A DNA stretch of 58,826 nt, filler included, from Jimgerdemannia flammicorona (lineage: Eukaryota), in NCBI GenBank assembly GCA_003990765.1. It is 3 parts of 3 records of this genome, joined end to end, with 100 filler letters (N's around TTAATTAATTAA, not from the genome) between each part and the next. Parts side by side here need not be neighbours in the genome. Positions count along the whole stretch, not along the records: positions 39,291 to 58,826 come from RBNJ01001917.1; 2 more parts are not named here. The stretch is one strand, 5' to 3'. Shown one piece after another: positions 1 to 58,826 of this stretch. The notes beneath the pieces are model-generated. The model was not told the origin of the DNA. It saw only the letters and a program-made list of their open reading frames with translations, and did no database searches. Both the position numbers and the translations under genes were made by a program. Each line of letters starts with the position of its first letter. Positions within the stretch are counted from its first letter, which is position 1.

Positions 1-45
<45 letters not shown>
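1..45 (+). repeat. poly(A) tract at window start (probable retroelement tail or contig end)
   Basis: 45 consecutive A. Confidence 0.6.
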
Positions 46-48
<3 letters not shown>

Positions 49-332
49 CAGAGAATGATCATAATAGTATCTTGAATAAGAAGTATAAACAGTCTTTTCA
101 AGTAGTGAGGTGTGTAAAAGATGAGCTATAAGAAATAAAGAGTAAGAGAATGAAGTAGAGAGAGTAAAGATCTCTTTTAAAAAAAAAACCCCCCATAAAG
201 AATATAATATATCTCAAATATAGAGCATAGACAGCCTTTTTGAGTAAAGCTGCAAGTAAGATAATAATATATATAATTACTATATATATGATTACTAGAT
301 ATACTCAATATATGTATATATATCTAATATAT

Positions 333-1910
333 TGTCATATAGTAGTTGCTGAGTCCTTCAAATATATCAGATTCTCTTCAAGATGTATCTCTTAGACTAA
401 CTCAAGTTTGTTATAAGTAAGTTCTTATTAGAGTACCTTCCCAAGGTCTTATAGTCCTCAAAATTCTTATCTTTAAACTGTCTTGTTATCTCTTTAGATT
501 GCTTACAAGAAATTATATATATTATATTAAGAGGAACTGACTTTATTTCAAAGAAAATAAGAGGGATATTTATACAAAATATAATTCAATAGTTGCTAAG
601 ATATAAAGCTAAATATAAATTCCAATAACCAAATAAAATACTGAAACACAGAAAACTATAGTTATCAGTACAGATTCTAGTATTGGTACAGATGGTTATA
701 CAAGTTTAGGATACTGGTAGAATTTTGATAGTACAGGAAAAGGATGCTGAAAGAATTCTGAGTTATATAAGATCAAAATACCAGTAGAAGGATTAACTAT
801 TATATGGGAAAAGGATGCTGGCAGAATTCAGTATTACCAAGAACTTAAAGTAGAAAGTTCAGGACTATAGAGGCTTTATTCTCATTACTGTCCTCAAAGA
901 AGATGAGGTCTGCAAACATTTTATCCATTTAGCATACTTCATTATGTATTTTATATTATCACATGGAATGATGTCATCAGTGATGATATTATCACATTTA
1001 GTAGCAGAGAGAACAAGGAGATCAGGGGCTCTCTAGTCTATGAGGTCCTCTTCTACAAAATAAGAAATAAATATGGAGTCTTAGAGAGATCTAACCTAGA
1101 TGCTTGGGCCTTGGAATACTGAGATCAATCCTTGCAGTAATTGATCTGGATTGTCCTGGAGGATGAGATACCAGAACTCTTCTACCTTATTACTATTGAG
1201 AGTGATAGTGGACTGAGCTTCTGTAGTCACTATGGTTTCTAGTACATTAATACAGTAGGCTGACAGATCTCTGAAGTCTGAGACTCTGGTATACTCTAAG
1301 TTGGAGATCAATCATAGTGCATATCTGAAGATCTGATTTATCTTCTTGGCTGTCCTTATTTCATATATATCCATAGAAGTGGCATCTTGTAGCTCTTGAG
1401 GGCTGACTTGAGGGAATTCTTAGTAGAGGAGGTTTTCTATTTCATATTCTTGCTACATTTAGAGGCATTCAGTAGTAATGGTGATTCTTGTTTCCATTTC
1501 ACAGTAGTAGAGAATATAATGATAAGAATTACCAGTACCTAGGTTGATACTAGGAGTCCTTATAATATGGGTCCTTATGGCTCTTTAGATATCTTGGAAC
1601 ATCCTATCCTAGACTGAGAGACCTTAGTGACTCCTTGATCTTAAGGTTTGGCAAGTAGTAGGCATTTTATTTATAGTAAGTCTTTAAGCTATTTTGGGAT
1701 TAGTGGGTCTTATTGAGTTGCTGCTACTGCAGTTTCTTGATTCTTCTTTTATATCTGTCTTATAGTCCTAATGACTCACAGTTGGTCATCATTACTCATT
1801 TTGTAGTCTGAGTGAGTTATGCTATATGATCTTCTTATGCTCTGATTTGGTAGCTTATAAGAAAAGACTGTCTCTTGTGCTGATATCATTATTCTGAGAT
1901 TACTATTACA
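333..1910 (-). mobile_element. Solo-LTR-like element, family A (~1.58 kb), containing an accessory ORF
   Basis: Ends TGTCA (333) and TTACA (1910), with ATAT on both flanks (possible 4-bp TSD in an AT-rich context). Minus-strand TATAAATA followed by AATAAA at ~575-540. Collinear inverted paralogue at ~35853-39042. Confidence 0.75.
845..1665 (-). pseudogene. LTR-associated accessory ORF ('ORF-X'), decayed copy
   Basis: Reads MPTTCQT...QEYEIENLL...EEFWYLILQDNPDQLLQGLISVFQGPSI...MFADLIFF...IVLNFLL*, with internal stops and a frameshift. Aligns by eye with 43395-44201. Confidence 0.7.
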
Positions 1911-2033
1911 ATATATATCTAATATATATGTATATCTAATATATATATACCCAATATATGTACTTAATATATATATATATGTCCAATATACATATATATT
2001 TAATATGTATATCCAATATATACATATATCCAA

Positions 2034-2390
2034 TAGTACTCCTAATATATCAAATCAAAGATTCAATTTGATTTGATTTGAGATTTGATTTGAACTCTAT
2101 ATTTTGAAATATAATAACTTGACAAAAATATATCCAAATTTAATGATCTTTAGCTTATTAGATTTCTCTATATAAGAGAGATCTAATAAGCTAAAGATTG
2201 TTAAATTTAAATATATTTTTATCAAGTTATTATATATTTCTAAAAATAGGATTTAAATCAGACTCTCAATTTGATTTGAATTTGATTTAATTTAAACTTA
2301 ATTCAAATTGAAAAATCTCCAATTCAATTTGATTTAAATGACTTTTAATTTAATTTAATTCAAATTAATTCAATTTATTTAGAAGTACTA
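2034..2390. mobile_element. hAT-family MITE (357 bp) with long internal palindrome
   Basis: Ends TAGTACT...AGTACTA (mutated TAGTGCT TIR of the large hATs). 8-bp TSD ATATCCAA/GTATCCAA. Hairpin centred at ~2171. Confidence 0.75.
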
Positions 2391-2853
2391 GTATCCAATA
2401 TATGAATATAATTGCCAGATATATATATTTGTTAAATACATCTAATTACTAAATATACTTGATTATCTGATATACTTAATTACTAAATATGCTCCATTAT
2501 CAGATATACTCAATTATCAGATACTATATATCTAACCTCTCTGAGTAATAAGTTAAATTTGAAATATATTTATTGAAAAATTAATTCAGTATTATTCTTT
2601 GAATTAATTTAACTTCTTCAAATAATCTTCTACTCGATATTATATAGTATGATGTACATAATTGACAATAGAGTACCAGTGACTGCTAAGATCAGATGAC
2701 ATAATGGCATGACAATCGAATAGACAGCCTGACCCATTAGGTGATCACCCCAAAAGGAGCAATGATAATCTGAGCCAAAAGGAAGACTACGTTATTTAAA
2801 GAACCATACTCCACCTCAGGAATTAGCACCAAAGAACAAGTACCCACCACACA

Positions 2854-3777
2854 ATGCCTCCTATCCACTACTCCAACCAGACCTCCTGCCACTCTTCCCC
2901 CTTGCCTGGCCCAAAGACTCTAATCCTTGAAGCTATCAAGAAGGCTATTTGGCACCCAGATACCTCTGAACATCTGAACTTCTACATCAAGGATCTTGGA
3001 CACTTTATTAATTACCGGTACATAATAACTCAACAGCTCAAAGATACCACTGAATGAATGACCCTCTGGCATGATTATGAAATTAGACACCGCCTTCGTA
3101 ATGAAACCCAAGAAGATGACCAGGAAGACCTCATTGCCAAAATGTTAACCACCAGCCGGCTAATCAAGAGAGCCCTCTGTGTCCACCAAATCTTCTGCCA
3201 TATTCTCTGGGCTATAGCATACTTACAAGGAGTGACTGCTGGAAGTCTTGCCCGTCTCTCAACTGAAGATGCAGACTGGATAGAATCAGAAGTAGCCAAC
3301 TCTATTGGTAGTAACCGGGTCGCTATAGGAAGTCAACAAACCGAGCCCACTCAACCAGGCTTTCACACCACTCCACTCTGAGACAACCATCAAGGTCACC
3401 TAATGAGTCTCATGGAAATCTTCAAAGGACCACCCATTACCATTACAATACCTGTTGGAGCAACCCCAACTACTCACCACTCTGTCAGCTACAATTCGCA
3501 CCTCATCATTTGGAAACCAAATCAAGAAGTCCTAGAAGTCCCTACCAATATGGAAACTGAAGGATCTGAGGAAGAAGAAGAGGAAGAACAAAGAATCTAC
3601 CAATCCTCTGTTTACCTTCAAGCAGTCCAAGGGTTGGAGAATGTCATTGAAGATGATTGGCCACAATTCTACCCCCTCACCTCCTGGCCAACACTCCCAC
3701 CCTTTGAAGAATGGAATGAAGAAGTCACAACCCAGCAAGATGATTGGTTCACTGACGAAGGGTACTTTACAATTTAG
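2854..3777 (+). pseudogene. LTR-associated accessory ORF ('ORF-X'), ~307 codons with two in-frame TGA stops
   Basis: ORFs 2854-3057, 3058-3381 and 3403-3777 share one frame. Motifs QTSCHSSPLP, DLGHFINYR, LWHDYEIRHRL, VHQIFCHILWAI, IFKGPPI match 43395-44201. Acidic C-terminus. Confidence 0.7.
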
Positions 3778-4027
3778 TGATCCAACATCTGTTTCCTCAG
3801 TCCGGTCAGCCAACGTTTGTCAGCAAGTCAGCAACATCTGTTTTCAGCGATACCACCCACAACAACTGAATCTGATACTGGCACTCATCTTATCTCAATT
3901 TAGTGATCCAACATCTGTTTCCTTAGTCCGATCAGCCAACATTTGTCAGCAAGCCAGCAATATCTATTTTCAGCAATACCACCCACAACATCTATATCCA
4001 GCACTAGCACTCATCTTATCTCAATTC
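3771..4027 (+). repeat. Two tandem copies of a ~126-bp unit
   Basis: AATTTAGTGATCCAACATCTGTTTCC at 3771 and 3897. Confidence 0.85.
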
Positions 4028-6029
4028 GGTACAAACAACTGTTGCACCCATATTTAGCAATTAAACCACCACAATGTAGTATACCTTAGCCCCCCCCATA
4101 GCTAGCAAATTTGTATAAATAACCCTATATCTTAGAGTGAATAAACCTCAGTCAGTTTGTGTTTAAAAGTAAAAAAGGATTACAGAGAAACCTCACTATC
4201 TCCAAGAGACCAGATAAATTCTGAGAACAAGATAACTAGAGCAATGATCACTCGAGGTTTGAGTTAAAGAATTTTCTCTTACTATGGAAAACATTCAAGA
4301 TTTGCCACTAAGGAAAGCTGCACGAAAAGCTGCTCAGTTCAGTTTAAAGACCTGCTACTAAAGGAAAGCCACACAAAAAACTGTCAGCCCAATCATTGTG
4401 CATTCGACCTGACTGCCGTGCATTCGACCTGACCACTGTGCATTCAGAACCAACTGCTATTCGAGATTCAAGACTGCGCATTCGAGACCTACCATTCAAG
4501 TGTTAAGACCCCAGCCAAGGAACCCAAGGATACTAGAACAAGACCACCAGTAAACGAACGACCACCAGAACCCGCCCTCAAGTTAAGAACAAATGTTCAA
4601 CCGAACTGTTGACCCAAACAATTCCCTACTGTGCCACGAACCATGTACATTCAAGAACCTCCACCATACGAATCAGACGAACTGATCACGTGACCATTGA
4701 CCCACAACCATCGCAAATACACTCAGTCATATACCGTGTGCTCCACCAAGTGGCACATTGAGCCATGCTTGAAGCAACTAGGGAAATAAACCGCACACCA
4801 CAATAGTTATAATAAGTTAAAATCAAGATGTTGAGCTCTACTAGAATTTCAGATATATGTATGCATATTTAAATAGTCTCAGCTTTGAAAGAGTATCTCC
4901 TTGATATAATAAGCTCTTTATTACCAGAAAACACCCATTTAACAAGTATACTTATTGTAGTAATAATTAGATAATCTTAGGCTATATTGCTCAAATTAGG
5001 AAAGTCTATTTAATATCTCTATAAATTTAAAATATAAAGAATTTTAGAGCTAAAAACTTGAGATATTTAATAAAAATAATTATAGAAATTCTAACCTTTT
5101 ACTAATCTAATATACTAATATCATCTAATAAGACTACTCAATTAGTAGATAAATATATTATAGGCTCATCTATTAAATATTCTCTTTTTCTTTTTTTATC
5201 ATAAAGATACTATAACTAGAAAATTATTCTGATCTCAGTTTTTTAAAATATCTTTTAGTTGTGGAGATATTTAGACTTAAAGTTTTGATCAGAGTTTTGG
5301 AAGAACTTGAATAACTTGTCAATAGATTGGAAAATAGTCTTCAGCTTTGAATAGATTGTAGCTGAGATCTCTGGCAATTTTTGGGAGATATTTACTCTTA
5401 GAGATTCTTGGTAGTTCTCCAGATATAGGCTAATTTCTCACAGTAGTATATTTTGAGATATCTCCTTGATGTTTTGATATATATCTCTATAGAGAGAGAT
5501 GACAATCTCATTAATCTCAGTGAAATTATATTTAAGGGTCTTTGCAAACTCTACTTTAAAAGAGAGATCCATAGAGTTCAAATTGAGCTTCAATAATTCA
5601 ATCAAAGCATAGGAACCAATCTTTAATTTTAACTTAATTTTACTGAAATACTAAATTTGAGTCAACTGAGATTAAAATATTTACTGAATTTATTCTGACT
5701 GAGAATTCCAGTATATAGATCTTTCTGTAATTTGCTCAACTAAGAACTAGAAATCAATCTAATTAAATCTTACTCAACTGGAAATATTTTAGTACTGAGT
5801 TCTGCTCAACTAGAAACTCTCATATTATAGCTAAACTCTTTACTGCTATACTCTTTACAGTCATACCTATTCTTTATGACTACCTGCTCTTTTCTATCTA
5901 CCTATCTTTTATAGCTACTTACTCTTTATAAACTCTGAGTCTAAGTGATTACTTTACTTTCTTTATAACTAAGTAACTAAAGCTATAATTATTCTTTGAT
6001 ATTTATTATACTAAACTATATATATATAA

Positions 6030-6428
6030 TGTAATATAGCAGATACTTAATCTTGGAAGTATGTTGGATTTCTGTATCTTAAAAACTTGATATTTTTTGA
6101 CTCTATAGAATCCTTAGGATATAGAAGTGGGTGAGTTCAAAGTATATGTATCTACTTATAGGCTTACTAGTTTCTTTACTTTCTCTTTGCTTTGAACTAT
6201 TTTGATCTGAGGTTTATTTACTCTAAGATACTGGATTATTTATACAAGTTTGCTAGCTATAAGGTAGCTATATTATGAGTCATTTTGTAAATGATAAAGT
6301 ATTTACTAGTAGCAAAGTTCTATGACTACTATTTATGAGGCTATACTATACTGAGAATTGGGTTCAGATACTACAATCAAATGTCTAATTCCTCTGATTC
6401 ATATTCCTAATTTAGATCAACTGTTATA
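6030..6428 (-). repeat. 3' LTR (~400 bp) of minus-strand Gypsy element
   Basis: On the minus strand, purine tract AGGAGAAAG is followed by TATAAC (mutated TGTAAC); TATA/AATAAA core; ends ATTACA at 6030. Confidence 0.55.
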
Positions 6429-6459
6429 ACTTTCTCCTGAATAGGTAGTTTGTCTCTAA

Positions 6460-8656
6460 GACATCCTATTCACTCAAACTCCTAGGCTTTTATGATTTGT
6501 ATCTCTTTATACTATATAATTTATATCATTATGTTCTTTCAATATTGTCTTCTGATATGTCCAAAGTCTGCTGGGATTACTTCTTGGAAATGAGCTAGGG
6601 CTGTTCTATCTTCTTTAAATAGCTTGTTCACTTATTTATTAATAGTAATTTGAGTATAGAAGAGCTGGTATTCTCAGATCCAATTTTCTTTTTTTATTTC
6701 TGATTGTGAATTCAGCAGTTGTCTAAGCTTGAAGTATTCTTGAAACTTATTTTAGTCCTGGTATGTCTTGAAATATAAAATTCATAACAAGTATGTTTAC
6801 ACTATACTCTGGGTACTATCAAAAGATTCTTCTATAGTTGGTGACTCAGTAGAATATCACTGTCTTTCTATGGCTCATTGTATAGTACTAGTAACCTTGA
6901 GGGCTGTAATATTACTTTAGTGATTGACCATGATACTTCTTGAGTCAATTTCAATAAATAGTAGTAGAGATAATTATGTCTGAGAGTTTTTACAGCCAGA
7001 AGGTAGTCCTTTTTATATTTTGTACAAAGTAAGGTCTTTTCCACTTAGGCTCTAGTTTTCATAATCATGAAGCTTCTACTATATTCTAATATACCAGAAC
7101 TTTGTCTCCTATCTTGATAATCTCCAGGGGCTTGTAAATCTTTTCTACATTATTCCATTATAGTGTCTGCACCTTGGTTATGTAATCCTCAGCCTTTTTT
7201 CTGATTTGGTATAGTCTCTATTTCCATACAGCATCCTTATTAGATGATAGGATTTCTTGAGAACTTTCTTCTCTGAACAGTATTTTCTGAGAGATAAATT
7301 GGGTACTTTGTAATTGAATATCTCAGAGAGTAGATAATACTATAAGCAGATAGTGATTATAGTTTTTATAGTTATTGCAGATCTTGGCAATAATATTCTT
7401 AAGAGTCTTATTAGTCTTTTCTGCCTGTCTATTTTCTTGAGGATGATATGCTGTAGTCTGAATATGCTGGATCTTGTACTTCTTATAGAGAACTTCAAAG
7501 AACTGGTTAATAAATTCTGTTTCTCTATCTGTAGTTACTTGTGTTGGAGTTTGAACTGATAGATAATTTCTTTGTGAAAGAAATCAGCAATTAACTATAT
7601 ATTGACTTTCTTAAGGGATCCTGCCTCTATTTATTTCATAAAAAGGTCTACAATGACAATAATGTATTGATTGCTGATTAAAGTCAAGGGTAGAGGGCCA
7701 ATCACATCTCTTACAATATAGACTAATGATACTGGTTCTACATATGTGTGCTAATTCTGGGGCTTGATTTTATTGATCTTGCTTCTGTTTCTGACATTTG
7801 TCACAGATCTTGATAAATTGTCTAATATTTTTCTCTATTTCTGGCCACCATATTGTTCTTCTTACTTTATCATATGTGTTCATTCCTCCTAGATAGCTAA
7901 GTTCATATACTGATTTCATTACTTGCTTCTTCTTGTATTCTGGTATAACTAGTAGCTTTTCTTTCTTCAATGTTTCTTCATTGGTTTCAAATTGTTTCTA
8001 TATTCTGTTGATAATTATTTGTGTCTATTCTTCTAGATATTGGGATATCTTTTGCTGTCCCAGATAGGTGATAATTCTATAGTAGAGCTCTTTATTCATG
8101 ATTAATTTACTGGTTGAGGGTCCTTTGAGATGTCTATAAGAGAGCATCTACATTGGCATTGGTTCTTTCTGGGTGGTATATGATGGTTATGTCATATGCT
8201 TGCAACTTCATAATCTATCTGGTATAGATTCCTTTGGATTGTCTAGTGGTCAGTAGCTAAGTGAGAGCTGAGTAATCTGTCTGAATAGTGAAGTGTCTTT
8301 CAGTAAGATAGTAGTGGAACTTCTCTATAGCCCAGATAACTATAAGATATTCAAACTTATAGAATTCATATTCTTTTTCAGCTCCTTGAGTTCCTTAGCT
8401 TAGGTATGTAATGACATACTCCACTTTGTCTTTCTTTTAGACTAAAACTATTCCTAGTCCTTGGATACTTGTATCTATCTATAGGATGAATTCTTGAGTC
8501 TAATCAGATCTTCTGAGGATGTGTGCCTGGGTCAGTCTGACCTTAAGCTCATCAAATACTTTTTGTTGTCTGCCAGTCTATTGGAACTTGGTATTCTTCT
8601 TGTTGAGTTTATACATTAGGCTTGCAATGTTAGAGAATCCTCTGATGAATCAGCAG
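6460..8656 (-). pseudogene. pol: Ty3/Gypsy pol remnant (RT C-terminus, RNase H, integrase), heavily mutated
   Basis: ORF 7770-7970(-) has integrase zinc-finger WWPEIEKNIRQFIKICDKCQK. RNase H-like remnants at ~8150-8500. Interrupted at 8657 by hAT. Confidence 0.8.
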
Positions 8657-8996
8657 TAGTGCTCTGAATGGATAGAGTTGATCTGAATGAGATTCAATTC
8701 AGATTCATCATATAATGGATTCAAATCAACTCATATTAGTCTTATGATCTGATCCAGATTAATCCATCTAGATTGAAATCTTTGGTGACATCACTCTTTC
8801 TTTTGTTTATTTTTACTTTTGTTTTTTTTTCCTACCACACTTTGGTAATATTACTCTTTCTTTTGTTCTCTCTCTTCTTTTGTTCTTTCTTTATTCTTTT
8901 TCTTTATTTTATTTTTTTTCTTTTCTGCTATATCATGAGTAAACAAAACAGTAGCTCTTAATCATATGTTGGTCCAGTCTACTCATTTTTTACCCT

Positions 8997-11040
8997 ATAA
9001 TAATTATCAAAAAAAGGAGTATTTAAGGTGAAAATACACTCTCTGCTGACAATATTAGATTCTTTCTCATATGGACAGTATACAAGCTGCTCATTAAGAG
9101 CCAAAGAAGTGATGGTAGTGGCAATGGTAGTGATAATGGCAATGGTAGTGGTGATGGCAGAGATGAGAGAGAATTCTGATAACTCATAGTGGTCCTTCAG
9201 ACCTCAGAATTTACAGACCTCATAGCTATATATGTGGTAGCCTTTTTGGAGCAGCCAATAATAGATATAGGTTACTCACTCTGCCATCACTTATTTACTT
9301 GTATTTATTTAAATTTCTCCAGTATGATCCAATTCACCTCATGCTTTTCTTAGGGTCTATAGCTCTATGGTAAGATCTGCTGACTTTATTTGCAACATCT
9401 GGTCAAGATGAAAAAAGACTGGTGGACATTGTGGGGCATACCTTTGGTAGCTGAGCTATTGAGTCAATATATTATATGGCAGAGGTCTCAAAAGGAACAG
9501 AAACAAGCCTTCATGAGCAATCTTGTGTAACTTGTGCAACTTATATAACTCATTAGCATGTAACTCATCAGCATACAACTTACTTACTTACTTACTCATG
9601 CTCTTTTTCTGAAATATCCATCTCTGTGTTTTATTTAATTTCATTTTTTATGTGGTCTCCTCCTAAAAAATACTCACACCTGTATATAACCTATCTACAT
9701 ACAACTTGCCTATATGCAACCCATCCACATGCAACCTGTCTGTATATAATCCATTCACATATAATCTGTCTACATACTTATCTCAGTCCCTTAGATCAGG
9801 ACTCAGTTCCATTGAAAAGGAGAGTTTAAAGTTATCTGAGTTCAACTACATATGTCCAGTATCTGATCAAATAGAGAAATTTGAGGGCAAGATGTTCAGC
9901 ATAAGCAGTACCAGCATCATCATTAAGACTTAGAGGTCTACATTCAAATCAGAGCCAATCATTCTCAACCAAGGGGTCTATTGGTCAGCAGGAGTAACTA
10001 ATGACAAAGAGAACCATATTATTATTAATAAATATAGAGAGACAATTATGATAGTAATAAGAAATCTCTATAGTGATAAGCTTCACTGTTACATCAATGA
10101 GGTTTACAAGGATTGCATCAAATACTGAGTGGCAGGAAAGAGGGGGTGAAAAAAGCAAGGAGGGGGGGTTTGGATAGAAATTGGGTATACTGCAATACTA
10201 GTGAAGAGTGGGTTCCAGAGATCTGAAATTCCCTGCACTTATCTTCCTTTTTTTTACTTCTCTCTAGATAATCACACTCTTTGCCAATATATTCTTTTTA
10301 ATACAATTTCAGGGATACACAAGATTCTGTACTCCTACTGGAACTTTAGAAGTGCTGTTGAAGAGCAAACTGTGTGTAAGCATGATATGACCTATATAGT
10401 AATAGCAGCTATAATCTGGGGTTCTTTGAGCAGATTGGTAGAGTATATGGCAGGCCAGCTTGGTGATGATCTTGGCATGGCTGTACATATATTCTTAGTG
10501 TAATTTAGTATGCCATATAAGGTAAGGAGCTTTACTTTTTTTAGATGCTACAGCTTAGGGGATTTCTGCAGCCTGGGGGTTTCTATCCCTCTATATGTAA
10601 AAAGGACTGACTGGATGCCATCCATCTTCCAAGCCAGGGCTCCTGGGGCTGGATTAAGGACAAACATCCACCAGCACAGCCTAGCAGTACAAGGTCCTGG
10701 GCTAAGAGTTCACCCAACTGTATACTTATATCACATCAGAATATATTGGGTACAATATTTCTCTACCTACATATATAGATATGTAACAATATTACTTTAG
10801 TAATATTCTACATCTTAGAAAGGAAGAACACAACCTGAGAAAATAGCAGTAGTGTCTGGTATGACCTCACCTATAGTTTCAGGATCCTATTTATGGTCAA
10901 TACAGTCATTCTATTCTAACTACATGACTACTATAGCACTGTTACCTTTAAGGAGAGCTTGGATACAATAGTTATTATATTCACAATAGATAACAGGCTC
11001 ATCAAGACCTGAGACCAGTGGGTGGAGTAGTTTTTGTGAG
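8997..11040 (+). pseudogene. hAT cargo gene copy 1: putative TET/JBP-like 2OG-Fe(II) dioxygenase, more decayed
   Basis: Exon remnants collinear with 54778-56782(-). HxD reads Y-I-D at 10772-10780 (CAC>TAT, ACA>ATA). VWYDLTYSFRILFMVNTVILF follows. Confidence 0.6.
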
Positions 11041-11299
11041 GATTAGGCAATCTTTTGTGAGGGTTAGACAATCTTTCATAAGGGTTAGGCAATCTTTTAT
11101 AAGAGTTTGGCAGTCATTTTATATAGGTTGGACTGGCAGCTGGGTATCTCTTCTGAAGTACTAGTTTAGTCATTATACTAGGTCCTACTGGCTCCTTGGC
11201 CCTACTCTTATAGTGCTGCTGATATGGCACTACAGTATAGAGCCAGAGTGTCCATAGGACTCAAACCAGTAATGGGGCCTGAATCTGTAGTGGACTTCA

Positions 11300-11990
11300 A
11301 CCACTGGAAGTACCCTCTGACTATCAGAAATGCCCTTTGACTACCAGAAGTATCCTCCAACCACCAGAAGTACTCTCCAACTATCAGAAGTACCCTCCAA
11401 CTCAGACTCAGACTCCTTGGTGGCTTGGGGCTACCCCTATACTGCTGATAGAGAGCTGCAAATTTTGTGTACTCCCTCTACCAACCCCACTGACCCCCAG
11501 CCTAGATACAGACTACTGGGGGGAGCTCTATACTGCTGGTACTGCAAATTTTGTACACTCTCTCCACCTGCTCTGTTTGTCTCAGATACTTATAGCTTGG
11601 GGCTACCCCTTACTACCAGTGGAGGGCTGTAAATTTTATATACTCTCTCTACCAACCCTATGCCCACTGACCCCACCAATTGACCCTATCTACTGACCTA
11701 GGCACTGACAGCTTAGGGCTGTCCCTCACTACTGGCAGAGGGCTGAAAATTTTGCATACTCTCTCTATCTATCTTCTCTCTTCACCAATCTCTCTATCCT
11801 GAATACTTATAGCTTGGGGCTATCTTTTGCTGTCAGTAGAGAGCTGTAAATTTTGTATGCTCTCTCTGCCAACCCCATGCCCACTGACTTATCCACTGAC
11901 CTGGGCACTGATAGCTTTGGGCTATCCATTGCTACTAATAGAGGGTCACAAATTTTATATACTCCCTCTGCCACTGTCAACCCCACCAAC
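11300..11990. repeat. Internal tandem arrays of hAT copy 1 (~20-bp CCAGAAGTACCCTC-type units, then ~100-bp units)
   Basis: Recurrent GCTTGGGGCTACCC...GAGGGCTGTAAATTTTGTATACTCCCTCT. Confidence 0.8.
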
Positions 11991-12118
11991 CACTGCCCCA
12001 CTTGGGCCACAAACTCCAGATCAAGTCTTCAGATTTTTTTTCTTTTATTTTAAAAAAGGTATTAAATATTTCACAAGACCAATCAACTTATCTATAAACT
12101 CTCAGAACCTACTGAATT

Positions 12119-14675
12119 TTAGTGGTCTAAGCTCCACTAAGACTTCAGACACATATATGCCCAGATTGTCTCAGCATTCAATATATATCTCTTTGGAGCA
12201 ACAAGGTCTACCCCATCTGAGAATACTCACTCAATGGGAGTACTGGAGGCAGGAATCACCAGGTAGTCCTGAGCTATATCACACAGGCTAGAGAAGTCTG
12301 TTTGATGCAGCTATATGCTCTGGTGAATAGAGCAGTAATTAGATTGATGGGTTAAATTGGCCCAATACTTGTCTGATAACCTACCTTCTACCAGTTGAGC
12401 ATCTCTATACCCTTTAGCAGGATCACATGGTTACTGGTGAGGTAAATGGTAAGTTTGTCTATTGATAGCAGCTCTTCCACTGATGGCTCTCTCTTCCTCT
12501 TTCTACTGAAGTAAATATAAGACAGGAGAGATCCCTCAGTATATTCATCTGGACTTTAGCTTGAACCTTGTAGTAGCACATAGTTTTTCCAGTATACTTT
12601 AATTATGGCCTGATTGGTTCTCTCAATAAAGTGCTGCTCCCAGCTCTGATCTTTATGATATTGTAGCTTTAAGTATAGGTCTAGTACTATTTGAAAAAAA
12701 GAGAGTAAGTTTTTGTAAGAGTTTCTCTATTTTGGAAGAGGCAATGGTCACATGCTGACATATCTATACTGATTGAGTATACAGTGGTATCTATTTTGGA
12801 GTAGTATTTTCTGAGCTTACTTAGAGCAATCTCTATGGCATCTCTCTGATTCGGGCTTAACCGTAAATTACTGCAACCCTCCAGCCTATCCTTGAGCTTA
12901 TTCTCTAGCCAGTCAATCAGAAGGTTATATACTGATATTGCAGAGCTTATTGTTGGAGTTATTTGTTTGACTATATTCTTCATACAATTGTCAAAACCTG
13001 GCAGTTATATGTAGTGAGATATTGTATTATGTGAAGGTAGACAAAACAAGTGTAAAGTCAGAACAATCACCACTTACTTTCAAAACTCTGACAATATTCC
13101 TAAGTATGTCCCACTCACTTTCACCTAGAGCCTTGCCCATATTTCCTTATCAGTAACCACTATTAAATCTATTGGCTTTTTTTGTTTTTTATTTTTTGTT
13201 TTTTAAAAAAAAAACTTTAATTATCAAAAATAAGTTACTTCAGCCAACTAAAGAAAAAAGAATGTATACCATAGCAAACTCCAGCATGCACTGGATTATT
13301 GCAAATGTTGAGTTCCAATATATACAGATATCTAATATAAACTCTTTCAGGGCTAAACTGATTACTCTATACTGTATAGTAAATTTGTCTCATTATTGTG
13401 GAGATGATTGAACCAATACAACCAGTTTGTACAGCTTGGAAATTATACTCAGGGCCCCTTCTCTCTTGGATGTTTTGTCTATATGTATAAGATAGTTCTG
13501 AATAGCAAGATTCAGTATGTGGGCCTGATATTGTATATAGCAGCTTTCTGTATTAAATGCCATATTTTCCTATTTGAGACTGGCTGCTAAAACTTGGAAA
13601 AATATTGAGTTGTTTGTGGTATTGTCTGTCATAATGGCCAAAATCTGTACTTGAAATATTTGGTCAGTAAATTTATGTAAAAATAAATAACCAATAAAAT
13701 CTGTTTTGTTTTAGAACCTCTCTCAAAATACTGACCTGATGGCAAGCCCTCCTTTTTTATCTTGGTTGTGATTCCAAGCTCCTAGATACAACTAATAAAG
13801 TATCTGTGATGTTGTCTTCAGAATGAGGGCCAGCAAGTTTGACAAAGTCAAGGGTGAGAGATTTAAGCTATCAATTGAGGTCAATCTAATAACTAGTAAT
13901 ATCCAGAAACAAAATTACATTGAGGGATGTCTATATGTCAATCATAAATGAAATTTTGCCTGCTGAATTCTACTTATTGAATGTGAGGTTAAATTGGTGA
14001 GCTCTTTATAAAAATATATATATAATTCAGCTTGCAAAGGTCATAGTACTGCCCTTATTTTATCTGAGGTATCTGGTAGAAATTGTCATATTCTTTCCTA
14101 TAGGCCTCCAGGACATCTTTGCAAATAGTATCAGTACTTGGTAAATATAAATCATACTTAAGAAGGCTAAAGATGCTATGCAATTGATCACTCTCAATGG
14201 TTGTGAATGGCTGGTCTGTATATATAATCTAGTAAATAAGCTGATTTCTAAATTCTACCAAAGAGTATGGCTAAATATTTTTGATTAAATGAAGTTATTA
14301 ATATAGAAATGGTCAGGCAATCAGATAAACATACCCACTATAGCTTGGATATTGATTTTATTTATCTTCATATTCTTTTTGATTTTATTAGAGTACTTGT
14401 CTTTTATGTGTTAATATATGTTTAAAGTTATATCACTAAGTATTTTGAACTTCTGGCTGATACAGTTTATGAGAGTAGATAAAATAGTATCATGTATATG
14501 TCAAACAAAACTTAATTTTTTACCTATAATAATTACAAACAACATTATCTTCTATCTTACTACAATGTTACCAGATTTCAGAGTAAGGATTGTATAAAAG
14601 GTGTAGAACTATCAGGGATATTTGACTTGAAGCATCATCAGTACTGTGAACTATTGAAGACTGATCTGTTGATAT
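12119..14675 (-). pseudogene. hAT transposase, intron-containing, inactivated
   Basis: Reverse complement of the transposase at 51210-53832. ORF 12687-12983(-) TPTISSAISVYNLLIDWLE...KLRKYY. Dimerisation-domain remnant at ~12170-12300. Confidence 0.85.
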
Positions 14676-14682
14676 ATGTGTT

Positions 14683-14724
<42 letters not shown>

Positions 14725-14728
<4 letters not shown>

Positions 14729-17700
14729 AAAGTCACTTGAACTCTGCTATTTATTACCTGTCTATTAATAATTTTACAGTTTATCCATGTACTACCCAAT
14801 TCCCATAGGAGTACCACTGCTCCTATGTACATGAACAAAGACCACTTTTGCACCCACTACCCCAACCCTCCCCCCACTCTGCCTACAGATTTGTTCTACC
14901 AAATGACACCTTCGACCCCCCTTCAACCCCCAACCCAGCCACCAGCCCATCAAGGTATCTTCCATAAGACTACACCACCTCATCAGTCTGACCTCAGAAC
15001 TAAGTTTCCTCTCATCCTCAAAAACAAATAGCCAGTAACTGGCCAGCCCCACCCAAATGGCCAAAGCCCACCCTAACGTCAGCCATTCCTTCCCCACCCC
15101 CCCCTCCAGTCTACCCCTCAAATCCTTCCAATGCCCCTGTACATTAGCTCTCCTGCACATGACTCCCAGATAATCTCCAATGTTCTGCCAAAAGGTGCTA
15201 AGTACCTTATACTCTTCTAGCCAATGTTCAGGCATCTGTACATATCTCTCTTCCTGCCCCACATTATAACACTCTTCATAGTCAAAGCAGCCTCCCTCGA
15301 TAAGGTGACTGGAGTGGAAGTTGAGCATAACATTTCGCCTCAGCACACACCACCAGACCACCCAGTACTTCGGCAGCAACCATCTCCTCACTTTGGCACT
15401 CCAGGCCCATATGCTATGCCAGTCCCACTCCTTACCGATTCCTACACCCTGCCAACTGCTAGGCCACAGATCCTGGCCTGGTCTCCGCTGGCATTTGATC
15501 CCATCACCAATGTTAAACTTAAGTAAGGGAATGCCACCAAGTAATACTCGGTCCCATCGCCACATCGCTGGGTCCCAAGCCTCCTCCTCTTCATTTCTCT
15601 GCCACCTAATTCCAATGCAGCATACTCCCTCTGCCACTCTCCACTAGAAGCCTTTGTACCATAATCATCCAGAGTTCTGAAGGCCCACAAGTGCTAGGAG
15701 ATCACCTGTCAAACCTCTCAGAGAGGTCCTCATCTCTCAGACCTTCTGCAGTAGGAGAACCCAACCACCCCCTCTCAACTCCACTGCTCTCTTCAGCCAC
15801 CAAGCTCTTAAGCAGTGTAGCCTCTTAGGAAAGTCGACCAGCCCAAGTCCCCCACTTGCCACTGGTAAGAACAGGACCTCCCAGTTGATCTGACTCTGCC
15901 TTCTAGCCCAGATCCACCCCTTGGCCAGCTTCATCAATCGCTTCACCACCCAAGCTAGGAAGTCTAGATGATAAGCCAGATACCATACCTTTGGTAGCCA
16001 ATAGATGTTCAGAATGGAAATGCATCCTGCCAGAGACAATTGCCAGCCCCCCCAGCTCTGCAGGGCCTCCTCCCAAATACTAACCCTCTGCTCTCACCAA
16101 AGTCTGGGTAGAACCGACCCATATACTGACAGATAGATACTCAAGTACCATACTGCCTCACTAGCAGGGACAATCATACCAATAATCTCCCCTCTCACTA
16201 GACCATTGCCTAATACCATTATTTTGCACTTATGCCAATTAAGCCTAGCCCCAGAGTTCACCTCATACTACTCTACTATTTCCTTGAGCTTCTTCACATC
16301 CGAAACTGATCTCAGACTGACCACCATATCATCTGCAAATGCCCCTACTTTCCATCTGATGCCGAAGATAGAGAGCCCTACTATCTTCTGCCTAATTCTG
16401 TCCATGAAGGGCTTCAGAGACAAAGCATACAAAATAAGGGACAGGGGGTCTCCTTGGGGCACTCCCCTACCCAGGGGAAATGCTACCCCTCTATATTCAT
16501 TACACATGAGTGCCACCCTACTCCCTTCCAGTAGGCTGACCATAGTGGTCCTGAACGGTTACAGGACCCCAATCCTGTCCAAAACTTTTACCAACCAGAC
16601 CTGTCGCACTCTGTCATAGGCCTTCTCCTGGTCCAAAAAGACCAGATGCCTATCTAGTCCACTGGCTCATGCCCCTTCAATAACACCATGTACCCATGCT
16701 GTACCATCCCTGATAAGCCTGCCTCCAACAAAGCTCCACTGCTCCTCACCCAAGACTTGCTGGGCCACCATTTGCAATCTTGCAACCACCACTTTGGTAA
16801 CCAACTTTCTATCTATATCCAGTAACATAATTGGCCTCCAGTTCTTTCAGTTCTCTCGGCTTCTCTTGTTCTTATAAAGCAATGTCACCAACCTGAGATC
16901 CTGTTCTCCTACCCATCTCTCTGTCTATAGAACCCAATCACACAGTGCCATCATCTCTCTCACTATTCCAGGGACTCCCACCATCCTTTTCCAGAAGTCC
17001 CAGGGCAGACCATCCTCTCCAGATGCTGTACTCAAGGTTGTTGTGGCAAGAACCTGATGGATCTCCTCCTCTAGCACTGGCAGTACTAAGTCATCCAACC
17101 CAGCTGCTCGAGTAAAGTACCAATCCTCCAAAGCTTGATCAATGTCCTCAGCACCTGCCCCACCCTCCTCCTCACTCCACAATCCACTCCAGTGCTCCTT
17201 TAACAATCCAAGAATGTCTTGCACCCCATGCACCAATGAACCATCAGCATTAAGCACCCCCTCCTACCTTTGCTGTACCCTTCTCACCTGAAGAGCCCTT
17301 GTAAGGAACTTCGAGAGCCACTCTCCTTCCTTCAGCCCCTGCCAATAAAGCTGTGCTGTCAGACCCTGGACCCTTGCCTCTTCTTCATTCCACAGCACCT
17401 ATTGTAGTTCAGCCACCTCCATTTGTAGCCTTGTCAATTGCCAGTCCTCCTCTCCCTCCAATGTCACCAGTCTTGCCCAGTCCTCCAAGAGTCTAGATAA
17501 TCTATATGATGCCCACTGCACCCGCCACCTCCTCTGTCTCCCCACCTCCATACCAGCCTCACTCCAGAAGGCTCTGGCCTTCTTCTTCATCCTTATCCAC
17601 CGAATATCAACTGTCATACCTCCCTACCTTCAACACTCTACCTGTATTTGAATGTCTTTGGCCCATTTACCCCACAGGACCTTATCATCTAATAGGGAGG

Positions 17701-19545
17701 AATTGAGACACCAATGTCCAGGCCCATCCCCACTTCCCCCAAAATGACCCTGCCCCAAAAGCCCCCAATAATCTGACCAAGGGCACCATTCTACCTCCAG
17801 TAACTTCCAAATATCCAGACCCCAGCAGCTGGCTGTCAGAATCCAATCAATCCTTGTCCCCAGGCCTCCAGCCCAGTGTGTGTATACCCTCCTATTCCCC
17901 CAATATTCCCTACCCACATCCACCAGAGCACTAAGTTTTTCCACTTCCTCCTATGCCACCAGTCTCCCACACCACCCCACAGCACCTCATCCCCCATCAG
18001 TTCTATCTCTCAATATATCTTGGACCATATTGAAGTCCCCACCAAGCATATCTACCCCAGCCTTCACAAGAATCTCACTCTTCTATAGGTCTGTCACTCA
18101 ATTCACCCACTTGCCCTGTACTGTAGGGCAGTAACAGGAGCCCACTGTAACTGGCTCCCAACCTGCACATATCCACTCTCTCCAGACCAATCTATCCCCC
18201 CAGCTCTGCACATCCCATATCTCCCCTCTGCCCTTCCATACCAGAATTCCAACCTTGCCCTTCCAAACTGCCTCACCTCCCCACTCCTTCATCCATTCCA
18301 GTCTATCCAAGTCATCCTCACACCTGATATCCTATAAGAGGAAGAGATCAGTCTCCAATCTCTTCAGCCAAGTAAAAATGTTCTTATGTTGATAAGTGCC
18401 CTGTAACCCATTCACATTTAAAGAAAAAATGTTGGTTATACTATTCATAAGAGTAATTATATAGTTTCAGATGCGACCCCTACTGCTCCATATCCACTTC
18501 CTCCTGTGCCCTATCTAGGTTATGCTCAGCAATAGCTTCTGCCTCCTCAGTCCTCTTAGCCTCCAATTCAGCCAGGATTTCCACCATCTCCCCATCCTCC
18601 TTTTCCTCAAACTCCTTGTGGTACTCCAAACAAACCTCCTGCCAGAGCTGCAGTCCATGCCTCTTAGTTCAACAGTGAACAGCCCACTCACCCGCCACAA
18701 CTGCCAGAGCAGCTTCCCTCTCCTTATCTATCTCATACCCCTCCTCCTCTAAGTATACCGCCAGAATTTCTACCTTCAATGCTACCACCACTTCATCTCT
18801 TTGCAGGATTCTTGCCCAATGCTCATCACTCATCACTTGAAGGTCGACTTCCCCCAGCTCTTCTGCTACTAAGTTGTTCATCATCCAGCATACCCAGAGC
18901 AAGTTTCTCACCTCCTTCCCTCCTGGAGTTACTGGCCTCCTGCTATCCAATATCGTAGTATCTGCCCCTATACTCACTGACTCATTCCATTCCTCCTCCA
19001 GGACATCCACCAATTTCTCTTCCCTAGTCGCCTCTACCAATCCCCTCTTCTCTACATTTGGGACTCCAAAGTGCACCTGCTGAGTACTGTACATTGGTAC
19101 ATTCTCCATCACTCTACCTTTCGCTGCTGGACTCCTTCTGATAAGGGGAGAGGGAGAAGGTGAAGCCTCCCAAGTTTCCTCCCAAACCTCAAGTGTGCCA
19201 TCTTTATATAGATTCTTGCTCGGTACCTTCATGGCCTCTACCTGCTCCCCCTCCTCATTCTGTCTACTACTAGCAGCCCAGACACTCACCTCTGCACCTC
19301 TAGCGGTTGCACCATCACTTGCCTTCCTCGTCGCCTCTGCCCCCATTTTCACCAACAATTCCCTCTGCCTTCTGTGCCCTTGGGACCTCTCCCACACCTC
19401 CTTGTTGATGCGGACTCACTTTCCTCCAACCACCTCAAGATGCGTCACCATCTCGAATGTCTTCCATGCTTTCGCCCTCCTCTCAACTGCCCCACTCAAC
19501 TCCTCTAGTACTTCCAGCAAATCCTCCTCCTTCTCCTCTTTTTTT
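14725..19545 (-). mobile_element. L1-clade-like LINE (ORF1 C-terminal part, ORF2 ~18448-14792, 3' end), cut by assembly gap
   Basis: APE motifs (NIFSLNVNGL, TRIDWIL, WSD), RT motifs (GVPQGDPLS, WKVGAFADD), C-terminal C..C..EHW. Confidence 0.9.
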
Positions 19546-19645
19546 NNNNNNNNNNNNNNNNNNNNNNNNNNNNNNNNNNNNNNNNNNNNTTAATTAATTA
19601 ANNNNNNNNNNNNNNNNNNNNNNNNNNNNNNNNNNNNNNNNNNNN
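19546..19645. other. Artificial contig-joining linker
   Basis: N44-TTAATTAATTAA-N44, exactly 100 bp, with stops in all six frames; identical copy at 39191. Confidence 0.95.
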
Positions 19646-21990
19646 TTTTATAGTCACTTAGACTTCCTTCCTTTATTACACCCATCTATCCCATATAAAT
19701 ACAGTAATCCCACCCCCTATCTGATCTCCCTAGGGGGGCTCCCCCCCCCTACTCCTACTCAATGAAAGACCACTTTGTCTAACACAATCCCCACTCTCCC
19801 ACTACTCTGCTCACAGATCCTTGCTACCAAACTGTGACATTGCCCCCCCTGAGGACTCCAATCCACCCACCATCCAGTCAGCAGATCCCCCAACAGCTCC
19901 TCCCACCTTAGTACCTTCTCCTGCTGCCCTATCCACCTCCTCTCCTTAAATACAAAAAGCCAATGGCCTGCCAGTCCTACCCATACAGCTAATACCCACC
20001 CTATAGTGAGCCAACTATCACCCACCCTATCCACTAGCCTAGATCTCAAGTCCTTTCAGCAGCCCCCTTCCCCCGCTGGCCATCGCTCCACACTCAGTCT
20101 ATCCCCTATTTCTACCCAAAAGTCCTCCAAAACCTCACACTCTCCCAACCAATGTTCTGGCATCTGCACAAGACCCCCAGCCTGCCCTACATTGTAACAC
20201 TCCTCACAATCGAAACAGCCACCATCCATCAGATACCCAGTGTGGAAATTCAACATGACATTTTTTCACAGTATATGCCACCATACCACCCAGAACTTGG
20301 GAGGAAGCCACCTCCTCACCTCAGCACTCCATGACCAGATACTTGCCCAGTCCCACTCCTCGCTAATCCCTACTGCCTGCCAGCCACTTGGCCAAAGATC
20401 CTGGCCAAGACCCTACTGATACTCCACCCTATCTGCTATATCAAAAGTAGCAAGTGGAGCACTTCCCAGAAGCAGTCTATCCTATCACCACATATCAGGC
20501 CCCCATACCACCTCCCCCTCATTGCCTTGCCAGCGCAGACCAATTCGGTGTGCTCCATCTACCACTTCCCACCAAAAGCCCTTGAACTGCAGCTGCCAAT
20601 TTCTATTCAGCTCTACCAAAGAGAGCAGATCTCTGGAGGACCCTCGAGGGGAGGTTCTCATCTCCCACACCTTCTGCAGCAGAGGCACCCAACCCCCACC
20701 CTGTAGTTCAGCAGCTCTCTTCAACTACCAAGCTTACAAGCAGAGCAGCCTCTTAGGGAAATCCACAAGGCCAAGACCTCCCCTGACCACCAGTGTTGCA
20801 AGAGTATCCCAACTGACCTGGGACCTCCTCCCTGCCCAAATCCAATCCCTAGCCACCTTCATCAGCCTCTTCACCACCTATGCTGGGAAGTCGAGGTGAT
20901 AGGCCACGTACCACAGCTTGGAGAACCAGTATACATTCAGGATTGACACCTGCCCTACCAGAGAGATGTGGCAGCCTCCCCAACTTCGAAGGGCCTCCCC
21001 CCAAATAGTTACCCTGCTCTCCCACCACACTCATGGCAAGACAGAACTATATATAGAAAGGAAGATGCCCAGATACTGCACCACCTCACCAGTAGGGACA
21101 ATTGTTCCAATGACATCCCCACCCACTAGCCCATTCCCAAGCACTATTGTCTCACACTTATGTCAGTTGAGCTTTACCCCAGAGTGAGCCTCATACCATT
21201 CCACTGTCTCCTTAAGTACCTTGACATCTGCCACAGACCCAAGTCCAACCACCATATCATCAGCAAAGGCCCCCACCTTCCACACTATATCATATATAGA
21301 GAGCCCTGCCACCTTCCGGCAAATCCTATCCATCAACAGCTCCAGCAAAAGAACATAGAGAATAGGGAACAACAGGTCCCTCTGAGGAACTCCTCTTCCC
21401 AAGGAGAATGCCAGACCATGGTGTCCATTACACATCAGCACTGCTCGATTACTCTCTAGCAGATTCAACATAGAGGCCTGAAATCTTGAGGGAATACCAA
21501 TTTGATCCAATGCCTTGCCCAGCCAAACTCTCCTTATACGGTCATAGGCCTTCTCCTGGTCCAAAAAAACCAACCTCCTATCCAGTCCACAGGCCCTGGC
21601 CCCTTCAATGACACCATGTATCCATGCAGTCCCATCTCTTATAAGTCTGCCCCAACAAAGTCCTGCTGCTCCTCCCCCAGCACCTGTTGGGCAACTTTCT
21701 GCAGCCTCATGACAATCACCTTAGTCACCATCTTCCTATCCATATCCAGAAGTATGGTCAGTCTCCAGTTCTTCCAGTCTTCCCTCCTCCCCTTATCTTT
21801 GTACAATAAGACCACCAGCCCAAGGTCCTGCTCTCTAACCCACTCACCACTCTGAAGAATATGGTCACAGAGAGTAGCCATCTCACCCAAAACTCCGGGG
21901 ACCTTAACCATCTTCTTTCAGAAGTTCTATGGCAATCCATCCTCCCCTGGTGCCATTCCAAGTTTAGTTGCTGCAAGGATACTCTGGATC

Positions 21991-21996
<6 letters not shown>
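19646..21996 (-). mobile_element. LINE 3' half (RT to 3' UTR), second subfamily
   Basis: FLDQEKAYDRI, GVPQ, WKVGAFADD in ORF 21163-21573(-). 3' UTR matches 31520-31640. Confidence 0.88.
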
Positions 21997-22035
<39 letters not shown>

Positions 22036-22091
22036 GTCACTTGGACTCCACCTTTATTACTCTATGAATAAGTATACAACATCACCACCCA

Positions 22092-25000
22092 CTACCCAAT
22101 CCCCATAGGGGGGCCCCTCCCCACCTCCTTATGAATAAAAATCACCCTTTCACTAACTACTCTAACTCTCCCCCCACTCTGCCCACAAATTTTCTCTACT
22201 AAGCAGCGCCTCCGACCACCCTGCAGCCCCCAACCCAGCCACCAGCCTGTTAAGGTGTCTTCCATAAGCCTATGCCATTGCAACAACCGGTCTTCCAAGC
22301 CCTATCTCCTCCCATCCTCAAAAACAAATAGCCAATGACTGGCCAGCCCCACCCAAATAGCCAAAGCCCAACCCAAAGTAAGCCACTCCTTCCCTATCCC
22401 TCCTACCAATCTATCTCTCAAGTCCTCCCACCTCTCCCATACTTCATCTCCCCGATGCTGTACCTCCAAACGTTCCCCAATTGTCTACCAAAAATCTCCC
22501 AACACCTCACACTCTCCTAGCCAATATTCAGGCATCTGTATATAACCCCCCTCCTGCCCTACATTATGGCACTCCTTACAGTTGAAGCAACCCCCTATGA
22601 CAAGATACCCCGAGCGAAAGTTGAGCATAACATTCCTCTACAGCATGCGCCACCAGACCACCCAGTACTTTGGTGGTATCCACATTCTCACTACAGCACT
22701 TCAGGTCCAAACACCATACCAATTCCACTCTTTGCCAATTCCAACTCCTTGCCACCCTCTAGGCCACAGATCCTGGCCTGGTCCCCTTTGGCATTTCAAT
22801 CCATCCCCAATGTCGAACTCAATTAAAGGAGCACCACCCAGCAGTATACGATCTCATCTCCACATAGCCAGGTCCCAGTCCTCCTCTCCTTCATTCCCCT
22901 GGTAATGAATACTAATGCAGTGCACCCCTTTTGCAATCCCCCACCAAAATCCTTTATATCGCAGTTGTTCAGTGTTCTGAAGTCCAACCAATGAGAGGAG
23001 ATCACCAGTTGAGCCCCTTGGCGATGACCGCCTCTCCCAGATCTTCTGTAGCAGAGGAACCCAACCACCTCCTCTCAATTTCACTGCCCTTCTTAGCCAC
23101 CATGCTCTCAAGCAGTGTAACCATTTTGGAAAATCAACCAGCCCAAGACCACCTCATGCCACTGGTAGGGACAAGGTCTCCCAACCAATCTGACTCCATC
23201 TGCCAGCCCAAATCTATCCCTTCGCTAACTTTACTAATCTCTTCACCACTCAGGCTGGGAAGTCCAGATGATATGCCAGGTACCACAGCTTCAGCAGCCA
23301 GTAGATATTCAAAATCAAGACCTGCTCTGCCAGAGAAAATTGTCTTCCCCCCCAACTCCACAGGGCCTCCTCCCAGATTCCAATCCTCTGCTCCCACCAA
23401 AGCCTGGGCAGAACTGACCCATAGACTGCAAATATATGCCTAAATACTGCACCGCTTCACTGGTGGGGATGATTGTTCCTATCACTTTCCCTCCCACCAT
23501 GCCGTTGCCTAGCACCATTGTTTCACACTTATGCCAATTCAGCTTAGCTCCAGAGTTCTCCTCATACCACTTGACAGTCTTCTTGAGCTCTTCCACATCA
23601 GCAATCGACCTCAAACCCACTACCATGTCATCTGCAAAGGCCCCAACTTTCCATCCAATGCCAAAGACAGAGAGCCCTGCTATCCTCCTCTGAATTCTGT
23701 CCATCAGGGGTTCCAGGGAGAGAGCATACAAAATGGGGGACAGTGGATCCCCCTGGGGCACCCCCCTACCCAAGGGGAATGCTACCCCTCTATGTCCATT
23801 ACACATGAGTGCAGCCCTACTCCCTTCCAGTAGGCTGACCATTGCTGACCGGAATTGGTGTGGAACCCCCATTCTATCCAAAACTTTCACCAGCCAGACT
23901 CTTTGCACCCGGTCATATGCCTTCTCCTGGTCCAAGAAGACTAGATGCCCATCCAGTCCACAAGCTCTTACCCCTTCGATAATGCTATATACCCAGGCAG
24001 TGCCATCCCTGATGAGCCAACCACCCACAAATCCCCTCTGCTCAACACCCATGACTTGCTGGGCCACCTTCTGTAGTCTTGCCACCACCACCTTAGTTAC
24101 CAACTTTCTGTCCATATCTAGCAACATTATCGGCTGCCAGTTCTTCCAATCCTCCTGCCTTCCTTTGTTTTTATAAAACAGCATCACCAGCCCAAGGTCC
24201 TGCTCCCCCACCAACCTCCCTGTCTGTAGAATCAGGTCGCACAATGCCATCATCTCTCCCATTACCCCAGGGACTTCAACCATTCGCTTCCAAAAGTCCT
24301 AGAGACCATTCTCCCCAGGTGCCATACCTGGCATTGTCATGGCAAGAACCTGGTGGATCTCATCCTCCTGAACAGGCATTACCAGGTCACCTAGCCCCTC
24401 AACTTGTGGTGGGTGCCAATCCTCCAATGTTTGTTTAATGGTAGCAGCATCTGCCCCACCCTCTTCCTCACTCCACAATACACTCCATCTCTCCTTCAGT
24501 AATCCAAGAATGTCCTGCACACCATGCACCAGTCTACCATCTGAGTCCAGCACCCCTTCCCACCATTGCTGTACCTGCCTCGCCCTAAGGGCCCTTGTAA
24601 GGTACTTGGAAGGCCTCTCTCCTTCCTCCAGATCCTGTCAGCAAAGCCATGCCACCAAGCTCTGGACCCTTGCCTCTTCCTCTTCCCGCAGCACCTGTTG
24701 AAGTTCCCCAACCTTCATTTTCGCCCTCATTAACCTCCAATTGTCTTCTTCCTCCAATATCTTCAGCCTTGCCCACTCCTCCAAGAGCCTCATCAATCTA
24801 GTAGAGGCCCACCGTACTCTTTGCCTTCACTGCTTCCCTGCCTCCTTGCCAGCCTCACTCCAGTAAATCTTAGCCATCTCCTTCATCCTCATCCACCAAG
24901 TCCCAACTGAGGCCCCTTCTTGCCGCCAGTTCTCCACCCTCAGCTGAATGTCTTTAGCCCACTCATCCCACTAGGTCTTGTCATCTAACAAAGAGGAATT

Positions 25001-25744
25001 GAGGCACCAATGTCCAGGCCCATCCCCACTTCCCCCAAAGCACCCCTGTCCCAAAAGTCCCCAGTGATCCAACCATGGACACCATTCTACCTCCAATAAC
25101 TTCTAAACATCAAGGCCCTAGCAGCTGGCTGTCAAAACCCAGTCGATTCTTGTCCCCAGACCCCCTGCCCAATGTGTATAAACCCTTCTATTCCCCCAGC
25201 ACTCCCTGCCAGCATCTACTAGTGCACTTAGTCATTCTACTTCCTCCCATGCCACCAGTCCTCCACTCCTGCTCTCAGCACCTTGTCCTCTATCTGTCCT
25301 ATCCAACAGTATGTCCCGAACCATATTGAAATCTCCCCCAAGTATATCCACTCCTACCTCCGCAAGTATCCCACTCTCCTGTAAGCCTTTCACCCAATCT
25401 ACTCTCTCACCCCGTACCATGGGGCAATAGCAGGAGCCAACTGTAACTGGCTCCCAGCCTGCCCGAATCCACTTACCCCAGACCAGCCTCTCCCCCCAGC
25501 TCTTCACCTCCTGTATCTCCCCTCTGCCTTTCCGAACCAAAATCCCAACCTTGTCCTTCCAAATCGCCACACCTCTCCATTCCTTTATCCATTCCATCCA
25601 ATCAGAATCATCTTCATACCGGACATCCTGCAAGAGGAAGAGATCGGCCTCCAATCCTTTCATCCAAGTAAAAATGTTCCTACATCAAGTAGTGCCCCAT
25701 AACCCATTCACGTTTAAAGAAAAAATGTTGGTTGTACTGTTCAT
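22092..25744 (-). pseudogene. LINE ORF2 (APE endonuclease + reverse transcriptase + Cys/His C-terminus)
   Basis: MNSTTNIFSLNVNGL, DLFLLQD, GGDFN, SDH, PGENGL, WQPIMLLDMDRK, FLDQEKAYDRV, GVPQGDPLSPILY, FADD; several stops and frameshifts. Confidence 0.92.
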
Positions 25745-25774
25745 ATTGGAAGATGTTATGCTGTCAATCAATCT

Positions 25775-27804
25775 CTACTGCTCCATACTTATCTCCTCCT
25801 GCACTGTATCCAGATTATGTTCCACAGCCACCTCCTCCTCTTCTGCCCTCTGAGCCTCCAATCCAGCCAGCAGTTCATTCATCTCTCCATCGGCCTTCTC
25901 CTCGAACTCCTCTCAGTATTCTATGCAAGCCTCCTACCAGAGTTATAGTCCATGATGCTTGTTCCAGCAGTATTCAGCCCTCTCTCCAGCAACGACCACC
26001 ATCTCTGCCTCTCTTTCCTTATCCACCTCATATCCTTCCTCCTCCAGATACACTACAAGAATTTCCACCTTCAGTGCCTTCATTACTCCATCTCCTTGCA
26101 GTATTCCTGCCCAATGCTCATCACTCATCACTTGCAAGTCCACCTCCCCCAGCTCTTCCGCCACCAGGTTATTCATCATCCAGCACATCCAAAGTAAGTT
26201 CCCCACCTCTTTCCCCCCCAGAGTTGCTGGCCTCCCTCCATCCAACATTGTGGTGTCAGCTCCAGCACTTGCAGACTCATCCCATACCTCCGGGACATCC
26301 ACCAGTTCCTCCTTACTAGCTGCCACCACCTGTCCCCCATATGCCACCTCCGGAACTCTGAATTGCACCCTCTGGGCCCCTCGCATTGATACATCTTCTA
26401 CCACCCTGTTTCGGGAAGCCAGGCCGCGTCTGACAAGAGGGATAGGGGTAGGGGAGCCCTCCCAGTCCTCCTCCCAAACCTCCAGTATACCATCAGCATA
26501 CGGGTTCTTACTATGCTTCATCTTATCCTCCCCTGCCTCCTTCTTGTCCTTCCCCTCCCCCTTGCCAGCCCAGACACTCGCTTTGGCTCCTCCTGTGCCC
26601 TTCATCTTGCTCGCATCCCCCAGTGGCCCATTATCCAGCTTGGCCAGCAGCTCCTTCTGTCTCTTACACCCTTGAGCCCTTTCCCACTGCTCCTTAGTTA
26701 CTCGAATCCGCTTTCCATCCACTACCTCCAAATGCGTCACCTCTACAAAAGCCTCCCAAGCCTTCACTCGCCTCTCTACAGCACCACCCAGCTCTTCTAG
26801 TGCTTCCAATAAATCCTCCTCCTCCTCCTCACTACTCTTCACCCTTATCACCTTGCACAGGATTGCTCCCCAGACCATTGCCGAAGGCCAGTCCCTTGCC
26901 TTCCCAGTAGCTTCCTTCTCAGCCAGCCGAATCCTCACATCCATGTCGCCCATCCTGAGCGAGGTCCCTTCCCAGATCCTGAATCCGATATCTACCACCT
27001 CTCCATACTCTGCCATGAAATTCTCAACTCTCTTTCTCGTCTCCATTGCTATCACTGTTGGCACTCCTTTCACCAGCAGCTGGACCACCCTGGGATCCTA
27101 CTTCAGGCAATGTACCATTAGAATACATACCTCCCCAATCACTAATCCAACCTTCAGTGCCTCCTCCAGTGGTGCCACCTCCTCAAAACCAACCTCCACT
27201 CCCTCCAGTTCCTTCAAGAACTTTACAGATGCAGCTCCTGCCACCTGCTTAGCGATGAGCCCCAGCACCATTTTTGCCGTCACTGCTAAGCCTCAGAAAC
27301 ACATCATGACTGCAAATTCCAAAATCGACTTCTTGAGTAACAGTGCCACCACCAGTCCCATTACACCATCCGCCAGGTCCCCAGGCCTCATGTCCTTCCC
27401 ACTGCTCAGCTCACCATCAGCAGTCTCATCTAGATTTTTTCCAGATCGTCTGTCACACCTCCATCAGCAGTCCCCGCCCCAGCTGCTACCCCCCTAGCTC
27501 CACCCCTATGGCCCTCCAGAGAGGCCCCCCCATGAGGTTGCTGCCTAGAAGTCCTCACTGGCACCTTCCCCCCCCTCAGCCAGCTCTCCAGTCTAGCCCC
27601 CTGCTGACCCTCCTTCATCTTCTCCGCAAAGCTTGCCCTGCCAGTTTCTTGACCTCCAGCTCCGCCCCCTCCTCCACTATGTCCTCCTGCCAACAGACCC
27701 CTCATGCTTCCCCCCAAGCCAGGGCCTCTCCCCACTTGCTGCCATTTGAATGCTCCAGGGCCGCCCTGCCCAGTACGCACCTCAGGATGCTCATTGGTTG
27801 CCAT
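25775..27804 (-). pseudogene. LINE ORF1 (Gly-rich N-terminus, RRM-like middle, acidic coiled-coil C-terminus)
   Basis: ORFs 27430-27804, 27098-27283 and 25943-27088(-) lie immediately upstream of ORF2. VQLLVKGVP...YGEVVDIG RRM-like pattern; homologues at 29442-30968 and 45070-46104. Confidence 0.75.
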
Positions 27805-27886
27805 GAAACTAGTAGCTTGTCTCCAGAAACTGTGTCGAAAGTGTTGCCAAAAGATTGTGTAACCTGAATATTATCAGAGAAAGATG

Positions 27887-30800
27887 ACCATGTCAGAGCA
27901 GAATCTCCTCTCTTTGCACCAGTAAGATCAAGTCACCCAGTCCAGCTACTTGTGGTGGCCCCCACTCCTCTAGTGTATCTGCAATTACTGCCTCATCAGC
28001 ACCCCCTTCTCCCTCACTCCATAGACCCTACTATCTCTCCTTCAAAACCCCTAGGATTTGTTGTATACCATGCACCATATCCCCATCGGCATCCAGGACC
28101 CCATCTCACTGATGTCACACTCTCCTAGCTTTGAAGAGTCTTGATAAGTACTTAGTAGGGCACTCACCCTCCTCAAGCCCCTGCCACTGTAGTCTAGCAG
28201 CCAAACCCCATATATGAGTCTCCTCCTCTTCTCTCAACACCTGTTGTAGTTCTACTATCTCCAATTTCACTCTCTCCATCCTCCAGTCCTCCACCTCATC
28301 AGAAGTGAGCAAATCTGCCCAATCCATTTGCAGTCTCCTCAACCTGCTAGAAGCATACCCCGTGCACTTCCTCCTCTATCTCCCAGCCTCTCTACCAGCC
28401 TCTCTCCAATAGACCCTCGCAGCCTCTTTCAATCTCATCCAATGGACATCTACAGACAAACCCTTATGCCTCTAGATAGAAACCTTCACCTAAATATCCT
28501 CCACCCATGCTTCCCACAACCCCTCCTCAGCCAGCAGGGAGGAGTTAAGGTGCCAATGTCCAGGTCCATCTCCACTCCCCCCAAACTACCCCTGCCCCAA
28601 TAGTCCCCAGTGATCAGACCATGGGCACCACTCCACCTCCAATACTTTCCAAATATCTAAACCCCAGCACTCCACTGTCAGAATCCAGTCAATCCTTGTG
28701 CCCAAGGCATTCACCTAATGTGTGTAGACCCTGGTGTCACCCCACCGTATTCTGCCCATATCCCCCAAGGAGCTCAACTTCTCCACCTCCTCCCATGCAT
28801 CCAGACCACCACTTCTCCCCCCTGCACTCCTCCCTCCATCAGTTCTGTCCAGACACTGATCCCAAACCATATTAAAGTCCCCACCGAGAACATTGACCCC
28901 TTCCTCCAAGAGAACCCCCTCCTCCAGCAGCTCCCTAATCCATGCAGTTCTCTCACCCCTAGCTGCAGGGCAGTAGCAAGAGCCCATCTTCACTGATTCC
29001 CACTCTGGCTGATGCCAATCTCCCCAGACCAAACGATCACCCCAGCTCCTGATTCCCCCCAAATCTCCTTTACCCTTCCTCACCAGAATTGCTACTTTTC
29101 CAAACCAAGTAGTAGCCCCACCCCATTCTCTAGTCCACTCTACCTGATCATCCTCATCCTCACACTGAACATCCTGTAGTAAAAAGAGATCAGTCTCCAA
29201 TCCCTTGAGCTAAGTAAAAATGTTCTTATACTGTCCAGAGCCTCTTAACCCATTCACATTCAAAGAGAAAATGTTGGTTATACTGTTCATAAGGAATAAT
29301 GATATAGTATGATTCCATCCTCTACAAGTCCATATTCAGTTCCTCCTGCACCAAGTCCAAGACATGCTCAGCAGCTAGTTCTCTTTCTCCAGCTTTCTGT
29401 GCCTCCAACCCTCCCAGAAGTTCTACCATTGCCCCATCTTCTCACTCCTCAAAGTCCTCATGATACTCCAGACAGGCCTCCTGCCAGAGCTGCAAACCAT
29501 GACGTTCTGCCCAACAGTAGGCCACCCACTCACCAGTGACCACTACCAGCTCTGCCTTCCTCACCTCATCAATCTCATATCCCTTCTCCTCTAGGAAGAT
29601 TGCAAGAATCTCTACCTTCAATACCTCCACCATTCCATCACTGCACAGAATCCACTCCCAATGCTCCTTAGGCATTACTTGCAGATCCACTTCTTCCAAT
29701 ACCTCTGCTGCAAGGTTGTCCATCACCTTGCTCATTCACAATAAGTTCCCCACCTCCTTCCCTCCTGGAGTCCCCAGCCACCCTGTATCCAACATTATGG
29801 TGTCAGCTCCAACACTGGCAGCCTTATTCCACTCCTCCTCAGGGATATCCACCAGCTCATCCTTGCCAACCGCCACCACCTGGCCCCCTTTTGCCACATC
29901 AGGGACCCCAAAGTGCACTTGCTGGGCCCCCTGCATCAGTACATCCTCTGTCATCCCTCTCTTCCCAGCCAGGCCCCTCCTGATAAGTGGGGGAGTGGCA
30001 TCCAACTCCTGCTCCCAAACTTCGAAGGTACCATCAGCATATGGATTCTTGTCCAGCATCTTCCCAGCTCCTGCCTCCTTCACCTCCACCTCCTCTCCTC
30101 CTTTGCTAGCCCAGACACTGGCTTTGATACCCCCAGACTCCTCAGCTCCAATCAACTTCTTTGACACCCCTCCTGTCATACTTGCCAATAGCTCCCTCTG
30201 CCTCCTGCATCCCTGGGCCCACTCCCACTGCTTCCTGTCAGTATGGATATGCTTTCCATCCACAACCTCCAGATGCATTGACTCCTCATACAGCTTCCAG
30301 GCTTTTGCCCTCCTCTCTACAGCACCACTCAGCTCCTCCAGCACCTTCAACAAGTCCTCCTCCTCCTCTTCACTCTCTTTCACCCTCAATACCTTACAGA
30401 TGAAGGCTCCACACATCAGCACCAAGGGCCAGTCACTCAGCTTCCCTGTGGCCTCCTTCCCCGCTAGCTGAATCCTGACATCGATGTCACCCATCCTGAA
30501 TGTCATCCCCTCCCACATCTGAAAGCCAATGTCCACAACATCACCATACTCTACCATCACCTCCTCCACCCTCCTCCTAGTCTCCTCTTTAGTCACTATG
30601 GGCACTCTCCTCACCAGAAGTTGCACCACCCTGAGGTCCCACCTCAAGCACCTCACTATGGGGACCACCACCTCCCCAACCACTACTCCAGTCCCCAGGG
30701 CCTTGTTCAGTGGGCCCGCCTCCTCAAAGCCCACCTCAACCCCCTCCAGACCCTTCAAGAACTTCACTGAGACTGCCCCAGCCACCTGCTTCAAAATAAG

Positions 30801-31433
30801 CTCCAGGACCATCCTCACCATCACTGCCAAGCCCCAGAAGTACAAGATAGCCACAAACTCCAAGATCGACTTCTTGAGCAATGGAGCCACTACCAGTCCT
30901 GTTATACCATCTGCCAGGTCCCCCTTCCACTTCAGGAACCTCTGCCCCCCCTGTCCATCAGCCATCACATCTCTTTTTTTTCCTGATTTGTCATCACGCC
31001 ACCATCAGCAGTTCTGCCACTACCCCCAGCAGCTACTCCACTTCCTCCACCTCCCACCAGTGAAGGCCCCACTCCCCCAGCATCTCCAGCCTTCTACTTC
31101 CCCTTCTCTCCTGCCTGTCTGCTGCGGGCTCCCCTCGGCCAACCCCCAGTCCTCAGCATGTCTGCAAAGCTCCTTTCCTGCTGCCCTTCAGCCCCCCCAT
31201 CAGTGCTGCTTCTACTGCCCAAGCTGTCCTGTCCACTTGAGCTGCTGAAAGACCCCATCCCCAGCCCATACCCTCTCCCAACATGCTGCCAGTCAAAGGC
31301 CCCAGGTCTGCCTGACCTAGTACACATGTCAGCTTGCTTGCTGGTTGATATTACCTTAATATCTTTCTCTAATAAACAAGTTGAAAGTGTGTTGGAAAAG
31401 TGTGTGTAATGTGAATTGTAGTAGAGAAAGATG
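27887..31433 (-). mobile_element. LINE 5' half (ORF1 + APE), diverged subfamily
   Basis: ORF 29736-30968(-) is an ORF1 homologue; ORF 28715-29200(-) is APE with GGDFN; 5' end CATCTTTCTC at 31433. Confidence 0.88.
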
Positions 31434-31489
31434 TCTGACAATATTCCTAAGTATATCCCACTTGCTTTCATCTAGAACCTTGTCTGTAT
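31434..31489 (-). mobile_element. 56-bp sliver of hAT transposase between two LINEs
   Basis: TCTGACAATATTCCTAAGTATATCCCACTTGCTTTCATCTAGA matches ~13087-13130. Confidence 0.7.
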
Positions 31490-31873
31490 TTTTTTTTTTA
31501 TTTTTTATTTTTTTATTATAGTCACTCAGACTCCTTTCTTTATTAATATACCCATCTATCCTCTATAAAATACACTGTGCCCACCCCTATCTGATCCCCC
31601 TAGGGGGTCTCCCCCCTCCCCCCACCCTCTCTCAATAAAAGACCACTTTGTCATTCACCATTGCCACCCTCCCACTACTCTATTCACAGATCCCTTCTAC
31701 CAGACAGCAATGTTGCCCACCCTGGGGACCCCAACCAACCCACTACCCTGTCAGCAAATCTCTCAACAACTCCTCCCATCTTAACAACTTCTTCTGTATA
31801 CCTATCTATTGCTCCTTCTCAAAAACAAAGAGCCAATGTCCAGCCAGCCCTACCTATACAGCTAAAACTCACC
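31490..31873 (-). mobile_element. 5'-truncated LINE 3' end with poly(A)
   Basis: T-rich tail followed by sequence matching 19650-20000. Confidence 0.8.
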
Positions 31874-32725
31874 TGAAGTCACCCCTCAGGCTATCTCTGA
31901 AGCCTCTACTCCTGAGACCTCTGAAGCTACCACTGCTTAAGCCCAAGCTACTCCCTAAGCCTAAGCTACTGCCTAAGTCTAAGCCACTGCTCTAGTCTAA
32001 GTTACTGTCACCACCTAAGCTGCTGCCTAAGTCTAAGCCTAAGCTTAAGTCTAAGCCCAAGCTGCTATCTAAGCCCAAGCCTAAGTCTAAGCTACTGCTC
32101 AAGCTACTGCCTAAGCCCAAGCTACTGCCTAAGCTCAAGCTATTACTACTGTCTAAGCTACCATTCTAAAAACTAAAGATCAATCTCATATAAGCTGTAA
32201 AAATTGAAAAACTATAGCATACCCTTCTCAAAATCTATCAATAACTCAATCTATTGATTTCTAATCTTCTGTTGAGAAAGAGGTTATTATATAATAATAC
32301 TTACCAGATAGCTACTGCTATAGCTAGATATAGCTGAGATCAGAACTAAGACTGTATATGAGAATTTTGAAAATATATATCAGTTATATATAAATTTCAA
32401 TTAGGTGTGAATTTTAGTTATATGTAAATTTCAGTTATATGTTTATGTATGAATTTTAAGTGATGTATCTTTTAAATAAAAAAATAAAAAACTAATTATC
32501 TTATAATATAAACTACTGAAAATCTCAAATTAATATTCAATTTAATTTGACTAATTCAAATAGGACCTTCAATTCAATTCAAATCAAATCAAATCAGACC
32601 TTAATTTGATTTGAATTTAATTTAATTTGAATTCAATTTTAATATAAAAATCTCCAATTTGATTTAATTTGAATTAATTCCAATTTGATTCAATTCAAAT
32701 TGATTCAATTTATTTGAGAGCACTA
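31874..32725. mobile_element. hAT-related terminal fragment with low-complexity (CTAAGC)n-like internal region
   Basis: Ends ...TTTGAGAGCACTA (TIR) at 32725; 32590-32725 matches MITE 2260-2390. Confidence 0.55.
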
Positions 32726-32729
32726 CTAT

Positions 32730-34468
32730 ATACTCTATTATTAGAGCTATTCATATATAGAATTTACTATAAGATATTAGAGCTTTTAGTCCTTAGAGTG
32801 ATCTGGAAGATAAGAGCTTTTGCAGATAATATAGTAGTTGAACTTAGCTTATTGCTAATATAAGTATACTGAGAGAGACTGTAGATTAGTATGAGAAGCA
32901 CTCAGAGGTAAAGTTCAACTAATATAAGTATAAGATGATAGTGCTAATAAATAGTTTAGTAAGTAGAGATATTATTAGAACTATTATTTCTATAGAGAAG
33001 ATAGTATGTTATTTAGATATTTTTCTATCAGTATATAGATTAGTATTATCTAGAGCTTAGTGAGAAAAAAAGGTGATAGAATGGAGAGATATTTTTCAGA
33101 GTTAAGGGGTATGCTATATTTCTCTTATTAAGTAGGTGTCAATTCAGAATATCTACTAACTGTCAAAGCTCTGATATCTAGTGTACTATTTGAATTTCTC
33201 TATATAGATAGTAAAGAGGTTGTTAAAGATAGCTAAGAACTAGATTTGGGCTAAAAGAAGAAGCTAGATAAGCTGGGAGATCTTGATATCTCTAGTGGAC
33301 AGAAGAGGAGTTAGTCTGATAGACTTTCTGAAAAGACTATACAGTCTTAAAGCTTGATGGTTGAAGAGGGCTATTGAGCTATAAAGAGATAGATGAGTAT
33401 CATTAATATAGAGGGTCTGGAAGGCAAGGTTCTCCTCTAGAGGATTCTTTAGTAATTTGATGTCTATAATTAGATTGAGAAATAGTAAACACCTATAGTA
33501 TTAGAGATTCTAATGGGAAGTAGTAGAGAGTACTTACTATATTAGCTTATACTAATATGGAAATAAGGGTGAGGTCTAATAGAGTTCTATAATATAGAGA
33601 TAGAACAGACTCTAGTTGAGTAATATGCTATTAGTAGACTTTAACATTAGTAAAGATATTAAGTATCAATAGTGAGTAAGTCAGAATCTATAGTTAGTAG
33701 ATTGGTAGATAGTAGGTATTAATGAGACTTAGAACTAGGCTAGAGTCTGGTCTTAAAGTACTAAGATGTAGTGATGACTTTCTCCTAAGTTCTGAGTAGT
33801 ATAGTGATATATCTTAAGAAGAAATATTATTTTAAACTTTTAGTTGAGATATTTGATAGTAGGAGGAAGTTTTGAGTATAAATACTGCTTTAATATAGGA
33901 TAGAAAGAGGAGATTATACAGATGTCTGAATATTAACTAGAGGAGTATAAGATACTTAGTAACTTTTAAAGAGAGATTGAGAGTTATCTAGAGATAAGGT
34001 AGTATATTGATAGAGTTGAAGGTAGATGGGGAGATTTGAAGAAGAGATTGATAGAGTGTATTGATAATAAGTAGCTCACTGTTGAGTGAGCATTGGCAAT
34101 ATGGATGGGATTGGCTAGACACTAGCTATATATATTTAAAGATGAGAGGCAATTGGTCTTAGAGAAAAAGATGGTAAGATGAGAGAGGCTGATAGTAGAT
34201 ATTCTGTCTGATTGGTAGAGGGGGTGAGGTTCTCAGAGAGATCACTATCAGTATATAGTAGAGAAAGTTTATAAGAAAAGTTATAAATTGATCACTATGG
34301 TTGATAGTTTAGTTATATTTAAAAAGATGAAAATTAGAAAGAGAGAGTATATTAAAGTAATATAGAGTGGAGTAGGTTGGGTAGAGCTACTGGTGTAGTA
34401 TGAGGACTGTGTATTTATTATAAACTAGTTAATAAAGTGAGTCTGTATAACTAAAAATAAAAAAAAAA

Positions 34469-34500
<32 letters not shown>
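32730..34500 (+). mobile_element. Extremely mutated LINE 3' part with poly(A)
   Basis: IWKIRAFADNIVV remnant at ~32800 (= WKVGAFADDMVV); collinear with 48200-49840; A tail ~34455-34500. Confidence 0.75.
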
Positions 34501-34502
<2 letters not shown>

Positions 34503-34739
34503 AGTACTTGAACTTTTTTTTTCTTTAACTAAATCTTTGAAGATAAGTATAACTTGAGCTTAATTCTTAGATAGACTTATTACTTGATCTGTACTTCTAA
34601 ATCCTTTTTGATCTTACTTAGTTAGAACTTACTTCTTTTAAAATTATTTATGTAACTTAGTCTTTATCTTTATTTATCTATAATAATCTGAATCAATAAT
34701 ATCTATACTAATATCTAAATAATAATTAATACTAAGTTT

Positions 34740-35635
34740 TAATCTGGTTATAATTCTTATATAGTAGCCTTTTAGATAATCTCCCTGAGGGGTCCTCTTT
34801 TCTCTCTCTACTTCTTTATAGTAAAATACTATCTAACCATTAATAACTATAACTCTCTTATTACTTTTTACACAAATTTCCTCTATTAGGCAGTAATGGT
34901 GACTACTCTGAAGACTCCATCCTCTCTACTAGTTAGACATAATATCTATTACCAACTCCTCTCACCTTACCAATCTCTTCTCTAATCTTATTTTTTTTCT
35001 CTTCTCAAATATATATAGCTAATATTCAGCCAACTCTACCCATACTACTAAAGTCTATCTGATAGTGAGCTACTCATTACTAATATACTCTATCAACTAT
35101 AACTTCAAGTTCTTTCAATAATCTCCTTCTCTACACTCTCTCTTTTCTATTTCTAAATAACTATCAACTCTCATCTAGAAGTCTCTAAAGATCTTACACT
35201 CATCCAACCAATATTCTGGTATCTATATAAAATCTCTCTCTTATCTATCATTATAATACTCTTTATAATAAAAGTTTTACTATCAACTAAATGACTTGAG
35301 CAATAGTTCAACATAATATTTCTTCTTAGTATATATTACTATATTACTCAGAACTTTAGAAAAAGCTATTACTATATCTTATTACTCTATAACTAAATAC
35401 TAGCCCAGTCTTACTTCTCATTAATACCAACCAACTGCCAGCTAACTGGCTACAGATTCTGGCCTACTTTCTGCTGATACTCTAATCTAGCACTAATATT
35501 AAAGTCTACTAGAGAGAAGCTACTCAGCAACAGCCTATCTCACCTCTATATTACTAGATCTCAATATATCTCTCCTTTAGCACCCCTCTAGTATAGACTA
35601 ATATAATAAGTACTTCTTACTACCTCTCACTAGAT
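34740..35635 (-). mobile_element. Extremely mutated LINE 3' fragment
   Basis: Collinear with 19700-20580 after C>T/G>A reversal. Confidence 0.6.
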
Positions 35636-35941
35636 CAAAGTATTGATTTAATTAAAAGATCCAGATATTAGTAAATAGTTCTTTTTAGTTTATTAAAGAT
35701 ATCTAACTTAAGTAACTTAAAACTAATGGATATATGTAACTATAAAATAAGTTATTATAAGATATAATTCTTTTATTTTCTAGTAGTCTAGTTAGGCTTA
35801 TAGATTTTAAATCTAATATATTATAGTCATAAGTATTTCTTCTATACTTTCTTATAGGACCTCAGAATAATGACATCAGCACAGAAGATAGTCTTTCCTT
35901 ACAAGCCACCAGATCAGAGTATAAGAAGATCATATAGTATA

Positions 35942-37544
35942 TAGTGAGAGACAAAACCTTATCAATGCTTTATTATTTTTAAATCTTAATCTATTGTAGT
36001 CTAAATATGAATGCTATTAAATCTATATTTTAACCAATAATAAAAGAAGTCTAGAGCTTTTAAATAGTATATATTTTGCTAAATATGAATAATAATTTCT
36101 AAAGTTATAACCCTTTTAGAAAAACTGACCATTGGTAAGATTTTGTCCCTGACATATCACCAATCAGTTTATTGATCATTTCAATATTTAGTATAGCCCT
36201 CTTTTGCCTTATATACAGCAGTAACCCTCCTTGGCATACTCTCAATTAAACCAATACAAACATTCTTTAGAATCCTATTCCATTCCTACTCTACACATTT
36301 CCAAAGATCCTGTATTCCCTTAGAGGGCTCCTTATATGTATTAAGTTGTTTTCTAAGTTGCTACCATAAATGTTCAATTGGATTCAAGTCGAAGGATTGT
36401 ACTGGCCAACTCAATAAATAAATCGAGTGATCAGTGAACCATTGGCAGGCTTTTTTTGATATATGTTTTGAGTTATTATCTTGCCAAAAAATCAACCTTT
36501 TCCAATCCATATGGTAATATTTGATTGTTTCCAGCAATTTGTCATCAAGAATACTCTGGTACAGCTCTGCATTCATGCAACCATCAATCCAATAGATGTA
36601 ACTGACCCTCTCATATGTCATACATCCCCAGATCCACCACTGAATTTTACTATTCCAGTTACATGATACTTATTATGTGGTATTCCTGGCTTTTTCCATA
36701 CCTATTTTCGACCATTAGAGCTAAGATAATTGATCTTCATTTCATCAGAGAGGATGATCTGTTTCCAGTCCTCGATTGTCCAGTCCTTATATTTAAGGGC
36801 AAACTCATAATGAGTCTTAATATATCATTTGAGCAATCTGAGCCTCTTCTGCTTCATGATTGCCTTCAGGCCGGTCCTCTTCAGTGTTCTCTATACCATT
36901 TTTATACTTACAGAAGGTTTGCCATCTTGAAGTCTATCTTGAAGTATTTTGCCAGCTTCTTAGAGTGTTTTTGCAACCTCAGTTGCAGTTTCTGCCTTGC
37001 CTATAATAATCTGGCAAACAACCTATACTTTATTTCAAGCTAAGAATGCATGCGGGCAACCTCCTTTTGGCAGCATAACCTCACTACTGCAGAACTCTTT
37101 TCATATATGGGAAATGGTCATGGTGCCAACATCCATTTGTTTTGCAATCTTACTTGCCAATATACCAGACTTCAGGGCATTGATGATGTGATTGCGACAG
37201 TCAATTGAGATTTTTTTCATTGTAAGAGGTGTAGAAGAAAAAAGTATATCAAAAAAGAATAAAGGGGCAAAGTTTCAGGTGCAGAGCAAGCACAGAGCTG
37301 GAGTTAGTAAATTAAAACTGTTGGAAAAATAGTGGGAGACAAAATCTTACCAATAAGTAGTTTACTTAAAAGGATTATAACTTTAGAAATAATTATACAA
37401 ATTTAACAAAATAAATACTATTTCATTTTAGACCTTCTTTATTATTAGTTAAAATATGAATTTAATAATATTTATATATATTTAGATTATAATAGATTAA
37501 GATTTAAAAATAATAAAACATTGATAAGATTTTGTCCCTCACTA
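35942..37544 (-). mobile_element. Tc1/mariner (DD34E) DNA transposon with ~210-bp TIRs and TA TSD
   Basis: TA|TAGTGAGAGACAAAA ... TTTTGTCCCTCACTA|TA. The empty site CATATAGCATAACTCAC is visible in the paralogue at ~1813-1830(-). Confidence 0.93.
36181..37220 (-). pseudogene. Tc1-family transposase
   Basis: LSDE, FWQDNNSKH, WPVQSFDLNPIEHLW with 34 residues between D and E; ends GYTKY*; internal stops. Confidence 0.92.
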
Positions 37545-37710
37545 TAACTCACCCAGGCTACAAGATGAGTAATAATGACCAACTATAAGTCATTAGGACC
37601 ACAAGACAGACATCTCAAGGAATATAAAAGAAGGATCAAGAAACTGCAGTAATAGCAACTCAACAAGACTCACTAATCCCAAAATAGCTCAAAGACTTAT
37701 CACAAATAAA

Positions 37711-38530
37711 ATATCTGCTGCTCACCAAACCTCAAGATCAAGAAACTACTAAGGCCTCTCAGTCTAAGAAAGGATGTTCCAAGATATCTGAAGAGCTATA
37801 AAGACCTGCACTACAAGGACTCCTAGTGTCAACCTGGATATTAGTGACTCTTATTATTATATTCTCTACTGCTATGATGGAAATAAGAATCACCATTACT
37901 ACTGAATACCTCTAGATATAGTAAGAATATAAAATAGAAAACCTCCTCTACTAGAAATTCCCTCAAGCCAGCCCTCAAGAGCTACAAGATGTTACTTCTA
38001 TAGATATATATAAAATAAGAATAACCAAGAAGATTCATCAGATCTTCAGGCATGCACTATGATTGATTACTAACTTAGAGTATACCAGAGTCTCAGACTT
38101 TAGAGATCTGTCAGCCCACTATATCAATATACTAGAAGTCATGGTTGCTATAGAAGCCCAGTCCACTATTATTCTTAATAGTGATGAGGTAAAAGAGTTC
38201 TAGTATCCTATCCTCCAGAACAACCCAGATCAATTTCTGCAAAGATTGATCTCAGTATTCTAAGGCCCAAGTATCCAGGTTAGACCTCCCCAAGACCCCA
38301 CATTTGTCTCTTATTTTGTAGAAGAGGACCTCATAGACTAGAGAGCTCCTGATCTCCTTGCTCTCCCTGCTACCAAATATGATGACATTATTGGTGATGA
38401 TATCATCTCACACAACATATACGAAATGTGTAATGAAGTATACAAAATGGACAAAACATTTGTAGACCTCATCTTCTTTAAGGATAGTGATGAGGATAAA
38501 GCTCCCATAGTTCTAAACTTTCTGCTCTAA
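37711..38530 (+). pseudogene. ORF-X copy in family A element 2
   Basis: ATA (ex-ATG) start ~85 bp after TATAAAAG; ILQNNPDQFLQRLISVF*GPSI...TFVDLIFF...PIVLNFLL*. Confidence 0.65.
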
Positions 38531-39190
38531 GTTCTTGGTAATACTGAATTCTGCCAGCATCCTTTTCTCATATAATAGTTAATTCTTCTACTGGCATTCT
38601 GATCTTGTGTAACTCAGAATTCTTCTAGTATTCTTTTCCTATACTATTGAAATTCTATCAGTATCTTAAACTTGTATAATTATCTATACTAATACTGGAA
38701 TCTATACCAACAACTATAGTTTTCTGTATTCTAGTATTTTATTTAGTTATTGGAATTTATATTTAGCTTTATATCTTAGCAACCATTGAATTATATTTTG
38801 TATAAATACCCCTCTTATTTTCTTCAAAATAAAGTTAGTTTCTCTTAGTATAATATATATAATTCCTTGCAAGCAATCCAAAGAGATAACAAGACAGTTT
38901 AAAGATAAGATGTTTGAGAACTATAAGACCTTGAAAAGGCACTCTAATAAGAACTTGCTTATAACAAACTTGAGTTAGTCTAAGAGATATACCTTGAAGA
39001 GAATCTGACATATTTGAAGGACTCAGTGACTACTATATGACAATATTTTAATAAACTACTATATTATCTATAGTAGATATATAAAATTAATACTGATAAC
39101 TACTACTATATTCTCTATAGTAATTGAAAAATATATACTTAAAAAAAATTTCTAATAATTTAATTAATCTTTTAACTTTATTTTTTTTTT

Positions 39191-39290
39191 NNNNNNNNNN
39201 NNNNNNNNNNNNNNNNNNNNNNNNNNNNNNNNNNTTAATTAATTAANNNNNNNNNNNNNNNNNNNNNNNNNNNNNNNNNNNNNNNNNNNN
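39191..39290. other. Artificial contig-joining linker
   Basis: N44-TTAATTAATTAA-N44. Confidence 0.95.
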
Positions 39291-39607
39291 CCCCTCTCAG
39301 CCAGCTCTCCAGTCCAGCTCCCTGTCGACCCCCCTTCACCTTCTCCGCAAAGCTCACCCTGCCAGACCCTTGACCTCCAGCTCCACCCCTTCTTCCACCA
39401 CGGCCCCCCACTAGCAGGCCCCTCATACTTCCCCCCAAGCTGGGGCCTCTCCCCCCTTACTGCCATTCAAATGCTCCAGGGCCACCCTGCCCAGTACATA
39501 CCTCTGGATGCTCGTTGGTCGCCATGATACTAGTAGCTTTTCTCCAGAAACTGTATCAAAAGTGTTGCCAAAGGGTTGTGTAACCTGAATATTACCGGAG
39601 AAAGATG
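39291..39607 (-). mobile_element. LINE 5' end (5' UTR and ORF1 start) abutting Gypsy pol
   Basis: Near-identical to ~27570-27886. Confidence 0.88.
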
Positions 39608-42600
39608 CTGAGGACAAGACATTATCTTAGGAAAAGCCTGGTTGACCCAGTACAACCCAGACATCAACTGGAGAACCAATGAGGTTAACCTGACCCATGA
39701 GGGCAGAAAGATCACTCTGACACCCCAGGAAGGTACCAACCACCAAGGAATCGAAATCATCTCTGTCATTCAAATGAAGAGACTCTCTCGAAAAAAGGGA
39801 AACACCTACTTCATCTGTACTGTACAAGAAGTCACTGAAGCTATGAGCAGCCCAATTCCAACAGAAGCTCAAGAACTGTTCGAAGAATTCCAAGATGTAT
39901 TCCAAGATCCTCAAGGACTCCCACCCAAGTGCCAAATCCAACATGGAATTGATCTTATTCTAGGATCTGAACCCCCATATAAGAGTATCTACCAACTGGC
40001 TCAACCTGAGCTCAAGACCCTCAAGGATGAATTGACCAAACTACTGGCTCAAGGATACATTGAATCCAGCCGCTCTCCATTTGGAGTCCCAATTCTATTT
40101 GTCAAGAAGAAGGATGGCTCTCTGTGAATGTGTATTGACTACAGAGCCCTCAACAAGATCACTATCAAGAATCAGTATGCCTTGCCCAGGATTGATGAGT
40201 TGCTATACCAAATCTTCAAGGCCAAGACCTTTTCTCTACTGGATTTGCGAAATGACTACTACCAGATTCTCATTGACGAGAAGGACATTGAGAAGACAGC
40301 TTTTTGAACATGGTTTGGACACTACCAGTTCCGAGTCATGCCTTTTGGATTGACCAATGCACCAGCAACATTCCAGTATCTGATGAATGACATCTTTGGA
40401 CCACTCCTCAACATCTGTGTCCTTGTGTATATTGATGATATACTAATCTACAGTGAGATAGTAGAGCTATACTATACCCACCTTAGACAAGTACTGACCC
40501 TTCTGCAAGAACACCAGCTCTATGCCAAGATGAGCAAATGCAAGTTCTACCAAGACCAGATTGAATACCTGGGACACATCATCTCTGCTGAAGGTATCAA
40601 CGTAGACCTCCGAAAAGTATCAGCCCTTAAGGATATCCTTATCCCTACTACCCTCAAGCTACTCCAGCACTTTCTGGGTATTGCCGGTTATTACCGAAGA
40701 TTTATCTAAGGATACTCTACTATTGCAGCCCCATTGACCAGCCTGGCCCATAAAGGAGTGAACATCAAAGCTGAATGGACCCCCGAATGCACTCTGGCTA
40801 TGGACTATCTCAAGAGACTCCTAACCGAGGCCCCAGTGCTAATTGCACCTGATCCTACCAGACCATTCACTCTGACCACAGATGCCTCTGACATTGCTAT
40901 TGGAGTAGTGCTCAGCCAAGAAGACCGCCCAGTGGCCTACCTTTCTCAAAAGCTCAAGCCAGCTGAGACCCGGTATACCACCCATGAGAAGGAACTCCTG
41001 GCTATCGTCACTGCACTCCAGGAATGACGCCATTTCCTCCTAGGATAGCTATTTGTGGCCTACACTGATCACCATGCACTGAGGTATATTCACACACAGC
41101 CCATGCTGACCCACAGACAAGCCCGCTGGATGGAAATCATTGCCAACTTTGATATGGAAATCAAGTATATCCCAGACAAAACCAACCATGTGGCTGATGG
41201 TTTCTCCAGATACATGGAAGATGAACTTGTCTTCATGGTTGAAGTAATTGGAGACCTTACCTAAATAATCAGGAATGGCTACCAGCAAGACAGCCCCCTG
41301 ATGAATTTCCTTCAATTCTGCCAAGACCCAGAGGCTGAGGTTCCAGAACCCATGAGGCAAATGGCCAAGAGATTCACCTACTGTGATGGACTTATCTACA
41401 GGGACCATGACAGAGTGGTTGTACCCAACAATGATACTCTGCGACTCAAGATCATGCAGGAACTCTATGATACTCCTGCAGCAGAACACTTTGGTTTTGA
41501 AAAGACCTACAACCTCCTCTCAAGAGAGTTCTACTGGCCAAAGATGACCAAGGATATCAAAGACTTTGTGGCCTCATGCGAGATATGCCAAAGGTTCAAA
41601 AGTGGTAACAAGCTACCAGCAGGACTCCTGCAACCCTTGCCTATCCCGAGCCACAATTGGGACCAGATTGCAATGGATTTCATTGTCCAACTCCCCAAGA
41701 CCAAGGCAGGATGGGATGCCATCGTGGTATTCGTGGACCGCCTAAGTAAACAAGCCCATTTTGCACCCACCAAGACTACCGCTACAGCACCAGAGATTGC
41801 CGAGATCTTTCTCAACCAAGTATTCAGGCTACATGGCATGCCTAGCACCATTGTATCTGACCGAGATGCCAAGTTCACAAGCAACTTCTGGAAGGCATTT
41901 TTCTCCCTCCATGAAACCAAGCTGAAGTTCTCTACTGCCTACCACCCTCAGACTGATGGTCAAACCGAGCGAACCAACAGGACCCTCAAACAGATGCTTA
42001 GCATCTTCTGCTGTTACAAGCAAAATGACTGGGACAAGTACCTAGCCCATGCTGAGTTTGCCTACAACAACAGTCAGCAAACCTCCACAAAGAAGACTCC
42101 ATTCTTCCTGAACCATGGTCAACACCCAAGGACCCCAAGTACTACTATGAAATCAGCAGTCCCAGCAGTCCAAGATCTGGCCGAGACCATTTCTAACCTC
42201 ACGTGAATGACAAGAGATGCTCTCATAGAAGCACAGGACTACCAGACCAAGTACGCGAACTTGAAGCGAAGAGAAGCCTCCTACAATATCAGTGACAAGG
42301 TCATGCTTAGAACAGACCACCTCCACCCAGACACCCTGGCACAACAACCAGCCAAGAAACTCCGTGCTAGAAGAATTGGACCATACAAGATCGTGGAAAA
42401 AATCAGTGAAGTCAACTACAAGTTGCAACTCCCCCACAATATCCGAGTACACCCAGTATTCCATATTAGCCAATTGGTGGACTACCATGAGAACCCATTC
42501 CCCGAGCGTACAGTTCCACCACTACCCCCAATTAGGATCAATGATCATGAGGAATTCAAAATTGAGGAAGTACTTGACCACAAGGTCTGCAAGTATCCCA

Positions 42601-42755
42601 AAGCAGTCAAGCGCCTTTTCCTGATCAAGTGGAAGGGTTATCCCACCCATGATGCCACCTGGGAAAAAGAAGAAGTCCTGAAGAATGCACGCGAAGCCCT
42701 CCAGGACTACATGGAAACACTCACCCCCCAGCAAAGGAAGGAACTACAGCTCTAA
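39608..42755 (+). pseudogene. pol: Gypsy pol (protease tail, RT, RNase H, integrase, chromodomain), with in-frame stops
   Basis: ILGKAWL; MPFGLTNAPATFQ; VYIDDILI; TTDASD; YTTHEKELLA; EHFG...CEIC; IAMDF; VSDRD; YHPQTDGQTERTN; IGPYKI; IEEVLDH...FLIKWKGYPTHDATWE. Confidence 0.95.
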
Positions 42756-43394
42756 GCAGAGGAGCAAACAGCAAGCAGAAGGATACCACATATTTTTTAT
42801 CTGGAAACATATAACATTGAACATTGTGAAAAAAGGAACACTATGGATAACCAACAAGAAGATACCTGAACAACAGAACAATCTAGTATAGTACAGCAAA
42901 ACGCATTTGAACAACTCAATTTCACGCTATCTGTATCATCTCCGCTGGATGATGATGGACACTTCATGTGAAACTTAGGAAAGCCGACAATGTCAAAACC
43001 AGTCTAAGTCCATCCACATGACAGATATTGTTACTAAAGAATTGCCTCGGATTACAAGAAAGTCTATTTCCAAGAGGTTCGAACCCCCAGCCGCGACAAT
43101 GGGAGCCCTCGCCTTAGACAAGGATGGCCAGTCCTCGCAAATGCGCCAACCAGACAAAAAAAAAGTGGACCAAGACCTGTTAACCCTGTGTAACCACAGA
43201 CAGGTGATGAGATCTTTGAAATCAGGATTTCCTCATGTGACCAGCACATGCTCCGCTTATAGCACAGGTCATGCATTTTGCCAGAAAGTGTGACCAAAGG
43301 AAGATCACATCAGACGGGTGAACAAGTATAAATACCCAAGGCAAGAATACCCCACAACTCTCATCCCCTCTTCCTCACAAAAAGAAAGACAAGA

Positions 43395-44201
43395 ATGCCT
43401 ACCACCCGCCACCAAACTGCCCGCCATAGCCAGCCCCTCCCAAGCCAGGTTGACCGCCTCTTTGGACACATTCAAGTTGCTATCCAAGGAAGGAACTGCC
43501 GCTCAGAGGCCCTTGACCTCTCCCATCAGGACCTAGGACACTATGTCCTCAACTGCCGTGAAGTCATTGACAGAGCCTATCTTGCCACCAGCCACCTAGA
43601 GATCTGGCATGAATATGAGATTGGCCATCAACTCCTTCAACGTGCAAAGGGCCTGCCCACGGACCAAGTCTCTGACTGGATTCACCTAGACAGGCATGAG
43701 CAAAGACTTGCCAAGAAGGTCCATCAAATCATGCACCATATACCCTTTGCAATCCCCAACCTCAACTATGTACAACTGAAGGACTTCCAGAACCTCTCTT
43801 TCCCTGAGGTCGATGAACTGGAAATCAAGGTAGCCCAAGAAGCCAACTCCTGGATCACCCCCAAGTCTACTGACTGCGAACCCTACTGGAGCCCCCTCCT
43901 GAATAACAACCCTGACCAATGGCTCTAAGGCCTCTCTGACCTCTTTGAAGGACCACCGATTCGAATGGATATCCCCAGGCATGAAGATCAAGAGCCCTAC
44001 TTAGATGGCCCCAACTGTATCAGATGGAGAACCCCAACACCAGCACAAAACCCAGTATGAGAACCATTTGCAGACCTCATTGACTTCTCCATCCTGGACA
44101 ATGAACTACCAGTAACCACCCCCCCTGCCCCTGAGGAGGATTCCCCACCTTTCTCTCCCCTAGTTCTCAATTTCTCAATCAACGAGGACGTTGATTTCTA
44201 A
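43395..44201 (+). pseudogene. Extra sense ORF ('ORF-X', 268 codons, two internal stops) between pol and PPT
   Basis: The frame runs from ATG 43395 through TAA 43926 and TGA 44058 to TAA 44199-44201, overlapping the PPT. TATAAATA ~70 bp upstream. Homologues at 845-1665, 2854-3777 and 37711-38530. Confidence 0.75.
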
Positions 44202-44212
44202 GGGGGGAAGGA
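44200..44212 (+). promoter_or_regulatory. Polypurine tract
   Basis: AAGGGGGGAAGGA directly before TGTAATA. Confidence 0.9.
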
Positions 44213-45055
44213 TGTAATAGAACGAGCGAACAGATGGGACGCGACGAACGACGAATGACGAACGACGAACGACGAGCGATCACGTGACCCGGCGAGCGAT
44301 GACGTCATCATACGAACGATGCGCGACATATGAATAACGAACGAACAAACGATGCGAAACGACGCGGAAAACGATATCCAGCTTATCCCCAACAATCGGC
44401 GCCGCAGCCAGCACCGCAGCAACAGTTGCCACAGCAGCTGATCATTGCCTAGTAATTGAGGTCTTGATCACAAAGTTGTTTTTGCCAAAAACCACCTGAC
44501 AAAGGTCGCGATCACAGACCTCATTATAGTTACCAAATTAGTCACTCATACTTAGTCAGAAATCGCGGACCAACTTGTATAAATACCCCCCAGTTTCCAT
44601 CCGAAATAAAGCAGTTTTAGTTCAGTCCTTGATACAAGAATCAAGTCCCCCCCACACACACACATTCCCCTGAGTCTTAGTAATGACATCTAAGTGACTC
44701 TAGTGTTTCTGACTAAACTCCAGAAGTCTAGCTAACTTCTGCCAGAACTGAGACCGGTATATAAATCCCCAAAGACTTAAGTAAACCCATTGAACCTGAA
44801 TTCCAAGGCGAATTCAGTCTGTACTCAACAAAGAACAAGACCCTCGAAATAGGACACAAGAGAAAGACCTTTAAAACAGAAGGCAAACCAGAAAGACCTT
44901 TGAAAGATAAGGCACTACCACTACAACTACTTTAAGCGAGTGCTTCCTCAAACTGAAGGCTTCTTGGTACACATTGTGTACTAAGTCCCTAAGTAATAGT
45001 CCACTTCCCTAATTATCCAAAGGATAAGAGAGGGATAGAAGTGAGAGTTATTACA
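44213..45055 (+). repeat. 3' LTR (843 bp)
   Basis: TGTAATA...TATTACA inverted ends; GTATAAATA at ~44577 and AATAAA at ~44605; CpG-rich U3. Confidence 0.9.
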
Positions 45056-48000
45056 AGGAGGAAGATTTATTGGAGGCGCTGGAGGAGCTGGATGGGGCTG
45101 TGGAACGGCGAGCTAAGGCCTGGAAGACTTTTGAAGAGTCGACGCTCCTGGAGGTGGTGGATGGAAAGAGGATTCGAGTGGACAAGATGCAGTGGGAAAG
45201 GGCTCAGGGGTGGAAGAGGCAGAAGGATTTGCTGGCTAAGCTGGGGGGTGGACAACAGAAGGATGCGAGCATGAAGACAGGTACAGAAGGGGCCAGAGCG
45301 AGTGTCTGGGCTGGTGAGAGGAGTGGGAATGAAGGGGCAGGGTCAGGGAAGGCTAAGGAGGTGAAGATTAGAGACCTATATGCTGATGGCACCTTGGAGA
45401 TTTGGGATGTCAGCTGGGAGAACTCCCCCACCCCTTCCCCTCTAATCAGGTGGGGCCCGGCTTCCAGGAACAAGCCTGGGGAGGATGTGACGATGCTGGG
45501 AACCCAGCAGGTGAAATTCAGCATTCCGGAGGTGTTGGATGGGGACCAAGTAGTGGCGGCAGGGGAGGAGGAACTGGTGGATGTCCCGGAGGTGTGAGAT
45601 GAGGATACGAGTGTGGGAGTGGACACCACAATGCTGGATGGAGGGAGGCCGGCGACCCCTGGTGGAAAGGAGGTGGGGAACCTACTTTGGATGTGCCGGA
45701 TGATGAATAACCTGGTGGCAGAAGAGCTGGGGGAGGTGGACTTGCATAGGATGGGTGACGAGCACTGGATGAGAATTTTGCAGGGAGAAGGAGTGGCGAT
45801 GGCGCTGAAGGCGGAAATTCTTGTGGTGTATCTGGAGGAGGAAGGGTATGAAGTAGATAAGGAGAGGGAGGCAGAGTTGGCGGTGGTTGCTGGGGAGAAG
45901 GCTGAGTACTGTTGGAACAGGTGTCATGGGTTGCAGCTTTGGCAGGAGGCTTGCATCGAGTACTGAGAGGAGTTTGAGGAGAAGGCTGATGAGGAGATAA
46001 ATGAGCTGTTGGCTGGACTGGAGGCTCAGAGGGCTGAAGAGGAGGAGGTGATGGCTGAACATAATCTGGACACGGCACAGGAGGAGAGGGGCATGGAGCA
46101 GTAGGAATTGATTGAGAACCAACTGTATTTTTATTATGAACAGTACAACCAACATTTTTTCTTTGAATGTGAATGGGCTAAGGGGTGCAGTTAGACATAG
46201 GAACATTTTTCTTTGGTTGAAGGGATTGGAGGCCAATCTCTTCCTCTTGCAGGATGTCAGATGTAAGGATGATGCTGATAGAATGGAATGGACTAAGGAA
46301 TGGGGTGGTATGGCGATTTGGAACAGCAAGGTTGGGATTCTGGTTCGGAAAGGCAGAGGGGAGATAAAGGATGTGAGGAGCTGGGGGGAGAGACTGGTCT
46401 GGGGTGAGTGGATCTGAGCAGGTTGGGAGCCAGTCACAGTTGGCTCCTGTTACTGCCCTGTGGTGTGGGGGGAGTGTGTAGATTGAGTGAAAGGGCTCCT
46501 GGAGAGTGGGATCCTTGCTGAAGCTGGGTTGGATATGCTTGGAGGAGATTTCAATATGGTTTGAGATGTACAGCTGGATAGAACTGATGGAGGATGGGGT
46601 GCGGAGAGCAGGAGTGGAGGGTTAGTGACATGGGAGGAGGTTGAAAGGCTAGGAGCACTGGTGGATGCTAGTAGGGAGTACTGGGGGGACAGGAGAGTAT
46701 ATACACATTGGGCTGGAGGTCTGGGGACAAGGATTGACTGGATTCTGATAGCTGACTGTTGGGGCCACGATGTCTGGAAGGCGATAGAGGTAGAATGGTG
46801 TCCATGGTCAGATCACTGGGGCCTCTTGAGATAGGGGTGTTTTGGGGGAAGTGGAGATGGGCCTGGAATTTGGCACCTGAATTCCTCCTTGTTGGATGAT
46901 GAGGTCCGGTGGGAGGAGTGGGCGAAAGACATTCAGCTGAAGGTAGCGAATTGGTGGCAGGAAGGGGCCATGATTGGGGTTTGGTGGATGAGGATGAAAG
47001 AGATGGCCAGAATGTATTGGAGCGAGGTTGGCAGAGTGGCTGGGAAGCAGCGAAGGCAGAAAGTGTGTTGGGCTTCTACTAGATTGGCTAGGCTCCTGGA
47101 GGAGTGGGTGAGACTGGCTGCGGTGGAGGGAGAAGAGGATTGGAGAATAACAAGGGTGAGGATGGAGGTTGGGGAACTGCAACAGGTGCTGCGGGAAGAG
47201 GAAGAGTCAAGGGTGCAAGGCCTGGTGGCATGGCTTCATTGGCAGGGGGTGGAGGAAGGGGAAAGGCCTTCCAAGTTTCTCACAAGGATACTTTGAGCGA
47301 GAAGAGTACAGCAGTGGTGGGAAGGGGTACTTGACTTGGATGATGTACTAGTGCATAGTGTACAGGACATCCTTGGAATGCTGAAGGCGTGATGGAGTGG
47401 ATTGTGGAGTGAGGAGGAGGGTAGGGCAGATGTTACAGCCATTGACCAAACATTAGAAGATTGGCACCCACCACGAGCTGAGGGACTAGGTGACCTGGTG
47501 ATGCCTGTAAAGGAGGATGAGATCTACCAGGTTCTTGCCGCGACAGTCTCGGGCATGGTGCCTGGGGAGGATGGCCTCCCCTGGGATTTCTGGAAGCGAA
47601 TGGTTGGAGTCCCGGGCATATTGGGGGAGTTGACAGTACTGTATGACTCTATATTGCAGTCAGGGAGATGGGTGGGGGAGCAAGACCTTGGGCTGGTGAC
47701 GCTGCTTTATAAGAACAAGGGAAGGCGAGAGGATTGGAAGAACTGGCGGCCGATAATGTTACTAGATATGGACAGGAAGTTGGTGACTAAGATGGTGGTC
47801 GCAAGGCTACAGAAGGTGGCCCAGCAAATTGTGGGTATTGAACAGAGGGGCTTCATAGGGGGTCGGCTCATTAGAGATGGTATGGCCTGAGTACATGGAG
47901 TTATTGAAGGTGCTCGAGCCTGTGGACTGGATGGGCGTCTTGTCTTCTTGGATCAGGAGAAGGCTTATGACCGGGTGCGGCGAGTCTGGCTGGCAAAAGT

Positions 48001-49869
48001 ATTAGATAGAATTGGAGTTCCGGCCCCATTTCAGTTGGTGATGGTCAGCCTACTGGAAAGGAGTAGGGCTGTGCTCGTGTGCAATGGGCATCGAGGGGTG
48101 GCTTTCCCTCTGGGTAGGGGAGTGCCCCAGGGGGACCCACTGTCTCCCATTTTGTATGCTCTTTCCTTGGAACCTCTTATGGACAGGATTTGGCAGAGGA
48201 TCATGGGGCTCTCTATCTATAGAGTTGGCTGGAAGGTTGGAGCCTTTGTGGATGACATGGTGGTTGGTTTGGGAGTGACTGCGGATGTTGAGGAGCTCCA
48301 GAAGACAGTGGAGTGGTATGAGGCGAACTCTGGGGCAAAGCTGAATTGGCATAAGTGTGAAACAATGGTGCTGGGCAATGGCTTGGTGGGCGGAGAAGTT
48401 ATTAGAACAATTGTCCCCACCGGAGAGGCAGTGCGGTACTTGGGCATCTATTTGTCGGTCTATGGGTCTGTTTTGCCCAGGCTGTGGTGGGAGCAGAGAA
48501 TTGGAATTTGGGAGGAGGACCTGCAGGGTTGGGGGGGTAGACACTTCTCTCTGGCAGGAAGGATCTCAATTTTGAATGTTTACTGGCTGCCAAAGCTATG
48601 GTATTTGGCCTATCATCTGGACTTCCCAGCCTGGGTGGTGAAGAGATTAGTGAAGGTGGCCAAAGGATGGGTTTGGGCTGCAGATAGAGTCAGATTGGTT
48701 GGGAGACTCTGTCCCTACTGGTGGCAAGAGGTGGTCTTGAGCTGATGGACTTCCCCAAGAGACTACACTGCTTGCGGGCTTGGTGGCTGAGGAGGGCGGC
48801 AGAGTTGCATGGAGGGGGCTGGGTCCCCTTGCTGCAGAAGATATGGGAGAGGAGGACATCACCTAGAGGCTTGACTGGTGATCTTCTTTCATTAGTTGGG
48901 CTTCAGAATACTGCGCAACTGAGATATAAAGGCTTCTGGTGGGGTATAGCCAAGGGGATACACCGCATTGATATTCGCTGGCAAGGGGATGAGGGGGAGA
49001 GGGCTTGGGGCCTGGTGATGTGGAGATGAGATAGCATTCTGCTGGGAGGCATGCCTTTACTGGAGTTCAACATTCGTGATGGCATCGAATGCCAAAGGGG
49101 ACCGGGCCAGGATCTGTGGCCTAGTGGTTGGCAAGGAGTTGGAATTGGTGAGGAGTGGGACTGGCATGGAGTTTGGACCTGGAGTGCCGCAGTGAAAATT
49201 TGGATGCCGCTGAAGTACTGGATAGTCTGGAAGCATATGCTGAGGAGGAATGTGATGCTTAACTTCCGCTCAGGACACCTTGTTGTTGGGGGCTGCTTTG
49301 ACTGTGAGGAGTGCCATAATGTAGAGCAGGAAGGAGGATTGGTACAGATGCCGGAACATTGGCTAGGGGAGTGTGAGGTGTTGGGAGACTTTTGGCAGGC
49401 CATTGGGGACCGCTTGGGGGTAAGGCATAGGGGTGATGATGTATAAGGGAGGTGGGAGGACCTGAGGGATCGATTGATAGGAGGGGTAGGGAAGGAGTGG
49501 ATTACGCTAGGCTGGGCGTTGGCTATTTGGGTTGGGCTGGCTGGCCACTGGCTATTTGTATTTGAGGAGGGGGAGCGACGGAGCTTGGGGAGCCAGTTGG
49601 CAAGATGGCAGTTCCTTATGGAAGATACCTTGACAGGCTGGTGGTGTGGCAGGGGGGTCAGAGGCGCTACTTAGTGGTGAAAATCTGTGGTCAGAGTGGT
49701 GGAAAAGTTGGAGTTGTTGGTGAAAGGGTGGTCTTTATACATGAAGAGGTGGGGTGGGGCCCCCCGATGGGGATCGGTTAGTGGGTGGGGATATTGTATA
49801 CTTATTCATAGACTGGTAATATAGACGGAGTCCAAGGGACTATAAAAAAAAAAAAAAAAAAAAAAAAAA
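45056..49869 (+). mobile_element. L1-clade-like LINE (ORF1 C-terminal half, ORF2 46136-49781, poly(A))
   Basis: Same APE/RT motifs as 22092-25744; A tail 49844-49869. Confidence 0.92.
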
Positions 49870-50796
49870 GTAAGGATAGAATATTCTTGAAGACAGATAC
49901 CTTTCAAGAGTATATTGATGTCTTCAGCAGAGATGATATATATATTCTAGATACTCAATCTGGTCTTGATAGAACTTATACTTACTCATCTTAGTATAGA
50001 GCTAGTATTCTTACAGAAGGGTCAGTATCTATCTGAGGTAAGTATAGTATAACTCCACTGTTTTGCTATAGATTAGTATATCATCAATATATATAAGGAT
50101 ACAAATATTAAGCAATAGTCTAAAGATATCATTTATCAGATACTAGAATATTGCTAGTATATTGGTTAAACCAAAAGGCATAACTCAGAACTGGTAATCT
50201 AAACTATATTCAGAAAGCTATTATCTTAATGTCCTTCTCATCAATGAGAATCTGGTGATAACTATTTTGCAAGTATAGTAGAGAAAAGGTCTTGGCCTTA
50301 AAGATCTGATACAGCAACTCATCAATCCTAAGCAAGGCATACTGGTTCTTGAGATCTTATTGAGAGTTCAGTAGTTAATATACATTTGCAGAGAGCCATC
50401 CTTCTTAACAAACAGAATAGAGGCTCCAAATAGGGAATGGCTGGGTTCAATATATCCTTGAGCCAGTAGTTTAGTCAACTCATCCTTAAGAATCTTGAGT
50501 TCAGGTTGGGCCAACTGGTAGATACTCTTGTATGGAGGTTTAGATTCTAGAATAAGATCAATTCTATGTTGGATTTGGTGCTTGGGTGGAAGTTCTTTAG
50601 GTTCCTGGAATACATCTTGGAACTCCTCAAACAGTTCTTGGACTTTTGGTAGAATTGGGCTACTTAAGGCTTTAGTGACTTCTTGTATAGTACAGATGAA
50701 GTAGATGTTTTCTTTTTTATAGAAGAGTCTCTTTATTTGAATGGTAGAGAAGATTTCAATTCCTTGATGATTGGTACCTTCTTGGGGTGTCAGAAT
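49870..50796 (-). pseudogene. pol: Gypsy pol (RT) fragment, same family as 39608-42755
   Basis: ORF 50368-50838(-) matches ORF 39642-40127; continues at 57187 after the hAT. Confidence 0.88.
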
Positions 50797-51209
50797 TAGT
50801 GCTCCGAATGAGTCAATTTGAATCAAATCCAGATTCAATTTGTTACATAATGGTTTGATCTAAATTAACTCAGATTAATCTGAATCACCCCATCTGAATT
50901 GCTCCATCTGAATCACCCATCCAAACCACCCCAATCCGAATCACTCAATCCAAATCACTCAATCCAAATCACTCAATCCAAATCACTCAATCTGAATCAC
51001 TCAGTCTGAATCCTCCAATTTAAATCCTCTAATTCAAATTCTCTAATTTGAATTCTTCAATCTGAATCCTCATCTGAATCCTTCAACTGAATCCTCTAAT
51101 CCAAATCCTCCACATGACTCATATGCTAGATATATCCACAATACAATACACACACATGTATATACATATACATACACACATACACATATACATGCAAACA
51201 CACAAACAC

Positions 51210-53832
51210 ATATATCAACAGATCAGTCTTCAACAGTTCACAGTACTGATGATGCTTCAAGTCAAACATCCCTAATAGTTCCACACCTTCCATGTAATCC
51301 TCACTCCAAAATCTAACAATATTGTACTAAGATAGGAGATGATGTTGTTTGTAATTATTATAGGTAAAAAATTAAGATGCACCTATTGACACTTTTTGTT
51401 TTGACACATACATGATATTATTTCATCTACTCCTATAAACTGTATCAGCCAGAAGTTCAAAATGCTTGGTGGTATAACTTTGAACATGAATCAATACATA
51501 AAAGACAAGCACTCTAACAAAATCAAAATGAACATGGAGACAAATAAAATTGACATCCAAGCTGTGGTAGGTATGTTTATCTGATTGCCCAACCATTTCT
51601 ATACCAACAATGCCATTTAATCAAAAATATTTAGCCATACTCTTTAGCAGAATTTCGAAATCGGCTCATTCGCTAGATTGTGTGCACAGACCAGTCATTC
51701 ATAACTATCGAGAGTGATCAATTGCATAGCATCTTTGGTCTTCTCAAGCATGATTTATATTTGCCAAGTGCCAATACTATTCACAAAGATGTCCTGGAGG
51801 CCTATAGAAAGGAGCATGATAATCTCTGCCAGACACTTTAGGTAAAATAAGAGCAGTACCATGACCTTTGCAAGCTGAATTATATAAAAGAGCTCACCAA
51901 TTTAACCTCACATTCAATAAGCAGAATTTGGCAGGCAAAATTTTGTTTATGATCAACACATAGACATCCCTCAATGCAATTTCATTTCTGGGTATTACCA
52001 GTCATTAGATTGACCTTGATTGGCAGCTTAAATTTCTCACCCTCGACTTCATCAAACTTGCTGGCCCTCATTTTGGAGATAATATTACAGATGCTTTTAT
52101 TAATTGTATCCAGGAGCTTGGGATCACAACCAAGGTAAAAAAGGGGGGCTTACCATCAGGTTGGCATTTTGAGGGAGGTCTTAAAATAAACCAGATTTTA
52201 TTGGTTATTTATTTTTACATAAATATGCCAACTGAATATTTCAAGTACAGATTTTGGCTATTATAATAGACAATGCTACAAACAACTCAATATTTTTCCA
52301 AGTTTTAGCAGCTAGCCTCAAACAGGAAAATGTGGCCTTTAGTATAGAAAGCTGTCATATATGATGCCAGGCCCACATACTGAACCTCACTGTTCAGGAT
52401 TATCTTACGTACATAGACAAAACATCCGAGAGAGGAGGGGCCCTGAGTATAGTTTCCAAGCTACGCAAACTGGTTGTGTTGGTCTAATCATCCCCACAAT
52501 GACAAGACAAATTCACTATACAGTGTAGGGCAATCAGTTTAGCTCTGAAAGAGCTCATATTGGATGTCTGTATATGTTGGAACTCAACATTTGCAATGAT
52601 TCAGTGCATGCTGGAGTTTGCTGTAGTATGCATTCTTTTTTTCTTTGGTCAGCTGAAGTAACATGTTTCAGATAACTGAAGATTTATTTTTTAAAAAAAA
52701 AAAAAAAACAAAAAAAGCCAATAGATTCAATGGTGGCTGCTGATAAGGAAATACAGGCTGAGGCTCTAGGTGAAAGTGAGTGGGACATACTTAGGAATAT
52801 TGTCAGAGTTTTGGAAGTAAGTGGTGATTGCTCTGGCTCTACACTTGTTTGTCAGCCTCCACAGTCATTTTGTCTGCCTCTGCACAATGCAACACCTCAC
52901 TACATATAACTGCCAGTGTTTTGATGATTGTATGAAGGATATAGTCAAACAAATGACCCCGACAATAAGCTTGGTAATACCAGTATACAACCTTCTGATT
53001 GACTGGCTAGAGGACAAGCTCAAGGACAGTTGTGGTGATTTACGGTTGAGCCTGGATTAGAGAGATGCCATGGAGGTTGCTCTTAGCAAGCCTAGAAAAT
53101 ATTACTTCTAAACAGATACCACCATATACTCAATCAGTACAGGTATGTCAGTGTTGGTGTATGACCATTGCTCCTTCTAAAACAGAGGAACCTCTGCAAA
53201 AACTCACTCTTTTTTTTTCTTTGAACAGTGCTGGACCCATGCTTAAAGCTACAATACTATAAAGATCAGGGCTGGGAGCAGCACTTTATTGAGAGAACCA
53301 AGTGGGCTGTAATCAAAGTGTACTGGAAAAACTACATGCCACTACAAGGTTCTGGCCAAAGTCTGGATGAATATACCAAGAGATTCCTCCTGTCCCACAT
53401 TTACTTCAGCAGAAAGAGGAAGAGGGAGCCATTAGTAGAAGAGCTGCCATCAATAGACAATCTTACCATTTATCTCACCAGTGACCATGTGATACTGCTG
53501 GAGGGTGCAGAGGTGCTCAACTGATGGAAGGTGGCTTGTCAGGCAGGTTGTCAGGTGGGTTGTCAGGCAGGCATTAGGCGAATTTAACCCACCAATCTAA
53601 CTACCACTCTACCCACTGCTCTACTTACTGGGGCATGCAGCTGCATCAAACAGACTTCCCTAGTCTATGTGGTATGGCTTGGGACTATCTGGCAATTCCT
53701 GCCTCCAGTGCTCCTGTCGAGCAGGTGTACTCAGATGGGGTGGACCTCATTGCCCCAAAGAGGTGTACACTGAATGCTGAGACAATCTGGGCATATATGA
53801 GTCTGAAGTCTTAGTGGGGCTCAGGCCACTAA
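51210..53832 (+). pseudogene. hAT transposase with introns (BED finger, DDE core, C-terminal dimerisation domain)
   Basis: SKI(W)QYC..VVC (BED); (W)TSLNAISFLGITSH; LAGPH; IIDNATNN; WNSTFAM; LDPCLK; MAWDYLAIPASSAPVEQVYS. Confidence 0.9.
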
Positions 53833-53939
53833 AATTTGGTGAGTCCTGGGAGTTCGTGGATGAGTTGGTTGGCCTTGTGGATTATTTAATACCTTTCAAA
53901 AATAATAAAAAGGTTAAAAAATCTGAGGACTCAGCCCAG

Positions 53940-54780
53940 AGTTTGCGGCCCAAGTGGGGCAGTGGTTAGTAGAGAAGGGAGTATATAATATTTATAGCCC
54001 TCTGCTAGCAGCAAGGGGCAGCCCTGAGCTGTCAGTGCCCTGGCAGGTCAGTGGGTAGGCATGGGGTTGGTGGAGGGAGTACACAAAATCTACAGCCCTC
54101 TACTGGCAGCAAGGGGCAGCCCCAAGCCACAAGTGTCCAGGTCAGGGGGGTTGGTGGAGGGGGGGTTGACAGAGGGGGGGGTAGGTGGAGGGAGTGCACA
54201 AAATTTGCAACTCTCTGCCAGCAGCAAGGGACAGCTCCAAGCTGTCAGCACCTGGGTCAGTGGGCAGGATCAGTCAGAGGGGTTGGTGGGTGTGGGGTCA
54301 GCAGAGAGAGTGTACAAAATTTGCAGCCCTATACTGGTAGCAAGGGGCAGCCCCAAGCTACAAGTGTCTGGGATGGGCAGGGTAGGTGGAGGGAGTATAT
54401 AAGATTTGCAGCCCTCTGCCAGTAACATAGGGGCAGCCCAGAGCTGCCAAGGAGTCCAGGACAGAGGGTACTTCTGGTGGTCAGAGAGTGCTTCTGGCAG
54501 TCAGAGGGTATTTTTGGTGGTTGAAGGGTGCTTCCAGTGGTCGAAGTCCACTACAGATTCAGGCCCCATTGCCAGTTTGAGTCTCATGGGCACCCTGGCC
54601 AATAGGGCCCTATATAACAGCTAAGCTAGTACTATAGAAGAGGTGTTCGGCCTAACCCCCTACATAAGACTGCCTAACCTACACAAAATGACTGCCCAAC
54701 CCACACAAAATAACTGCTCAACCCACACAAAATGATTACAAAAGACTGCCTATCTCTCATGAAAGATTACCTAACCCTCA
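53940..54780. repeat. Internal tandem arrays of hAT copy 2 between the two convergent stop codons
   Basis: About five ~100-bp units (AAATTTGCAGCCCTCTGCCAGCAGCAAGGGGCAGCCCCAAGC), then ~20-bp units at 54460-54540 and 54650-54780. Confidence 0.85.
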
Positions 54781-56782
54781 CAAAAACTGCTCCACCTGTC
54801 AGTCCCAGGCCTTGATGAGCCTATCATCTGTTGTAAGTATGAGGACTGTTGTGTCCGAGCTCTCCTCAAAGGTGATGGTGCCATAGTGGTCATGTAGTTG
54901 GAAGAGAACAGCCATGTTGGCTGCAAACAGGACTCTGAAACCATAGGTGAGGTCATACTAGACTCCTCTGCTATCCTCCCAGGTTGGGCCCTTCCTTTTC
55001 AGGACATAAAACATTACTAGGGTAACATTGTTGTCTGTGTGTGTAGGCAGAGAAATGTTGCACCTGACATATTCTGATATGACATGAGCATATGGTTGGG
55101 TGAACCCTTGGCTCAGGACCTCATACTGCCAGGCTGTGCTGGTGGATACCTGCCCTTGGTCCAGCCCTGGGAGCCCTAGCTTGGAAATCTGCCAAAACAG
55201 ATGACAACCAGTCAGTCCTTTTTATATATGGGGGGGCAGAAACTCCCCAGGCTGCAGCACCCCAAAAAAGCAGAGCTCCTCACCTCATATAGCATACTAA
55301 ATTGCACCAAGAATGTATATACAGCTACACCAAGATCACCACTAAGCTGGCCTGCCATATGCTCTATCAATCTACTCAAAGAACCCCAGATTATAGCTGC
55401 CATTGCCACACAGGCCATGTCATACTTACATGTAGTTTGCTCTTCGATGGCACTTCTAAAGTTCTGGTAGGAGTACAGAATCTTGTGTATCCCTGAAATT
55501 ATATCAAAAAAGAGTATGTCGGCAAAGAGTGTGATTTATCTGGAGAGAAGGAAAAAAAAGAGAGATGAGTGTGGGGGATTTCAGAACTTCAGAACTCACT
55601 CTTTACCTGTATTGCAGTATACTCAATTCCCATCCAAACCCCCCCTCCTTGCTTTTTTCACCCCCTCTTTCCTGCCATCTGGTATTTGATGCAATCCTCG
55701 CAAATCTTGTTAATATGGTGGTAAAGCTCATCACCATAGAGATTCCTTACCACCATCATAACCACCTCTCTATATTCATTAATAATGATATAGTTCTCTT
55801 CATCATTGGCTACTCCTGCTGGCCAATGGACCCCTTGGTCAAGAACTATTAGCTCTGATTCGAATGTAGACCCCCAAGTCTTAATAATGATGCTGGTATT
55901 GCTCATGCTGAACATCTTGCCCTCGAATTTCTCTATTTGATCAGATACTGGATATGGTTAAACTCAGGTAATTTTGAACTCTCCTTTCCAATGGAACTGA
56001 GCTCTGATCTGAGAGACCAAGATAAGTATGTAGATGGGTTGCATGCAGATGGGTTACATGTAGATGGATTGCATATGGATGGGTTGCATGCAGATGGGTT
56101 GCATGTAGGTGTGGGTGTTTTTTAGGGGAGACCACATAAAAAATGAAATTAAATAAAACATAGAGATGGGTATTTTAGAAAAAGAGCATAAGTGAGTGAG
56201 CTGCATGCTGACAAGTTGCACGAGTTGCACAAGATTGCTCACGAAGGCTTGCTTCTGTTTCTTTTGAGACCTCCACCACATGATGTATTGACTCAACAGT
56301 TTAGCCACCAAAGGCATACTCTGCAACATCTGCCAGCCTTTCTTCATCTTGATCAGATGTTGTAAATAAAGTTGGCAGATCTCGCCATAGAGCTGTGGAC
56401 CCTAAGAAAAGCACAAGGTGAATTGGGTCATGCTGGGGAAATTTAAATAAATACAAGTAAACAAGTGGTAGCTGAGTGAGCAACCTATATCTACTATTGG
56501 CTGCTCCAAAAAGGCTGCCATGTACATAGCTGTGAGGTCTGTGAATTCTGAGGTCCAAAGGGCTGCCATGAGTTGTTGCCAGAATTCTCCCTTATCCCCA
56601 CCATTGCTACTGCCATCACCATCACCACCACCATCACCATTGCCATCGCCACCACCATCACCACTGCTGTCACTCCTTTGGCTCTCGATGAGCAGCTTGT
56701 ATGCTGCCCATATGAGAAAAAATCTAATATTGTCAGCAGAGAGTGCATTTCTACCTCAAATACTCCCTCTTTTGATGATCAT
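54778..56782 (-). pseudogene. hAT cargo gene: putative TET/JBP-like 2OG-Fe(II) dioxygenase (~5 exons, ~500 aa)
   Basis: Phase-0 GT..AG introns at 55606-55540 and 55283-55189. Last exon reads ISKLGLPGLD...CNISLPTHTDNNVTLVMFYVLKR...SRGV(W)YDLTYGFRVLFAANMAVLFQLHDHYGTIT...DRLIKAW. HxD at 55041-55033; H-Y-G-T at 54888-54877. Family call by motif recognition only. Confidence 0.65.
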
Positions 56783-57186
56783 TGTAGGGTGAAAAATGAG
56801 TAAACTGGACCAACATATGAAATTAAGGGCTGCTGTTTTGTTTGCTCATGATGCAGTAGGAAAGAATAAAGAAAAAAAACAAAGAAAAGAGAGGGAGCAA
56901 AGAAAAAGAACAAAGAAAAGAGAGGGAACAAAAGGAAAGAGTGATGTCACCAAAGTGCAGCAGAAAAAAAAAAACAAGAGTGAAATAAACAAAAGAAAGA
57001 GTGATGCTACTAAAGATTTCAATCTAAATGGATTAATCCAGATAGATCAATCTGGATGGATCAATCTGGATCAATCTGGATCAATCTGGATCAGATCATG
57101 AGACCAATCCAAGTTGATTCGAATCTATCACATGACAAACCTGAATTGAATCTCATCTGGATCAACTCCATCTATTTGGAGCACTA

Positions 57187-57787
57187 GTCAGGGTGATCTT
57201 TCTGTCTTCATAGGTCAGATTAACTACATTGGTCCTCTAGTTGATATCTGGGTTATACTGGGTTAACCAGGCTTTTTCTAGAACTATGTCTTGTCCTAAA
57301 AGGTCTATAATACTGAAGTCCAACTTCTCTTAATATTTGTCAATTTTGAGTAATAGGTCCTTGGCAGACTTGCTATTATCAAAGATAACACTTCTTTTTT
57401 CAGTAGCTGGTCTGCTTTAGACTCCAATCCTTCTAGCAGTCTTGGTGCTGATATAGTTTCTACTGTTCAGTAGGACATTGACATTCTATCTATAAACTTG
57501 GTCTGTGAACTTAATGTAACTGTTCTCCTTCTTGATAGTGTTGAGCACTTCATTCTCATTATTCCAATTGCTGTCAGTCTTCTCAAAGTCAGTCTCTTCC
57601 CATCTTTCACAAAGAGGATAGTCTTGTTTGGATTCCTCAGTTTGTTGGGCTTAGTGTCTTTCAGAATTGATTTTGAAAACCTTAAAGAGATATGCATGGC
57701 ATTCACTAATATATTCTATATAGTATATTCAGATAGAATGAGAGAATCATCTATATAATGTATAACTATCTGTAATTCTCTTGTATC
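57187..57787 (-). pseudogene. Gypsy gag end / protease fragment (continuation of 49870-50796)
   Basis: 57187-57300 is the reverse complement of a 39610-39720 homologue; decayed LL(D)S(G) protease site at ~57470. Confidence 0.8.
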
Positions 57788-58120
57788 TTTTTTTTTTTTT
57801 TTTTTTTTTTTTATAAAATGAGTAGAGAATAGAGGAATAGTTTAGAGCGAGATGTGATACTGTTATGGCAAATATGAAGATTGGCAGTAAAAGGTCAAGT
57901 AGTTGAAAATGATAAGCTTTAGTTGTGAATTTTCATGATAGAATGGAGAAGCGGAATAAACTGTTTTCTGAAGCAAGGTACAATAGATCTGCAACTGTCC
58001 ATGGCACCACAATATATAGTGGTCTTTATTCGATTTGGAGAACAAAGTTTGGATAAACAAAGATATGGATCTAACCCCAGAATTTCAGAATTGGATAGGT
58101 ATATAAGTACCCAGACCTTA
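57788..58120 (-). other. Short polyadenylated insert of unknown origin
   Basis: T run 57788-57812 followed by ~310 bp not matching the LINE 3' UTRs in this window. Confidence 0.35.
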
Positions 58121-58826
58121 ATCTTGGAGATGGGGTGGAGTGTCAGCAGGGTCTTGGCCAGGATCTAAGGCCAAGTGACTGGCAGGGGGCAGGGATCGGT
58201 GAGGAGTGGGACTGGGTGGGTATCTGGTCTTGGAGTGCTGAGGTGCAGAGATGGCTTCCTTCCAAGTACTGGGTGGTATGGTGGCGAATGCTGTGGAGGA
58301 ATGTCATGCTGAATTTTCATACTGGGCATCTGGTGGATGGTGGCCATTTTGATTGTGAGGAGTGTTACAATGTAGGGCAAGCTGGGGGATTTGTGCAGAT
58401 GCCGGAACATTGGCTGGGAGAGTGTGAGGTATTGGGAAACTTTTGGGTAGAAATAGGAAATAGACTGGGTATAGAGCGGAGGCTGGCGGGTGTGGGAGGC
58501 CGCTGGGAGGACTTGAGATCTCGGCTTGTGGGGGGGGTGGGCGATAGTTGGATCACTGTAGGGTGGGTGTTGGCAATGTGGGTGGGGATGGCGGGCCATT
58601 GGCTTTTGTATTTGAGGAGGGGCAGCAGGTGGGGTGCCGGGAGAAGGTATTATAGTGGGAGGAGCTGTTGGGAGATCTTTTGACTGGATGGTGGGTGGGC
58701 TGGGGTCCTCAGGGTGGATGCCGTCACAGTTTGGTGGCAAGGATTTGTGAGCAGAGTGGAGGGAGGGTGGAAATGGTATTAGACAAGGTGGTCTTTCATA
58801 GGGAAGGAGTAGGGGGGGGGGGCCCC
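58121..58826 (+). mobile_element. LINE ORF2 C-terminal fragment
   Basis: ORF 58135-58683 with FDCEEC...MPEHWLGECE matches the other copies. Confidence 0.88.

Follow-up and report, generated by a model that had tools for sequence, protein, structure and literature searches.

Results

An open reading frame between pol and the polypurine tract of a chromovirus

The stretch of DNA analysed here (the window, 58 826 nucleotides) is a nest of decayed eukaryotic retroelements, and its GC content swings from 28% to 54% in 2-kb steps. A tRNA scan and an Rfam scan of the window returned neither tRNA genes nor Rfam families. One of the retroelements, element A, lies on the plus strand and retains a 5'-truncated pol gene (39612..42755), limited on its 5' side by a run of N and a piece of another family. 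Pfam searches placed reverse transcriptase (RVT_1) at 40308-40706, integrase (Integrase_H2C2 and rve) at 41265-42203, and SH3_Tf2-1 together with a chromodomain (Chromo) at 42207-42752, immediately before the pol stop codon at 42753-42755. The 3' LTR (44213..45055) runs from TGTAATAG to TTATTACA with inverted termini, contains a TATA box at 44577-44588 and an AATAAA at 44605-44610, and meets the homology of the next element at 45055/45056. Contig depth rises 3- to 5-fold from position 44484 in all four public sequencing runs considered (contigs only). The TG...CA inverted LTR termini, reverse transcriptase, integrase and C-terminal chromodomain identify element A as a chromodomain-bearing Ty3/gypsy element, or chromovirus; this assignment rests on pol and the 3' LTR, the gag, protease and 5' LTR of the element being outside the window.

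A third open reading frame, ORF3 (43395..44201, 268 codons and a stop codon), follows pol in the same orientation and precedes the 3' LTR. Its ATG at 43395 is separated from the pol stop by a spacer of 639 nt (42756..43394) and stands 68 nt past the start of a TATA box, TATAAATA (43327-43334). Its stop codon, TAA at 44199-44201, overlaps the polypurine tract (PPT) AAGGGGGGAAGGA (44200..44212). Since the LTR is well defined and the ORF3 stop sits on the PPT, ORF3 belongs to the internal region of the element and not to the LTR. The third frame after pol that a preliminary description of this DNA had reported, together with its TATA box and its end on the PPT, is therefore present as described.

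The window copy of ORF3 is a dead copy, interrupted by two in-frame stops at codon 178 (TAA, 43926-43928) and codon 222 (TGA, 44058-44060). The codon-178 stop is found in this copy alone, its relatives having a sense codon at that position. At the first base of that stop, all contigs of runs X1, X3 and X8 differ from the window, as does about half of the depth in run X2.

ORF3 is carried by three diverged element families

A six-frame profile search of the window recovered four copies of ORF3, those of elements A, B1, B2 and C, and nothing further. Copy B1 (850..1665, minus strand) has 12 in-frame stops and a frameshift near its C-terminus, and lies in a repeat unit spanning 325-1820. Copy B2 (37711..38530, plus strand; entire unit 37544-39050) has a mutated start codon, a frameshift near 37876-37886 and 10 stops. 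B1 and B2 belong to a single family, with 86% nucleotide identity over 1.5 kb. Copy C (2854..3777, plus strand) represents a third family and has two internal stops; the LTR downstream of it has a TATA box at 4113-4124. When element A ORF3 was compared with the window by tblastn, it matched B1 at 1665-1099 on the minus strand (E = 2.1e-26, 35% identity over 189 aa), B2 at 37886-38350 (E = 7e-20) and C at 2878-3453 (E = 4.7e-17), the last two on the plus strand. The homologues proposed earlier for two other families in the window are thus well past chance, and the motifs quoted for them were found in the window copies.

The B1 and B2 units begin at a common 5' boundary about 155 nt before the ATG and both stop where the LTR ends, their flanking sequences being unrelated, and the recognizable sequence of copy C begins about 120-160 nt before its ATG. 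We considered the B and C units as LTR-ORF3-LTR deletion derivatives and rejected this, as no LTR-like similarity was found upstream of ORF3. The common start could be due to chance, to a duplicated fragment or to a discrete unit. Physical linkage of pol and ORF3 is seen in element A only.

Relatives in public data are few

We searched 1.84 billion representative proteins with a HMMER profile built from four sequences and obtained nine matches at E<=1e-3, eight of them credible and four at E<=1e-30. The ninth, a 698-aa repeat protein with nine matched stretches, was taken as a false positive. All eight credible proteins are short predicted products (56-342 aa); among them are an intact 342-aa protein annotated 'hypothetical protein' on a 4848-bp contig (P0007), an intact B-type protein of 247 aa (P0006) and a C-type protein of 200 aa (P0008). 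The all-length profile search of the same proteins found no fused form of ORF3, and no host-like homologue was found among them. Word-index protein searches proved almost blind to the family (1 match among 19 candidates in one case, 2 among 1993 in another).

A metagenome scan with a closer alignment (A4) yielded one relative among 188 pattern matches: L001, a 1535-bp JGI soil-metagenome contig with an intact 291-aa ORF3. Here TATAAAAG lies 80 nt before ORF3, and the stop codon overlaps AAGGAGGGAGGA, followed by TGTAATAAG, so that L001 and element A have the same layout of TATA box, ORF, PPT and TGTAATA. The intact 291- and 342-aa relatives stand at 50-59% identity. Pattern matches in viral contigs (78) and genome contigs (65) contained no ORF3 relative. 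In the ESM Atlas, the best cluster for ORF3 scored 0.92 and is unnamed, and a 259-aa cluster that includes Mucoromycota reached 0.89; with a recognition value of 2174, below the 2300 mark, this match is a lead only. The sequencing runs that contain the family are soil and root metagenomes plus one organism. Altogether ORF3 is multi-copy, with four window copies in three families, one metagenome locus and eight credible database proteins, and as far as these searches reach, public data contain very few members of the family. The literature searched held no description of the protein, which is weak evidence, as a text search cannot query a sequence.

ORF3 is under purifying selection

Comparison of element A with the intact ORF3 of L001 by the Nei-Gojobori method gave a dN/dS of 0.19 over 261 codons (dS 1.52) and of 0.14 over the first 214 codons; with dS at 1.5-1.8, near saturation, these ratios are rough, yet far from 1. 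For the dead pair B1/B2 the ratio was 0.54. In blastn, similarity between element A and L001 is limited to the ORF (68.8% over 686 nt) and to the junction of stop codon, PPT and LTR start (83% over 42 nt), and the spacer upstream of ORF3 gave no alignment. Among the 10 single-base ORF3 differences listed for the run contigs, 7 fall at third codon positions. These comparisons indicate purifying selection at the protein level. They bear out the proposal of a selected, protein-coding accessory gene, which a dN/dS near 1 had been expected to contradict.

ORF3 encodes a soluble acidic protein of a new family

ORF3 occupies the same slot between pol and 3' LTR as the Env of retroviruses and errantiviruses. 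It differs from Env in having neither a hydrophobic segment nor a signal-like N-terminus, and in being acidic and soluble. By hydropathy, none of six family members has a transmembrane-like segment (maximum Kyte-Doolittle mean over 19 residues 0.39-1.05), and we rejected ORF3 as an Env on this basis, in agreement with the preliminary description. A fragment of gag or pol was likewise rejected: the best profile match of ORF3 among the 120 best pol relatives, all related polyproteins, had E = 0.027 (6.5 bits). No Pfam family was found in four intact or near-intact members even at E<=5, and a profile search of PDB sequences gave a sole match at E = 0.92. The earlier statement that the protein falls in no known family therefore stands, and the proviso that it might be a known domain or gag fragment found no support in these searches.

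Two AF2 models of the family were weak (mean pLDDT 46.2 and 52.8). Foldseek searches with them gave no credible match (best E 1.1 in the PDB and 0.1 in a viral library), nor did VIA-align against 48 161 chains (best Z 4.0); because the models are weak, this result is no sign of a new fold, nor does it rule out a known one. The better model predicts a helical region at about residues 21-186 that includes a long helix (50-86), then a small hairpin at 203-215 and disorder at 221-291, which, taken with the composition of the tail, agrees with the helical protein with an acidic tail described before. The helical N-terminal domain (~190 aa) is near neutral (pI 5.6-6.4); as it is not basic, direct DNA binding by this domain is not suggested. 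The tail has a pI of 4.1, with 11-26 D+E residues versus 0-4 K+R and 5-33 residues of F, W, Y, L, I or M.

Conserved blocks of the family are W-H/Q-E-Y-E-I, A-K-K-[IV]-H-Q, D-N-P-D-Q-x-L-Q-G-L...F-E/Q-G-P-x-I and I-x-W-R-x-P. Near the C-terminus, the motifs F-x-[DN]-L-I-x-F and P-x-[VI]-L-N-F are present in all seven tailed A- and B-type sequences; both are absent from family C, whose acidic tail abounds in W and F instead. P-x-V-L-N-F resembles the HP1 chromoshadow-binding motif, PxVxL, and F-x-D-L an Atg8-interaction motif. Neither consensus is fully matched, and both assignments were rejected.

A candidate promoter precedes ORF3

A TATA-like box lies 61-88 nt before the start codon in all five ORF3 copies for which DNA is available: 68 nt in A, 80 in L001, 88 in B1 and B2, and 61 in C (TATTTAAAG). 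The box carries little weight in the B copies, which are AT-rich. In element A, the candidate core promoter GTATAAATACCC (43326..43337) is identical over 12 nt to the core promoter of the LTR (blastn-short E = 0.013). This 12-mer has five matches in the window at <=1 mismatch, against 0.35 expected, and the four outside the spacer are in the LTRs of elements A, B1, B2 and C, so that in all three families ORF3 is followed by an LTR with the same core promoter. Beyond the 12-mer, the spacer and U3 of element A share eight 8-mers, against a mean of six in shuffled sequences, and 131 of 500 shuffles reach this number. Enhancers common to spacer and U3 were rejected, the 12-mer alone being shared. 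L001 and the B copies also have a leader in common before the ATG, AAAGACTTAC..A.AAA..ATG.

The TATA box that the preliminary description had assigned to ORF3 is thus a recurrent feature of the family. Judged from these sequence features, we slightly favour an independent TATA promoter, some 60-90 nt before the start codon, as the source of ORF3 transcription. The resulting subgenomic mRNA would end in the 3' LTR, and such a transcript would uncouple ORF3 expression from that of gag-pol.

Discussion

An accessory gene without Env features

LTR retrotransposons are usually thought to need gag and pol alone. For most additional ORFs no function has been assigned, and the described cases come chiefly from plants. 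Foamy viruses encode Tas (Bel1) from an extra gene downstream of pol, which has an internal promoter and whose product has an acidic, hydrophobic-rich tail. In caulimoviruses, which are relatives of Ty3/gypsy elements, ORF VI (P6/TAV) directly follows pol, has its own 19S promoter, and is expressed from a subgenomic mRNA as a trans-acting, multifunctional protein.

ORF3 may be compared with Tas as an extra gene past pol with a possible internal promoter and an acidic, hydrophobic-rich tail. It differs in showing no sequence or fold similarity to Tas and no apparent DNA-binding region, and both its promoter and any activation are putative. With caulimovirus ORF VI it shares the place of the next gene after pol, and it may likewise have a promoter and subgenomic mRNA of its own; nothing ties ORF3 to translation control, and the lack of any Pfam family at E<=5 in four members indicates that it is not a sequence member of the ORF VI family.

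As outlined in a review of the subject, additional ORFs (aORFs) located between pol and the 3' LTR have been recognized as a varied class, in which the sense ones (aORF-3S) are mostly Env-like (Vicient and Casacuberta 2020, PMC7264820). ORF3 resembles the aORF-3S in position, in orientation and in its presence in multiple copies and families, which sets it apart from a single transduced copy. It differs in lacking the transmembrane segments of the mostly Env-like examples covered there (PMC7264820). A survey of plant elements gives about 4000 aORFs, most without known domains, and places those it reports for chromoviruses at the 5' end (PMC11728184), whereas ORF3 is at the 3' end. Fungal Gypsy elements are summarized as having mostly one or two ORFs, and the legend of Figure 3 in the same article marks an 'add. 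ORF with unknown function' in some of them (Novikova et al. 2010, PMC2864245). Among described systems, these additional ORFs and the aORF-3S come closest to ORF3.

We conclude that ORF3 is a new protein family within the known aORF class. It stands out because it is not an Env, because it lies at the 3' end of a chromovirus and because it probably has its own promoter. The comparisons above show directly where ORF3 lies, that it is conserved in at least three element families and that selection acts on its protein, and also that Env features and known domains are absent. ORF3 is a genuine accessory gene in a lineage of chromodomain-bearing Ty3/gypsy elements, a sense aORF between pol and the PPT, and we hold the overall explanation, with a promoter of its own, to be somewhat more likely than not.

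Possible functions and alternative explanations

A tentative functional proposal is that ORF3 is a soluble regulatory adaptor which would raise transcription of its own element, or oppose its silencing, in trans. The N-terminal helical domain (~190 aa) would dock on a partner, and the disordered acidic tail, studded with F, L, I and W and carrying both motifs, would recruit host machinery in the manner of an acidic activation domain. The effect would be in trans, for every copy of the family. The transactivator or anti-silencing factor put forward in the preliminary description is likewise conjectural. We favour an adaptor because the tail has the composition of acidic activation or recruitment modules and its motifs look like short linear docking sites; with weak models and no fold match, no function is backed by structure. 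A more specific and more doubtful version is a 'complex' chromovirus, in which an internal promoter with the core of the LTR would drive a trans-regulator of a new protein family. Its tail would recruit host transcription or chromatin factors, and the regulator would activate the LTRs of the family or lift heterochromatic silencing. ORF3 would then be a retrotransposon counterpart of foamy-virus Tas or herpesvirus VP16.

The same accessory gene might instead be expressed in the manner of env, from a spliced mRNA that starts at the 5' LTR promoter and uses an acceptor before the ATG, the TATA box being incidental. In A, L001, B1 and C, a pyrimidine-rich tract and then an AG occur 25-45 nt ahead of the start codon, so a spliced mRNA can equally be read from the sequence, and sense aORFs such as that of barley Bagy2 are listed as spliced in the aORF review (PMC7264820). 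The constant distance of the TATA-like box in five of five copies and the 12-nt identity of the element A box with the LTR core promoter speak for a separate promoter, and we regard splicing as a possible but less probable route. The main functional rival to the regulatory adaptor is a helper of replication or particle assembly, a chaperone or scaffold acting on Gag, integrase or RNA. A chaperone role is among those proposed for some sense aORFs in that review (PMC7264820), and the modelled helical domain with a disordered acidic tail would suit a scaffold that binds basic nucleocapsid or integrase. However, ORF3 lacks nucleic-acid-binding features and is acidic overall, and separate transcription would be odd for a stoichiometric particle component, which makes this role rather unlikely.

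The boundaries of the B and C units bear on another reading, in which promoter, ORF3 and LTR form a separate unit, a parasitic or satellite fragment or a recombinant, that is nested beside pol in element A and does not belong to a chromovirus genome. The boundaries common to B1 and B2, with their unrelated flanks, and the similar start of copy C would fit such a unit. In element A, however, composition and similarity run unbroken from pol to ORF3, and bins in pol, spacer and ORF3 have like depth in runs X1, X2 and X3 (X8 has four empty bins). Moreover, the B and C sequences before ORF3 do not resemble an LTR, and a purine tract and TGTAATA right after the stop are as expected at the 3' end of the internal region of an LTR element. 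We consider a separate unit improbable. The stops in the window copies (two in A, 10-12 in the B copies) and one stop seemingly common to family C could also suggest that ORF3 is not a functional gene: the frame could have arisen by chance or be in decay, or its conservation could stem from a nucleic-acid signal acting in cis or from the recent capture of a host gene. This reading is close to refuted by the dN/dS of 0.14-0.19 at dS 1.5-1.8, by the intact 291- and 342-aa ORFs at 50-59% identity, by the presence of the gene in three diverged families and by the absence of a host-like homologue among the representative proteins.

ORF3 is thus a well-supported new accessory-gene family without an assigned function, soluble, under clear purifying selection and with a handful of sightings among billions of predicted proteins. 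Were it to regulate transcription or silencing, simple retrotransposons would be able to evolve regulatory genes of the complex-retrovirus type, and ORF3 would provide a handle on the survival of such elements where the host genome mutates its repeats heavily.

Affinity of pol and pattern of decay

The preliminary description had called element A a chromovirus of fungal type, and the pol comparisons do not establish the 'fungal-type' part of this. Among the 120 best integrase relatives listed, the nearest named ones (38-51% identity) come from green and charophyte algae, an amoebozoan and plants (Closterium, Planoprotostelium, Nannochloris, Haematococcus, Chara, rice and other plants), with one fungus noted; closer relatives in the same list (53-61% identity) are unnamed metagenome proteins. 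The nearest ESM Atlas clusters for the element A integrase are mostly Streptophyta. As to the decay of the B copies, 188 of the 199 differences between B1 and B2 are transitions, 54 of 87 C/T sites with an unambiguous next base are followed by A, and the observed/expected ratio of CpG is near 0. This C-to-T decay with a CpA bias appears RIP-like and leans towards a fungal host.

Decay of the repeats

The two copies B1 and B2 of ORF3, the third gene between pol and the 3' LTR, belong to one family. When the B1 repeat unit (325-1820, minus strand) was compared with the B2 unit (37544-39050, plus strand), 188 of the 199 differences were transitions, and at 54 of the 87 C/T differences the next base was A. 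The observed/expected ratio of CpG was 0-0.4 in every repeat block of the window. Judging from these substitution and dinucleotide patterns, the decay is RIP-like hypermutation and/or deamination of methylated cytosine.

The U3 region of element A, the 5'-truncated chromovirus, begins with a CpG-rich run of approximately 170 nt (44213-44380) that carries ACGA/CGAACGA-like repeats and the palindromes CACGTG(AC) and TGACGTCA. The rest of the element is CpG-poor, unlike this run. Contig depth in the sequencing runs was lower at 44213-44380 than over the remaining LTR.

ORF3+LTR fragments and copy C

Three ORF3+LTR fragments without pol were present (B1, B2 and C, the copy of a third family), a coincidence that we find odd. 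B1 and B2 share a limit that precedes the start of ORF3 by approximately 155 nt; their other limit is the LTR end, and the DNA flanking the two is unrelated. In copy C as well, recognizable sequence begins a mere 120-160 nt or so ahead of the start codon (2740-2860).

At its other end, copy C runs into a 126-bp tandem duplication (3770-4021, 88% identity), which covers the end of the ORF3 and the start of the LTR. The stop codon of C is not followed by any visible purine tract. Copy C is interrupted by an in-frame TGA at 3055-3057. This stop may be common to the whole family, because the two database proteins of family C, P0008 and P0010, both begin at the methionine immediately behind it.

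The minus strand carries a distant Gypsy pol (7778-8568), with RNase H and integrase zinc-finger domains. Downstream of this pol, on the same strand, a 54-nt stretch (6207-6260) matches the TATA region of the LTR behind copy C at 91% identity. No ORF3-like sequence was detected at this minus-strand locus, where space for such a gene seems to be absent.

Other repeat families and N runs

A retroelement family of approximately 4.8 kb is repeated at 14725-31900 and 45056-49869. It has a GC content of approximately 50% and a very strong strand bias, with a GC skew of -0.38 to -0.50 on one strand. A Pfam scan of 13 of its long frames returned a reverse transcriptase as the sole match (23318-24298, minus strand) and no integrase. 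A second family, of 6 kb and 76-80% identity, is present as inverted copies at 8745-14725 and 51160-57049; no coding domain was noted in either, and the family holds arrays with units of approximately 100-116 bp at 11586-11990 and 53953-54368. Two pairs of 44-base N runs fall in the filler between records, at 19546-19645 and 39191-39290, the second pair lying shortly before the point where element A is truncated at its 5' side.

Follow-up and report, generated by a model that had tools for sequence, protein, structure and literature searches.

Positions 50797–57186 of the window (the whole stretch of 58,826 nt analysed here) are taken up by a copy, now dead, of a canonical Ac-like hAT DNA transposon, which has two convergent genes and a TSD of 8 bp. 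One of these genes encodes the transposase, and the other is a cargo gene whose product was probably a very divergent fungal Tet-like (TET/JBP-related) Fe(II)/2-oxoglutarate (2OG) dioxygenase. The element, which is inserted in a copy of a Gypsy element, is whole in structure and dead in coding. The window holds another copy with this layout, in reverse orientation and more decayed (Table 1).

Termini, insertion site and transposase gene

The 8-mers that flank the element, GTCAGAAT and GTCAGGGT, are equal at six of the eight positions and both mismatches are G/A transitions. An uninterrupted second copy of the host Gypsy element provides a paralogous empty site, on which the left and right flanks of the hAT share exactly 8 bp, the single target GTCAGAGT; this overlap directly demonstrates a TSD of 8 bp. 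The TIRs, the empty site and the dimerisation domain of the transposase together bear out the preliminary description of the interval as a complete hAT with 13-bp TIRs and an 8-bp TSD.

Stops crowd the transposase reading frames. In a Pfam search, Dimer_Tnp_hAT (PF05699) matched the plus strand at 53578–53814 (E 2.2e-9, 37.4 bits, cut-off 21.4) and a repeat search again matched it in the transposase C-terminus (E 9e-8), while the catalytic core gave no Pfam match. The translations show IIDNATNN, CQAHILNL, WNSTF and LDPCLK, which we take to be Ac-like motifs.

Table 1. Features of the hAT element, its insertion site and its second copy. Positions refer to the whole window.
Feature	Position	Strand	Remarks
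Copy 2, right TIR	8657–8669		TAGTGCTCTGAAT
Copy 2 of hAT + oxygenase gene	8657–14725	-	More decayed; reverse orientation, same layout
Paralogous empty site	39714–39721	.	Reverse complement GTCAGAGT; uninterrupted second copy of host Gypsy element
Left TSD copy (8 bp)	50789–50796	.	GTCAGAAT; empty site GTCAGAGT
Left TIR	50797–50809	+	TAGTGCTCCGAAT; complementary to right end at 12/13
Left subterminal array	50877–51112	+	14-bp repeat, ~17 units, AATCTGAATCCTCC-like
Decayed hAT transposase gene	51677–53814	+	Many stops; translations and Pfam PF05699
Intergenic array between the convergent genes	53964–54470	.	Degenerate direct repeats of ~100 bp; self-matches
Exon 4	54781–55188	-	Core with HTD and ex-His Tyr; homology-guided
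TAT (Tyr) at conserved distal His position	54883–54885	-	TAT also in copy 2
His-Thr-Asp codons (putative HxD iron-binding motif)	55033–55041	-	H and D invariant in 6/6 aligned sequences
Intron 3	55283–55189	-	Phase 0, GT..AG
Exon 3	55284–55492	-	Phase-1 start; homology-guided; intron as in L001
Intron 2 (middle)	55599–55493	-	Phase 1, GT..AG
Exon 2	55600–56008	-	In-frame TGA 55966–55964, TAA 55960–55958, TGA 55660–55658; homology-guided
Intron 1	56242–56009	-	GT..AG; holds 15-bp x 5.4 minisatellite
Exon 1 (tentative)	56243–56317	-	ATG 56317–56315; MPLVAKLL... versus MPAKLL... of P0005, z 3.4 only
Right subterminal short repeats	57019–57098	+	TGGATCAATC units
Right TIR	57174–57186	-	Reverse complement TAGTGCTCCAAAT; 12/13 versus left TIR
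Right TSD copy (8 bp)	57187–57194	.	GTCAGGGT

Cargo gene and its homologues

The right half of the element carries an intron-containing gene on the minus strand, tail-to-tail with the transposase gene, which we model with four exons and ~367 codons. We searched 1.84 billion representatives by phmmer with exon 4, in which one stop was replaced by X, and obtained five matches at E<=1e-3. Three of them are genuine relatives, namely P0003 (79% identical, E 1.5e-58), P0004 (48% identical, E 2.4e-22) and P0005 (374 aa, full length, E 4.9e-9). The other two, P0006 and P0007, were rejected as repetitive proteins, their matches being split into 10 and 5 short stretches, respectively. P0008 and two metagenome loci, L001 and L002, are further relatives.

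When spliced, the four-exon model aligns with residues 9–337 of P0005 with no frameshifts; of the 317 positions aligned, 89 are identical (28%), and z relative to shuffled sequences is 57.7. Introns 2 and 3 match those of L001, a distant intact homologue, in both position and phase. The minus-strand gene of the preliminary description is therefore real, but its exon structure had to be revised. The stretch formerly given as exon 1 (56782–56490) is (GGTGAT)n low-complexity, Gly/Asp-rich and devoid of homology support, and we rejected it. What survives of the former exon 2 is its final 75 nt (56317–56243, from an ATG), whose similarity to the N-terminal end of the full-length homologue is weak (z 3.4). 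The last two introns had both been described as phase-0 GT..AG introns; this holds for the final one, whereas the middle one is in phase 1 and its acceptor, formerly put at 55539, lies at 55494–55493 in the homology-guided model.

The HxD motif and a His ~52 residues downstream are kept in all five homologues, which agrees with the initial observation of an HxD followed by a distal His some 50 residues on. The suggestion that HYGT in this copy derives from HHGT by a CAT>TAT change also proved correct, as the five homologues all have His at that position. The Gly after the distal His is invariant in the six-sequence alignment. The catalytic exon had been said to contain stops, and exon 4 indeed has a TAG at 54960–54958, where the homologues have Trp (2/5) or Phe (3/5) and copy 2 has TGG, and a TGA at 54801–54799, which is Trp in P0003. 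With Tyr in place of the distal His and five in-frame stops in the CDS, the enzyme of this copy cannot work.

Class of the encoded oxygenase

Judged from sequence comparisons and structural models, the TET/JBP-like reading proposed earlier is the most likely one for the cargo gene. The evidence for it is indirect, namely the HxD...H spacing and the neighbours in the ESM Atlas, whereas Pfam and PDB sequences gave it no support. Tet_JBP (PF12851), 2OG-FeII_Oxy_6 (PF20515) and all other 2OG families of Pfam had no match, at E limits from 0.1 to 10, to window fragments, read-through frames, P0003, P0004, P0005 or the L001 exons, so the suggested check with HMMER profiles (PF12851 and 2OG-FeII) was negative for every member. 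Neither P0005 nor the family profile had a match to a PDB sequence at E<=10.

By ESM Atlas features, the top match of P0005 (0.96, with 209 of 256 features shared, at a recognition value of 2142 against a bar of 2300) is a Basidiomycota cluster that has PF20515 on 15% of its members. Among named clusters only, P0003 reaches 0.91 to fungal 'Tet-like 2OG-Fe(II) oxygenase' clusters, 72% and 100% of whose members bear PF20515. The model of P0003 that the Atlas provides (pLDDT 0.69) yields 10 rows of structural neighbours, at TM 0.54–0.63; all seven rows that bear a family are 2OG-Fe(II) oxygenases, including one cluster with Tet_JBP on 28%. Feature and structure searches of one protein are counted here as one source. 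Two AlphaFold2 models were of low confidence (mean pLDDT 38.3 and 47.0). One of these consists of beta-strands throughout, and the chains that it retrieves are for the most part cupin/DSBH, prolyl hydroxylases following further down. The best Foldseek match had E 1.8e-2, none reaching E<=0.001, and the best VIA chain had Z 7.4, none reaching Z>=8; that range is frequent among unrelated chains.

The same data bear on a rather unlikely alternative, namely a 2OG-Fe(II) oxygenase of the DSBH fold that is not a TET/JBP-type base oxidase but is prolyl/lysyl hydroxylase-like or AlkB-like, and served another purpose or was simply captured. The structural neighbours of P0003 are non-discriminating, as Tet_JBP-containing, prolyl-4-hydroxylase, 2OG-FeII_Oxy_3 and 2OG-FeII_Oxy_5 clusters all fall within the above TM range, and the low-confidence AlphaFold2 model lists prolyl hydroxylases (4j25, 5iav, PHD2), with no TET chains among the matches listed. 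The lack of Tet_JBP and PF20515 profile matches points the same way. TET2 binds 2OG through an Arg after the distal His; there is no conserved Arg after that His in the alignment of the window gene and its homologues, in which the single invariant Arg is 15 residues past the HxD His. Against this alternative, the family-bearing feature neighbours of P0005 and P0003 lead with PF20515 'Tet-like', followed by phage Tet_JBP clusters. In addition, the core of P0005 from the D-x-G turn to H-G-[TS] (D-x-G..F..G-V..N..H-G-[TS]) fits, by eye only, the PE-type TET given in the available text of Kojima (2025), with 9 of 36 ungapped positions identical, including five invariant family columns. Finally, TET/JBP proteins are the sole 2OG oxygenases that our literature search found reported as cargo of fungal DNA transposons, as far as the available text goes (Kojima, 2025).

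Second copy and decay

The two genes are linked in both copies. Along 5794 aligned bases, oxygenase gene included, the copies are collinear and 82.7% identical; the left part of copy 2 ends at ~14790 at a LINE-like insertion. CpG is strongly depleted in the window as a whole (observed/expected 0.17), with ratios of 0.10 and 0.01 within the two hAT copies. Of the 286 CpG-context sites, 235 (82%) differ between the copies. No selection on the oxygenase gene was detected between them, with nonsynonymous/synonymous changes of 122/65, where mutational context by itself predicts 117/70. The two copies are inactivated, neutral relics of heavy CpG-biased C>T decay.

The copies share two stops and the His>Tyr change; the oxygenase may already have been dead in their common source element. 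This fits the idea that the cargo is a captured host gene or accessory passenger with no catalytic role, its HxD...H being vestigial or no metal site at all, and so does the absence of a selection signal. The L001 and L002 contigs carry no recognisable transposase, and thus the oxygenase family also occurs outside any recognisable hAT, a further point for a mere passenger. We nevertheless regard this idea as improbable: HxD, the distal His and 14 more columns are invariant across homologues that are 28–53% identical, four independent metagenome-derived relatives have intact ORFs, and shared CGA>TGA-type stops are expected as parallel hits because the CpG sites are near saturation.

It is highly improbable that the oxygenase gene is a separate element nested within the hAT, as we found no supporting points; both copies are collinear across the entire right half to the shared TIR; the recommended check for TIRs or a TSD of its own showed eight inverted-repeat pairs in 54300–57186 (12–18 nt, 78–93% complementary), none of which brackets the gene with flanking duplications, the sole gene-spanning pair (I4) having an arm that falls before the CDS, within the low-complexity stretch without homology support; and, according to the available text of Kojima (2025), the TET genes of transposons there likewise had neither termini nor TSDs around them.

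Proposed role

If the cargo was a Tet-like dioxygenase, the intact protein would have adopted a double-stranded beta-helix, with Fe(II) held by the His and Asp of HxD and the His ~52 residues downstream. It would have used 2-oxoglutarate and O2 for the oxidation of 5-methylcytosine or another modified base on DNA. Such oxidation could have benefited the transposon by counteracting both silencing through methylation and the C>T decay that repeats undergo at CpG in the host genome, and it is in this sense that we infer a 'self-demethylating' role of the element.

Comparison with known systems

The 8-bp TSD, short TAG-starting TIRs, subterminal short repeats and C-terminal dimerisation domain are shared with Ac-like hAT elements (Ac, Tam3, fungal hAT). 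Ordinary hAT elements carry a transposase only, whereas ~2 kb of the right half of the present element is a second, convergent gene. KDZ/Plavaka-associated TET/JBP proteins match Pfam Tet_JBP/PF20515-type profiles, unlike the present family, which has no match to them, and the transposase there belongs to a superfamily other than hAT. The likeness, in the available accounts, lies in Tet-like oxygenase genes being tied to DNA transposons; such genes of Basidiomycota were reportedly described by Iyer and colleagues in 2014.

Fungal DNA transposons that carry TET/JBP genes, hAT included, are documented in the available text of Kojima (2025; Biology 14:1741, PMC12730594), where CcTET is summarised as oxidising 5mC to 5hmC, 5fC and 5caC. 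The same text places transposon-borne TET/JBP proteins of the PE type in Agaricus bisporus, Laccaria, Gymnopus and Pezizomycetes, and reports for them HHpred E-values of 1.4 and 19 and a similarity to CMD1, NgTET and CcTET only via AlphaFold DB models. PE-type proteins and the present family are thus alike in their strong divergence and in escaping ordinary sequence-profile searches, but the PE hallmark is HxE, whereas the present family has HxD in all six aligned sequences.

The preliminary description knew of no such gene inside a hAT, which is superseded by the 20 TET+ hAT7 families reported from six Puccinia species (Kojima, 2025). They too are fungal hAT elements with a TET/JBP-type dioxygenase gene beside the transposase, and this gene is likewise proposed to let the element evade cytosine methylation and C>T hypermutation. 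As given in the available text, their TSD is 7 bp (8 bp here) and their termini start with CAACGGTGGG or CAACACTGGG (TAGTGCTCC here). The hAT7 TET is of the PU type (GG.MW.IGWRK...), a motif set absent from the present gene, and five of six 5-residue motifs of our family had zero matches among the TET proteins of Table S1 in that paper, the match of the sixth being unrelated. In the hAT7 families with a described layout, TET is located upstream of the transposase and runs in the same direction, whereas the present gene is downstream and convergent. TET-type cargo in a hAT was thus already in print in 2025, and the present element differs from it in TSD length, termini, gene orientation and oxygenase type.

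Structure of the hAT element and its second copy

The element at 50797-57186 (copy 1) is best read as a dead canonical hAT of a family that carried, convergent with its transposase, a Tet-like Fe(II)/2-oxoglutarate (2OG) dioxygenase gene. The 13-bp terminal inverted repeats (TIRs) and 8-bp target-site duplication (TSD) of the preliminary description were both borne out. The TIRs match each other at 12 of 13 positions, and the same terminus, with one mismatch, closes a second copy (copy 2) at 8657; each end of copy 1 is followed inward by short subterminal repeats. The flanking 8-mers, GTCAGAAT and GTCAGGGT, show two differences, both G/A transitions, and these resemble nearly all of the decay across the window. 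Copy 1 is inserted in a Gypsy-like retroelement, an uninterrupted paralogous copy of which is found elsewhere in the window. On this empty site the left flank, extrapolated, ends at 39714, while 39721 is where the right flank begins; the two overlap by exactly 8 bp, a single GTCAGAGT, which proves the 8-bp TSD.

The last 78 codons of the plus-strand transposase match the Pfam hAT dimerization domain well above the cut-off (see the table), and the match is also found in a read-through frame of the transposase (E 9e-8). There was no Pfam match to the RNase-H-like DDE catalytic core in three read-through frames and no further transposase domain at E 0.1; Ac-like motifs are discernible by eye in the translations. 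The element thus has the 8-bp TSD, short TIRs and C-terminal dimerization domain of a hAT transposon.

Copy 2, which a BLAST search of the window with the element revealed, lies in reverse orientation and shares 82.7% identity with copy 1 across 5794 aligned bases. It is collinear with copy 1 across transposase, intergenic repeats and the complete minus-strand gene, so the two-gene layout is a property of the family. Its left end is truncated near 14790 by LINE-like sequence. The preliminary description had envisaged that the oxygenase gene might be a separate nested element, but we found no termini bracketing it. A further TIR-like end with AATTCAAAT-type subterminal repeats, like those of the hAT left end, may belong to a third, deleted copy or be a rearranged end; perhaps it is the missing left end of copy 2, although the 8-mer beside it (CTATATAC) matches that at the right end of copy 2 (ATCAGCAG) at only two of eight positions.

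The window (58,826 bp, 42.5% G+C) has four short N runs, and no host gene is recognizable in it; its retroelement sequences are included in the table.

Features of the hAT copies, the convergent putative oxygenase gene and the surrounding sequence
Feature	Position	Strand	Remarks
Copy 1, left end	starts 50797	+	begins TAGTGCTCCGAAT
Transposase, last 78 codons	53578-53814	+	Dimer_Tnp_hAT (PF05699), E 2.2e-9, 37.4 bits, cut-off 21.4
Degenerate direct repeat array, ~100 bp	53964-54470		between the convergent genes; also in copy 2
22-bp x 3.9 array (GCCTAACCCACACAAAATGACT)	54650-54735		between the convergent genes; also in copy 2
Oxygenase exon 4	55188-54781	-	homology and GT..AG
Oxygenase exon 3	55492-55284	-	homology and GT..AG
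Oxygenase exon 2	56008-55600	-	homology and GT..AG
Oxygenase exon 1	56317-56243	-	tentative; P0005 N-terminus match, z 3.4 only
(CCATCA)n / (GGTGAT)n microsatellite	56599-56663		precedes the supported ATG; copy 2 has 24 nt less
Copy 1, right end	ends 57186	-	reverse complement of TAGTGCTCCAAAT; 12/13 match to left TIR
Copy 2	8657-14725		reversed
Internal hAT fragment, 59 bp	31434-31491
TIR-like end	32713-32725		reverse complement TAGTGCTCTCAAA; with subterminal repeats, 32500-32725
Nested LINE-like non-LTR retroelements	14790-31300, 45000-48800		one interrupts copy 2
RVT_1	23315-24298		E 4.9e-32
RVT_1	47891-48745		E 1.3e-20
Gypsy integrase	41265-42206		Integrase_H2C2, rve
N runs, two pairs of 44 nt	19546-19645, 39191-39290		within retroelement sequence; presumably masked or withheld

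Homologues and exon structure of the convergent gene

A phmmer search of 1.84 billion representatives with the exon-4 fragment of the gene (P0001, its single stop read as X) gave five matches at E<=1e-3. Three are homologues: P0003 (136 aa, 79% identical, E 1.5e-58), P0004 (134 aa, 48%, E 2.4e-22) and P0005 (374 aa, 33%, E 4.9e-9). The other two, P0006 and P0007, are repetitive proteins whose matches consist of 10 and 5 short stretches, respectively, and were set aside as spurious. A fourth protein homologue, P0008 (259 aa, 46% identical), was recovered with P0005 as the query; in a cluster look-up all four appeared as unnamed singletons. Of 92 stretches that a pattern scan picked out in metagenome contigs, two (L001 and L002, 99% identical to each other) encode relatives. 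Word-indexed homology searches scored none of 194 candidates with the exon-4 fragment against longer proteins only, and returned the query alone with a seven-row alignment. A tblastn search of 50,697 phage records with P0005 matched only Gordonia phage hypothetical proteins, at E>=7, and these were rejected as chance matches. A sequencing-run look-up listed one match, a soil-metagenome DNA run with a word share of 0.07, and no RNA run, which has no bearing on habitat, host or expression.

When the homologues were aligned to the window by tblastn, three collinear coding blocks were found in both copies, and these blocks, together with GT..AG sites, guided the exon model (see the table). The introns have phases 0, 1 and 0, and the spliced model is 367 codons long, without a frameshift but with five in-frame stops. 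Residues 9-337 of P0005 align with it, 89 of 317 positions being identical (28%, z 57.7). The L001 gene (733-1956 of its contig) is intact, with three exons and 351 codons, and both of its introns match introns 2 and 3 of the model in codon and phase. Thus, the intron-containing minus-strand gene proposed from the sequence is real, as the homologues, the spliced alignment and the shared introns attest, whereas homology does not support its originally proposed exon 1 (56782-56490), a low-complexity stretch of (GGTGAT)n. A sub-threshold Pfam match to TrAA12, which comes from the Gly/Asp-rich ORF of this microsatellite, is spurious. The L001 and L002 contigs have 34% G+C and a CpG observed/expected ratio of 1.2, without CpG decay; the 3.7-kb L001 contig has no recognizable transposase, and the ORFs adjoining the gene have no Pfam match.

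Putative iron-binding motif and probable family assignment

Six sequences were aligned over the motif region (P0003, the window exon, P0004, P0005, P0008 and exon 3 of L001). Sixteen columns are invariant, including the His and Asp of the HxD motif, which reads HTD or HVD in all six, and the Gly that follows the distal His. The distal His itself, ~52 residues from the first His (counted by eye on P0005), is present in all five homologues and replaced by Tyr (TAT) in both window copies, so the conjecture that the window codon arose by CAT>TAT was right; HxD and distal His are both conserved among the homologues. The sole invariant Arg sits 15 residues past the His of HxD, and no conserved Arg follows the distal His, where TET2 binds 2OG.

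Profile searches found no family. The comparison with Tet_JBP and 2OG-FeII profiles suggested in the preliminary description, run with Pfam, gave no match for any member: P0005, P0003 and P0004 hit no family at E<=10, PF12851 (Tet_JBP) and PF20515 (Tet-like 2OG-FeII_Oxy_6) included, and the window fragments, the read-through frames and the exons of L001 had no family match either. Sequence searches of the PDB with the oxygenase family had no matches either. AlphaFold2 models of P0005 (mean pLDDT 38.3, seven rows) and P0003 (47.0, six rows) were both too poor, so the results of the fold searches, made with the second of them, are weak and non-significant. The P0003 model is all-beta with a C-terminal helix and retrieved mainly cupin/double-stranded beta-helix chains, with prolyl hydroxylases lower (Foldseek best E 1.8e-2; VIA best Z 7.4, no chain at Z>=8), and no TET chain was among the matches listed.

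Indirect support for the fold class came from the ESM Atlas, in which PF20515 ranks first among the feature neighbours of both P0005 and P0003. The best feature match of P0005 (0.96, 209 of 256 features shared) is a cluster from Basidiomycota in which 15% of the members carry PF20515, at a recognition value (2142) below the bar of 2300. The best named matches of P0003 (0.91, with 178 and 167 shared features) are clusters that bear the name 'Tet-like 2OG-Fe(II) oxygenase' and in which 72% and 100% of the proteins carry PF20515; a phage cluster with Tet_JBP on 11% comes next (0.88). The Atlas's own model of P0003 (pLDDT 0.69) has 10 structural neighbour rows with TM values of 0.54-0.63; all seven rows with a family name or cluster family are 2OG-Fe(II) oxygenases, including Tet_JBP (28% of one cluster), prolyl 4-hydroxylase, 2OG-FeII_Oxy_3 and 2OG-FeII_Oxy_5. 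The homologues therefore very probably share the 2OG-Fe(II) oxygenase fold, and it appears rather likely, with less assurance, that they belong to the Tet-like clade. The TET/JBP reading advanced earlier is thus favoured by the HxD motif, the distal His and the Atlas neighbours, but not by any Pfam match to PF12851 or PF20515.

Decay of the two copies

The differences between copies 1 and 2 are ~95% transitions, alike in exons, introns and flanks, and exon identity (77.5-86.1%) is not above that of introns and flanks (77.2-83.8%). CpG-context sites differ between the copies in 235 of 286 cases (82%), compared with 27% for CpA, 16% for CpC and 7% for CpT. CpG depletion is extreme: the CpG observed/expected ratio is 0.17 in the window, 0.10 in copy 1 and 0.01 in copy 2, whereas TpG and CpA in the window stand at 1.19 and 1.09. 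TCG-specific hypermutation was not seen, all four NCG contexts being affected alike (0.44-0.49). General methylation and deamination of CpG sites account better for the C>T decay in the window than does the TCG-type hypermutation that the accessible text of Kojima (2025; PMC12730594) attributes to Pucciniomycotina.

Within the oxygenase coding sequence the two copies differ by 122 nonsynonymous and 65 synonymous changes, against 117 and 70 expected from the mutational context alone. No purifying selection between the two copies was detected, and these counts indicate neutral decay of both since insertion. At two of the stops of copy 1 (55966-55964 and 55660-55658) copy 2 likewise reads TGA, and at two others it retains CAA and TGG. 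The shared CGA>TGA-type stops could be parallel mutations at saturated CpGs or, equally, could have been inherited from an already defective source. The copy 2 gene additionally has no ATG, lacks one donor and one acceptor, and carries a 4-bp insertion inside HTD.

Comparison with known transposon-borne TET/JBP genes

Transposons that bring along a demethylase of their own are a means of countering genome defences based on methylation, and their cataloguing in print dates only from 2025. Judging from its family and published analogues, the dioxygenase of an intact element would plausibly oxidize 5mC, blunting both methylation-dependent silencing and CpG decay. The preliminary description knew of no account of such genes in hAT elements. 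However, both the concept and its link to hAT elements have been published, and no new question is opened: the accessible text of Kojima (2025; PMC12730594), the sole relevant paper found in our literature search (which found no paper mentioning PF20515), describes complete DNA transposons from 11 lineages with TET/JBP genes inside them, including 20 TET-bearing families of the hAT7 group in six Puccinia species. According to the same text (PMC12730594), hAT7 elements have a 7-bp TSD, whereas that of the window element is 8 bp; their termini begin CAACGGTGGG or CAACACTGGG, rather than TAGTGCTCC; and, where the layout is described, their TET gene precedes the transposase and is read in the same direction, whereas the window genes are convergent. 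The hAT7 cargo is a PU-type TET, to which the window family showed no relevant match by literal 5-residue motifs; such motifs had no relevant match in the accessible content of Table S1 of Kojima (2025; PMC12730594) as a whole.

It is conceivable, though rather doubtful, that the window family is a fourth, unnamed transposon-borne Tet-like type, namely an HxD relative of the PE type that Tet_JBP and PF20515 profiles do not see, independently captured by a canonical hAT lineage that has an 8-bp TSD and stands apart from the hAT7/PU system of Puccinia. If so, the intact, intron-bearing relatives in an AT-rich genome without CpG depletion (L001) would extend the enzyme family beyond the three fungal lineages in print. 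The window element as such, once confirmed, would be a separate capture by a hAT of the ordinary kind with an 8-bp TSD, a case in which host CpG-directed decay clearly prevailed, and an oxygenase type overlooked by standard profiles, so that surveys based on Pfam or BLAST would under-count such cargo.

The comparison with the published PU, AG and PE proteins consisted of literal motif look-ups and inspection by eye of the accessible sequences. According to the accessible text of Kojima (2025; PMC12730594), the PE type is nearly invisible to HHpred and was recognized through AlphaFold DB models; the window family is likewise missed by profiles. Aligned by eye without gaps, the PE-type core and the window family are identical at 9 of 36 positions, including D-x-G, G-V, N and H-G-[TS]. 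The hallmark of the PE type in that source is HxE, whereas the window family has HxD in all six aligned sequences.
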